From the NCBI GenBank assembly GCA_051294375.1, contig CM119266.1, positions 23,056,350 through 23,120,349 on the forward strand: a stretch of DNA of 64,000 nt, given 5' to 3'. The stretch's first letter is position 1, and each line of letters starts with the position of its first letter. Shown in pieces: positions 1-64,000 of this stretch. This DNA comes from Paraspadella gotoi (lineage: Eukaryota > Animalia > Chaetognatha). The position numbers and the translations under genes are program-made. Below the pieces are notes generated by a model. It ran no database searches and was not told the origin of the DNA. It saw nothing but the letters and a program-made list of their open reading frames with translations.

Positions 1-729
1 TCTCTGCCATCGTCTGGTTGGCATGGAAACGAGATAAAACATCTCGTAAAATTTATCATTGGCAAACAGAGTATTGAGAATCGTTATGTTACTGTGACCT
101 ACTGTTATATTTATAAGATTGGATCATTCTAAGAGATCACCCAAATTCTTCCGTCTTTTGATGGCACTCTAGTGAAGATGCTTTCATCCTATTCCTAATC
201 TCCAATATTTTATTCCCGCTCGTAAATCAACAAATCCATCCATTATTATCCATCTATATCTTCTCCTTTTCCCTTATTTTCTTTTATCCTTTCTTCTCCT
301 CCTCTTCTACTCCAAACTTTCTCTGCCTTTCCCCCTCCCGGCTCTACACCCTCCAACGAAAAAAATAAAAATAAATCGGAGCTCCGATTCTGTGTTTAGC
401 CTCATTTGCATATCCTGATCGCGCCCGCGCCCTTTTCGCCCTGGCGGATAATATAAAACGCCATAATTCCGACTTGCANNNNNNNNNNNNNNNNNNNNNN
501 NNNNNNNNNNNNNNNNNNNNNNNNNNNNNNNNNNNNNNNNNNNNNNNNNNNNNNNNNNNNNNNNNNNNNNNNNNNNNNNNNNNNNNNNNNNNNNNNNNNN
601 NNNNNNNNNNNNNNNNNNNNNNNNNNNNNNNNNNNNNNNNNNNNNNNNNNNNNNNNNNNNNNNNNNNNNNNNNNNTAGAGAAATGAAATGGAGAGTGTTG
701 GTGTCAAGAGGAAAAACGCTAAGGGATCT

Positions 730-912
730 ATGAAATAGGTACAACCGATATAAAATTATCCAATTATGTAATAAGCTAACTTGCTCCAGACTTTGGAGAG
801 TCTACGGTGGTTTAAGGCCTCCAACACTCTTACAGGATAATGACATGGCAGGTCTCTGCAAGCTCTCTCACAGTATCTTTTATTCATTCTCAGAGTACCT
901 TTCTTCCCTATC
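730..912 (-). mobile_element. Diverged family A copy
   Basis: Aligns by eye with 29380-29580 (GGTGGTTTAAGGCCTCCA.CACTCTTACA.GATAATGACAT.GCAGG...CAGAGTACCT.TCTTCCCTATCAATA). Confidence 0.75.
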
Positions 913-3900
913 AATACTATACTACTTAATAGTAATAAAAACCCGGATAAGAAAGGTAGTAAACAAGGAAAAAGGCATTCACAGATGACAAGGAAATACA
1001 AACATAGAAATGTTATAAGACGAAACGACTGTGGAAAGTTAGGAGGAAGCATATGCAGTATGCACAGACGAAGATAATGAATTAAAAACAAAAAAACTTT
1101 TTTAAATCCAGTTCTCGACAAAAGTTTTATTGCGATTTACTGGAGCGAAAAAGTCATTTACTAAATACTTCCAAAATTCCAACGCCGATTCTTGTCAAAC
1201 TCGATCGGCCATTCAGAGATTTAATAAACTTGAAAACGACTTCTGACCTCGAAATTCGTCGTCGTCGTCATTCCTATCGACTTAACAACGAATCTCGATC
1301 CCCATCGAACCCAATATTTTCCCCATAAACTTCGTCCCAAATTCTCCGTCGCTCCAATTTTGCCTCGAAACTTTGTTCGTCCCCAATTTTTTTTTTCTTT
1401 TTTCTTTTTCAAATCTTTCTTTTTTTTTCTTTTTTTCTCGTAAAACCAAATGCGACAAAATCTCTTCTTTTTTTTCTCTTATTTTCATTCATTATTCATT
1501 TTCTTTCTCCTCCTACTTTTTTTTCCTTTCCCTTTTTTTTCCTTTTTTATTTTCGACTAACATTTTTCGTTCCCCCCATTTTTATCGNNNNNNNNNNNNN
1601 NNNNNNNNNNNNNNNNNNNNNNNNNNNNNNNNNNNNNNNNNNNNNNNNNNNNNNNNNNNNNNNNNNNNNNNNNNNNNNNNNNNNNNNNNNNNNNNNNNNN
1701 NNNNNNNNNNNNNNNNNNNNNNNNNNNNNNNNNNNNNNNNNNNNNNNNNNNNNNNNNNNNNNNNNNNNNNNNNNNNNNNNNNNNNNNNNNNNNNNNNAAA
1801 AAAAAGAAAGAGAAAAAGAAAAGAGGAAAAAGAAAAATAGAAAAAGTGCAAATCTGAATTTATTTGACTTTGATTTTTCCTTCGGAGGCAGTTTGTCCTA
1901 ATTTCACTTTGGCTTCTACGATGAGAATTTGTCGAGACAACCTTTTTTTNNNNNNNNNNNNNNNNNNNNNNNNNNNNNNNNNNNNNNNNNNNNNNNNNNN
2001 NNNNNNNNNNNNNNNNNNNNNNNNNNNNNNNNNNNNNNNNNNNNNNNNNNNNNNNNNNNNNNNNNNNNNNNNNNNNNNNNNNNNNNNNNNNNNNNNNNNN
2101 NNNNNNNNNNNNNNNNNNNNNNNNNNNNNNNNNNNNNNNNNNNNNNNNNNNNNNNNNNNNNNNNNNNNNNNNNNNNNNNNNNNNNNNNNNNNNNNNNNNN
2201 NNNNNNNNNNNNNNNNNNNNNNNNNNNNNNNNNNNNNNNNNNNNNNNNNNNNNNNNNNNNNNNNNNNNNNNNNNNNNNNNNNNNNNNNNNNNNNNNNNNN
2301 NNAAGTCTTTTGAAAGAATAAGGAGACTAAAGGGACTCTGACTACGACGATAACGTTAGGACAACTTCTATGGTTTGTTCCCTTTGAAGAAACCTAGTTT
2401 TTCGAAAATCAGAAATAAGGAAAAATAAGGAAAATTTAAAATTCGGAAAAAAACAACAACAACAAAAAAATGTAATAAAATATTCTTTTAATCATCAGTA
2501 TTCGCAGTATAACTAGTAATATATTTTGACATATAAATTATTTTTTGACAAAGATCCAGTAAAAAACCGAGAAACATATAAATCCATTTGAATCCACGAC
2601 GGAATTCTCACGAAAAAGAATTCGTCAAGGTTCACAACATTTCTGTATTCATTAGTAGAACGAAGGCTATTTTTAAAGTGTTTTTTACAATCGGGTGACA
2701 ACAGCGGAGCCTATTTCTAGTTCCCCTTTCTCTTCACTCCATTTTTCATTTATTTCTGTCCCTTTTCTTTCTTTTTTCTCTCTATCTTTTCTCTCTTTTC
2801 TATTTTCACTTTCTTCCTAGTCCTTTTCTATCCAAACTTTCCCACCTTTTCTTTTTCGTTTGGCTCCTTTTCTTCCTGCCTTTTTCCCCCTCCCCTTTTT
2901 CTTTATATAACCTCNNNNNNNNNNNNNNNNNNNNNNNNNNNNNNNNNNNNNNNNNNNNNNNNNNNNNNNNNNNNNNNNNNNNNNNNNNNNNNNNNNNNNN
3001 NNNNNNNNNNNNNNNNNNNNNNNNNNNNNNNNNNNNNNNNNNNNNNNNNNNNNNNNNNNNNNNNNNNNNNNNNNNNNNNNNNNNNNNNNNNNNNNNNNNN
3101 NNNNNNNNNNNNNNNNNNNNNNNNNNNNNNNNNNNNNNNNNCCGCGTCATAACTTTTTTTTTTCGCCTTCGACGATGGAAAGGAATTCGGGCGGAGATTC
3201 GCTCAGGTTTTATGTCTTTCGCCGCCGAGAATCTATCATCTCGATGAAGAGGCCCTCGTTCCTTTCTTTGTTTGTTTGTTTGTTTGTTTGTTTTTCTGTT
3301 CGTTCTCGTTCGTTCGTTGTTCGTTTGTTCGTCGTCGTTAGTTTTTTTCTGACGTTCGTATGTTTTTACACGATCCTTCCCGTTTGGTTTTTTTTTCTTG
3401 CTGTTTTATGTTATTCGCTCAACAAACATTTTCGTTTGGTGTTTTGCAATTTGGATAGATTCTTTTTTTGTCTTTCACTTTCGGGCTTCTTTGACTTCTG
3501 GGATAATCACAATTTATTCGACTATTTTTTTAAATACTTGATTTTCTTTACCTAAAATCTTCTTGTTCCCATCCTCCTTAATTTTCCCTCTTCTCTCACT
3601 CCCTCTCGCCTCGCTTCCCTCTTTCCCTTTTCTCCTTGAAGGAATATCCGAAGGATTCAGAGTCAAAGGCCAAAATTTTTAGATGAAGGCGATGAAGAAG
3701 AAAGGAAAAGAGAGAAGAAAAAAATAGAAAAAAAAGAAGGAAGAGAAAAGAAAAGAAAAAGAAGAGAAAAAAGGAAAGAAATCGCGAAAATGAGGAAGAG
3801 GCAGTCACGTGATTCAATTGAAGACGCGGAGGGTGGGAGAAAGGAAGGGTTGGGGTGGTGGGAGGGAAGAGAGAGAAAAAGAGATAGAGAGAGAAAGAGA

Positions 3901-4029
3901 GAGGAAGTGAAACGCTGTGCCTTTCCGCAACGGATGCCCCTCATCAGGGTGAGGTGGGTGAAAAGGGTGAGACTAAAATCAGCGGCCTGACCTCATGAAG
4001 GGTGAGGAAGATGAAAGCGAGGCTGAGAA

Positions 4030-4095
<66 letters not shown>

Positions 4096-5095
4096 TAAGA
4101 TAAAGATAGAGAAGCTTGTCAAAGATAAGTAAAGAAACCCAAAGAAACAAAAATTAAAAGTAAAATAAAGAAAGAAAAGAAAGGTCAATGAAAAGTAGGT
4201 GGCAATATTTTGTGAGCATAAGGTTTCTATCCTCATTTTTTCTTTCCTCCTTTTCTTTTCTTTCCTCCCTTTCCCTTTCTTTTCTCCCTCTCCTTTTCTT
4301 TCCTTCCTTTCCTTTTTTCCTTCCTTTAGTTTTTTCCTCCCTTTCTTTTTCTTTCCTCCCTTTCCTTTTTTCCTCCCTTTCCCTCTCTCGCTTTCCTCTC
4401 CTTTTCCCACTAATCTCACTCTCTTACCTTTCCTCCTCCTACCTCCTCAATCTGGATTTTCCTATTTTCTTTTTTATTCCCTTTCCTCCCTCCTCCACTT
4501 CCCCGAGAAAGCGGGACGAGTGGGAGGAATATGTATAAAGCTTTGCTCGCGCCTCCTTCAGTGGCGGANNNNNNNNNNNNNNNNNNNNNNNNNNNNNNNN
4601 NNNNNNNNNNNNNNNNNNNNNNNNNNNNNNNNNNNNNNNNNNNNNNNNNNNNNNNNNNNNNNNNNNNNNNNNNNNNNNNNNNNNNNNNNNNNNNNNNNNN
4701 NNNNNNNNNNNNNNNNNNNNNNNNNNNNNNNNNGAGAGAGAGAGAGAGAGAGACTTCTTAAAGTCCAACAAATACACAGCTAAATAAACAAACCATATAC
4801 CTTAGCTTTCGAGAAGAACGAATTTGAAAATTAAATTTGAAATAGCACATCTAACGTATAAAATATATTAAAAAAACAGAAACGCAAACAATAGCTCCAG
4901 AATTTATAGGTTACTGTGTGAATTTGAGAGAGAAAAAATAATCAAATTGCGCTGACGCAATACATGAGGCAATAAATAAGGGAGAGATGGCGCAATTGGC
5001 GCGAGAAAGAGAGAGAATCAATCATTTTTAGGAATGACATCTGTAGCCGACAATGGGAGAGAATATATGAAGAATAAAAAATATAGAATCAGGAG

Positions 5096-5186
<91 letters not shown>

Positions 5187-5571
5187 AGGAAAGAAAAAAG
5201 AAGATTGCGTGGGGAATAAAAGAAAGAAGACAAGAATAAAAGAAGAGAAGAAAGAAAAAAATCCGAAATTTGAAGGATTGGCTGTTCTTTTGTTGGGCGA
5301 AGATTGATCTCGTGGGCGCCTTTTTATTCGCCGAGATGTAGATGTCGCTCTAAGATCGAAAAAAAAATCTTCGGGTTGCGATAGAGATTTAACTAAACGA
5401 TGGACAATTATAGTTTTAATATTTATAAAACATTTTGGCCAATCCCATTTCGCGAGAAAAGGAAAGAAACTGGAACAAAGCGAAAACGGTCCTTTATATT
5501 CTTAGTCAAAAGAACAAATTATTGCGATGCAAAAACGTAGACGGTAATCAGCATTTGTCGCCTCGACGTCA

Positions 5572-5607
<36 letters not shown>

Positions 5608-8597
5608 TGGTCGACCACTAGATTACCTTGAAAACGCTTCACCATTTTTCCTCATCACGGCGACTCACAAGCCAGTCTACTTTCGTCTCTTACTTCTGCA
5701 ACTCATAATCTCATCTCATCTCGATTCGCTTTTTTCCAACGAGATGTCGTTGTCGTCTCCTGTTCCGATTAGAAGAGTCTGTGACGAGGCTTATGTTATT
5801 GTAATCTTTAACTTGATCTTGTCAATTGTAAAATACAATATCTGCAATGATATCCCTATCTCTTTTATTTTCAAGGATACCTTTTTAAATCTTAAGATTT
5901 AAACCTTTCGTTATTAACCCAAGTCGCCGTCTTCGTCGTTGCCTTCCTCATTTTCGTTGTCGTCGTCGTCGTCGTCGTCCTTTTCGTCGTCGTCGTCGTC
6001 GCACTAAAAAACTTCCGTCCTTCACAGAGAGCAGGAGGCGAGACAGATTGTAGATAGTTTCACGTCTGTGAAAAAAAAAAGAGGACGGCGCCTCCAGTCG
6101 TAGGAGAAATGAGGAGGGGGAGGGGGGAAGAGGGAAGGGGGAAGGGGAAAGGGGGAAAAGGGGGGAGGGCTTGGGAAGGTGGAGTGATGATGGAGGCGGA
6201 AGCGAGAACTAGGGGTAAATGAGAGGAGAAGACTGATTAGAAATTAGGATAATATGGTTAAGCTAAGAAGAAAGAAAAAGATTAGTAGTTTAGTCGCGTA
6301 ATGAAAAGAGAAATAGAATAAAATTAAACGAGAAGAGAAAAAAGCTAGAATTTAGAAATAGAGCGAGTTACAACTAGCTCGATGCTTTCGTAATAAATTC
6401 CTCTGATTATTCCTTCCAGAAAATCCTCGCAAATTCTCCTCCGACGCGGTTGCGAAACTTCGAACCGGAAACGAACGCCCTGAAAGTTCTTCACTATCGC
6501 CCCAAGAAAGAGCGCCACGAAAGCCCTCGCCGCCACAAAAGATCATCAATATGGCCATCGGTCATCGCCCTATAATCTCCCGAGGTCAAAGTTCATCTAC
6601 GGGGAGAGAAAAATTGGGAGTCTTGGCCGCGACCCATGACCCCGCAGCGGCCCGCGCCTTATCCAGACAGGAGCTAAACGCCGAACACTGATCCTCTGTC
6701 ACCTACCTTGTCTTATCTATTGGTTGAGTTTCGACATTTGCTTTTTTAAAGAAATTTATTACCAGGTAAAGACAGAGGCATTTTTTAAAACATCAAATCC
6801 TGTGCTTTCACGTTGCACTGCGTGACATCTTATCGCATCTGTAAAGGAAATCCCAGTAAAAAGCTTAATTAATTAATTAATTAATTATAAAGAAGTCAAA
6901 TCTATTGTAAAATACAGATGGCAAAAAAATTTACAAGGTCTAAAAAAAAAACAAGAAAACCGACGTGGGCTGCTACGAAATTAGCGAAATCAATGATTTT
7001 TAAACATCTGTAACTTTGGCCAAAAACAAAAGGAAGGATTCGTCGAGTAAAAAAGTCGAATAAGAGAAATACATTACATCCGGGCCGAATTACAAAGAAA
7101 TCAAGAAATTCCTGTACAAAATTCGATCCCCTTACTCACTTTGGAGATCCCTTTCCTCCTTCCTCCTTCCTCCTCTTCTCTCTCACCTCTTTCCTTTTTC
7201 CTCCGCCTTGGGAATCCTCTATCCGGTTTACGACCATAACCTCTTTTTTTCTTTCCCGCCCTTTATTTATCGTCTCTCTCTCTCTCTCATCTCTCTCTCG
7301 TCTCTCTCTCCCTCTCCAGTCTCTCTCTCTCTCTCTTTCTTCACTCCTCTCTCTTCACATCTCTCATCCATCTCAATGACACAGACAAACCTTCCGCTTC
7401 TTTCGCTCACCATTTTTCGCCAACCTAACTATGAATCTACTTTCCCACTGCACACTCCGGATCCCTCCGAGGATTAACATTACCAATCAGAGGTTTGCAT
7501 CTCCAATCACTTTGAAATACCACCCAAAAAGTGGTCATAAAAAGTATCATGGAAATTCTTTCACCCCCGACGCAATGACCGGGCCAATCAACACCCCCTG
7601 GGGATTTAAATCCTACCTCAGTCCGGAATCCTCTCCCCGCTCTTTCACTCCCTCGCCACCCCGTCACCTCCCCCACTTCACCCCCTTCACCCCGGTCTCG
7701 TTTCCAGTGGGTGATTTCCATCTCATTTCAATACATTTACATCTTGTTTTCCCTCCGTCGCCGCAGGAGGGAGAANNNNNNNNNNNNNNNNNNNNNNNNN
7801 NNNNNNNNNNNNNNNNNNNNNNNNNNNNNNNNNNNNNNNNNNNNNNNNNNNNNNNNNNNNNNNNNNNNNNNNNNNNNNNNNNNNNNNNNNNNNNNNNNNN
7901 NNNNNNNNNNNNNNNNNNNNNNNNNNNNNNNNNNNNNNNNNNNNNNNNNNNNNNNNNNNNNNNNNNNNNNNNNNNNNNNNNNNNNNNGAGAGAGGCGAAA
8001 CTGGAAAATAAACAGGACATAAAGATAAGTAGGGTTTTTTGGAAAAGAGAAAGCTGGCGCTGAGGGGATCGAAGATGATAAAGAAGATACAGAAGAAAAG
8101 ATAGGGACACAACTTTGTACTTCTTTAAATGTTTTTAAAATTGGTACTTTGGTAAATTGGTCTAATGTTGTTTAGATTATTTTTTTACAAAATAGGCTAG
8201 GATGCTTATTAAGGAAGGAAGGAAGGAACGAGCGAGTTTCTTTTTTGCGATAAGACTTATTCATTTGTTTATTTTTCAATGTAAAATATATTAACTAAAA
8301 TGGTTAAACAAAAAGACGCGATGCGAAATAATAAAATGTGTTATTATTAGGTTGTCCTGCGTCATTATTATTGCTACTAAAACCAATAATTTTATAAAAA
8401 AAAAACAACGTATGGGGAATAAGTAGTTGTAAGTTAGCTCTAAAGTAAAAAAGCAGTACCGAGCCCAACTATTTTCGAGTTTCATTAAAAAGTTTTTTCC
8501 CCCTTTAGACAATACAAAACATTTTAATCATCTTTTTCCAAGGTTTATCTTACAAAAATGTCTAAAAAAGGACGTCTCTACGGAAAGTAAATAAGCC

Positions 8598-9480
8598 TTG
8601 GTGTTTAATTTTAATAACTTTTGGTTAACAATATACAATATCGATGGTAGAGTACTTGATTTTGAATATTTATCCTTGAACGACATAGACCTTTCTATCT
8701 CTTTTTATTTTCTTTATTTATTTCCCTCTCCCTCTCCCTCTCGCTCTCTTCCTCTCTCCGCTTCTTTCTCGCTTTCTTCAGCTCCCTCTCCCTCTCTCTC
8801 TCTCTCTCGTTCCCGGAATTTCTATTGAGACGAAGTCGAGGCTCGAGAAGCAAAGGATGTTGTAGGGACTGCATATCAAATCGAGGTTACGAGGTCGACC
8901 GGTGGAGGGGGGCGAGGGGGGGTGTGGGGTTAGGGAATGAGAAGAGATAGATATAAAAGGAAGGGGTGAAGGAGAAACTCGTGGAAAAGAGCACTTTTTT
9001 ATTTGGAGAAAGCAAATAAGGAGGGGAAGATGAAAATAGAAGACGAACAAACGAACGAACGAAGTACACCTAAAATAAACCAAGTATAGATAAACTATAT
9101 TACTACAATCAACTAGGGAAAAACCAACATTTTTCTAGAAAAATCCTAACGGAGAAAAAGATAAAAAAGATTCGGGTCACTTTGAAAGGTTTTGGAGAAG
9201 AGGGATGAGAGGAGAAGAAAAAGAAAAGAAAAGGTTGAAAAAGAAGAGGACAAAAAAGGGAGGAAAAAGTCAAGGAGAAAAAGTTAACGAGGACGATGGA
9301 AAAGAAAGGAGGAAGGGGGGAGGAAATTAGGGAAGAAGGTGAATGTGTGATACCTCACATCAAAGATTTAAAAAGGGGAGTGTTAAGGAAGAAATTAGAA
9401 AGGAATGAGGGAGCGAGAAGCAAAATAGATATAAGGAAACAAAACTAGCTTCGTCTCTCTCTCTCTCTCTCTTCTCTCTC

Positions 9481-9535
<55 letters not shown>

Positions 9536-9670
9536 CCGGCAGCTCCACGGGGGTGATATCTGATTCAAAGCAAATGAATCTGCAGTCCTCTCGTCGTTAT
9601 ATAAGTCGAGGAGGAGAACGATTTGGAGGGGAAGAAAGTTCGCGGGGGGTTCGGAAAAAAAGCGATAGAG

Positions 9671-9728
<58 letters not shown>

Positions 9729-9870
9729 AGAAGAGGAGAGAGAGAGAAGAGAGAGGAGGAAGGGAACAGAATGCAAGTCGTGTGAGGAATACAGATGAAG
9801 ACGAGAAGTAAGGCGCTTTTCGATGTATAAAGAGATGACGGCAGCGATAAACTCGTCCGCGTCGTTGATG

Positions 9871-9906
<36 letters not shown>

Positions 9907-11818
9907 CGTCGTCTTTTTGGATCGGACGATCGTTGCATGGCAACCGAAAGCGGGTAGATGTTAATCAAAAGTTAGCGACAAAATCGGGAATATATTTGTA
10001 GATGTTTATCGGTGAACATGATGATTTTGAATTTTCTGGTAAATTTTAATACGTAATTAGTTATTTTACGAATTTTTTTTATTCGCCAGAAAACAACCGG
10101 GAAAGTTGAACGACGGCAATTTACATTCTACCTCAATCACACAGCATTGACGTCAACGGTTTTTTTAAATGTTTCAATTAGCTTTAAACTTACGTGTCTC
10201 TCGCTCTAATTCTCAAATTTCACCAATGACCCGTGAATCGACCTCACGAGGTCACTAACGGACGCAACTTCTTCTACGCTCTAACTCACCCAAACGCTCA
10301 CGCTCGAACTCACCCAATCGCTCTAACTCACCCAAACGCTCTCGCTCGAACTCATCTTTTTGTCTATCGTCGTTAGCCATCTCTTCGTACTTCGCTGCGC
10401 CATCTTTTCGCTCACGCTCCCATCTACTCATTCATCTGTAGTCCGCCTTCGTCGGCGCCAATTCTCTAACCCAAGGGCGTTTTTTGCGTCCCTGCAGCAG
10501 CGGCAGAGCAGAGCAGCGGCGGCGCCCTATCGACCCACGGGCGCCCTCGACCTCAGAAAACCACACCTTGGCGCCGCTCGACTTGTTGCTGTTGGGTGAG
10601 GCGGGTTGGGTGTTATAGTTGGTGAGTTTTAGACGAAGCGTTTTGTTTTGGTTTTTGTTCCGGAAAAGAGATTGTTCTTTTAAAAAAATTCTTTGAAATA
10701 ATATAAAACTTCATTAATAGGGAAGCCAGGTATAGGCCAGAATAAACGAGACTGTAAGAAAGTCTCGATTGAAAGCTTGCTGGGACCTGCTATTTCATTG
10801 TCTTATAAGTTTGATGGAGGCCTTAAACTAACAAAGCCTGTCCAAAGTCAAAATGATAGGATAATTTTATATTGGGTGTACAAGTTTCATCCGTTAGAAC
10901 CAAATTCCTATAGTCGATCCCAAAACTTTTTTCATAATATTTTTATATTTTNNNNNNNNNNNNNNNNNNNNNNNNNTTGGTGTTTAATTTTAATAACTTT
11001 TGGTTAACAATATACAATATCGATGGTAGAGTACTTGATTTTGAATATTTATCCTTGAACGACATAGACCTTTCTATCTCTTTTTATTTCTTTATTTATT
11101 TCCTCTCCCTCTCCTCTCGCTCTCTTCGCTCTCTCCGCTTCTTTCTCGCTTCTTCAGCTCCCTCTCCCTCTCTCTCTCTCTCTCGTTCCGGAATTTCTAT
11201 TGAGACGAAGTCGAGGCTCGAGAAGCAAAGGATGTTGTAGGGACTGCATATCAAATCGAGGTTACGAGGTCGACCGGTGGAGGGGGGCGAGGGGGGTGTG
11301 GGGTTAGGGAATGAGAAGAGATAGATATAAAAGGAAGGGGTGAAGGAGAAACTCGTGGAAAAGAGCACTTTTTTATTTGGAGAAAGCAAATAAGGAGGGG
11401 AAGATGAAAATAGAAGACGAACAAACGAACGAACGAAGTACACCTAAAATAAACCAAGTATAGATAAACTATATTACTACAATCAACTAGGGAAAAACCA
11501 ACATTTTTCTAGAAAAATCCTAACGGAGAAAAAGATAAAAAAGATTCGGGTCACTTTGAAAGTTTTGGAGAAGAGGGATGAGAGGAGAAGAAAAAGAAAA
11601 GAAAAGGTTGAAAAAGAAGAGGACAAAAAAGGGAGGAAAAGTCAAGGAGAAAAAGTTAACGAGGACGATGGAAAAGAAAGGAGGAAGGGGGGAGGAAATT
11701 AGGGAAGAAGGTGAATGTGTGATACCTCACATCAAAGATTTAAAAAGGGGAGTGTTAAGGAAGAAATTAGAAGGGAATGAGGGAGCGAGAAGCAAAATAG
11801 ATATAAGGAACAAAAACT

Positions 11819-11885
<67 letters not shown>

Positions 11886-12021
11886 TTCTTCCGCGCAGCT
11901 CCACGGGGGTGATATCTGATCAAATGCAAATGAATCTGCAGTCCTCTCGGTCGTTAATATAAGTCGAGGAGGAGAACGCTTTTGGAGGGGAAGAAAGTTC
12001 GCGGGGGTTCGGAAAAAAAGC

Positions 12022-12109
<88 letters not shown>

Positions 12110-12213
12110 GACAGAATCAAGTCGTTGGAGGAAATACAGATGAAGACGAGAAGTAAGACGCTTTTCGATGTATAAAGAGGACGGCAGCGATAAACTCGTC
12201 CGCGTCGTTGATG

Positions 12214-12246
<33 letters not shown>

Positions 12247-13287
12247 CGTCGTCTTTTTGGATCGGACGATCGTTGCATGGCAACCGAAAGCGGGTAGATG
12301 TTAATCAAAGTTAGCGACAAAATCGGGAATATATTTGTAGAGTTTTATCGGTGAACATGATGATTTTGAATTTTCTGGTAAATTTTAATACGTAATTAGT
12401 TATTTTACGAATTTTTTTTATTCGCCAGAAAACAACCGGGAAAGTTGAACGACGGCAATTTACATTCTATCAATCACACAGCATTGACGTCAACGGTTTT
12501 TTTAAATGTTTCAATTAGCTTTAAACTTACGTGTCTCTCGCTCTAATTCTCAAATTTCACCAATGACCGTGAATCGACCTCACGAGGTCACTAACGGACG
12601 CAACTTCTTCTACGCTCTAACTCACCCAAACGCTCACGCTCGAATCACCCAATCGCTCTAACTCACCCAAACGCTCTCGCTCGAACTCATCTTTTTGTCT
12701 ATCGTCGTTAGCCATCTCTTCGTACTTCGCTGCGCCATCTTTTCGCTCACGCTCCCATCTACTCATTCATCTGTAGTCCGCCTTCGTCGGCGCCAATTCT
12801 CTAACCCAAGGGCGTTTTTTGCGTCCCTGCAGCAGCGGCAGAGCAGAGCAGCGGCGGCGCCCTATCGACCCACGGGCGCCCTCGACCTCAGAAAACCACA
12901 CCTTGGCGCCGCTCGACTTGTTGCTGTTGGGTGAGGCGGGTTGGGTGTTATAGTTGGTGAGTTTTAGACGAAGCGTTTTGTTTTGGTTTTTGTTCCGGAA
13001 AAGAGATTGTTCTTTTAAAAAAATTCTTTGAAATAATATAAAACTTCATTAATAGGGAAGCCAGGTATAGGCCGAGAATAAACGAGACTGTAAGAAAGTC
13101 TCGATTGAAAGCTTGCTGGGACCTGCTATTTCATTGTCTTATAAGTTTGATGGAGGCCTTAAACTAACAAAGCCTGTCCAAGTCAAAATGATAGGATAAT
13201 TTTATATTGGGTGTACAAGTTTCATCCGTTAGAACCAAATTCCTATATTCGATCCCAAAACTTTTTTCATAATATTTTTATATTTTT
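8598..13287 (+). repeat. ~2.35-kb near-identical direct duplication joined by a 25-N gap (probable assembly overlap)
   Basis: 8598-10951 matches 10977-13287; the junction coincides exactly with the gap; differences are mostly small indels and microsatellite lengths. Confidence 0.85.
10718..10889 (+). mobile_element. Family A copy (duplicated at ~13052-13224 within the tandem duplication)
   Basis: ATAGGGAAG.CAGGTA...GAATAAACGAGACTG...GATGGAGGCCTTAAAC..ACAAAGCCTGTCCAAAGTCA. Confidence 0.75.
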
Positions 13288-16043
13288 GGATAGAGAATGA
13301 CTGGAATAATGTAAATCTTAAGTTACGTTTAAATTGGCCCATGGGTTTAGAAGAAATCGACCAAAAACAACCAAAATTCCTCTCCCTTTTTTCAACATTC
13401 TAGCCTTTTAAGATTTTCGCCGATTCTGACTTCCTCTTACAAACTTATAATTCCGCTAGTAAATTTTTTTTTTCTTAAACGAGCGAAGGGAATCCACAAC
13501 TTTCTGTTATTTTATGATTTCTGGGTAAAAAATATAATAAATTACATTAACATTGGGATATTATGAAAGTGTAATATCTTATGAAGCCTGTGAGAGTTAA
13601 ATAATTAAAAAAATCGCTTATTTTATTATTGAAAAATAACATCAAAGTGAAGAAGTTGAATGTCTTCCAGCTCCTTTCAGTAAACATCCCTGTTCTCTTC
13701 AATAAGATAATGTTTACTTTTTGCTGGTGGAAAAGAAGGATAAATACTTAGGCTGTGATTGGGTAAATAATATTTTGTAGAATTTTGTAAGCATGCTTGT
13801 AAAATCAGACAAGCAAATATTTAAGTGACAAAAAATTCACATTTTCTTTATCCAAAAAACTTTAAAGTTTTACTAGAGTACAATTTAGCCTTTTTTCTTT
13901 CAGAATCATTAAAAATATTTTAATTTTCATTTATTCTTATGGGGTGTCATTAGTTTTAAAATTCATTATAATTTTGACTTAGTTTGACACTTACCCTGTA
14001 AGGAGGTTTCAGTATAAGTAATTCTAAAATTGTATCTTGTAAGTGCCCTATGATTATGGCTTCATTTTGGTACTATTGCCATCCCTTTATCTTTATTCCT
14101 TCAAAAGATATTAGGAAAAATCAGTTTTTTTTCTCAACCTTCCTTTTAATTTCTTTTTAAATAAAAATTTCGCGATTCAAACCAGACTATTTCATTTAAA
14201 CCTGATCATTTTATGTCAAAATCATTATAAAATGCAAAAAGAAAAATAGGACAAGCTATTCAGACACAAAGCTATCGGAATCGCGAAATTCGAAGTCTCT
14301 CATGTAACAGGAACATATAGCAATCCCGTTTGCAATTTTCAGTTTGTAAACTTTCCCTTTCATTTCTATAGTAAAAATGAGGTTTGAAAATTCTCTGACT
14401 ATGAGGAGTGCATTTCCCCTGGCTTGTTTGATATCAAATCCTTCATCAAATGTGAAAAAACGAATAGGACAAGCTCTTCAGATGTAACGCTATCGGAATC
14501 CTGCGTTTTTACAACTGATTCTACCCGGATTTTTGGCAATCGCGCGTTTGCAATTTGGGTAGTCAGATTTGAACGGAAATCTCTATAAGAAAAATTGAAA
14601 ATGTTGAATCTTTTTTAAATCGAGATTCTCGTCTACATCCGTAGTGATTTAGATTTGTGAGAGAATAAATCATTGAGGCGAAAGAGAAAGTTTGTGCTGC
14701 TCTCGGATGGCACCATTCTTTTGCCGCAACCCAAGGTCGCAGCAACAGACCAGTCGGCGGCGTCTCTTTCTTTGTCTCTTTCTCACAGTATGACATCCTT
14801 CACCCTTTAACATCAGCGTCATTTGCGTCGACCAAATTCGTGCTCCTCTAATTATCTCGACTCTCGGCGATTTTGATCTCTCACGGTCCACAAGGAGCGA
14901 GCGGCGGACATCTTAAGGTCACAAAGAAAATTAGGCCTTATTAGGTCATTCAAATTGAAGAGGAGTGAGAGCAGGGATATCTATATCTATATCTATACTT
15001 TGTACATCGTTTGCCCGTCATATTTTATCCTTTTTTTCTGAATTTTTTTACCTCTTTTCTTTTCTTTTTTTCTTCATTTTTCCTTTGTTCCTTTTTTTTC
15101 TCCTCATCTTTCTCCTCTTCTTTTTTTAAAACTCTGGAGAAGACGGGAAAGAATGAAGCCGAACAGGGAATGAAGAAAATTAAGGAGGCACAACGAAATC
15201 CGAGTTGCCTACGTAAGTAGAGAAAGAGGAAAAGTTTTTAATGAAGCTAATGCGAAGAAAAAGAAAACAGGTTGAGAAAGAAAAGAATGGGAAAGAGAAG
15301 GTCAGAGAGATAAGTCAGGGAGAGAAGCGAGGATGATTGCGCGATGGCGCAGAATATGAGCGAGGAAAGGGTGGCGCTTGGGGGCGTGGTCCCTCGCAAT
15401 CACGCTCCCTCTAAAGACGAAGTTTTTAATTCCTTAGGGAATTTGTTTTACGCAGCCGTGCCATTTTTTATATATAAGTATTTTGTTTATAAACTATAAA
15501 GTTTAAGTTTTTTAAATTTTCAGTAACGTCTAGCGAGCAATCGTATATTTTACATTGAAAAATTTAGTTATTAGTAATTTTTTTTTACGAATTCAAAAAG
15601 ATTTTACCAACAACTTTTTGTCATGAAAAATGTATTATTTTTCAGTGGCCCATCTCTCCAAATCCTTGATCGCATTACATGATCGTATCCCTTGATCGCA
15701 TCCCTTGATCGCACGTACGGTTCGCAAAAAGCAAATACGGTCTTTGGGAGTCGGAAGCCCTCTCCGTCATCGACATCGTCGTCGTTTTCTTCTTCTTCTA
15801 GGTCGTCGTCGTCGTCGTCATGGTCGTCGTCGTCTTCCCCACCCCCTCGTCGGATTAATTCGAGATATCGAATCCATGAATCAGGTTTCGCTAATGGGAA
15901 ATTCATTTCACGACGACGACAGCGAGATAAGCGCAAATGGGAAAAATGGGAAAAAATACTTTCCGGGAAATTTTTTTGAAGGGAACAGTTTGTTGGGAAG
16001 AAGGAGAGGGAAGGAGAGGGAGAGGAAAAAAGTGAAGGAAAAC

Positions 16044-16099
<56 letters not shown>

Positions 16100-16672
16100 T
16101 TGATTTTTTGGGGGACAAGGAGAGTCGGGAGTCAGGAGTCAGGATTGGGTAGTGGGGATTGAGGATTGGGGAGTGGGTAGTGGGGATTGGGGACTCGGGA
16201 GTTGTGGTTGGAGGTGGATCGAGGTTAGTTTAAGTGAGTTGCGATGTGTTGAATCTTTACTAACTTTAATCGTTTACTGAATGACGGACTGACAGCGAGA
16301 ATAAACAAATAATTTTATTGTCCAGAGTCATCAAAAAATAATGCTCAGGTGGAAATTACTAACTAACGTTACTTAACTTCTTGAGGAAAAAGCGTGACTT
16401 CAAAACGAGACGCCTCATCTTAGAATCCAAACACTTTCCGTGTTTTAACTCATCTAACAAAACGGGTGAGGATACCTCACCCTTTCCTCCCACCTCACCC
16501 TAGGCTATCACCCTTTCCTTGTCTGCACGGAGTCGAATTGATCGCTCAAGTAAAAAAAAAAACTTGTGAAGACGAAGATCGGAATTGCAAATGAGGAGGA
16601 ATCCGAGATTCGTTCCCGAATAAAAAGTGGAAAAGGTGGACCGAGAAGTGAACTCGGGGAGCATCCGGGTTT

Positions 16673-16788
<116 letters not shown>

Positions 16789-17422
16789 ATCAGACAGACA
16801 GACGGATACAACGGATACAACGATAGACCGCCGGACAAAAAGTAAAAAGAGAAAATGCAGATACATGTACAGACAGATACTTTCAAAGTATAAGATAGAA
16901 AGAGACAGATAGACGGACAAGGGAAAAGATAAAAAGAGAAACAGATCGACAGACATCCATGAACAGAAAGAGAGACACACAGAAAGGCATCCCGACGAAA
17001 AGAAAAAAAAGATCTATGAAACAAACATACAGGCTAATTCACAAAAATAAAAGTGCGACAATCTAGACAATGTAGAAAGCAAAAAAAAGCCAAAAAAAGC
17101 AAAAAAAGCAAAAAAAATCCCCCCAAAAAAGTCACTTTGGGGTCGCGAGTCGCGAAGATGAACGAAAAGGTTGAGTCTTTTCGTTTTTGTGATGAACCGA
17201 ACTCGAAATTGTTTGTGGAGACAAACGAGAAAAAAAGACAAAGAGGTTTTTTTTCTTTGTCGGAAGATCGAAACGAATGTACCGAGGGCGAGGTTTAATG
17301 CGCACTCGATCCCTAATGGATATAATCGGTTTTTGTTGTAAATCGCTCGTTATATCAAGGTTTATATAAATAGATGCGCGAGTTTTTGTTTTAGTTTACT
17401 AACTTTTTTTTTGTCAGAACGA

Positions 17423-17538
<116 letters not shown>

Positions 17539-18904
17539 CACACTCAAGTCTCTCAGCCTCGCGTTTTTCTCTCCCCTCAGAATTTTTTTTTCTATCCCAA
17601 GGATCCTATCCTTATTCAGTTAAACCCTTCATGGTGTCTCATATCTTCATACATAAATCAGCCATTTACGACTTCGACCCACAATCAGGGGCACAGCGGC
17701 CGACCGGGAGGAGGAGCCGTGGGAGGAGGAGGAGGAGGAGGAGAAAGAGTGGGTGGAGGCGAACAGAGTTATAAGGGAAGGAGGGGGAGGGGCGGAATAG
17801 AGGCGAGAAGAAATTTGGAAGAGGCGAAAAATAAATATTAAAACTCACTGTAAAGTTTTCTTTTTTTTTTTGGTTTAACAAAAACTAAAAATAAGTGTCG
17901 AAAAATGGAAGAGGGTAAATAATATGTTAATCTTTACCGAAGCGTTATACGTAAATACATTTACGAAATAAAACTATTAAGTTATTTTTTTAACCAAACC
18001 CATTAACTCGTTGCCCTCATATCCGTTTCGTGAAAAAGAATTAAACATTTATTTATAAAATTCGAAATCTTAATTCTTTTTCACAATTTTAAACAGTGAA
18101 TCCCGATTTCAAAAATCCTCTCCCCCCCCAACTCTTTCCTCTTTTATTTCTCACTTCGATCGTCACACTTTCATTTTTCCCCACTTTTTTCTTCTTTTTT
18201 TTTTTTTTTTGACTTTCCCTCTCTCCATTTATCTTTCTTTTTCCGTCGACTTTGTCCTCGCTATTCGCCGCCCTTCACCTCCTCACTCGCCACCGCCGCC
18301 GCGGACCCCACCTTCTCCTCCATCACGTCCACCTCCGCTGCAGCCACATCGACCACTGCGCACCGTCGCCCTCTCTCTCTCTGATACGCTGGCTTTTCTA
18401 TCTCCGAATAAAACATCCGAGCTTTAAAATAAATTTCAACATAATTAAGTTTTAAATTTAATAATAAAACTAGTTTTCAGAAACTTTTTTCTCTTCATTC
18501 AATTCTTTCCTATTTATCCTATTTATCCCCTCCTACTAAATTCCCGCGTTTAAAAAAAAATGTTTCCACATATTCTGGCGCCGATTCTGAGTTCTCGTTT
18601 CCTCATTGGTCGATCGGTCTCCGCGAAACTCGTTGCCCGATTGGTCAGACTTTTCTCTCCATTTATCGACAGGAGGATGGATTTTAAATCCCGCAGGATT
18701 TTTAAGTCGCGAACGCGAGCCGTACCAGCATCCTAGGGATCGGGCGGGAGATCGGAGCTCCGGGCATAAAGGAGGTGGAGGCAACAGCGACTGCTGGCGA
18801 TACCAGTTTGCTTGGTTTACAACATTCACCGAATAATCGGCTTTGTTTAAGGCTTCGGCTTCTTTGACTTTAGTAACCTTTAAACGGGGAGTAAAAACAA
18901 CAGA

Positions 18905-19037
18905 TTGCAGGGTCCTGCTTTGTTATTATCTTGTAAGAAGGATTGAGGACTTAAACCATAGCCGGTCCAAAGTCCGGGGCAAGATTGCTTTATAATTTAT
19001 CATTTATTATAATTTTATATTGTTTGTACCAATTTCA
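18905..19037 (+). mobile_element. Diverged family A copy
   Basis: TATCTTGTAAG...GCCGGTCCAAAGTCCGGGGCAAGAT...TTGTACCAATTTCA; P4 reads CCGG/CCGG instead of CCTG/CAGG. Confidence 0.65.
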
Positions 19038-20121
19038 CAGCGGGACTAAAAAGTATCGTTTATTTTGGAGTCTCGAACCGAGCGGAACAATAATAATGTG
19101 TGACTATAAATAAATACGTTTCGATCTGGATAAAATGTATTGAACTTTATATATTTTAAAAAACTGGTCGTTGTAAATCTTTGAACTCCCCTTTTTAATA
19201 TTAAAATTTGTACTCAGCAAATCGAATCTAAAACATTTCTGCCCAGCTAAACCTGTGCAGTTAAATCTTCATAATCATCTTTTTTTTTTTAAATTTCAAA
19301 CAAACATCTTTCATCTTTCTTTCATCACTTGAATTTACATAATCGTAGCGATTTTTCTTCTTTTTTTTTTATGACGCTATTTCTCGCTTTTCTCGTCTTT
19401 GACAGCGAAAGAGAAAAAATATAAGGATTTCGTCACCATTAACCATCAACAGAACTATCAATTTCGAGACGATTCGAGACGCCTAACTTTCAAAGTTTAA
19501 AAAAGTTTTTTTTTTTCAGTGAAATTGTCGAAAAAACGCATTTTTTAGCAATCTCCCCGGTTTTTTTTTTTCGAAATTCAAACCGGGGTAAGGGAGAAAG
19601 AGTGAAGGCGGAGAGAGTTAAAAGAGAGAAAGAGGCGGGGGTGGCGGTCTCAGTTTGATTTTGAGTCGAAAAAATGATTAATACATCCGCTTGAAAGTGT
19701 TTACACACTTGTCTCTTCGGCGCCTTCGGAACCCTCTGCCTATATTTTTTTATAAAAAAGATAAATTAGAAACAATGAATAACGTCATGAATATATCTAT
19801 GAGAGATACGGACACAGAAAAACGGAAATAAATGAAATAAACAAAAATTGTTAAACATTTCAAAAATGACCCCAGTTTAAATCTCGTTAAACTACAATTT
19901 TATTTAGTCTGTTTCAATATTGGACTCGGTTGAATGTTCTTTTTTTTTCTCCGGAGATAAACATTGCATCACGACCTCTTTCTCAAAAATGAACAAAAGA
20001 GGAAAAAAGTCCCTCGAAAAACCAACAAATAAACTTTTAATAATAAATATCTCGCAAAACAGAATTAGGTGAGAGAATTATTGGCGATTAAATTCAGGAA
20101 AAGAGAGATAGAGAGAGAGAG

Positions 20122-20157
<36 letters not shown>

Positions 20158-20316
20158 AGGAGAGAAGAGAAGAGAAGAGAGAATTTACAACCCTCCCGAA
20201 ATTTTCGGAATCCTGGTTTGGAGTTTGCCCGACCATCGGGCCGGCAGAGAATCAGGCCGGCGGATCGAAAGACCGGCAACCAAAGACAAACAGGCGGTTG
20301 AGGTGACAGCGGTGGC

Positions 20317-20358
<42 letters not shown>

Positions 20359-20904
20359 CGGCCTGTCCGCGACTCGGAGCGACAATCGACGAACAATTGG
20401 CGGCCACTAAATTTTACGACTCGCCCATAGCTGTCACGTTTTACGGCGCACTCGTTAGCGTCGGTTATATGCTTTATGGGGGTGGCGTTTCGGGGTCTTG
20501 GATGGTGGAAACGATGGTGGTGCGGGTGGTGGTAGTGGTTGTGGTGGTTGTCGGTACTGGCGGTGGAGACGAAGACGAGAATCGGGTCAGGAAGATATTA
20601 AAAAGCTGTTGTATTTTATCGCTGGAGATTTTGGGACTAAAAATAGCAGAGATGGAACTTGGTGTCGATCTTTGAAACATCGTGGATCACGCGTGAAGCG
20701 AAGATGCCGAAGAGATGGGAGAGGTGAAAACTAAAACAAACAATTTGAAATCTTCAAAGCTTAATTTCTAATACTCATAGTTTGTCTATCATAATTTTAT
20801 AGGATTTCTTTAGTTTGTGACGCCGCACATTCCCCCTCAGGTTTTTCTATCTTCCTCCATTTCTTGCTTAAATTTCTAACCGTTTCAGATCAACAATCAC
20901 AATT

Positions 20905-21017
20905 ACTTGTAAGAGTGATGGAGGCCTTAAACCACCAAAGCCTGTCCAAAGTCAGGGGAAAGATAGCTTATTTATTAAATGAATGGATAATTTTTATATT
21001 GGTTGCACCAATTTCAT
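20905..21017 (+). mobile_element. 5'-truncated family A copy with intact twister core
   Basis: Core 20907-20958 is identical to the 29.4-kb copy; the P5 stem is degraded. Confidence 0.75.
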
Positions 21018-22613
21018 ATTTTCAATCCTATCAAACGCTTCTATCACATCTCTACAAGTCGATGCTCCCATCTGTTCTATATCCGTCTCTCTACACATCT
21101 CTTCTACAGTTTTCTCGCCTCCCGCTCTTCCTTCAGTTTCGTCCTCTTCCTCTTCCTCCTCTTCCCCGCCATTTTGCGCCGCCGACGTGTTCCGAGAAAC
21201 GGGAAATCCAGAATGAGGACGAGGAGGAGGAGGGGAGGGAGAGGAGGAGGAGATGAGGAGGAAAAAGCGCGGGGGGAAAAGGAAAACGTGAGGGAAAAAG
21301 TGGACCGATGGTGGATAAAGGAAGGAATTGGAGATGGGAGGAAATTAAGGAGAAGTACGTGAGAAAGGAATGAGAAAGGAAAATAATATAATCAACTGTA
21401 AAACAGACAATTTTTTTTTTAATGGGGTAAAAAAGGAATGAGAATGAAAACGTCGAAAAAATGAAGAAAATATGTATAAATAAATCTTGTAATAGGAATA
21501 AAGTCGTCGAAATTTATGAATATATGAATAGACATTGTAATAAAAAATAAATACTATTAGAAAATTCTTAGGGGAGAAATAAAGTCATGGGGAAAAACGA
21601 TGCATGGAGGTTGGAGAGTGAACGAAAAAATTCTTAGTTATCAAATAGTGAATATAAAAGGTTAACGGTTTCGTCTGTGTTTTACCTCTGAGAACATTGA
21701 TAAGCTATGTAACATTTATTTCAGTCTTTCACTCTTCTTATATTATCGAATAATTTGCCTTTAATATTTTAGATTCAAAAAAAAATATTTTGTAATATTC
21801 AGTACTAGTCAAAAATAGAAAGGTTAAAGCCGGAAAAAAAATTCATGTGGGACTTTAAAATGCCGTTATCGACGTTGCCACACTATTATAATCTCTCCTC
21901 ATTGGCTGACCGTTTGAATGAGGCTGCTTTTCTATTGGTCCGTGGTGTCTATGGAGAAGCGTGAAGGAGCCAATGGCGTCGGGTGGCACGATGATGAATG
22001 CCGGATTCTCCATAAACCTGTCAGAGGGCGTCAGGACTGCCCATATATCACGCGACAGCGATGCAGCGGCGAGGCGCGGCATCGCTGCGGTCGAAAGAGA
22101 AAAAGAAAGAAAAAGAGGAAGAAGAAAGGGAAAAAGGAAGGCTGAGGCAATGTTATTAGCGAAAAAATTTTACCACTGCAATTTAAGCTTTTATTGTATA
22201 TTTGTAGGGAAAGAATATTTTAAAAATAAAAACGCTTCGCGCAATTAATTTGTAACATTAATAGTGGCAGGGTTAATTTACTTCTTTTGCCCCTTGTTTT
22301 CTTTTTTGTTTCCGATTTGTAAGAAGCGACATCTTACATTGAAAAAAAAATTATGAGCAAAATTTAAACAAATGCACAGTTTATATAATGATTCGAGAAG
22401 ATTTTATTGATTATATTCTACTTTCTAGCAGTCGTTTCTAAAAATTAATGTAAATTTTATTCTAAACTTGAATCAAAATTCAAAATAAAAATATCAATAT
22501 AGTTTAAAATATTGTAATTGTCGCAATTATAAAATGCATCCGACAAAATGAAATGTAAGTCTTTTACAGACTAATACGCGAAGTTTAATCTATGGCGAAA
22601 GAAAGAAAGAAGT

Positions 22614-23429
22614 TCAACGCGAATGCCCATTGGGGCAATTGACATTTTTGGGCCAATCGCAGTTATTGGTTTTGGAGTTGAAGAGAAGACCCCGAGGGCA
22701 GTCGAAGAAGATCGGGGTGTCGCCGTCGCATTGATAGTATCGACGACAGTCCGTTGGGTCGGGTCTCACCTGAGTGATTGAAAAAGAAAAACGGGTGAGG
22801 GAATGCAAGGGTGGAATTAGTAAAAGAGTCCCTTACCCTCGTCCCAACAGAGTCTTCCTTACCTTTCCATCTCTGCACTCGACGGGATCTGGGATGAAAA
22901 GATCGGGCGGCGGGTCGGGCGTCCCGAACAATCCAGAGTTGATCGCCGTCAAGATCGGATATCTTCCTTGACCGCAGTAACCTGGACGGGAGTATTTTTA
23001 ATAAATTTAACTATTTTTTTGTTTTTCCTTAACTTTCTTTTCTTTTCTTTCTATTCTTTCTTTTCTTTCTTTTCTTTCCTTCTTTCTTTCCTTTCTTAGC
23101 TTTAAAACAAAGATTAAACAAATTAACCAAAAAAATTGGAAGCATTACAAAATATGAATCAATACAAATAGTGAAGAGTTTACTTTAAAAAAAAATCGCT
23201 AAAAAAAAAGAAAAAACTAAAAGTTACAAGTCGAACATAAATAATGCGACTCTCGCACCCCTAAAGTCGTCGAGGTCCATGCTCCAAATCATTCCGCCCG
23301 CGTATCCGTTATTCTTGATCCAGTCGGTCTTGTAGACGACAGATTTGGGGTCATCGAATCCCACCCACTTTGTGTCCATGTAGGCGTAGTTCGACTTGGC
23401 CTCTTCGTCGAACACCTGTTGGCGAGGAA

Positions 23430-23520
<91 letters not shown>

Positions 23521-25878
23521 AGAGAGAGAGAGAGAGAGAGAGATTGAAACAAAGGCATGTAAAAGAACGCTTCGACGAGCTGGTGCGGGGCATACCTTGG
23601 TCCAACCGTTCCTCAGATTGCGACACGTCTCGTAGTAAGCAAAGTATCCCGTAACGTCCACGTATTCGCCTACGAGATGAGGAGGCCGTAAAAGTGAACA
23701 AGAAAAGAACTCAAGGTAAGTTCTCCCCACCCGCAGGTCCGCTGCCGAATCCCGTAGTCGGGTCGTTGATCCCGTGCTGGTTCGGATCGATGAGGTAGAA
23801 CCCACGTCCGTAGGTCCCCATCCCGATGGCCAGACGTTCCTTGGGAAAACCGCGGGACACGAACCTGATTTTAAAAGAGAAAGGAGGTGAGAAAGGCGTC
23901 TTAGATATTAGAAATCTTAGATATATCTTATATATATCTTATATAATATATATACATAGATGTAATCGTTACCAATTGGCAGCGTGCTCCACATTCATTA
24001 TCCTTTTGTTCCCAGTGTCCGCAGCGTGGGGATGCAGAGCCACGTGGATTCCTGGTACAAGAAAATCTTCGATTTTATGTCACGGACTTTTCTTACCAAA
24101 TTTTAATAAAGATTGTTAATGATTATGTATTTTTATTATTGGTTTTCAAGCCTTTATGACTTTTTTATGGCTTTTTTATAAATCCCTTTGTACTTCAAAT
24201 TCAATTCCTGATCTTTCATTCCCTTCTTTTAAATCTTTAATAACTGTTTCCACCCAATCAAATCCCCAGCCTTACCGGTGGTCGGCTCCCACACCAGCAT
24301 GTCGTAAGTCATGAGCATCAAGTAGTCCAGCGTCTTATTCAGCCCCGGGACGTCGTAGGCGGGTTCGGCGATGTACTCGACGGCGGATGTGGCGGCTGTG
24401 AGGAGAAGGCGCTCCTTGTGGTCGGGGCAATCCTCTTTCATGAAGACGTCGCGGATTCGCTGATGATTAAGGATGTGTAAGAGTGTGTCAGTGAGAAAGA
24501 TCGAGAGACTTACCTACGAATGACCTCACCTGCAGACAAGGAATGAACCTTTTCTTGTCTTCTGCAACCGAGCCGCGTGGCAGATATCCCGGAAACTCCC
24601 AGTCCATGTCGAGACCTAAAAATAATTGGAAGTTTACAATCAAAGGTTACAAAAAAAGTTAACAATCAATTTTTAAAACATATATTTTATCTTTATTTTA
24701 TCATTTAAGATATGAGTATAAAATAGTAATAAATACGTTTTTTTTTTTAAATTAATTTGTCATTAATATTAAGTAGATAAAATTACTTATATGACTCACC
24801 ATCGAATCCGTGCTGTCGCAGAAAAGTGACCGTCGTTTTGGCAAAATGATCAGTGTTCTCGGGATATTTGCACAAGTTTGTGAAGTTGATATTTTCGTGT
24901 TCCCAACCGCCGAGAGAGATGAGCGTTTTCAGCTTCGGGTTCGTCTTCTTGTGATCCTGAAGAAAAAGAGAAAAGTTTATGAAGTTAAACGGTTATATAA
25001 TAGGTCAGATGGAACCATTTCGAACAGAGATCGGGTTTTTTATTCTTGGATTTTATTTTTGGAGAAGTCTACTTGACTACATCAGACTAATATATGACAT
25101 GACATATATAACATATGATGGGTGATATCTATTAGAAAACTAGGACAGATAGTAATCTAACCTTGTGTTGTATAGATGCTCCCTCTATTTCCAGAAGATA
25201 ACACTGACTTCCTCTTCCCAAATTGAATTATTAGATAAATATAACATTTTTAAGAAAGAAAGAAATATATATTTGATTAAATAATATAGATTAAAAACTA
25301 AATCCTTCATAAAATATAAAAATAGAAAATAGTGAAACAAGTAATTTACAAATTTTCATATATGTCTTCACCTGCAGCACTTCGTAGTATCCCTTGTAGT
25401 CATTGTGAGAGAGTTCGATAGACGGCTCGAAAGGCGCCAACTCAAAGTGTTCGTTCATATCCACGAACGCGTACATGATGTGCGTGCAGAGACGCGGGTC
25501 GATGTCCGCGGGTCCGAACTTACCGATCCCGTGACGGTGACGGGCCAGCGTCGCGAAGTAACACACCATCATCAGATCTGGCGTAGAGAAGATTATTGAG
25601 TTGATTGCAAGAGATAGCAAGTTTGAAGGTGTGAAAATATTCTTAAAACTGTAGAAGACGAAAACACAATGACAAAAAATGTTCAAGATTCCAAATGTAC
25701 TCACCTTTCTTTTCCGTCATCTGAGTAGTTTGAAAAAAAAAAATCAGAAGATTTGTTTTATTTCAATTCGAAATAGGTACAATGTAATTGTTGCCAATAG
25801 TTAAGTTCACGTTACCTTGCTAGGAGCTCCAGTGACGAGACCCAGCACCGTGGCCAACAAAACGATTTTTAGCAACAT
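22614..25878 (-). CDS. Secreted GH18 chitinase with C-terminal chitin-binding type-2 (CBM14) domain, ~476 aa, 12 coding exons
   Basis: Phase-consistent GT-AG exons: 25878-25816, 25720-25705, 25577-25372, 24956-24800, 24615-24530, 24459-24276, 24051-23973, 23864-23731, 23669-23596, 23415-23259, 22981-22863, 22769-22614. Signal peptide MLLKIVLLATVLGLVTG; motifs LCTHIMYAF, KTLISLGGW, intact catalytic FDGLDMDWEFP (DxxDxDxE), MTYD, YGRGF, WVGFDD, GGMIWSMDLDDF; Pro-rich linker; six-Cys CBM14. Confidence 0.95.
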
Positions 25879-25996
25879 TTTCCTCTAAATAAACGAATTT
25901 AAAATATAGGATATATAGATTTTGGTTCTGATGTACTTCGGGATGAGTCCCGCAGAATTCCTCTTTCCAACAAGAATTCCACGACGTCCACCCCCG

Positions 25997-26004
25997 ATTT
26001 TATA
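25997..26004 (-). promoter_or_regulatory. Probable TATA box of the chitinase gene
   Basis: TATAAAA on the minus strand, ~120 nt upstream of the ATG, with a plausible short 5'-UTR exon and intron (donor near 25936, acceptor TTTAG near 25886) in between. Confidence 0.45.
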
Positions 26005-27625
26005 CTCAATTGGGATGAGAGTTGAGAATCGAATCTCTGACGTCGCAGGCGTTGAGGTTGGAGCTATTTACCTCACGTCGGAAAGAAGAAAGAGAAACCA
26101 TCTGGAAAAAGACTCTCGTCTTCTCAAACTTCGACCGAAATCCATAAAACCGGTCGACTTATGTCCAATAAAATGACCCCCCGACCCCGAGAACATAGTC
26201 TTGTTGACCTGTCGTTGTTATTTCGGTCTAGGATTTCTGATTGATTAGTCACGTGATAAACAATAAAAAGTCACGTGATCCTGTATACGTGACGCCGCAT
26301 CTGGATCGATGCCTTTCAAAAAATAAGGCTCTTTTTGTTCTTGAGATAAGATAGGTATTTTAAAATTGGCTTTCGATTGGCACTTGAAATTTAAAAAAAA
26401 AATATCCCGCGAATAGAACTAAGGGTCTTCGAACACAAGTTGACACAAGTTGTGTTACTTCCTTAAACAAATTCTAAACGTCGTCAGGCTGCATCCACGA
26501 CATTTTTCGCTTTTAATATTTTTAAAACTTTTTTTCCCGAAGTTAAAAGGTCGGGATGAAAAAAAAAAGTTTTTAAACGAAAGGAAGTCACAACGAAATT
26601 GCAGAAATTAAGACGGCAAAAGGGCAAACATTGTCACATGCCGCTAAATACACGGTGGAGACCGAGGAACATTCTGTTGACGGTGGGGGATCTTCGATAT
26701 TGTTGACTTTGTTGTTAAATTTAACTTTTTATCTTTTCCCAATTCACGACATCTTTATCCCCTCCACCTGATTTTGTTAGCTCCATCACCATCAAAATGG
26801 ACGAAGACATGAATCCCCGACATCCGGGTCAGAAATTAGAATTTCGATTATAAAAAAAAACACTGGTAGGCCCGGCTGTATAGGAGTTCTTTACTGCTTT
26901 TGTCCCGTAAGGTATATATTGTTGGTATATGGGAGTAAACCAAGATTGGAGGAAATGCTATCGTAAAAAAATGGTTGCAGTTAAAAACTTTAAAAATGAA
27001 AATATTTCGTTGTAGGTTGTTTTTTAATTATCAATAAACGAGATAATCGGACTAATGCGGGCGCCAAAAGAGAAGACGAAAATTGAAGTTTTTTTTTTTC
27101 CTTTATTGTTCAACTAAAAATACAGCTTTATTGTAACTGATCTTTTTATTTGATAAATATTGAACCTAATTTATTACTTCGATTTACAAAAGAAAAAAAA
27201 CTGAATATTCAATTTCGGTGGTTTATTTCAAAACCGGATTAAATAAGTGAAACCATTCGTGTTAAATAATAAATATTTTTTTACAATCCGCTGCCGGAGT
27301 TCACTGAATTGAGTCCTGAATTTATAAAAAACGTCTATTATTACAAATAGAATTTCAGAAACGATTTTTTTTTCTCTGATTATAAACTAGTGACAAAAAA
27401 AAAAAAAACAACTAAAAATTAAACAGAAAAAAAAAAGTTTTCAAAAAAACGTCTCCCTAATTTGACGCGGTTGACGATTACGCGCGACGGAGTTCCGCAG
27501 TGATCGTCGTCGTTTTGGCCAAAGTCACCTTCCTCCATCCCGACCTCCCACCTCCCCCCCCTTTTTTTTCATTCCACTTCTCCTCGTCAACCTCCATCAA
27601 CTCTTTCCTCCTCCTCTTCCTCCCC

Positions 27626-27859
27626 CTACTTCTCCTCCTTGTCTTCCTTCAGATCCTCGGCCGTCGGCTTCCACGTTTTCTCCTGCGTCTCGGCCGGCTT
27701 GAGTTTCGCCTTGGGGTCGCCCTTGCCGACGGTGGCGAGGACCATGTCGTGGCAGGAGACGCGAGACTTGTCGTCCACCGTCGCCTTCTTGAGAGAGGCG
27801 TGGTCGTGCGACTCGATCTCCGACTTTATCGAATCAGAAAGGGCGTTGGTTTCCGACAT
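27626..27859 (-). CDS. Small actin-binding protein with two beta-thymosin/WH2 repeats (77 aa; multirepeat thymosin / actobindin-like)
   Basis: ATG directly follows a CAG acceptor. MSETNALSDSIKSEIESHDHASLKKATVDDKS...KGDPKAKLKPAETQEKTWKPTAEDLKEDKEEK resembles the thymosin [25 protein letters not shown] pattern twice. Upstream donor GTAAGT at 28243-28238 and TATAAA near 28533 suggest a non-coding first exon. Confidence 0.85.
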   Translation of the reverse strand: MSETNALSDSIKSEIESHDHASLKKATVDDKSRVSCHDMVLATVGKGDPKAKLKPAETQEKTWKPTAEDLKEDKEEK

Positions 27860-29379
27860 CTGAGGGAGGAGGGGAAGAGGACGAGATAAACCGGGAAATA
27901 AAGCAAAAATAATCATATAAAGATCAGTTAATTAATAAATAGTTAATTTAAATATAAAAAGATAGTTTGTTTTTGTTGTTTTTTTTAGATTTTATTTCTG
28001 TCGTCGTTTCAGAGATTAAAAAAAACAAAAAAACGAACAAATCGTTTTTTAAAAAAAATCTCTTCGACTCAGTGAATTGTCGTTTTACTAAAGTTTATGT
28101 AGTTTTTTTTTTTAACTTTAGAAAGATTTCAGTTTTGTATTTTAAAACAAACGAAAAGTTGTCGAACGAGTGACGGGTCTTCGGGCTCGGAGAAAGTCTT
28201 CGACTAAATCAAAACTGGCAGGAAAGTCAATCGAGAGACTTACTTTTTCGAGGAATGTAGGGTCTGTCTCTTTTTTCCAGCGACGCAGAAAAAATAAACA
28301 AGTCTCCGGGATTTCCCTGGGATTTTCTTTCGCGAGTGGAATGGAAGGAGAAGTGAATTCGGGAGCGAAGAATCGAAAGTCTGTTGCCGAAGAATTCGAT
28401 CTCCGCTTCTGGGGTCAAAACTCTTTTTCGCCGGGTTTACACGACAGATAACGAGCGATCCCGGAATTTTTGGGGAGGCGGAGAGAACTCCGGGGGCGGG
28501 CGAGGGGGGGCACCACCGGACGGGAAATTTATAAGCAATTCGTTTCGAATTTAATTTGAAATTATAAATTTTTAAAAACGTCAGTAGTAATGATATGAAG
28601 CAAATTTTACTAAACACTAATTATATCTACAGTTACATTTTATATATAAATAATTCTTCCGTTTCGTGTTTCGATTTTTAGAACTTTAGTGCCGTCATTC
28701 GCCGCCGCGGTCCCACATGATCGATCCACTCCCGCATGCTTCTCTTAAAGCTTCGTTATTGTTTTAATTCCCGACTCACGCCCTGTTAAAAGTCGAAAAC
28801 ATAATTTACGTGATTCTGGTCGTCGTCGTCGTCGCAGCCCGGTCATGTCGATCTCGATTTAATGTGAAACCAAACGCATTAATGTTATTAATATGTGGCT
28901 TTTTATAACAGATATTTACTGAAGCCAAATTTATTAACTTCTCGGAAGTATCGGATACTGTATACAAGCTATTTTCTATTTCTGATTAATAAAAAAAAAA
29001 GAAGATTATAAAGCGAGGAAATATTATTAATATCATTTATTTGTTATTAATATTTTATAAAATGAGATTGGTTACCGAGAAATGTTATCACTGATTTGGC
29101 CTTTTGATGGCGAAGTTTTAAAATCAACAGTGGTAATCTTTGTATAACAACTTTGTATAACATAGTCAGGCGCAAGATAGCTTAGTAAGAGAACTTAGGA
29201 GTATGTTTGGATTCCACGACCTATTTACAATTTTTAATAATCGTAAGAAAACCTTTATCTTAAAGATCTATACAATGAAAAATACTGTTCTTCAGAAACT
29301 TGTTCTGTTTTTTACAACATAAGAATTAATTAATTAATTTTATTTAATTGTTTTTGTTTCTCTCTATTTTATTATATTT

Positions 29380-29580
29380 ATGAAATTGGTACAACCAATA
29401 TAAAAATTATCCATTCATTTTATAAATAGGCTATCTTGCCCCTGACTTTGGACAGGCTTTGGTGGTTTAAGGCCTCCATCACTCTTACAAGATAATGACA
29501 TAGCAGGTCCCTGCAAGCTTTCAATCAAGACTCTCAGTCTCGTTTATTCACTCCCAGAGTACCTGTCTTCCCTATCAATA
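29380..29580 (-). mobile_element. ~200-nt dispersed short retroposon (family A), most complete copy
   Basis: Related copies at ~730-912 (-), 10718-10889 (+), 13052-13224 (+), 18905-19037 (+), 20905-21017 (+), 29657-29704 (+) and 34736-34802 (+). All share the 3' end ...TATATTGGTTGTACCAATTTCAT; 5' ends vary. Confidence 0.8.
29432..29494 (-). ncRNA. Type-P5 twister-like ribozyme in family A
   Basis: TATCTTG-TAA-GAGT-GA-TGG-AGGCCT-TAA-ACC-AC-CAAAG-CCTG-T-CCA-AA-GT-CAGG-GG-CAAGATA: P5 7 bp, T1 CCA/TGG, T2 AC/GT, P4 CCTG/CAGG. Confidence 0.7.
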
Positions 29581-30713
29581 TATACCTATATTAGTATGTT
29601 TGTTTGTTGATGATTGAACTGAATCAACCTAGTTGTATTCGAATAAAATCGCATATATTAAATGAATGGAGGGTTACTTTTTATATTGGTTGTACCAATT
29701 TCATGTAGTAAACCACTGAATTAAATAGGAATTAAAGTAATTTAGAAAGGTACAACCACAAAAATTTGTTTCACTTTGGCGAGCGCGAACCAACCATAAT
29801 AAAACGAGATATAAAATAAAACGATTACCGCATTATTTATGAGCCTGTGAAGCAACGATATCAGCTGATTTGACCCTATTTTTTCAGTCCTTATATATAT
29901 ATTTTTATATATTATATATTTATTATTCGATCGAGTCTTCCCCTGATGCCGTAACATCACCACCCCCTCAAACCTCCCGCATTCGCGAAACTTGTAAATT
30001 TCCGAGTCTTCAAAAAAAAAAAAAAAAACAAGAAAAACAGAAAACAATCACTGATTTTGAAAACGTTTTCCAGCCAGAGTCGAGGAATGATTTTTTTCAG
30101 ATGTTTTAACATTTATAACTAGTATTACTGACAAAGTTTATCCATATGGAGCGTTTGATAAAAGCAAAATGAATAGTAAACACGGTGTCTGTTTTTGTCA
30201 GTATCATTTATAGGGTGATAAATTCAACTCATACGTAGTTAAACTGAACGCCCTCGAGTCGAAAACGCTTATAAACAAAAATATACACATTTGACGTAGA
30301 TATATAGACTTTTTTTCCATAACGCCTCACGAAAAAAACGCTCGAATCCGAGCGGTTTAAAAGGAAAGAAAAATCGATCAAGATGCTTAGGGTTCAATTA
30401 TACGAAAAAAAAGTCATGTGTCGCAAAATTAATCGTGTTAAGCTTCAAAACCTCTCACGAGTCCAAAAAACACACAGATTCTTTGAACTGACCTACTTTC
30501 GCAAACAAACCTTATATTTCAATTAATATCCGAGTTAAAACTTTCTTGCGCTCTCGATTTAGTTATTTAGCTAAACGCGGACAGATGAAGATTGAAAATT
30601 TTACCATTCGATAAGATTATTAATTATACGCAGGGGCGCCGAAATAACCTTTTTTTAAAAAAAATTTTAAAAGTCTAACGATTCGGCTATTTTCGTATAT
30701 ACGTAAATCGATC

Positions 30714-33668
30714 ATGTGTTTTACCGACGCCCGTTTTTGGGGCGTCATCGTCCTCTCGACGATCTTGGCGATCCCGACGTCTTCAACCGAGTCATCTCAC
30801 TCTCCCGGCGTCGTCAGCGTCATACTTCCGAATTCCGGCGCCGAAGTTTTGGGTCGCGAAATTCTCGTCAACGGCGGTGTGGACGTCGCCTGGCGATTCA
30901 GGGGCGTCCCTTACGCCAAGCCGCCTCTCGGAGAACTGAGATTTCAGCCGCCAGAACCACTGGATCCGCCAGAAGATGGGGTTAGTTGCTTTGAAATTAA
31001 AAAAAAAAAAAATTAAATATTGTGCGTAAACGAACGCCAACATTTTGTTCGATGTACATAATTTAAAAATTAAGCTATTGTATTATTTTCTCTCTTTTCG
31101 TTGCTAAGTGAATATTAGGAAATGTTTATTGAGTGCCAATACAACGATAATGAAAAAAATAATAATAAAAAATCGTTGTATTGGCACTCAATAAACATTT
31201 CCTAAAAATTAAGCTTAAATTTATTTAAACAGAAACCAATCGATGCATCCACTGACCAACCGCGCGCCTGTCATGGAATGGTGATGGATCGTCGCTTCGG
31301 CATGACGGACGAATTGGAATTGGGCGCCAATCGGCAGGCGGTCGCGGATTCAATGTCGGAAGATTGTCTCTATCTCAACGTGTGGACGACGCCGTTGAAC
31401 AAGGTTCATATTAATACAAATAATTGAATACATTTTTGAATGCAGATTAAGGTTGGCATATGAAAAGAAATGACTACGCTTCTTCAGACCGCGCCACTCC
31501 GCCCGGTCCTCGTTCAGATTCACGGCGGCGGATTCTTCGCCGGCGCCGCCGATTATTCGGCCTACGACGGCGCCGTTCTCACTACGCGCGCCGATGTCGT
31601 CGTCGTCGTCCCCAATTACAGGTTTGGAGTTTTCGGTTTCCTGACGCTGGGCACCGATGACATGCCTGGCAACGCCGGGCTGTGGGACGTTGTAGTGTCT
31701 CTCAAATGGATCCGGGATAATATCCAAGGTGAGGTTGAACACTTAGTTCGTTTCCTCGATAATTCGCTTCTTTAGATAACTCTCGCCCCCCTCTCGCCAG
31801 CTTTCGGCGGTGATCCGTCTCGAGTTACGCTCTTGGGGGAGAGTGCCGGCGGCACCGTCGTCGACGCACTTCTGGAATCCCCGAGGGCGCGCCCGCTTTT
31901 TGCCCGCGCCATAATTTCAAGCGGCGTCGCGAAGCACAACGTCTACGGAATTGCGGCGCAGGAGGAGATCGTGAGGAACTCTATCATGTTTTTGCGTTCT
32001 CTGCGATTTAAAACGAGACGAAATCACGAAGGGGCTCTTGAGAAAGATCTGGACGACGAAAGCCGAGTGGACGAGAAGGAAGAGGAGATCGAAGTTGACG
32101 AAGACATCGAAGATCTCGAAGAGGACGTCGCTGAGGATAAAGATGAAGACAAACAACCGGACGACTCAGCCGGAGACGATCTCGAAGAAAAATCGAAAGA
32201 CGATCCCGAAAACAAAGTTCCAATTTTCGACGAGGGGTCCTCTGACAAATCTAAGTTACGGGCCTTTATTCTCAGACAACTGTTCTTAGCCAAAAAGCTG
32301 AAAGCCACGGTCCTCGACAAAATACAGTGGATCCGTTTAACCCAATATCCCGGCTCCCTGTACCCCTTCCGCCCGATGGTCGACGAGCGCGTATTGATGG
32401 AGGATTCGTACCTCGCGCCCGGCGCCGACGGGAACGTCGACGTTGACGTCATCCTCGGGTGGAACGATCAAGAGTTCGCCAATTACGCCATCACTAGTTT
32501 ACTCGCCGATGTCGGGCTCAACGCTAAAGATAAGGACGCCGTATTGTGGAATGTTACGCGAGTGGCCGAATACTGGAAGAACCACGTCAACGAATCCAGG
32601 TACGAGGGCGATACTATTCGCTAATGATAAATTCTGCTGTGGGTTATTCCGATTAAAACTCAAATAGCGTAATTATCACGGAAATTATTTATTTTTCATC
32701 CAAATTCAGCAATTTAAACCTCAAAGAATTCAATGGGACCGCGAGGTTCGAGACTGTTTACAGGTTGTCCGAGAACAGGTTGGTCTTTTTGACTTATGAT
32801 TACTGATTACATTGATTAGTGCCCACTTGAGGTCGCTGATCGATGACGGCTATGACTTTCCTTTCTTCCCGCGCTTCAGCTCAATCGTCAGCCAGTTTTA
32901 CACCGCCATCAAGCGAGAGACCGACTCTTGGTTCGTCTGCCCGATGATCGCCCGCGCCCGCCGGCTCTCGGAGGTTCCGGGCGTCAACGTCTACGCTTAC
33001 GAGATGCGTCACAACCTGGAGGCGCTCCCGGACTGGATGGGCGCGCATCACGGCATGCAACTGCCACTCGTATTTGGGCGTATGCTTGATCCCGATAGGA
33101 TGTACAGGTGAGCGATATAAGTTAACTCGAAACGCAAAACTTGCATAAAAGAAATTGTAGCTAGGGGCCGAGGGGAATTAGTAAAAAATGGTTTGGTCAG
33201 TGAAAAGATTTATTTTTAATTTGACAAAACTTTTTTATAACGACTCTCGTCAGAACCGCCGGGACTTCGACCTCTCCTCCCGGGGCGATCCCATTCTCAG
33301 ACACGGACGTCTCCGTCAGCGTCGACTTCATTAAGGAATTAGCTTCTTTCGTGCGTGACGGACGCCCAACTCTCACTTGGCCCCAATTCACTGCGGGTGA
33401 TGAACGTGTTCGCATCTTCGGTCAGCGACGTTCCGAGGAAGAATTTGACCTAAACGAAAAAGACGAGTCGAAAGGCGACGAAAAGTGGGAGCGGCTTTCT
33501 CCGTGGCAGAGACAACGTTGCGACTTTGTGGGTGACAGTTACCTGGAGGAATCCACGCAGGGTTCGGCGATCAAGTCGTCCCTGTCGTGGCCGCTTCTGG
33601 TCTTTTCCACTATTGCGATTATGCTCACAATGACGATGATGATTTCCAAAATTATCTCTAGGCCTTGA
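30714..33668 (+). CDS. Type-B carboxylesterase / cholinesterase-like protein, ~729 aa, signal peptide and probable GPI-anchor signal, 7 exons
   Basis: Phase-consistent exons 30714-30980, 31233-31403, 31488-31728, 31801-32599, 32710-32778, 32880-33107, 33254-33668. Motifs [60 protein letters not shown] (catalytic Ser), GWNDQE (acid), WMGAHHG (His); C-terminal GSA-spacer-hydrophobic tail. Confidence 0.95.
31115..31205. repeat. Perfect 34-bp inverted repeat in intron 1 of the esterase
   Basis: TTAGGAAATGTTTATTGAGTGCCAATACAACGAT, 23-nt A-rich loop, exact reverse complement. Confidence 0.9.
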
Positions 33669-34179
33669 CCCGGTGTTTGTGATGAAGTATCGCTCTACTG
33701 TTTTTATCGGAATTGTCTTTTTCGTTTTTACTGAAATTGAATATAATTTAACTTTTATTCCAAAAATCGTTTTCGCTTTCTAGTACATGATAATTTTCGT
33801 GAGTTAAAATTAAAGGAATTGTGGTGGTATATTCACACCACCTCACGTCCACGATCGTTCAGCCAATGCCATAGGCTCTGAGGGGTAACACACCATCCCA
33901 GGCGTTGTGTTCCATCCAGTCCTAACGACTTCCCTCTGCGTTGGCAAAGCGAGACCGTCCTTGGGTAACCGCGCCAGTGACTGGATGCATCACTGATAAC
34001 GAATATCTAGTAAGCCCTCTTCGGAAAGAATATTTTTTTGTCAACCATCGGTAACAAGAAGTCGTTGCTTTTTAACTAAAATGATTTAATAAGTAAACGG
34101 CTTTAATAATAAATAAAACGAGCTAAGGCTAAAACGAAGTAAAACATGAATTGGTTACTTTATATACAAAGATATATTG

Positions 34180-34360
34180 ACGTAGCAGTACCACTTAAAG
34201 CTACCTCGTGAGTTAAGTGAGCGAAATCTCGTTCCGGGTTCAATCCTAGGGCATCCCGGTTCTGGCTTAAATGTTTCGGGACACATACCAGTGACAGGCG
34301 GTCACGGAGTGTCCGCAGCCCCTTCGCCAGTTGGTGAGATACTCCACGCAACGGGTATCA
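34180..34360 (+). mobile_element. Possible tRNA-derived SINE
   Basis: B-box-like GGGTTCAATCC at ~34236-34246 in an isolated GC-rich island; single copy in the window. Confidence 0.35.
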
Positions 34361-35799
34361 AAGGCATAGCCTCAGTTCTTAATTTGTTTTTCGAATAAAC
34401 GATAGGGGCTTTACCGTCGTTTGTTGAAAGAGATAAAGGGTAAATTGTACATACCGTATATACTTGCTCCCTATCTAACTATTGATTACTGAATATTAAA
34501 AAATGAAAAATGTTAGTAACCTTTCCCGTTAAAATGTTTTCACATAATGTCTGACGCAATTATTTTCAGAAAATTTCTCCTTAAAAAACTTTATTGCTTT
34601 TGCTTCCTATTTTCTCTTTGTACCTAAAATTATCGTAATCATTTAACACCCTGATGCTTGCGAACAGAGAAATGCGGTAAGTGGCAAGTCCATGAAAATC
34701 GTCAAAAAATTGGCAATAGTAGTGGGCAGTGACATAAGTCGGGGGCAAGATAGCTTATTTATTAAATGAATAGTCAATTCTTATATAGGTTGTACCAGTT
34801 TCCTAAAATTAACCCTAATTCTTAATTTTGACATTAACATGAAAAAAAAAATGACAATCCTTAACTTGCAGAGTTCCCTCGCGGAAACCGACTGAAATCG
34901 CCCCAAAACAAAAGGTTCTCAAAAAGATAGGGAAACTTATAAAATTTAATTGCATGGACGGCAACAGAATGATCTCCGTGATTGGAAGATTATTTCATTT
35001 CTTTTTGGTTTTATCTCTTTACTGCGTCTTCTTGGTGGTTAATACTAAGTAAGTGCAAGAATTTGTGAACAAAATGCTACTGAGCATTAACTTGTCGGAT
35101 TCCGAGTATATAGATGACTGTCGATATGTTTGGTTGATCAGTTTCATTATTAAATGAAAAAAAAATTATAATTTTTTTATCCAGATAAAAGGTGTGCTAC
35201 AACAACTTTTTTATATTACAGGGGTAGGACCCTACATCGCGACAAAATTTTAAAAATCATTACTCTTAAAATCTGAATAAATATTCGTATAGTCTTCTCT
35301 CTTAGCTTTTAGACGATTTATTAATTGTTTTGATATTATGCTTTTTAGTTTTAACAATTTTTATCTATAATTTTATTTATAAATATTAAAAAAATAATTA
35401 TTAATGCTTCGAGCCATTTAAAAAAATTTGGTCCATTGAAAGTTTTCTTAGAAATGTATAATGTTTCATTTGGGAAGGTTCCCAAATAAAACTTCTGACC
35501 CACACTAATGACATAGATTTGCCCTAGCTAAATTGTATATTCACGGATTTTCTGGTCGGTTATTTTAGATTAAATTTTTCCCTTGAAAAGCCAAAGGTTT
35601 TTTTATATATTATTATACCGGCTGACGTAGAATGTTGGCAATCAAGTTTAATGTAAATCGGACCATGAATATAAAAAATAACAAATAACTTTAAAAAATC
35701 CGATGGAATAATCTTGCCATAAAAATTTTTTTACCGAATCTGACTTCCACTCTTTTACTTTTACCCTAATCATTTATTTTTAAAATAATATAATTAAAT

Positions 35800-36122
35800 A
35801 ATTAGAGGAGTTTGAATTTAGTTTCAACAACGATTTATTTTATTATTAACGGACATGTTTCGCCTTCATCAGCGTTAAAAAGTTTGTGAATTTGAAACAG
35901 ATTATGTGCATAAAGAAAAGAGAGAGAGAGGGAATGGACAAAGTTTCCAACACAGAGTTGAGAAAGGACAGTGGTCAATTGTGAGGACAGATTAAGGTGA
36001 CACAAATAGAGCTAGTTCTATTTGCTTCACCTTAATCTGTCCTCACATTTGACCACTTTTCTTTTCTCAACTTTGTTTTAGAAACTTATCCCATTCCCTC
36101 TCTCTTTCTCTCTTTCTCTCAC
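35800..36122. mobile_element. Inverted pair of Penelope-type pseudo-LTR fragments; minus-strand hammerhead with helix II deleted
   Basis: 35800-35930 is an inverted copy of 40540-40680 (CTGATGAAGGCGAAACATGTC at 35872-35852). 35920-36000 and 36027-36105 are inverted repeats of each other and resemble 60930-61020. Confidence 0.7.
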
Positions 36123-36169
36123 ACAATCGCAATAGATACCAGTACAGAATCGCAACCAGAAGGACAGTT

Positions 36170-37410
36170 TCCGCTCATTCAAAATGGCAACTTGATCTAA
36201 AGTCTTCAGTATAGTACAGGTTAATATAAATTCGATTGTACCAAGAGAAAGATGAGCTAAATAATTTAATTGACAAACTAAACAACAAGAAAATCACAAA
36301 GACTATACTCATTAAGGCGGCCAAAATTTAACATTTTTTACAATATGAAAAAGTCTGCAATAAAAGTCTTTGGTCCTTTTCAAGCTAAATTGACTTATGA
36401 TTTTAAATTTTGATTAAATTAATTTTCCTCACGCATGGAAGCATTTTAATATTTAACAATATATAAGAAATGCTTAAAATTTTTGTTAAAAGAGATTAAA
36501 ATTTTTAAAAATGGATTCAGATAGAGATTAAAAAGTTAGATAAAGGTTAGTACTACAAATTTTAAAAATTGTAATGATAAATAGGTTAAAATTTGAAAAA
36601 ACCTTAAAAAATTATTATTATCATCATCATTCATTAAATTTTATTGTTTTTATTAATTTTCATAAATAATTAAAATTTCAAAAAGTTGTAATCATAACCT
36701 TCATCTAACTTTTCAAGCTCTCTCAGAATCCATAAAAAAAATTAAAATTTCTTGAAAAAAATTTTTGACATTATATTGTATTAAGATAAATCTTAATTTT
36801 TTTTTGATTTTTACGATCTTTAATAAACAAATTAACAATATTTATACCGGATTTCTGTTAGTTTCTAACCTGTTCCGCCTTATTACTCATGTTCAATGAT
36901 ACCAGGCTCAAACACGAAGACAAATATTCTATAACGGGGTATATATAAAAAGGAGAGATCATAAATAGCAGGTCGGCAGGCGGGGTAGCAATCGCCCTAC
37001 CATTGGACTTTAACATTTTGGAATCAACATTGAGCAATGATAATGAATCAGAATACATTATCATAAAAACCGAATACAAAAATACAGGCAGGCTTATCAT
37101 AGCAACAACATATGAAAGAATAAAAGAATAAAGACAAGTTTTTTTTGAGAATTTAAAGAAAATGCATAATGATCGTCAAAGTACACCAACCATTATTATG
37201 GGAGATTTTAATGTAAAAGTAATTTTATTGGAGGATCAGTCAAAGGCAAAATACTAGAAAAACAAAGAGAGGAATACAACTACACATGTGTCAACATACC
37301 GGATCCAACATACTACAGTTTTTTCAACAGCAGTAAGGCCTGCCTAGACCTGAGTTTTGTAAACCGGGAAGGTCTGAACAGAACCAAAAATTGGTCTACT
37401 GAAGCAGCGG
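36170..37410 (+). pseudogene. Degenerate AP-endonuclease of a non-LTR retrotransposon, split by an AT-rich palindromic insertion (~36312-36845)
   Basis: Fragments QVNINSI, MFNDTRLK...ITGY...SAGGVAIA, IIMGDFN, TYYSF...ACLDLSFV are the classical APE motifs; stops and frameshifts present. Confidence 0.7.
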
Positions 37411-37595
37411 ATTCAAACACACGTACAAAAATTGTATCTTTTGTCGTCGCTCTCACCGTCGCAACTGCTTCCTCCATCTTTCAAATTATCGTCGTTTCTG
37501 TCGATCCCGATCCTGACGGAGGCTTAATTCTTTCTCTCGATGAGTCACCCAGCATGCCCTAATTGTATTGTTGCAAAAGTAGCATCGGAAAAAAT

Positions 37596-37718
37596 AACCC
37601 TAATCCCTTACCCTAATCCCAACCTTAATCCCTAGCCCTTAACCCTAACCCTAATCCCAACCATAATCCCTAATATCTATCCTCTAAACTAACCTGTATC
37701 TCCTAACCAAACCCTAAA
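37596..37718. repeat. Degenerate interstitial telomere-like (CCCTAA)n tract
   Basis: AACCCTAATCCCTTACCCTAATCCCAACC...CCCTAACCCTAA. Confidence 0.7.
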
Positions 37719-37721
37719 CAA

Positions 37722-38318
37722 TAAGGCGTAGTAAATTTTTAAATTTAACTTTAATTAAAATTCTAAAAGTGAGGACACGAACAACATTATACTAATGAAA
37801 ATTTATGTAATAAAAAATTTATAATTTTACAATTTACGCAGTAGGCCATATTTATAGTAGTACTAAACCAATAAATGTTAAAATTCAAAACAGTTTTTTT
37901 CTAAGATTTTTTTGCAGATTTGGATTCGTCATAAAAAGTTGATAAAAGAAATATAACTCTTTTGATAAATTCCTTCATTAAGTGGTCAAAAATTAGAAAA
38001 AGCTATTTTTAACTGAAAATAAACTTTTATATATAAATCTAGTTTTTTAATTTTTAACCACTTAATGAAAAAAATTTTAAAAATGATTTATATTTTCTTT
38101 TATCAACTTTGACAAGGAATTCAAATCTGCAATCAAAATTAAGAAAAGCCTATTTTAAAATTTTTCGATTTTATAAGGATAGTACTATATATTAAAATAT
38201 AGCCTACTGTGAAAATTAAAAAACAAAATGAATTTTTTTTACAAATTAATGTTCACTGATGGCCTGTTGTTCATAATTAACTTTTAGAATTTTCGTATGT
38301 AACTTTCACTACGCCTTA
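37722..38318. mobile_element. ~600-bp imperfect palindromic MITE; a second copy at ~58634-59130 abuts the Penelope element
   Basis: TAAGGCGTAGT...ACTACGCCTTA termini, arms mirror around ~38030; 58634-59130 matches this element in reverse orientation. Confidence 0.75.
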
Positions 38319-38760
38319 CTAAACAATTAATCCATCGTTCAAATTATCATTCAAATTATCGTCGTCGTATTTGTCGATCCTGACAGAGAGAGCCAGAGAG
38401 AGCGAGAGAGATTCGCTGCTCCGTCATATGGCAAGGGGGCATCAATATTTGAAAAGGCCGGTAGATGTAGTAAAACTGAAGTAGAAAAGGCAAGAAATTC
38501 TGTACAATTACTTGGAATAGAAATAGTGATAGTAGTCTGGCGGTAAGACCCCGCCGGGGGCTCGCTTTTTTTAAAGTATTGTCATGTTAGGATACCCTAG
38601 TATTTTTTTTAAATACCCTAGTATTTTTTTTTTTAATTACTTTGACAAATCGATAGTTTTTAAGTATAAAGTAAAGCGGTAAGACCCCGCCGGGGGCGCG
38701 CACAAAGTTTTATTTGGCGGTAAGAACCCGAGAAGGGCCCGCAAAATAGGATCGCCCTAA

Positions 38761-40456
38761 GGTAGAGCTCCCAGAAATACCATGCATTTTTGAAAGTCCT
38801 GATACCTGAAAAGTTTCTTGTGCCAAATTTAGTGGAGAAAACGATTATCACAATAAAAATTTCCCGAATGCTCTTGATGATTTTCCACGCCAGTTTTGCG
38901 TCGTACCACTTCCGGTTTTAAAAATTTAAAATTTTTGGAAAAAAATGAGCTGTTATTCAGCCAGCATACTTAAATTAATCAAAATAAAATTATTAATAAC
39001 CTTAATACTCAATTTATTGTTTGTGGTTTATAAATAAGGTTAAAAAATTATTATTACAAAGACTTAAAATTAGAAATTATTTGTTTTTTTAAGCCAATCG
39101 TCCCTGACCAAATTCTAATAAGATTTTATAAGAAGTATGATTTGGTTATACAAATAGAATTCTCTCAGGATTTAAATATTAAATATCCTTAAACCAAGAT
39201 ATTGGCCTTTAAAGGTTTGCCAATGATGCTAAAAGAAAGTAGCTAATTAGATAAAAGGCGCTTTGGCCTTTGTGGCTAGCAAGCCTCCCACTCACCTAAC
39301 CTTAGCTCTCCCCAACCTAAACCTTAGCCAGGCCTTTTATTCATTTTGCAAGCCTCAACCCTGATCTTAATGTCCCAGGTACAAGCTAGTACAAGCTAAC
39401 GGCAAAATTATCATTGGCCAGGTTGCTATGATTAAGTGCAATTTGGACCAGCTCAGAAAAGGATAAGAAGCTTGGGTTAAGGTTAGGGAAGCTACTGGGG
39501 AAGGAAATTAAAGATTAAGTTTAGCCTTATTGATGGCCAGGAGGCAGGGAAGCCTCAGTTGAGGCTCAGAGGTAAAACCTCAGGCTGAGGTGAGGGTTGT
39601 GGATAGTCTTTTAAGTGATGCAGGGTTAGGGTTCTGGCATGATATAAAACAGGAGGCCTAGGTTAGGGTTAGGGCTAAGGAAGTGGCTCTCTGCAGATGT
39701 TACCAGCCAGGGAAACTGGTAAGAGTTTGGATCAGGGACTGGTTTTGAGTTAAGGTTCAGCAGGAAGTACACTAGCTTGGGTTAACGTTAGGGGAAAGGT
39801 TGCTCGGTTAAGATTCAGACTTAGGGTAAGACAAGAAGTTCACGTTAAGGTTAGGGCTAGGGTTAGGTTAGATATCCCAAGCTAGGGAAACTGATTAAGA
39901 TTAAAGGTTTAGGGTTAGGGCTGAGTGAGAGGCTTGCTAGCTGCAAAGGCCAAGTCGCCTTCCATCTTATTCGCTACTTTATTTTTGCATCACTTGGTAA
40001 ACTTTTTAAAGGTCAATATCTTGGTTTAAAGATTAAAGATTTAAATCCCTTTGACAGTTCTATTTGTTTAACCAGATAGTAAAATTTTATTAAAATTAAT
40101 GGAGTAGTTTGATTAGGGCCAATTTGGCTTAAAAAAATTATGAATTTTTAACTTTTGTAATGATATTTTTATAACCTAATTTATAAACCAAAACAAAAAA
40201 TGTAATATTAAGGTTATTGGTAACTTTATTTTGATTAATTTAAGTATGCTGGCTGAATAACAGCTCATTTTTTTCAAAAATCCTGAATTTTTAAAACCGG
40301 AAGTGGTTCGACGCAAAACTAGCGTGGAAAATCCATAATGAGCATCCAGAAAAAATTTTTTATTGTGATTTTTGTTTTCTCCACTAAATTTGACACAAGA
40401 AACTTTGCAGGTATCAGGAACTTTCATAAATGTATGATATTTTGGGAGGTCTACCC
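38761..40456. mobile_element. 1.7-kb foldback DNA transposon with ~540-bp terminal inverted repeats and TAA TSD (PIF/Harbinger-like)
   Basis: 38761-39300 is the reverse complement of ~39915-40456; flanked by TAA at 38758-38760 and 40457-40459; the interior is built of degenerate TTAGGG/CCCTAA units. Confidence 0.75.
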
Positions 40457-40512
40457 TAAGGGCTGCTTCTCCTCATCCCGGGCGTTTTTAGTAATATCTT
40501 ATCATCATCATC

Positions 40513-40552
<40 letters not shown>

Positions 40553-40587
40553 TTATGCACATAATCTGTTTCAAATTCACAAACTTT

Positions 40588-40633
40588 TTAACGCTGATGA
40601 AGGCTTGTACCTAAGCCGAAACATGTCCGTTAA
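40588..40633 (+). ncRNA. Minimal type-I hammerhead ribozyme in a Penelope-type pseudo-LTR
   Basis: TTAACG-CTGATGA-A-GGCTT(GTACCT)AAGCC-GAAA-CATGTC-CGTTAA: 6-bp helix I, 5-bp helix II, palindromic ACATGT in place of helix III, GUC cleavage triplet. Confidence 0.85.
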
Positions 40634-43553
40634 TAATAAAATTAATCGTTGTTGAAACTAATTTCAAACTCTTCTAATTGTCATTAAACAACAAAACGAG
40701 AGGATTATATCACAATAGAATTAAATAAAAAAAAGGAACATATCTAAATTTATAAAATTTTAAAAGTAAAAAATCCTTTTGATTATTATAAAAAAACCGA
40801 AGTGAACAAAAATCTAAATTAAAAAAATCTTAAAAGTATAAGGATCTCGCCAAGGTATAGTATCAAAGAAAATTAATAAAAAAGTACTATAATCTAATTT
40901 GCATATTGCAGTAAATCTTAATGAAGCAGAAATTCAAACAAAAAATATTTGAATCGATATGAAACCAAAAAAGTGGACACACATTTCAACTTCGTCACTG
41001 CCTCAAAAATGGAACTTGATAACTAGATACATTGTTTGGTAGATTAACCATAAACCGGTAAAATAAAGATAATTTTTTTTTATTTTTGAGAGAAGATTGT
41101 TGACTACTTAAGAGAAGTGGCGAGCGAGAATAGAACAGTGGTTTAACCTAGACTATAATGCGATGATAATTATTCATTGATATGAAGATAAGCATTAATT
41201 AATGTGATAATAATCATTTATTGATGCAGTTATAATCTTAATAATTGATTGATTGATTGGTGTAATAGTAATTGATTGATTGATGTAATAATAATTGATT
41301 GATTAATGTAATAATAATTGATTGATTATATAATAGTAATTGATTGATGCAGTGATAACCAAATATTGATGCAATGATAACCAAATATTGATGCGATAAT
41401 AACCAAATATTGACGTGATGATAACCAATAATTGATGCGATGATAACCAAATATTGATGCAATGATAGTCATTCATTGATGCGATGATAGGTCAGAGAAG
41501 AGAAGAGGACACAGATGTAGAGAAACAGAGAGAAAAACAGAGAGAGCTCGGACAGCACAGCTGGAAGCGCCGCTTTACCAGTCACTGCAGAGCCTGAACT
41601 GCGTTTTTTAAATGGTTCAGAAAAAGCAGCGCCTAACAAAAATTAAAAAATCTTAAAAGCAATAGGGATCGAGCCGCTTTCATGGTCTAACCAAATATGG
41701 ATGCCATAGAATAACCAATATTGCGCGATGATAACCAATAACTTTGATTGCCAGTGCCATACAATATGAGCATGTAATTCATGATTTGCGATGATAGTCA
41801 TTTCTGATAATGAGTAGATTAATCATTCATATAAAGATACGAATGATTAAATACCAATAACATACCCGATGATAGTCAATTCACTGACGCCCGATGAATC
41901 ATTTCATCGTAAAATAAAACAAACAAAGGGCGTGTATGAGTGAAAGAGAGAGAAGAGAGGAGAGAGAGATGCCCTGGACAGTTTTCCGCAAGACGTTAGG
42001 CGTTATTATAATCGATTTTTAGGGAAAAACATCCACGAAAATCTCGGATGTAAATTCTTGGGATTTTGTTATTGAGAAAAAAGCGCGGATAAATTGGCCG
42101 ATAATTCAAAAGTTTAGAAGGAAAAAAAAAAGAGAGAGACTAGGAGGTAGAGACATATGAGGAGAGAGAAGAGAGAGGAAGATGAGGAAAAAAGAAAGCC
42201 AATATTAAGAAATTTTTGTAATGAAAAATTATACCCTATTAACAATATATAAGGAAGAATACTCAGTTACGACTATGATATTTGAATCCCATAATTAATA
42301 ATAATATACGCGTTTATCGCAGGTTATTTAGTCAGTGTCCTCCTTGACATGTTGTACTCGTTTCTCGCAACGGCCACGCAATCCATGTAAAGAGAAAAAA
42401 GGCGCGAGAATACATGGTGATAATAAAAGTTTTTTAGCAAGGAAAAAAAATAGACTCAGAGAGAGACAGAGAGAGAGCAGAATAAAAGAAAAACCGTATT
42501 TCTTTCCCAATTATATCAGCGGTTATCCCGTTGCCTCGCAACCGGCGGCTAGCGTGATCTCGGTCAAGTTGATCCGTATTTTACACGTTAACCGGTCAAG
42601 TTAAGTTGATTCTTCACATGTTTCTGCAAAAATTCACGAAATCTCAGATATAAATTTGGGATTTTGTATTGAAAAAAAAAATAAGCGCGATAAATGGGCG
42701 ATTAATAAAAGTTTTTTAGAAGGAAAAAAATAATCCAGAAATTTTTTCCAAAAAAACGAACGATGCACGCAGAGATTTCGTTAAAAGGAGAAAGAGGACA
42801 GAAAAGAGAGAGAGGAGAGACGGCAGGAACGAGAGATGAGAGGAGAGAAAGAAGCCTGAACAGACGCCTGCATAGCCGGAACTCGCTTTACTCGTCGCAC
42901 AATTAATAAATATAGCTTTACTTATTATTACTAATTTTTGATATTGCATACCCCAGTACTAATAATCTATATTAGATTATTGCATGCGAGTAATTATAAT
43001 GAAGTGGAAATTCTCAAACAAAAATAAAATACTTGAATCGATATGAAACAAGAAAATGACACACATTTCAAATACATCACTGCCTCCACTAATGGAACTT
43101 GATAACTAGATTCATTGTTTAGTAGTTTTAGTTAAACTATAAACCGGCAACAATAGCAGTAAAAAATATGATCCGGCATATAGACCATACAATCCGCATA
43201 TTCAAATTGTGAAAAAAAATTTAAGGTTTTTCGCTCAACAAACATTGGACAGAGTTATGAAAAAGATTCCATCTTGGCAATGTAAATCCTTTTATTAAAA
43301 TGCTATTTGCTTATCTATATTCATTTTTTTTCTTTAATACAACATCATGTTAGGAGACGGAGAGAAAATGGATGAGAGAAGCGTAAAATATTCTGACGTC
43401 ACTGAATATTATCTTCACTTTTTTCTAAAATAAAATCCACGAAAAATCTCGGATGTAAATTTTGGGATAATGGTGATATATAAAAGTTTTTTAGAAGGAA
43501 AAAAATAATCAGAATTTTTCAAAAACGAACGATCACGCAAAAAAATCGTACAC

Positions 43554-43584
<31 letters not shown>

Positions 43585-44775
43585 GTTCACAGAGAGGGAC
43601 ACAGAGAGAGGACAGACAGAGAGAAACAAGGTGACAGCTGCTGGAAGGCCCGCTGTACAGTCATTGCAGAGACTGAACTCGTTTTCTCTAAAAAAATTTT
43701 TTTTTTTTTTTTTTTTTATTAATACCAAAAAGACAGGTATTTTGACAAACATCAAAAACAGTATCAGTTGTAAAAAACTAAAAGCAGTAAACAAGTAAAC
43801 AACTATTAAAATTCACAGAAAAAAAGACACTAACGTTAATGACTCATAATAAAATGTTATGAACTAATTCATAAGAAACTATAATATACACGTTCAAGAA
43901 CTTCAAATTAAATTTTAAAATCAAAAAGAAAAAAAAAAAAAAAGAAAAATATATACTATGTAATTTAAGAAATAAAGAAAGGCAAATATGTTACAATTGT
44001 TTACATTGAATTTTTCCAATTTTTTCCAATCGTCAGCTTGTAAAAGATTTTATTTTATTTGTATTAATTAAAATAGTTCTCATTAAAGATAATTGAGTTC
44101 CATTTTTATTATATTTTTAAAAAAAATTTTTGAATTTCATCTTCAATATTATATACTGCAATATGTAAATTAGATTAAAGCATTTCTATATACTAATTGG
44201 ATGTTATAATGAGTACTTTAATCTCATTTGCATATTGCAGTAAATCATAATGAAGTGGAAATTCAAACAAAAAATACCTTAAATCCACAATGTAATATGA
44301 AAATATCACAGCTATTTCAAGATGAAAAGCCATATCTAAATTTTTAACTTACTATGATCCACACTTTTGTAAAAACTTTATCATAATTCATAATAATTTT
44401 ATTTTAAAAAAAACGGTAAGTTACAGCCAAACCTATAAAAGCTGAGTAGTTTTTATATAAAAACAGCGCTGACGCCGACGACGACGACGACAACTACGTC
44501 ACAAAGAATTTTTTTTTTATTAATACCAAAAACAGTATTGACATAATCATAAACAGTAATAGTGTAAAGACTGGAAAACTAAACTATGTATGAAATTCAA
44601 TAAAAAACAAAGAAAGAAGCAAACCTAAAACATTATAGGACCTGAACCGGCTTCGCCGGTCATGGCTCGATAAAAAATATATATATATAATTTAAAGAAA
44701 TAAAAGAAAGGCAAAAAAATGTCATGAAGAGACCGTAATTATTGTTATGTGTTAGCGACAGAACCGTTCAATATG

Positions 44776-44850
44776 AGCAGTCCCTGAGCTTCGGATCAGG
44801 CTGTAACACCATGTTAAGGCGGGTTAAGCTCCCCGTCCCTCTTAACTGCT
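44776..44850 (-). ncRNA. Type-P5 (circularly permuted) twister ribozyme in the 3' LTR
   Basis: Minus strand AGCAGT-TAA-GAGG-GA-CGG-GGAGCT-TAA-CCC-GC-[P3 TAACA/TGTTA]-CCTGA-T-CCG-AA-GC-TCAGG-G-ACTGCT: P5, P2, P3, P4, T1 (CCG/CGG) and T2 (GC/GC) all form, and the conserved UAA, GA and U-NNN-AA-GC residues are present. Confidence 0.75.
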
Positions 44851-45188
44851 AGGGCGCCACCGGCTAGAACCCCGGACCTTTGGGTTGGGAGGCAAATGAC
44901 TTGCCTCCAGCACCAATGGCCGCTGATGAACGGTTGGTGGATTTTAGTCACCACATACATCCCCCCCTCCTGTAGGGAGAAGTCTGTTGCGTCACTTCAG
45001 TGAATTGTTGTTATGGAAAGTGCGTCACCAAGTTGAGGCATGTCGCCTGATTTATTGTTGGTGGAAAAAGCATCGCCAGGTTAAGGCATGTCGCTGAAAG
45101 TGTTGTTGCTGTGTGTTCGGAAGTCGGGCTCACCAATGAAGAGAAAGTAATTATTGTTATGTGTTAGCCTGACAGAACGTTCAATATG

Positions 45189-45268
45189 AGCAGTCCCTGA
45201 GCTCTCGCGATCAGGCACTGTAACACCATGTTACAGGCGGGCTAAGCGCCCTGTCCCTCTTAACTGCT
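45189..45268 (-). ncRNA. Second twister copy in the 5' LTR (substitutions/indels, possibly sequencing errors)
   Basis: AGCAGT-TAA-GAGG-GA-CAG-GGCGCT-TAG-CCC-GC-CTGTAACA(TGG)TGTTACAG-TG-CCTGA-TCGCGAGAGC-TCAGG-G-ACTGCT; perfect 8-bp P3 but altered T1 and L4. Confidence 0.6.
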
Positions 45269-45859
45269 AGGCAGCCACCGGGCTAGTACCCCGGACCTTT
45301 GGGTTGGGAGGCGAATGACTTGCCTCCAGCACCAATTGCCGATGATGAATGGTTGGTGGATTTTATTCCACCATAGTTACAATTGTTTACAATTGGAAAT
45401 TGTTACAATTTTTTTCAATCATAGCTTGTAAAAGATTTTATTTTTGTTTGTTATAAAATTAAGATATAGCTTCACATTAAAAAGGTCTTTTAATTTCAAA
45501 TGTTTTTTATTGATTCAAAGATTTTTTTATGAATTTTATCTTCAATATATTTTACTGCAATATGTAAATTAGATTAAAGCATTTCTATATACTAATTTGG
45601 ATATTATAAGGAGTACTATAATCTCATTTGCATATTGCAGTAAATTATAATGAACTGAAAATTGAAATAAAAACTATGTGAATCCAAATGTAATATAAAA
45701 ATTTTAAAGCGATTTTAATATGAGAAGCCATATCTAAATTTTTAACTTACTATGATCTTACACTTTTATAAAACTTCATTGTAATTCATAATAATTTTTA
45801 TTTAAAAAAAAATAAGGCCCAGCCAAAACTATAAAAGTGTAGTAGTTTTTATATAAACA

Positions 45860-47103
45860 AATTTGAGCAAACAATGTCGGATCTGCCTATGAAAATTAAT
45901 TAATTAATTAATCGATTAATTAATTAATTGATTAATTAATTTTAATATTTAATAATTAATTATAAATTTATATACAGCTTATCATCATCGATGTCCTTAA
46001 AATAAAGTAAATGTGACTTATATTTTTTCCATTTAAACTCATTTCCACTGGCACAATTCCGTCAAAACTTTATATCTAGCTTCTTCACAAACTTTCCTTC
46101 CCGCTCACAAAATTTCATCTCAATCTATTATGGGTTAAAATAAGTAAATAGAGTCAAGTAAATGTGACTCATATTTTTTTCATTTAAACTCATTTCCACT
46201 CGTACCGAAACTTTATATCAAGCTTCGTCACACATTTTCCTACCCACACACAAAATTTTAACACAATCTATCTATGGTTAAAATAAGTAAAAAGATTTTA
46301 ATAAATGCAACTTATGTTTTTTCCATTTAAACTCATATCCACTCACACGATTCCGTCGAAACTTTATATACAGCTTCATCACACATGTTCCTACCCATAC
46401 ACAAAATTTCGTTTCGAACCAACCAGCCAATCACGAGTTATTGGGGCTTTTTGCTAAGTTGGGACGGATGGACAGATTGATTGACTGATTAATGATTAAT
46501 TAGTGATTAATTAATTGATTAATTAACTGATTAATTATTTGCTTTATTTATACATCCTGCATTTACATTTAATATAAAAGGGAAAAAAATCATAATCAAT
46601 TAGTGAAATACATTTTTTGTTTTTTTCCATTTAAACTCATTTCCACTCAAACAATTCCATTAAAACTTGGTTTCCTGTTCAATCACACACTTTCCTACTC
46701 ACATACTAAATTCCAGGTCAATCGCCCCATCCACTCATGAGCAATTGGTGTTCAAATAGTGAATTATATTTTTTTGTTTTTTCTATTTAAACTCATTTCC
46801 ACTCGGACGATTCCATCGAATCTTTATATCCAGCTCAATCACACACTTCCCTACCCACACACAAAATTTCATTCAAATCCATTCAACCAATCACGAGTAA
46901 TTGGTGTTTTTTGCTAAGGTGGGACGGACGGACGGACGGACAGACGGACGAACGGACATCATTTTTTTTGCATAATTTATCATAATTCGATGTTCTGACA
47001 TGATATAAGTTAGTGCCCGACAATATTGAGGGGGCGGACCGACGGACCGACAAAGTGAATTATAGAGTCGGGATCTGCTGATAAGCAGATCCGGCTAAAA
47101 AAA
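45860..47103 (-). mobile_element. Helentron-associated / pearl-like non-autonomous element
   Basis: Subterminal inverted repeat CGGATCTGC/GCAGATCCG, T-rich end, (GTCC)n microsatellite, ~130-150-bp internal core repeats (TTCCATTTAAACTCATTTCCACT...), terminal small hairpin. Confidence 0.75.
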
Positions 47104-47774
47104 GCGTGACGCCGACGACAACGATGACGACGACGACTACGTCACAAAGAAGCGTCGCCTTCGCATTATTTTTGATTTCTAAGATGTTATTTATTATTTT
47201 TTTTTTCTTATGAACAAATTGAACCTATTAAAATCTCGGATATAATAAATTATATTATAATATATTATAGTGCCTAATAATGAATATTTTTTTAAAAAAT
47301 GCTCTATCGACGAAAAGCGAAGAGCGTATGAAATTAAATTATTAATTTACATTAACAATTTCAAAGAAATGATTTTTTTAAAAATTTTAACCGAATGTGA
47401 GGTCCTTCCACTTTATGTAGTGCGTGTTAGCTCAAACGTGTTACCACTTACCAGAATAATAATAAAAACCTTTACAATTTCTTAAAACAAATTTAAGGAC
47501 ACGGCCAGAAGGAATACCTTTCTTCAATATTTTTACACAAGTTTCATTCAGCTACGAAAAAAATAATTACAACGTCCAAAAATTACGGCAAAACAACGTC
47601 ACGGATTGGACGGAAAATCAATTGATGGTATTCGCTAATCTTTGTATGATTTGAAATTTAGAATAAGCTATGTTCATTTATTTTTCGAAGTCAATACATA
47701 TACAATAATTCTTACTTTTAGTAGAAGTCAAAATTAGTTTTAAACAAATAAAAAAAAGCAAACTCATTTCTCTT

Positions 47775-48555
47775 TTTTTTTAGCCGGATCTGCTCACAGC
47801 AGATTCCAGCTCTATAATTCACTTTGTCGGTCCGTCGGTCCACCCCCCCAATCTTGTCGGGCATTCACTTATATCATGTTAGAACATAGAATTATGATAA
47901 ATTATGCAAAAAAAATGTATGTTTGTCTGTCTTTCCGTCTGTCTTTTCGTCTGTCTGTCTGTCCATCCATCCCACCTTAGCAAAAAACACCAATTACTCG
48001 TGATTTGATGGATGGATTGGAATGAAATTTTATGTATGGGTAGGAAAGTGTGTGATTGAGCTGGAAATCAAGTTTTGATGGAATCGTCCGAGTGGAAATG
48101 AGTTAAAATGGAAAAAAAAATATTTCACTATTTGAATTCCAATTACTCATGAGTGAATGGGGCGATTGACTTCAAATTTTGTATGTGGGTAGGAAAGTGT
48201 GTGATTGAGCAGGAATTAAAGTTTCAATGGAATCGTCCAAGTGGAAATGAGTTAAAATGGAAAAAACAAACAATCTATTTTACTATTTGATTATGCTTTT
48301 TTTAATTTTTATATTAAATGTAAATTCAAGCTGCAATAATTAATTATTAATAAATAAGTAATTAATTACTTATTATTTGTAATTAATTAATTTTGTGGTC
48401 GAGATTGTTGTTTTGTGATTGAGAGTCGAGACAAAGTGGAAAACGATTTTGACATGAATAAAAAAAATTAATATTAATTAATTAATTAATTAATTATCTG
48501 ATCAGCTGCTTACCGCTAATGATCGTAGGCAGACCCGGCATTGTTTGCTCAAACT
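47775..48555 (+). mobile_element. Helentron-associated / pearl-like element, second copy (fewer core repeats)
   Basis: TTTTTAGCCGGATCTGCT...GTAGGCAGACCCGGCATTGTTTGCTCAAA; same modules as 45860-47103. Confidence 0.75.
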
Positions 48556-49129
48556 TTTTCAAAAACAGATTGAATTTCCCTATCATTTTCCATCCGTGAT
48601 TCCTTACGGAGTTTATTTTCAATGCTGCGGAATGCTCCGATTACTCATCAGCTGCTTCGTCGGTAAGAGCAGAAACAAATCTTGAAATTACCCTACCATT
48701 TAGTACTATTAGTATGCCTTTCACAAACCCCTTCTAGCAGTTATGATTTATCATATGTCTGGGCATTTAAATTTGAACTTGTATTGAGACTGAGTAGTGA
48801 CAATCAGTTTGTGTTTCCTATCCTGTTTCAAACACTTGCGCACTTCTTGTGTTATCCGCCATGCAATATCCCATATCCAAAATAGCCTATTCGATGCTTA
48901 AGGGCTTTTAAGTCAGATTTATATCTTATTTAAGTAAGTTTTATGAGAAATTTGAATCTGCTGTCAGAATTTTTTCAATATACTAGTAGTACTACATATA
49001 GTAGTTTATACGTTAAGGCAGAAGAAGGTAAAAACTAAGAGTTCTGTAATGTAAATAACGTTAGAGATTCCCTGTAGGATAACGAAATTTTTACCAAATT
49101 TAAGATTTTAAGTTTAGAGCAGAAAAATT

Positions 49130-49320
49130 TGATTTTTACAACGAATTGCATTTATTAAAGATGCAGACATGTTTGGAACACTTGTTTTGTTCATCATCAG
49201 TAAATTTTCACATTTTGGAATACAAAATTTTGGCAAGTCAAAAATTGAGAGAGAGAGAAAGAGAGAGTGAATCAGTGAGATAAAGCTTCCAACAAAGGAT
49301 CGAGAGAAAGTGAACAGTCT
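49130..49320 (-). mobile_element. Penelope-type pseudo-LTR with degenerate hammerhead
   Basis: Minus strand CTGATGA-T-GAAC...GTTC-CAAA-CATGTC (49200-49166) preceded by the (CT)n / TTGTTGGAA context seen in the other copies. Confidence 0.5.
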
Positions 49321-49703
49321 GTCTCTAAGTCATTCACCATCGAAAAAGAAAGGAAAACTAACAAGATTTTAAGTATAGTTAATAAGGCTGGCCAAAATTG
49401 AACGCTTTTAGTTCTCTCAAAAAAATTCCTTTTTTCCTTCTATTACTAAATCGATTTTCAATGCAACTTTTCGAATTAGTTCATTGGGTTGTTGCACTGA
49501 AGCTTTTAAATATTTATTAATATATAACAAATAAATTTTTTTTTACAAAATTTCTAATTTTTTAATTTTTTATCAGTTAAAATAAGTAAAAACTAAAAAC
49601 AATATGGAATGATGATGATTATAAGAATTTTTAAGGGTTTTCCCTTATTTAACCCACTTTTCATCGAAATATTGAAAAAAGCATTATACTTTATGTAGAC
49701 GAA

Positions 49704-50792
49704 TTTTTAGTCGGATCTGCTTATCAGCAGATCCCGACCTATATACTCACTTTGTCGGTCCGTTCGGTCCGCCCCCTCAATATTGTCGGGCACACACTTA
49801 TATCATGTCAACATCGAATTATGATAAATTATGCAAAAAAATGATGTCCGTCCGTTCCGTCCGTCCGTCCGTCCGTCTCCGTCCGTCCGTCCGTCCGTCC
49901 GTCCGTCCGTCCGTCCGTCCGTCCGTCTCGTCCGTCGTCGTCCGTCCGTCATCCGTCCGTCCACCTTAGCAAAAAACACAATTACTCGTAATTGGATGGA
50001 TGGATTTAAATGAAATTTGTGTGAGGATAGGTAAATGTGTGATTGAGCTGGATATGAAGTTTCGATGGAATCGTCCGAGTGGAAATGAGTTTAAATGGAA
50101 AAAACAAAAAAAAATATATTCACTATTTGAACACCAATGTGCTCATGAGTGGATGGGCTGATTGACCTGGAATTTTGTATGTGGGTAGGAAAGTGTGTGA
50201 TTGAACAGGAAATCAAGTTTCGATGGAATAGTTTGAGTGGAAATGAATTTAAATGGAAAAAAAAACAAAAAACCTGTTTTACTAATTGATTATGCTTATT
50301 TTTCCTTTTATATTAAATGTATATGCAGGATGTATTTAATAAATCAAATAATTAATCAGTTAATTAATCAATTAGTAAATAAATTAATCAATAATTAATT
50401 AATAATTAGTCAATCAATCGTCATCCGTCCCATCTAAGCAAAAAGCTCAAATAACTCGTGATTGGCTGGTGATTGGAATTAAATTTGTGTGTGAGTAGGA
50501 AAGTGTGTGATAAAGCTGGATATAAAGTTTCGATGGAATCGTGTGAGTGGAAATTAGTTTAAATGGAAAAACATAAGTCGAATTTACTAAAATCTTTTAC
50601 TTATTTACCAATAAATATCTAATTAATCATAATTGGATGATAGATTGAGTTGAAATTTGTGTGTGGGTAGGAAAAATGTGTGACAAAGCTTGATATAAAG
50701 TTTCAGTGGAAACGTACCAGTGGAAATGAGTTTATAATGAAAAAAATATAGTCCATTTACTTGAATCTTTTTATTTATTTAACCCATGATAG
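49704..50792 (+). mobile_element. Helentron-associated / pearl-like element, third copy (cut by gap); a 3'-end fragment also at ~56255-56432
   Basis: TTTTTAGTCGGATCTGCTTATCAGCAGATCC, long (GTCC)n, core repeats. Confidence 0.75.
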
Positions 50793-50938
50793 NNNNNNNN
50801 NNNNNNNNNNNNNNNNNCTCTTCCAACAAACTCTTCTGACCTCCATCCAAATCCAAACTCAACTGTTACCACCAACCATCATCCCACTCCCCTCTACCCC
50901 TCCATTTGTCTCCACGAACCCCCTTTGTTCCTTTCCAG

Positions 50939-51918
50939 CACCACAGCCCCGAAATAACTCCCCGCTGCGACGGATTTCGTTACCCTCATTCCGCGCACGA
51001 AGAAAACTTCGCTAAAGACGAATGAGTTCCGATTCGCTTCGTCCCGCGCGTTGGCAGAAGGACGAGAGAGTTCCGAAGAAAACGGGCAGAGGATATTGTT
51101 TCGGGCAGGACGGTCTTGGTCAACCACAATTTGGACCGCGACCACCGCCGCAGCCTGCGCAGTGCGATGTAGTAAGACTAAGAAGGCCAGTGGGGGTTGA
51201 GGAAAGTTCAGCGACTTTGGTTGTTTCAATTTTTTCTTTCAAAATGGACTAAATATGTAAAAGCACTTTTGAAAGTAAAAGGTTAGTGAGTTTCAACTTC
51301 GGAATATTTTTTTAATGATTTTAATGATCTACGATATTGTACGTGCAGTGACGATCTGTTAACGTTACCCTTAACGAGATGTCCAACATTAATTAATTTA
51401 AAAATAACTCCTTCAATCTCCCTTCCCCCTCGTCTCGCTCTCTCCTCTCTCTCCCTCTCATATCCTCTCGTCTCTCTCTCTCCACCCTTCCCACTCTCCC
51501 CTCCTGCCACTCTCCCCCCCAGGCCTACTGGTACGACGGGCGTTCGACCGGCGTCCCTTTTCCTACAACCGGCTCTTCCTTGTACGCGCCCGTTAAACCT
51601 TGGTCTCTCTTCATTCGCCCGGCGCCTCTCTCTCCCCTCTTCACCGAACCCGTCGTCGACTCATCTCATAACGACGTTTTCAAAAATCTCGCGCCGACGA
51701 TCAGGAGGCCGTCGCCGCGCCCGCCGCCGCTCAGCGCGTCTCCGCCGCACGAAAGCCTCAATGGCGGCTACTGCGGCGACGACGCGGATCGAAGCTGCAG
51801 GGACAATGCGGCTGCCGACGCTGCCGGAGAAAAGAGGAAGAGGAGAGCAGATTTTGTGCGACGAACTTGCAACCATGCGTTCACTTGAGATGTTTGCGAG
51901 GAAAGGATGCGGCCTGGG
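50939..51918 (+). other. Possible exons of an unidentified gene
   Basis: Two GC-rich blocks (50939-51171, 51523-51918), each with polypyrimidine+CAG before and GTAAG after; no recognisable domain and no clean frame (next to a gap, so errors are likely). Confidence 0.3.
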
Positions 51919-54039
51919 GTAAGGAGCAGATGATGAGAGAGAGGAGAGAGCAGAGAAGAGAGAGATACATTGGAGAACGATAAAACGATGCGTTTCAACT
52001 TTAGCTGTTTGGAGAAAAAGGATGTGCCCGGCGATGTAGCGCGGATAGAAGAGAGAGAGAGATTTATAATTACATGTTGTCTCTCTGCCCATCGCCAATA
52101 CTGTTCACTTTAGCGGGATTATAAATACATAACTGAATTAAACCATCTCGAGTCCTCCTAATATTTTGGTTTACCCATTTTTTAATCTATTTCAATGGAT
52201 TTCCGGACAATTTTAATCGCTAACCGATTCCGTTCACGTCAAAACGTTACAAGGGTTAGAAGCCAACATTGAAATCCCGAGTCCTCTCTGTTTTTCGTCT
52301 GCTTAAATCTCCGACTCGAGCTCGGCTTCTGATTGGTCGAATTCTGAGAATCCTGGATTTCGATTCGCGGCTTTAAGTTTACTCCTCGGACGTGAGGAGA
52401 ATACTCTTAAACCTCGAATTTTTTCCTACAATTAGACATAAGTCATTTATTTCTTCATAGTTTGTAGATATCTCGTATTTAAAGTAGCTCATAATGCCGA
52501 AAGCTAAAGAAACTCCAAAATTACATGTTAATCCAGTTATTCTATCGTCCAAATCTTTACCAAGATCTGATTTACCGTTACTTTTTGGAAACCCTTGACA
52601 AGGGTTGTGACAAGGGCCTTTGTGACAAGGGCCTTGTCACAAACAATTGAGTCGTTGATTTGATTTAATTAATTTTATAATAACTACTTAAAAAGTCAAT
52701 AACAAAGTCAAAAATGAAGATATACTTGAAGGAGATACGAGGAAATCCGAAATTTAAAAAAAACGGTAAACCGTAAAGAAGATTCCGAAATCTTTTTTAG
52801 TTGATTTCAAAAAAATTTACTGTTTTATGCGTGTTGCCATTTGGATGTCGATTAAAAAGAGGAAAAAACGTGGTTTTAGTTCTTGGCTTGAAATTCGAAT
52901 GAGGGGTTTTAGTTCTTGGCTTAATTCGGAACTGACGAGGACGAAGAGAAACTTAACAACAGTAAGGAGGGAGCAAGTCCAGCCGCACGACGACGCGGAC
53001 TGAGGCTTCACTGTAGTTCAGTTGAAATATCTGTTTATTACATCGTGACTGACGGTTATCTTAATGGCATGGACCGAAAGGCTTCGAGGGTGTTGTTTAG
53101 GAAGCAGTCGGACTGGGGTAGTTTGGTTGAGTCTGAAGGGCGAGTTGCATGAATCTATTCCCGGCAGACGGCACGTTCGATGACCTACCTCCGTTTGTGG
53201 ATTAATTTCCCTTTCTAGAGGGCGGGGGCTGTTGGAAACGTAGCGGACTTGACGGAACGAGAGGTCCTGGAAAGAAGAGTCGAGGTGGAGATTGCGACGA
53301 TTCGGCGGCGTTGATCGGCCCAGGTTTGCCGATCTTTAGTCGGGTCTCCACCATCAAACCATAACAAAACGTATCTACAAAAATAATTTTCAGACAATAA
53401 TAAATGGACAATATTTTACCTTTAAGGAGAAGATCACAACGATGTTATATAAAATGTCAATCTGATAAACAAATACTTTCGACGTCGCAACTTAAAAAAG
53501 AGCGAAATGAAAACTGAGCGAGAAAACCTCTAACAAAAACCAGTAAGTAACCGCGCGAAAAAAAATCGACTTCGACGACGACACGGGGTGACTGAGGTTG
53601 GGGTTTCGGTGCAAAATGTCTTTCTTTTTGTGACTCGAGGTATCTTGATGACTCCTTCCCGGACGGGTCTCAACTTGACAAGTCGCCCAAACAGAAACTT
53701 CAGTATGTCTTTTTTTTTTCAACAGTTCAGTAATATCGTTGTTACTCCAATATGATTATCAATGATTCAATCAGTTTAATATATTTTATAAACTTTTATT
53801 AATATTTAGCCATAAATATGAATTTTTTGAGGACGATTTATCTAAAAAAAGTTCAGCACTTCCGTTTATCTCTCAAAAGCGGATTTTAAAAAAATAAAAA
53901 CACATAACCAGCCAGTCCTTAATACATCTTAAAATATGTACTATTAATAAATATTTTGCGGCTATTTAATTTGTATCTCGATCCTTTCTTTTTGTTGTGT
54001 GTTTTAGTGAGTGTAACGCAAAAACTTCGGTTTTATGTG

Positions 54040-54294
54040 AACAACATTTACTTTAACCAGTTTCTAAGACATGTCTTCGACTCTATGTTCGGAGTCTTTT
54101 CCATCAGCAAGTTTGAGATAATATAAGAGTGCCAATTATCTCAAACAATCCACGTTTCTTGCGACGATGAGAAGACGAGAGAGGTGCAGAGAGAGAGAAA
54201 AGAAGGAGAGAGAAGTTCTTTCCAAACAAAGAATTGGAGGAGGGATAGTGGCCAGATGTCGAGGACAGGTTGAAGGTAAGGGTAGGGAAAAGAG
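54040..54294 (-). mobile_element. Penelope-type pseudo-LTR with degenerate hammerhead
   Basis: Minus strand CTGATGG-AAAA-GACTC...GAGTC-GAAG-ACATGTC; the adjacent sequence resembles 60930-61050. Confidence 0.55.
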
Positions 54295-55844
54295 NNNNNN
54301 NNNNNNNNNNNNNNNNNNNTATGAGAGAACTTACAATCACTAGTAAGCAGATGTCACGAAGTCAGCGACAGCACGACGTCAGATGAGCGCCTCACTATAT
54401 TTCTCTCTGGTGCGCAATCTTATGAAGAGAGTGAGTAAATTTGAAAATTGGAAAAATTTGGTGTAAGAGAGAGAGAGAGAGAGAGATGGAGAGATTTATT
54501 TTGCATAAAGTCATTTATCAGATCTTTTAAAAATTGATCTAATTCTCAATGCAAAGTCAATTTATATCATCTTTTTGCCGTTTTACGATTCTCCAGCAAT
54601 AACAATTCATTACCTGTTTCTATATTTTTTAAAAGCTCAGTGTTGAGCCCTGGTAGTTCTGCCCAGCAGAAGTATCTAAATAATTTTACTAACATTGTTA
54701 TCAGAAACTTGTTAGCGATTCGACTGCTTTAATTCCTCATGATAAAAAAATAAATTATGGTAGTTGTTAATGAGAAAGATCCTAAGCCTTCTACACTTGT
54801 TAGCCCAATAACAGAGAGAAGAAGTGAAACAAGTATTTTTGTTTCATTTTAAGAAGTTTTTTATCACGTCTTGTTTCTTAAGACAATTTTTTTATTTTAG
54901 ACAAAATAACATTTTCTGTCTTCATCGTTTTAAACATAATTTATTTATTTATTTAGGGGCGCCAAATTTCTCCCATTTTGCTCATTTTGCGGTTTTTTGA
55001 TAGAATTTAAAAAATTTATAATATCATATTTTATGTTTTAAATCATAAAATCTGTCAATATTACTTTAATTTTAGCAATAATATATAAAAAATATTAATT
55101 AAAACTGACATCTTTAATTTCATATATTGTTAATTTTTTTGCATTTTTTGACTTTCGGTCCTATTATAAACTGGCTAGGACGGGAAAACTGGGCGATGGA
55201 ATTTTAGTTTTTATTCCCCAAGTGATAAGTTATATATCTAAGTCAAAAAATCAAGGGCTCGAAGTTAGATTTTTCATGTTTGTATTTATACTCCGCGCCT
55301 AATAGTCATTCACTGATGCGATGTTGTCATTCATTGATGCGATGATAGTCAAAAAACAAACAAATGCGTGTATGAGTGAAAGAGAGAGGAGGAGAGAGAG
55401 AGAGAGAGAGAGAGAGAGGAAGAAAGAAAGAGAATAAATCCACGAAAATTCGGATGAAAATATGGGATTTTGTATTGAAAAAAAGCGCGGAATAAATGGT
55501 AATAATAAAAAGTTTTTAGAAGGAAAAAAATAATCAGAATTTTTCAAAAAACAACGATCACGCAAGAGATCGGACAGAGAGGGACAGACACACCACAGAG
55601 AGAATAAAGAGAGAGAGAGAGACAGCCGCTGCAGAGAAAAAGAGAGAGAGAAAGAGCGATATTAATAATTATAAAGAGAGAGAGGAGAGAGAAAACTCTA
55701 CAGCCCCTTTACTCGTTAAAGAATGCGCGGCCGGACGTAGCGTGAGCTCTTTCTCTACCAAAGGACCCGGGTTCGCACCTGTTCGCGATATCGTTTTTTA
55801 CATTAGTGAGCCCACATTATATTCTAAAATTTTTTTGTAAAAAA

Positions 55845-55891
<47 letters not shown>

Positions 55892-58800
55892 AGCTGGACA
55901 GACGCTGCAGAGCCGGAACTCGTTTTTAGACAAATCAGAAGAAGCAGTGACGGAGAAAAAGAGGAGAGAGGCGACATATATTTAAAGAAAAGAGAGAGTG
56001 CGACATATAATTAAAACGTTTTGTTTTGTAAATAAAACATAAACAAATACGAATATTGATATGAAACATGAGAATTTTAAAGATCTTGATCTTAGAAGCC
56101 ATATATGAAATTTCAACTCCCTATGATATCACACTTTCAGAAGCCATGATTGCAAAAAAGCGTGACCGAAAGCTAGGACGGGCTTTGCCCGCCCGGCTCG
56201 ATAATAGAGGATATTTTGTTTGTTTTGATAAAATGTAAACAAAACATTTAATAACTGTCCTGACTCAATTTTAAGGACATCGATGATGACAAGCTGAATA
56301 TAAATTATAATTAAATTATTAAAATTAATTAATCTATTAATTAATTAATTAATCTATTAATTATTAATTAATTAATTAATCTAATAATTAATTAATTATC
56401 GTAGGCAGATCCGACATTGTTTGCCCAAACTTGTTATGGTAGAAATCTACTATGAAATTAAATTCAATAGAGGCGGGGGTTCAAAACTTTAGTCTTGAAG
56501 TCTACTTTCAGGTAAAAAAAGATTTTTTTTAAAAAGTTCGATTTTAAAGCTTTTATTGTTGCTATCAAAATTGCAATATTATTATATAATGATAAAACAA
56601 TTTTTCAAGCAATCTTATCTTTTTTTGATGAATTCTGATAGAGCATAAAAAGTTAAATAAAAAATATAACTACAACTTACAAAGACTCTTATGTTTTTTT
56701 GGTGAAAATTAAGAAAAAGTAATAAAATTATCGAAAAAAGAACTATACTTTGTGTAGACAACTTTTTGCAAGCAACCTGAATCTTATCTTAAAATTAAAA
56801 AAATCTTAAAAAAATTTTTAGCTTTTTCTATTTATAAATAAATATTAAAAAAATAATATATGGGGTATGGAGTAATATTAAATTTTTTTGCCTATTCAAT
56901 TTTTTTTTTTTAAATGTTTAAATTTTCGTTTGAGCAGGTGCTTTATTCAAATTTCTTAACCACCTTACTGAATTAGGCTACTCCTATTTATGGGGTATCT
57001 GAATCCGTTCTTTAAAAAAAAATTAATTTACTTCATTTTCATTTACTTCATTTATTTCATTTTCATATACTGCAGCTTCAATTTTTTAAAAATATAAAAT
57101 TTTAAAGTACTAACTGATTGATATTGCTTGTTATACAATTTTGGCTCATGCTAGAAATTATATTTTTTATTTGAGAAATCCATAAACAGTACTCTCTCAA
57201 TACCACCATAAAGAAACACACGAGGTTGATCATTGTAACTGTTGCAGGAGTGCAGGAGTTTATTTTTCAATTATTAGGGCGCGGAGCAAACATGACTCCT
57301 GTTTTTCGGTTGCTTCCCATACTAATGTTTTTCGACATTGCAAAACTAAATACAATCCAAAAGATAGAAAAATCTGCTATAAAAAATAAAACTATTTTAT
57401 AAAACAATCGTGCGTGGGGGAGGATCAATTAAGGGGGTAAGATTGAAGTCCGAGCTCTGTATAAGTTTATCTACAATATCTTCCGAAGATACAACACGTA
57501 TGGTACGTGTCGGGGATGATTTTACCATGACATCTTTAAACCCGTCAATCACCTTTTTTGGTGGCGGCAACTCCAAACAAAACCGCACTTACTGTAGCAG
57601 AGGAGACATTCCCAATAATCCGTCTGATAGTTTAGCTTTTTTTTTTCTCTCTTTGTCTATTTAAGTATTTAACTAACTTGTTATGAGGGACACGGGATAG
57701 TTCGTTTCTCAATTATCATGTCCTAACTTTCGTCTAATCTCAATTACATCTTGTAATATTTGTATTGAGGCGACTTACCACCGGTCTCTCTCTCTCAACC
57801 CTTCCTCTCTCCTCTTTCTCCGAGCCGGTCAATCCACACGGTCACTTTGCCCTAGCTTTGGCAATGACCTTAGATTGACCGGACAAAGTAATAGGGCCGA
57901 GGCGACCGTAAGGTCAAGTTGGTCCGGGCGATGATAAAAGTGGATCAGGAGAGCTGGCCGAGGCGACCGTAATGTCAAGTTGTTCCGGGCGATGATAAAA
58001 GTGAATCAGGAGAGAGCTCATCTCACTTCTTTTCTACTTCTCTTTACCTTTTTCCCAACCTTTATTTTCTCATATTTTCGTCTTCTACAGTATAATTTAT
58101 TATGATATCAATTAAGGCTATGAATTACATGGTTTGATGATACAAGACTTTCATCAAGTGCTACTGAACGTTTGCAAACAACTTGCTTTTTACTCGGTTA
58201 TGATTTTTCCGTGGCAGATATTCACTCTTCGACCGATGCAATTGAACAATCAGGTATATTTTTGGCTGAAAGCTTCAATGAAGTTGTAAAAAAAAACCTT
58301 GACTACACTTTAAAGTTAATTATGTGTAAAACAAATTATTTCTTGGAAGCCAGATGAGTCTTTATTGACGCTGCTTGGAGTGCCGGGTTAGTTATCATAA
58401 GAGCCCGACAGGGTTTTCGATCTCTTTCTGGACTCAATTTAGAGCTAAATTTTATTCCTGTTATGCCTATTAAGGCGGAACAGGTTACAAACACGCAGAA
58501 GTTCGGTATAGATAGTATCTATTAGTTTAGAGATGAAACGAAAAATTCGTTGTAATAGCAATTTTTATTTTTTATTATTGTACATGTTTCGACTCTTAGT
58601 GTTACGAGTCTTCAATGTATATCTATTAGATAATAAGGCGAAGTGAAAATTACGTACGAAAATTCTAAAGGTCAATTATGAACAACATACCATCAGTGAA
58701 CATTAATTTGTAAAAAAAATTAATTTTATGTTTTTTAATTTTCGCAGTAGGCTATATTTATATATAATACTATTCTTATAAAATCGAAAAATTTCAAAAT

Positions 58801-59128
58801 AGGCTTTTCTTAATTTTGATTGCTGATTTGAATTCCTCGTCAAAAGTTGATAAAAGAAAATATAAATTATTTTTAAAAATTCTTTCATTAAGTGGGTAAA
58901 AAATTACAAAAACTATATTTAATATATAAAAAGTTAATTTTCAGCTTAAAATATAGCTTTTTCTAATTTTTGACCCACTTAATGAAGAGTTTTTTAAAAA
59001 AGAGTTATATTTCTTTTTATCAACTTTTTATGACAAATCCAAATTGCAAAAAAATCTTAGAAAAAACTGTTTTGAAATTTTAACATTTATTGGATTAGTA
59101 CTAGTATAAATATGGCCTACTGCGTAAA

Positions 59129-61130
59129 TTGTATTTATTGGCTTCTTTTCGATCTCTGCATGGGGCAGAGTCAGTACTCTTCTGGTATCGGAAAGCAGAC
59201 GATACCATCCTGGCCGTGAAAAGGGATCTGGTTGATACCCTTCTGACCCATTTAAACAACATCGAAACGAGTATCAAGTGGACATGTGAAAAGGAGGAGA
59301 ATGGCAAAATTCCAATGCTCGATGTGCTTATTAGGCGCAAAGAGGGCGGCTCATTGGAATTCTCTGTGTATCGCAAACAAACTCATACTGACCAATACAT
59401 TCCCTTTGATTCGCATGCTCCCTTGTCCCACAAACTCGCCACGGTCAGGTCCCTTACCAGAAGAGCCCTACTACTGATTCCTCGACCCCGAGCTCCAGGC
59501 CGCCGAGCTTGAGCATGTCAAAAGAGCCTTGGGCGCTCAATGGTACCTCTTGTGGGCTTTCGAGAGGCTAGTTCCGGTCTGAACCAGCGTGAGGACAGTG
59601 GCCACCAGGGGCTGTCCAAGTACTGCTGCGCAAGTTCACTCCGCCCAGGGAGAGAACGAGGTCTTTGCTGACTGAAGGACCAACGCGCCTCACAGCGCAA
59701 TGGAATATAGCAGAAGCGCCTCAAGAACTGTGGGTACCTGCCCTCCCTCACACAGGGATCACTGAGCTTTGGTGCAGGTGCTAGCAAAGCAGGGGATCTC
59801 CACTTTCTAGTAGGCCCGTGCTCCTTACGGTGAGCAATTGGTGAAACCGAAAGATAAAATCCCCAGACCGCATATTCAGTAGTCTCTAATTGTAGGTATC
59901 GTGCTGGAGTGCTTATACAACCTTGCCATTAGAGTCTATATCTGTGCTCGAACGGAATCTCTGTAAATGGAAATTCGGTTTAAAACTAATAAAGCCGTAT
60001 CGTGACACAGAAGGGTCACTTTTTATCGGCTATTGCGAGCATTTGGCATCTTCTGGCCATCTGTTAGAGAGTTCCGACTGCTGTGCTGTCCATGACCAAA
60101 TTGGTTCTTCAGGAGTGAGAGAGGCGATTTACATCAAAGCCCTCGAAGCCCTCTTTGAATCGTGTGGAGGACGATTCGACCTCCCTCCAAGCTATGATTC
60201 GCTTCATCAAACTGATGGTGGAACCCACGCCACCTCAGCCGACGTGACTCCCCTGTCCCACTACAACGGGGTCAGGGGGGACTCTCAGCAGGCAATGGTA
60301 CCTGATGCTCACCCAAGCCTGCAGAAACTTGGACGACTCTCTCGATACCGAGCGCGCCCAACGACGGCCTGCAGGAGGAGGGGAGGAATCTGTATCTCCT
60401 GTACAAAACAGCCACAGGCAATCGCCCGCCTCCCGTCAGACGTGAGAGCGGAGGGCATTCGCGTTATCAGGTCAGAGACATCGCAGTGGCACTGGGCATT
60501 TTTTCAGGTTGGGTCATTTACAGATCCCAGCTAACTACTCCCCACACAATTACTCTCGTACAACCATGACAGCCTATGAACCGAAATTCAATTCAGTAAT
60601 ATCCCTCATGTTGCCCGGTGGAGGGGAGGGACCCAGCTCCTTTGAGCTCTTTCTTACTTATTTTTTCCTTACCATCTATTATTCTTAACTATCCCTCATT
60701 AAACTATCCTTTTCCATTTCATTTTCAATATTTCAATATTCACATTTTCAAAAATGCCAAACAGGCTTAATTTAATTTATTTAAATCTTGTATGTATAGT
60801 TTATTAATACTATTATCTTGTTGTTACATGCCTATGTTATACTATATTTTCTTCTTCTCTTATCTTGTCTCTCTCTCCCTTCTCTTCCCGTGTTTCACCA
60901 ATTTCAATTCACTCTCCTTTTCTCCATTCCTTATCTTTCACCTGTCCTCACATCTGACCACTTATCTTTACTAAATTCTTTTGGTTGGAACTCTCCCTCA
61001 TCTCTCTCTCTCTCTTCTCTCTCTCTTCTCAATGTTTGTGAAATAATTATTTGGTGATTCAGATGCTGATGAAGGCTTGAGTGTGAGCCGAAACATTGTC
61101 CAAAGTTATAAAACTTTTTGTTGTCCACGA
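59129..61130 (+). mobile_element. 5'-truncated, frameshifted Penelope-like retroelement (RT C-terminus, GIY-YIG remnant, 3' pseudo-LTR)
   Basis: WYRKADDT...HLNN...IKWTCEKEENGKIPMLDVLI...VYRKQTHTDQYIPFDSHAPLSHK...RSLTRRA; frameshifted ELEHVKRAL; later EHLASSGH...REAIYIKALE...GGRFDLP (GIY-YIG C-terminal half); hammerhead at 61066. Confidence 0.9.
61062..61103 (+). ncRNA. Minimal hammerhead in the 3' pseudo-LTR of the Penelope-like element
   Basis: CTGATGA-A-GGCTT(GAGTGT)GAGCC-GAAA-CATTGTC; helix I is weak; lies downstream of the RT/GIY-YIG remnant. Confidence 0.7.
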
Positions 61131-61569
61131 AAATTTCGTTTTATTAAGTTAAATTTTAAATCTTTACTATTATTATAAGTTTACAAAAGTGTGGCGGATC
61201 ATAGTAAAGTTAAAAATTTAGAAATGGTTCTCATCTTGAATAGCTTTGAATTTTTTTATTAATTTGGATTTAAGTTATTTTTTGTTGAATTTCCACTTCA
61301 TTATTATTTTACTGCAATATCAAAATTGGATTATAGGACTCAATAAATATCCAAATTAGTAATAGAAATGCTTTCAATCTTAATTTACATATTGCAGTAC
61401 TATATATAGAAGATGAATTCAAAATTTTTTTAAAAATTTTTAATAAAATGGGGGAACTCAAAGGATTTTTTTTATGAGAAGCTATATCTTAATTTAATAC
61501 AATAAAAAAAAAATCTTTTACAGCTGCGATTAGGAAAATTGGAAAAATTTCCAATTTGTAAACCATCTG

Positions 61570-63267
61570 GACACCTCCATGGGGGTGAATATGAAACTAT
61601 AGAAACAGGAATGTTATATGGATGTTTCATCTGGTAGGAAAGAGGTAGCAAAAGACAGATGAAAGATTTCATACTCACGAGGTGGTGTTTCATTGTTGAA
61701 CATTAGAGACAAGGTTAAGAGCTCGCGCATTATGTGGGCTCAGTTGTTGCATGCCTGAAGATTCGTTCAAGAGTGTTTAGCTGGGGAATTGATTGGCTCA
61801 AATGTTAATGGGCTTTATGGTTTAGCTTTTTTGAAGGCAAAAAGAGAGGGACTAAACTGCAGTTGTCAAAGATTTTATGCTGAGTCTTATAGAGGTGGTC
61901 TGACCTTAACAACGAAATTTTAAACCAGGAAATTCTCAACGGATAGTTATGAGATTATTCTTTTAATCCTAGTGTGACAGTGAGAAAGGTGATGTAATGT
62001 TGATTCGGGGAGCACTTTTGGGTGTCTTTAACCGTCGGCTGTATAGGACAGTTGGTCAATTTTTTAAATATGCCAATGAGTGAGACTCAGAGGAGTCAAA
62101 GCGAGGAGGAATGTTTGAGTGCAATGTATGGTGAGAGCAAAAAATGGAGGTGTTGTTCTGATGATGATCCATCTTGATTATTTAATAGAACACACAGAGG
62201 GAAGGAATTGTAATTACTTACGCTTTGAGTTTACTCACAATTAAGGTCAATATTCATTAGTTACTAAGACATTATGAGGAGAAATGGGACAGAGCTTTGG
62301 GGTGAGTTTACAGGATCAGGGACAGGAATATGAGTGCGCTTAATGAGATGGAAAATTCTTATTATGTTAGGACTGCATGTGTGGCGACAGATTAATTTAA
62401 TTTTTGGACTAGATACATTGGATCATGCATATTTGATTGTAGAGGTGATGGTGTATGTCAGTGTTGTGGTTTAGCAGACAAGAAGATGGATACTGTTAAT
62501 GAGTGTGAAGTGGTAATTGATTGTGGGAAATTAGTGTGACTTTGTGAGATTGGATGGAAGGAGAGTTGACAAGACACGGAGATGGGACTAGGTTTATGGA
62601 GAGGAGTTAAAGGTTAAACTAAGAATAAGTTAGGTTATATGTTAAGTCTATAGTAATGAAAATAGAGGGGAGAGATTGAGGAGCGCGTTGAAATAGCGTT
62701 GGACAGTTATGGAATATGTTTTTTAAACACTTAAGCAAGGAATTAGAAGAGGAATATTGGGTTGCATTAAATGGGAGGTTAAGAGGTCGAGAAAATGTTT
62801 TATTGGTGGGGGTATTTAGGTAGATAAACGGGGATGGTCAAATAGTGGGGTGGTAACTTGATTAAAAATGTTAGAGTTGGTTATTGGACTTTTATTTAGT
62901 AACGTTTTTTTAATTGATTTAGATGAATAGATAGAGGGGTGATTGTGTTTAGAAGGGAAATATTGGTTGCAATTTAAATGGAGAGGTTAAGAGGTTTTGA
63001 GAAAAACTGTTTAATTGCGTGGGTATTTTAGTTAGATGAACGGGGATGGTCAAATAGAAATTGGGGTAACCTTGATGAAAATTGTTAGAGCTTGGTTATT
63101 GGCTTTATTTAGCTAAAGTTTTAAAATTTATTTAGCTAAAGTTTTAAAATTTGAATATTAGATTTGAATAAGTAAGGTATGTGTATTGTGTATTGTTTTG
63201 TAATTGTTATATATTTGATTAAAAAAAAAATAATAAATAAAAATAAATAAATAAATAAATAAAAAAA
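61570..63267 (+). mobile_element. Decayed 3' part of an L1/Tx1-like LINE with (AAAT)n tail
   Basis: Broken-frame remnants RGGVSLLNIRDKVK and GVCQCCG...ECEVV (C-terminal zinc-knuckle region); purine-rich strand bias; internal tandem duplication ~62752-62940 / ~62958-63130; A-rich tail 63221-63267. Confidence 0.55.
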
Positions 63268-64000
63268 CGCCATTTTAGCTCCTATGTTTTGACTATTTTA
63301 TTGGTCATTGTCTTAGTCATCTCGTTAAAAAAGAAAATATTTTAAAATTAATAGAATCAGTCTTTTTTACACTAATTAAACATAATTAAATATTTAACTA
63401 ATTAAATTGGCCTTTGCCACAAACATGACTTTTAACATAACCTTTAAACTTAACATTATCTTAAAATTAAATTAACTTAACCTTAATTTAAACTTTACCT
63501 TGTGTCCAATGCTTATGTTGGGTAATGTTAAGTATGTTTAATCTTTAGTCTTACATCGATAATGCATTTACGTCATTTTTACGTCTTTTTAAGAAATTCG
63601 GATACATACTATGTCATTTTCATTAAAAAAAAAAACTACGTTTCTTTTACGTCATTTTCGTCATTTATTCGGTCTATAATTCAGTAACTGTCATTGTGTC
63701 ATGCGTTGATGTCGTATATTCATTGTTACGTAATAATGATCAATATATTAACGAGGAATTCCAGCTCTCTCTATATCTTTCCCAATGATCTTTTGTTCCC
63801 TTACTAACGCAAGGATGTTTTCGTTTCTGTGGCGATCAAAGCGCACCTGTAGTTTCCGTTGTGTATTAATAGATATACTTAAGTTACAAGTTTCCGAGGC
63901 AGTGCGTGCGGCGCTCTGATTGGTCATTAGTTGCCGCCGTTTCGATAAGATCTCAGTCTGATTTCTTCGACGTGTAGCTTCATAATTCACTTAGTCTCAC

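Follow-up and report, generated by a model that had tools for sequence, protein, structure and literature searches.

A 651-bp element in 64 kb of Paraspadella gotoi DNA (the 64,000-nucleotide stretch analysed here, called the window) belongs to a high-copy, protein-free family of miniature LTR retrotransposons whose LTRs carry a well-supported type-P5 twister ribozyme pattern. We put at roughly one in two the probability that this family works like a plant LTR retrozyme, by way of a circular RNA. The element is a TRIM that likely rides a CsRn1-like element, and it is likely a twister-based animal counterpart of the plant LTR retrozymes.

Self-BLAST and motif matches recovered the layout given in the original prediction, namely a miniature LTR element with LTRs, PBS, PPT, a 4-bp TSD and an empty paralogous site (Table 1). 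The order on the minus strand is 5′ LTR (45375–45137), PBS, internal region, PPT and 3′ LTR (44957–44725). The LTRs are direct repeats with 90.4% identity over 239 columns, and self-BLAST finds no third copy in the window; an LTR-against-LTR alignment of 241 columns contains 14 mismatches and 11 gap columns. PBS and PPT each match once in the 64-kb window. The two TSD copies, GTCA and GTTA, agree in three of four letters, and the unoccupied paralogue has a single GTTA. Two LTRs, a length below 1 kb, the lack of a coding region, PBS and PPT, a TSD and dispersed copies place the element among TRIMs. Within the internal region, a 48-nt imperfect tandem duplication occupies 45014–45109, where contig joints reveal copies missing 61–73 bases. 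The AT-rich repeat family that hosts the element (43945–44461, 45376–45857, 61169–61566 and 40870–40972) has long internal inverted repeats and is MITE-like; the sequencing runs contain many empty copies of it.

Table 1. Positions of the element, its ribozyme motifs and the repeats compared with it, numbered along the window
Feature	Position	Strand	Remarks
Whole miniature LTR element (TRIM)	44725–45375	−	651 bp; non-coding; termini TA..CA
5′ LTR	45137–45375	−	239 bp
3′ LTR	44725–44957	−	about 233 bp
PBS	45123–45135	−	TGGTGAGCCCGAC; 1 base past the LTR's CA
Internal region	44958–45136	−	179 bp; PBS, 48-nt imperfect tandem duplication, PPT; no listed ORF
PPT	44961–44971	−	AGGAGGGGGGG; 3 bases upstream of the 3′ LTR
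Left TSD copy	44721–44724	+	GTCA
Right TSD copy	45376–45379	+	GTTA
AT-rich host-repeat paralogue without insertion	43945–44461	+	empty site GTTA at 43990–43993
Variant type-P5 twister, 3′ LTR	44776–44850	−	core intact
GA of 3′ LTR twister	44837–44836	−	catalytic
T1 CGG of 3′ LTR twister	44835–44833	−	pairs with CCG in L4
P1 linker of 3′ LTR twister	44832–44827	−	6 nt
Predicted cut of 3′ LTR twister	44826/44825	−	
L4 of 3′ LTR twister	44795–44788	−	on 5-bp P4
Decayed twister, 5′ LTR	45192–45268	−	UAG; T1 1/3 pairs; 2 extra L4 bases
tRNA-like / Pol III promoter-like stretch	44853–44922	−	3′ LTR U3; TGG..GG then AGGTCnnnGGTTC, stem-closed; weak
tRNA-like stretch, 5′ LTR	45271–45341	−	B-box-like motif changed
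Second-family twister	29430–29494	−	core intact; T1 UGG/CCA, T2 AC/GU, P1 AGGCCU; comparison only, outside the element
Second-family twister	20903–20965	+	core intact; comparison only, outside the element
Second-family copies	726–922 (−), 10713–10890 (+), 13048–13225 (+), 18902–19040 (+), 20902–21018 (+), 29376–29585 (−)		
Second-family fragments	29653–29704, 34736–34807		

Contigs from four of nine listed sequencing runs (X1, X3, X5 and X6) were aligned to the element stretch, on which 12,539, 6,949, 2,501 and 878 contigs fell in the four runs; contig depth in these counts does not equal copy number. The family ends sharply. Contigs with unlike flanks before 44725 number 120 (X1), 118 (X3), 81 (X5) and 33 (X6), and 120 and 135 X1 contigs leave for unlike flanks exactly at the LTR ends. 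The distinct junctions in a single run exceed 100, which shows that the family is large and high-copy. Empty-site contigs that skip 655 bases (the 651 of the element and a 4-bp TSD copy) occur in all four runs. Loose contig ends combine the LTR end CATA with ATAT-like flanks; the termini are therefore TA..CA rather than TG..CA, and insertion is biased towards AT-rich targets. Joints that go back from LTR to LTR were considered as evidence of circles and dropped, genomic LTR repeats yielding identical joints.

The twister of the 3′ LTR reads, in strand order, P5, UAAGAGG, GA, CGG, a 6-nt linker, UAA, CCC, GC, P3, a 5-bp P4 around UCCGAAGC, and P5. The cut site has its UAA, GA is present, T1 forms all three of its pairs and T2 both (GC/GC), and P4, of 5 bp, bears an L4 of the form U-NNN-AA-NN. 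The order P2-GA-T1-P1-UAA-P2-T2-P4-L4, the catalytic G and A and both pseudoknots are shared with the type-P5 twister of Rfam (RF02684), whereas P1 is here a 6-nt self-complementary linker, the P2 strand has 3 nt with two direct pairs, P3 is long, P5 is closed and the score lies below threshold. The self-complementary P1 and the short P2, the features that make this a variant twister, had been overlooked in the original prediction. Its statement that each LTR folds as a twister stands for the 3′ LTR, which has every element listed, but not for the 5′ LTR, where UAA is replaced by UAG, one of three T1 pairs remains and L4 has grown to 10 nt. Because of these defects the window locus is predicted to cut once only, the 5′ LTR twister of this copy being predicted to be inactive. 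The two predicted cut sites (45244/45243 and 44826/44825) and their 418-nt spacing lie where they had been placed.

The family differs from the window copy at the very sites broken in the 5′ LTR. At 45242 and 45252, 89–100% of contig depth carries the 3′ LTR letter in each of the four runs; most family contigs are intact where the window's 5′ LTR twister is broken, and the window copy is an aged family member. Among the variant rows listed (40 of 68), the variable site inside the 3′ twister is 44811 (20–47%), in the P3 loop. Young copies of the family very probably self-cleave.

A search with the Rfam twister models, proposed as a check on the motif, gave no match in the 64-kb window at gathering score and four irrelevant matches, none of them a twister, at E ≤ 10. 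This absence, and a P1 and P2 that depart from the Rfam consensus, would fit a twister look-alike, or a relic inactive in all copies, within an ordinary TRIM. So would energy folding, which yields the twister fold for neither LTR (z −1.57 and −1.52) with a program that cannot represent pseudoknots; for the 3′ twister it predicts a competing fold in which the T1 and P2/T2 strands pair with each other. Our loosest descriptor is moreover unspecific, with 76 matches in 150 shuffled windows. We nevertheless consider a look-alike decidedly improbable. A strict descriptor that requires GA, UAA, both pseudoknots, P2 and P4, composed with the motif in view, matched the 3′ LTR only in the window, 31 of 120 control phage loci and not one of 100,000 dinucleotide-shuffled LTR sequences. 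An independent covariance model (R1), trained solely on 25 phage twisters, six of them fetched using the LTR's T1 letters, returned seven matches at E ≤ 10 when run unfiltered over 128 kb. The 3′ LTR ranked first (28.1 bits, E roughly 5e-5), copies of a second repeat family second to fourth and the 5′ LTR sixth; the printed alignment of the 3′ LTR registers on a second UAA inside P3, not on the proposed UAA. Both pseudoknots, finally, show double changes between the LTR and that second family. The type-P5 reading is supported by the shuffles, the independent phage model, the compensatory letters in the second family and the intact majority letters in four runs.

The phage control twisters were gathered by pattern; in two Rfam scans of 20 loci each, 3 and 18 loci were called Twister-P5. 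Three phage type-P5 twisters (L141, L145 and L146) have a 3-nt P2 strand and a 3-bp P2, and two of them (L141 and L146) exceed the Rfam threshold. Two phage contigs bear two type-P5 twisters each, about 2.6 kb and 4.8 kb apart (L135/L150 and L124/L136). Pattern scans for relatives of the motif found none in metagenome contigs and none in viral contigs. About 2,600 natural type-P1 twisters have been assayed, and the available part of that report (PMC11662667) describes defects in P1, P2 and P4 as tolerated and those in the pseudoknots, the catalytic bases or A2 as not tolerated; the P1 and P2 tolerance data concern type-P1 twisters, not a P1 closed by a 6-nt linker.

The second family is a repeat of about 210 bases that does not align to the LTR at E < 1 in self-BLAST. 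Six copies were tabulated, of which two have a complete core (29480, minus; 20917, plus) and four are decayed. From the LTR to the second family, T1 changes from CGG/CCG to UGG/CCA and T2 from GC/GC to AC/GU, the first P2 pair changes from C-G to A-U, P5 differs and the linker GGCGCU becomes AGGCCU. The two-family comparison thus covers both pseudoknots of the proposed fold. Covariation within five second-family copies was not above shuffles (236 of 500), which leaves a single comparison, that of the two families, as the compensatory evidence. A descriptor of exact geometry gave three matches in the window against two in 400 shuffled windows.

The presence of a related motif in another repeat of the same genome would suit a passenger twister, that is, a ribozyme-bearing short repeat captured into a TRIM/Helenus LTR and amplified without a role, as would the proposal, in the accessible part of Kojima's paper (PMC10886601), that TRIMp3 arose by SINE insertion into an LTR. 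Such a passenger is improbable. The LTR and the second family cannot be aligned (E < 1), yet both keep the core with compensatory letters, and a fast cutter in an LTR would destroy the ordinary RNA intermediate and be lost, whereas the majority letters of the family are intact.

As to its own nature, the second family has an LTR-like layout, with about 100 bases before the motif and about 50 after it, ending in TTTCA. Examined as solo LTRs, its copies have no consistent TSD, PBS or PPT; they could represent solo LTRs from a different family, or else a Penelope-type repeat or SINE-like unit. A tandem duplication of about 2.35 kb (8598–13286, 96.8% identity), possibly an assembly artefact, duplicates one of the copies. 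The window as a whole is eukaryotic and repeat-rich. It holds two intron-containing genes, for a GH18 chitinase at about 23200–25720 (minus), whose closest relatives bear a chitin-binding domain, and for a carboxylesterase at about 30648–33668 (plus). At 46005–50792 a repeat of roughly 150 bp forms arrays that run in both orientations. Broken frames at 59105–60534, with no Pfam match at E ≤ 0.01, adjoin an inverted 500-bp repeat common to 37757–38321; we take them to resemble a Penelope-type reverse transcriptase region.

The P1 linkers of the LTR and of the second family are both self-complementary, with duplex energies of −8.3 and −9.1 kcal/mol; 216 of the 4096 hexamers have this property. 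In the 3′ LTR the linker has one mismatch, at a site where 92–100% of depth carries the 5′ LTR letter. In both families complementarity extends to the two middle bases of the linker, which are unable to pair within a hairpin. Amphibian hammerheads that have a stem of one pair and a palindromic loop are described, in the part of the source available, as cleaving better as dimers (PMC7229834). By analogy, we infer that the twisters of both LTRs may form a double twister through P1. A P1 of one or two pairs acting alone is an equally open reading, and the second-family copies stand singly.

Upstream of the twister, the U3 of the 3′ LTR contains a tRNA-like stretch that is possibly, and weakly, a Pol III-like promoter. 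Its pattern, TGG..GG followed after 24 bases by the B-box-like motif, is found at one place in the window and in 2 of 100,000 shuffles; it was set post hoc, the start of the spacing having been reset from 25. A 24-base spacing between the boxes is, by the numbering we assume, that of tRNA genes. Box A lacks TRGCY. A tRNA model built from 22 phage tRNAs gave the LTR stretches 1.5 and 0.8 bits and hence no support, Rfam gave the stretch no match at E ≤ 10, and the relaxed calls of ARAGORN (-ps80), of which the window has at least 26, do not rise above background, the LTR stretch scoring 79. The minus strand has one run of at least four T, which is absent from most contigs. Helenus LTRs often contain such box words.

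In the life cycle that we propose, a transcript spanning both LTRs would cut itself in each, the LTRs being identical at insertion and an active twister therefore expected to cut both. The double cut would leave an RNA of about 418 nt without terminal redundancy, on which ordinary minus-strand transfer would therefore fail. The family has integrated many times, so the cut must suit its cycle, either through circles or through partial, 5′-only cleavage. In the first case, the ends of the unit-length RNA would be joined and the resulting circle copied by borrowed Ty3/gypsy machinery, reverse transcription from the PBS continuing round the circle and regenerating the LTR. Accessible portions of the plant work set out a circle-based retrozyme model of this kind (PMC4918200, PMC7761336), and RtcB is described as circularising animal ribozyme monomers (PMC7229834, seen in part).

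In the second case, the twister would be active as a cutter of 5′ ends, trimming read-through or Pol III RNA; the 3′ copy would often stay uncut, and a linear RNA that keeps R would undergo ordinary strand transfer with no circles. Twister variants are described as trimming the 5′ end of Perere-3 RNA in the available part of PMC8501958, a short P1 and a competing fold point to cleavage that is slow or incomplete, self-pairing of the monomer is not high, and second-family copies with the same motif occur singly. Set against these points, LTRs identical at birth should both cut unless their folding context differs, and a P1 that is self-complementary in two families suits a reaction between two copies. 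We consider this alternative possible but unlikely.

The circular reading has its own balance. Against it we count the folding of the natural 418-nt monomer, which is no better than that of shuffles (z −0.20), and the pairing of that monomer as a circle, 55% of bases compared with about 70% in described retrozymes, both values being those of an aged copy; the competing fold, the absence of an Rfam match and the failure of the tRNA model also count against it, and no autonomous partner was found. Counted for a retrozyme-like element are the layout, the family, the rank given by the phage model, the compensatory letters and the self-complementary P1.

A close parallel is with plant LTR retrozymes, described in the accessible parts of PMC4918200 and PMC7761336 as non-coding, with two LTRs that each bear a self-cleaving motif, PBS, PPT, a 4-bp TSD and Gypsy-type signals. 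On the side of the element this likeness involves a twister pattern that is intact only in the 3′ LTR of the window copy, with predicted activity. The element has a P5-variant twister where the plant elements have a type III hammerhead, and a PBS for tRNA-Trp where theirs is for tRNA-Met. Its monomer is shorter (418 nt compared with about 600–1000 nt) and less self-paired, its host is likely an animal and its circle is only predicted. The element is not a retrozyme in the strict sense, because the hammerhead of that definition is lacking; no hammerhead match was found in the window with Rfam, at gathering score or at E ≤ 10.

In layout the element is akin to Helenus/TRIMp3, a kinship that had been overlooked. 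According to the portions of Kojima 2024 (PMC10886601) available, these are TRIMs of 311–1263 bp with a 4-bp TSD and a Gypsy-type PBS, which in some wasp families is for tRNA-Trp and starts in the same way as that of the element. The 4-bp TSD and Gypsy-like PBS by which animal-type Helenus is recognized are both found here. Possibly shared as well is a tRNA-like Pol III box within the LTR; in the Helenus LTRs displayed there, this part is placed close to the 3′ end, in most cases ahead of a T-rich stretch, whereas that of the element is weak and is followed by the ribozyme. The word 'twister' is absent from the text of that paper (PMC10886601). Four twister L4 words gave one match, in an internal region, in such Helenus sequences as the available part contains, where line wraps may hide others (PMC10886601).

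The autonomous partner would likely be an element like those of the CsRn1 clade of Ty3/gypsy, for which the part of PMC2582038 available gives the PBS TGGTGA[G/C]CCCG (tRNA-Trp) and a 4-bp TSD, both shared with the element. The 5′ end of the element is one letter off the CsRn1 att TGTGGYG (Table 3 of PMC3601003, a source seen in part). Members of the clade are autonomous and 4–6 kb long, whereas the element is likely a passenger, and the ATAT-like target bias of the element has no reported equivalent for the clade in the portions of these sources seen.

Ribozymes are tied to other animal retroelements in different ways. The T-variant twisters of Perere-3 in Schistosoma mansoni (Liu et al. 2021, PMC8501958, available in part) share with the element a weak-P1 twister linked to a retrotransposon; they differ in their type-P1 order and in standing singly at the 5′ end of a non-LTR (RTE) element that is autonomous and has no LTR, PBS or PPT. 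Twister motif words gave only unrelated matches in the supplement of that paper. Animal non-LTR retrozymes, as far as the available parts of the sources describe them (PMC7229834; bioRxiv 10.64898/2026.07.22.740005), are likewise small ribozyme repeats with dimer-dependent palindromic-loop motifs and RtcB closure. Unlike the element, they are tandem repeats that carry type I hammerheads and are linked to Penelope-like elements, and they are stated to lack LTR, PBS and PPT (same sources).

In the accessible literature, LTR retrozymes are described mainly from plants and with hammerheads, and animal retrozymes are stated to be without LTR, PBS and PPT. No report of twisters in LTRs or of animal LTR retrozymes was found in the openly accessible papers searched. 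A bolder version of our reading, which we hold tentatively and somewhat against the odds, is that the family is the first LTR retrozyme of an animal and also the first retrozyme based on a twister. Its palindromic P1 would build a double twister that cuts only when both LTRs lie on one RNA and leaves a cleavage-resistant circle, perhaps from a tRNA-type Pol III promoter, and the second family in this genome would show that the twister variant is a wider class missed by Rfam. If the retrozyme-like reading is true, retrotransposition by way of a ribozyme and a circle has emerged a second time, in a different kingdom and with a different class of ribozyme, and the element would do naturally what laboratories achieve by tandem-twister circularisation. 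Eukaryotic P5 twisters would then have a function, and a variant with a 6-nt palindromic P1 and a short P2, overlooked by standard models, would be defined.

Follow-up and report, generated by a model that had tools for sequence, protein, structure and literature searches.

A short non-coding animal retroelement with a tRNA-derived head and a predicted P5-permuted twister fold in its LTRs

The closest described systems are the Helenus/TRIMp3 elements (Kojima 2024, PMC10886601), presented in the text of that paper as TRIMs of 311–1263 bp with tRNA-derived LTRs, the animal families having a 4-bp target-site duplication (TSD); the tRNA-derived part is interpreted there as a promoter and not as a tRNA. 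Several origins are argued there, a Gypsy-type helper is suggested for the animal families, and Pol III transcription of the published Helenus is unproven. Plant LTR retrozymes form a second point of reference: cutting by their ribozymes removes the R repeat, and a circle has been proposed as template (Cervera et al. 2016, PMC4918200). LTR retrozymes have been pictured mainly as plant elements that carry a hammerhead and lack a clear promoter, and TRIMs with a tRNA head as elements that have no ribozyme.

The window, a stretch of 64,000 nucleotides, contains at 44725–45375 a 651-bp non-coding element that is almost certainly a TRIM, with the order LTR, primer-binding site (PBS), internal region, polypurine tract (PPT), LTR and with both ends fixed; it and all its parts lie on the minus strand. 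The 239-bp 5′ LTR (45137–45375) runs from TATG to TTCA and is 90% identical, across 239 columns, to the 233-bp 3′ LTR (44725–44957). The 179-bp internal region (44958–45136) includes 2.3 copies of a 48-bp unit at 45001–45108, and the longest ATG-initiated reading frame of the whole element is 48 residues. A PPT was recognised from the sequence at 44960–44971, and the PBS at 45123–45135, likely for tRNA-Trp, agrees at 12 of 13 positions with the Trp PBS given in Fig. S2 of the Kojima supplement (PMC10886601). Comparison of the PBS with fetched tRNAs, a set that contained no true Trp, yielded no good match. The target-site duplications flanking the element, TAAC on the left (45376–45379) and TGAC on the right (44721–44724), agree in three of four letters, and sequencing reads across the empty site join 44720 directly to 45376, omitting 655 bases, that is 651 plus the 4 bp of the TSD.

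Contigs from four runs were aligned on the element to read its ends, variants and read depth. They stop at the same two positions, with flanks that are unlike one another and AT-rich; in the largest runs each end is defined by 111–151 contigs. An ATAT bias adjoins both ends. The numbers of aligned contigs, 7,963 in run X1 and 12,429 in run X2, are not copy numbers, and they show a high-copy family; a search of metagenome contigs for the element found no copy. The insertion target was itself an AT-rich host repeat, further copies of which lie at 43990–44056 and 61501–61566 of the window. The anatomy, TSD and fixed ends bear out the initial annotation, which had called the element an LTR parasite. 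A reading of the 651 bp as a Penelope pseudo-LTR was also considered, and was set aside on account of the PBS, the PPT, the fixed ends and the 4-bp TSD.

Having two LTRs with a tRNA-derived, box-bearing sequence in each, a PBS, a PPT, a 4-bp TSD, short length and no coding capacity, the element is by definition a Helenus/TRIMp3. Like the elements in the published account (PMC10886601) it is a short, non-coding LTR-PBS-PPT-LTR unit with an A/B-box-bearing, tRNA-derived sequence in each LTR that is no functional tRNA, and with a 4-bp TSD; it shares its likely Trp PBS with Helenus-2_SyJa, and its 651 bp fall within the Helenus size range. Its tRNA-derived head lies near the LTR 5′ end, with a twister fold coming next; in most of the Helenus LTRs examined the head is instead found near the 3′ end, ahead of a T-rich tract. 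Other differences are that its LTRs start with TA, which only a minority of Helenus do, and that its A box reads TGGTG where the Helenus comparison gives TRGCY. None of six short motifs of the element was found in the Kojima supplement, a text in which line breaks can hide matches. The initial annotation had compared the element with the plant TRIM Cassandra. The likeness holds insofar as both would carry a Pol III promoter within the LTRs (putative here; PMC10886601 for Cassandra), but Cassandra is 5S-derived, of plants and described without a ribozyme, whereas the present element is tRNA-derived, of an animal and carries a twister fold, and the closest known kind is Helenus/TRIMp3.

The tRNA-like motifs first noted on the minus strand of both LTRs are present in both. 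The head occupies 44853–44923 in the 3′ LTR, one base more than the boundary of 44922 initially given, and 45271–45342 in the 5′ LTR, as placed by a tRNA profile and pairwise tRNA comparisons, with relaxed ARAGORN in addition for the 5′ copy; these comparisons make it very likely that the head is tRNA-derived DNA. The profile was glocal and built from 17 non-Gly tRNAs from the flanks, not chosen by the head pattern. Over both strands of the window its two best-scoring sites are the heads, at 26.1 and 20.2 bits; the site after them scores 11.6. In 20 shuffled windows the best score reaches 26.1 in none and 20.2 in one. The heads also come first and second with nhmmer, but weakly (E 0.11 and 0.94), and a combined A- and B-box pattern matches the window once, at the 3′ LTR head, against 32 matches in 300 shuffled windows.

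Among 60 tRNA-like sequences, the best match of both heads is Gly(CCC), with z of 7.2 and 7.6 and 46 and 51 identities. The resemblance to tRNA-Gly(CCC) proposed at the outset therefore recurs, in a ranking biased toward Gly by the retrieval of the Gly set with a head-derived pattern; for this reason Gly is only the likely source isotype, and a SINE2 head is an equally possible source. Of the tRNAs retrieved independently of that pattern, Cys, Val, Lys and Arg give z of 3.6–5.3 against the heads, several others lying near 0. An anticodon-loop remnant, CTCCCAA (CCC = Gly), is found at 44885–44891, its stem unpaired. A repeated SINE-like tRNA head also occurs in metagenome contigs (L001, L008, L022, L089, L103, L119, L121 and L122), where it has a CGCCTCCCA stretch in common with the LTR head and is mislabelled by ARAGORN as Ala or Trp; viral contigs searched with a tRNA-type pattern gave no match.

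The A-box-like motif lies at 44904–44915 (45323–45334 in the 5′ LTR), with a canonical position 14 in 4–16% of read depth, and the B-box-like motif, GGTTCTAGCC, at 44862–44871 (45280–45290), with T instead of a purine at position 57. Each copy in the window has its own defects: the B box of the 5′ copy reads GTAC, the T stem of the 3′ copy is short of one C, and the acceptor-like stem, described initially as 7 bp, pairs in each copy at only five of seven positions. The consensus string first quoted is accordingly a composite, its motifs real but the whole carried by neither copy. Contigs of other copies mostly depart from the window copies toward that composite, at 45342, 45337, 45287, 45273, 44854 and 44855, so that the 7-bp stem and the B box can be taken as family features. 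Within the B box GGTTC is kept, with C56 altered in 0.6–5% of depth among the 40 of 55 difference positions listed. Across copies the two boxes are no better conserved than the rest of this young LTR, and since the rest is about equally conserved, their conservation is no proof of selection.

By structure the head is not a tRNA, as it forms no cloverleaf. The Rfam tRNA model has no match at the heads at E ≤ 10, ARAGORN at its normal threshold calls no tRNA there, and in a minus-strand search with a calibrated covariance model of non-Gly tRNAs neither head appears at E ≤ 10; as all three miss the heads, we describe them as tRNA-derived DNA and not as tRNA. At a 75% threshold ARAGORN labels the 5′ head Gly(ccc), amid 86 calls in the window; calls at this setting, among them a Val-like cloverleaf that overlaps the twister, are at chance level and were set aside. 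On folding, the D and anticodon stems are unpaired, and the T arm reported initially survives as a T-like stem whose loop lies one nucleotide off the tRNA register. Both MFE folds include the alternative hairpin proposed in place of the D and anticodon arms (44888–44908), but its 7–8-bp form is private to the 3′ copy: at 44894, 89–99.8% of read depth sides with the 5′ copy, in which this hairpin has 6 bp. MFE z-scores are weak throughout (LTRs −2.05 and −1.71, heads −1.67 and −0.48, twister stretches −1.34 and 0.09).

About 2 nt past the head, which had indeed been placed directly upstream of a twister, begins what we are highly confident is a P5-permuted twister fold. In the 3′ LTR it spans 44776–44850, with a predicted cut at 44826/44825 and the general-base G at 44837; in the 5′ LTR it spans 45189–45268, with a predicted cut at 45244/45243 and with breaks in the fold at positions 45252 and 45242 and within loop L4. 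Our P5-type descriptor was built for this analysis from the twister consensus and agrees with the element table in the published text of PMC8501958 and with the Rfam consensus. It matches the 3′ LTR once, against none of 3000 shuffles of that LTR, and does not match the broken 5′ copy; a loose version makes about one chance match per shuffled window, so a single match proves little. Applied to viral loci, the descriptor recovered 10 of 121, and Rfam assigned the nine distinct ones as eight Twister-P5 and one twister-P1; none of the 36 viral loci with the T1 variant pattern of the LTR passed it. One viral contig, L255, holds two tandem P1-type twisters at 39–138; it had been taken for a short-linker P5 twister and, given the Rfam reading, was dropped as support.

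Like the type-P5 twister of Rfam (RF02684), the LTR fold has the same order of elements, the U^AA site, GA, both pseudoknots and the L4 pattern UNNN-AA-GC; it departs from that model in having a palindromic hexamer for P1, a P2 of three pairs plus a bulged A where four pairs are expected, an A-U pair closing L4, a P3, and a sub-Rfam score. Indeed, Rfam gives no twister match in this region, including RF02684, either at the gathering threshold or at E ≤ 10. The 3′ LTR copy contains the catalytic G and A, both pseudoknots T1 and T2, and all four positions (G13, G30, A46 and G48) at which no substitution is tolerated (Kobori 2016, PMC5113685). Pseudoknot pairs of the twister tolerate swaps (PMC5113685) and P1 is described as dispensable (PMC5408937); the G-C pair that closes L4 is called ‘essentially invariant’ in the text of the latter paper. 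The Perere-3 T-variant twisters (PMC8501958) likewise represent a twister without P1 in a retroelement. Readings as a P1-type twister or on the plus strand gave no descriptor match, those as hammerhead, HDV, pistol or twister-sister were weighed by eye against the motifs of those classes and dropped, and Rfam finds no hammerhead in the LTRs. Across the family, core positions of the twister decay at CpG sites, at up to about 13% of depth among the 40 of 55 difference positions listed. With the 5′ twister and the 3′ hexamer both broken, the copy in the window is probably inactive, while intact copies, judged by the predicted fold, would likely self-cleave at the predicted U^A.

A second family in the window bears on this fold. 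A sister repeat of about 200 bp, starting with TATT or ATT and in most copies ending with TTTCA, carries a homologous P5-type twister at 726–922 (−), 10713–10890 (+), 13048–13255 (+), 18902–19037 (+), 20902–21018 (+), 29376–29585 (−), 29653–29704 (+) and 34736–34807 (+), in which the bulged A recurs and the palindromic hexamer is perfect, several copies being 5′-truncated. These copies have no tRNA-like head, and no PBS or PPT was seen adjoining them; they would be either the solo LTRs of a related family or the tail of a Penelope-type element. As the sister repeat has the twister without the head, the head is not required for the twister module. A scan with the geometry fixed from the LTR alone picks up the sister family, against one match in 300 shuffled windows, while no sister twister was found in the viral contigs searched. 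Sequence outside the fold barely aligns between the two twister families.

We examined covariation in six copies, the two LTRs and four of the eight sister stretches, the other four being truncated or deleted there. In this set 90% of cells are paired, against 24–49% in slid controls, and two-sided changes occur in 10 of 19 pairs (four in P5, one in P2, one each in T1 and T2 and three in P4), all of them reflecting one contrast between two families and the same sequences from which the structure was drawn. Among 500 shuffles, 16 reach ten such pairs and none reaches the covariation score.

In place of helix P1 the fold has a self-complementary hexamer, at 45245–45250 in the 5′ LTR and at 44827–44832 in the 3′ LTR, where it is broken at 44830; at that position 94–99.8% of read depth has the 5′ LTR form. 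Self-duplex energies of the hexamers in the two families are −8.3 and −9.1 kcal/mol, ranking 47 and 20 of 4096, and the centre of the hexamer shows a two-sided change between the two families. Because the hexamer is self-complementary, the ribozymes of the two LTRs could pair, and we put it at just short of an even chance that they would act as a domain-swapped dimer only once both LTRs are transcribed, the alternative being a P1-less monomer.

Taken together these features suggest a model, modestly favoured as a whole, of a Pol III-headed, twister-cut, circularising TRIM moved by a Gypsy-type helper. Use of Pol III through an internal promoter in the head is reasonably probable from the motifs: initiation would occur near 45342, at the 5′ head, and transcription would read through into the 3′ LTR, as most copies have no run of four or more T. 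Such runs in the sense strand were to be checked according to the initial annotation, and the only one in the window copy (45065–45069) is not shared by at least 98% of read depth at 45068/45069; as evidence for read-through this absence is weak, having a chance we estimate at about 30% in 418 nt. A cut in each LTR would then release a unit of about 418 nt without the R repeat, which a host ligase would close into a circle carrying one permuted LTR, including the 3′ head. Priming by tRNA-Trp would start rolling reverse transcription and rebuild two LTRs, with a Gypsy-type helper performing reverse transcription and integration, as proposed for plant retrozymes (PMC4918200) and suggested for animal Helenus (PMC10886601). 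Pairing of the palindromes might, speculatively, limit cutting to full transcripts and keep their ends together.

The earlier proposal that the ribozyme trims off a promoter leader fits this model in part, in that the predicted cut would remove the head of the 5′ LTR but would leave that of the 3′ LTR in the 418-nt piece. With this second head between the cut sites the promoter would be inherited, in the manner also seen in the SINE-like repeats of Schistosoma (PMC6765202), where a Pol III promoter upstream of a hammerhead comes from the downstream copy. Both those repeats and Perere-3 are non-LTR and have no PBS, PPT or 4-bp TSD, whereas the present element has all three. Lying inside the unit RNA, the head would have to act as a DNA promoter without tRNA processing, a role with which the displacement of its T loop and the absence of paired D and anticodon stems would agree. 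The element further resembles plant LTR retrozymes (PMC4918200) in being non-coding, with a predicted ribozyme in each LTR, a PBS, a PPT, a 4-bp TSD and, as we infer, a Gypsy-type helper. Where those, as described, have type III hammerheads, a tRNA-Met PBS and no tRNA-derived promoter (PMC7761336, 10.64898/2026.07.22.740005), this element comes from an animal and has a tRNA-like head and, in place of the type III hammerhead, a twister fold, so that by ribozyme class it falls outside the retrozymes as so far described.

Three other explanations deserve weighing against this model. The element could be an ordinary Helenus/TRIMp3 that is transcribed from a Pol III promoter within its LTR and uses an R repeat for conventional strand transfer, its twister an inactive passenger or a structure only. 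The deviations of the fold from the consensus, its lack of an Rfam match, the CpG decay of its core positions and the fact that most of the published Helenus LTRs examined (PMC10886601) show no ribozyme by eye all speak for such a passenger, but the catalytic letters, both pseudoknots and ten two-sided changes have been kept between two families that barely align, and we regard it as unlikely. A little less likely again is a twister retrozyme that depends on Pol II or on read-through for its transcription, in which the head would be a relic of a tRNA or SINE insertion with no present promoter role. That the sister family has a twister and no head, that T57 and A-box position 14 are non-canonical and that no Pol III promoter figures in descriptions of plant retrozymes (in the text of PMC7761336 and PMC9695139) would all be expected of a relic; its position shortly before the cut, the place at which a promoter would be needed, the tRNA-like spacing of its boxes and the canonical A box in part of the read depth would not.

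The head might instead act as RNA, its acceptor and T stems being recognised, as in mascRNA, by RNase P/Z or for CCA addition, and the transcript being processed in this way. Persistence of the acceptor-like and T-like stems in the family, with the D and anticodon stems lost, agrees with this idea. The T loop is out of register, however, the tRNA covariance model gives the head no score, and processing of this kind at the 3′ LTR would sever the unit RNA; the variants observed in the stems, being C-to-T transitions, are uninformative. We consider this last explanation very improbable, and return to the Pol III-headed, twister-cut TRIM as the preferred reading.

The head alone is a known sort of feature, as in Helenus/TRIMp3, and what is new is its combination with a twister in an animal LTR-PBS-PPT element; open-access PMC and bioRxiv literature yielded no twister-bearing or tRNA-headed LTR retrozyme. 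‘Twister’ does not occur in the main text of Kojima (PMC10886601), where ribozymes are named only in a reference title. By eye, two LTRs in DataS1 of the same paper, Helenus-2_SyJa-LTR and Helenus-2_SyUm-LTR of the wasp Synergus, have all the parts of a type III hammerhead following the tRNA-like head: a GUC site, CUGAUGA, GAAAC, a stem I of 7 bp, and loops I and II that are complementary to each other. The elements concerned have a Trp PBS, and the text of the paper does not remark on the hammerhead. Tentatively, the element would then be an animal LTR retrozyme with a tRNA-derived Pol III promoter and a twister that works only as a pair and, alongside the wasp Helenus-2 hammerheads, could belong to a recurring, overlooked class of Pol III-driven LTR retrozymes in which animals use one ribozyme or another. 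If the model is true, a Pol III-driven LTR element has exchanged terminator and R repeat for ribozyme cuts and a circle, LTR retrozymes extend to animals and the twister gains a role in LTR retrotransposition; the fold would also be a natural twister variant missed by Rfam, with no P1 hairpin, a bulged P2 and possibly dimeric.

Elsewhere in the window, broken frames at 59105–60534 (+) resemble, by motif, the C-terminus of a Penelope-type reverse transcriptase; they have no match in Pfam, and a relaxed ARAGORN call of Gly(tcc) falls within the same interval at 60129–60201 (−). Exons of a GH18 chitinase (23224–25716, −) and of a carboxylesterase (30648–33668, +) are very divergent from named animal proteins; one chitinase exon is 75–79% identical to four proteins, one of which does not itself exceed 43% identity with any named animal protein. 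Units of 143–156 bp make up a nested array of inverted and tandem repeats, MITE- or Helitron-like, at 46005–50748, and a near-identical duplication pairs 8908–10609 with 11282–12944 at a spacing of about 2.35 kb.
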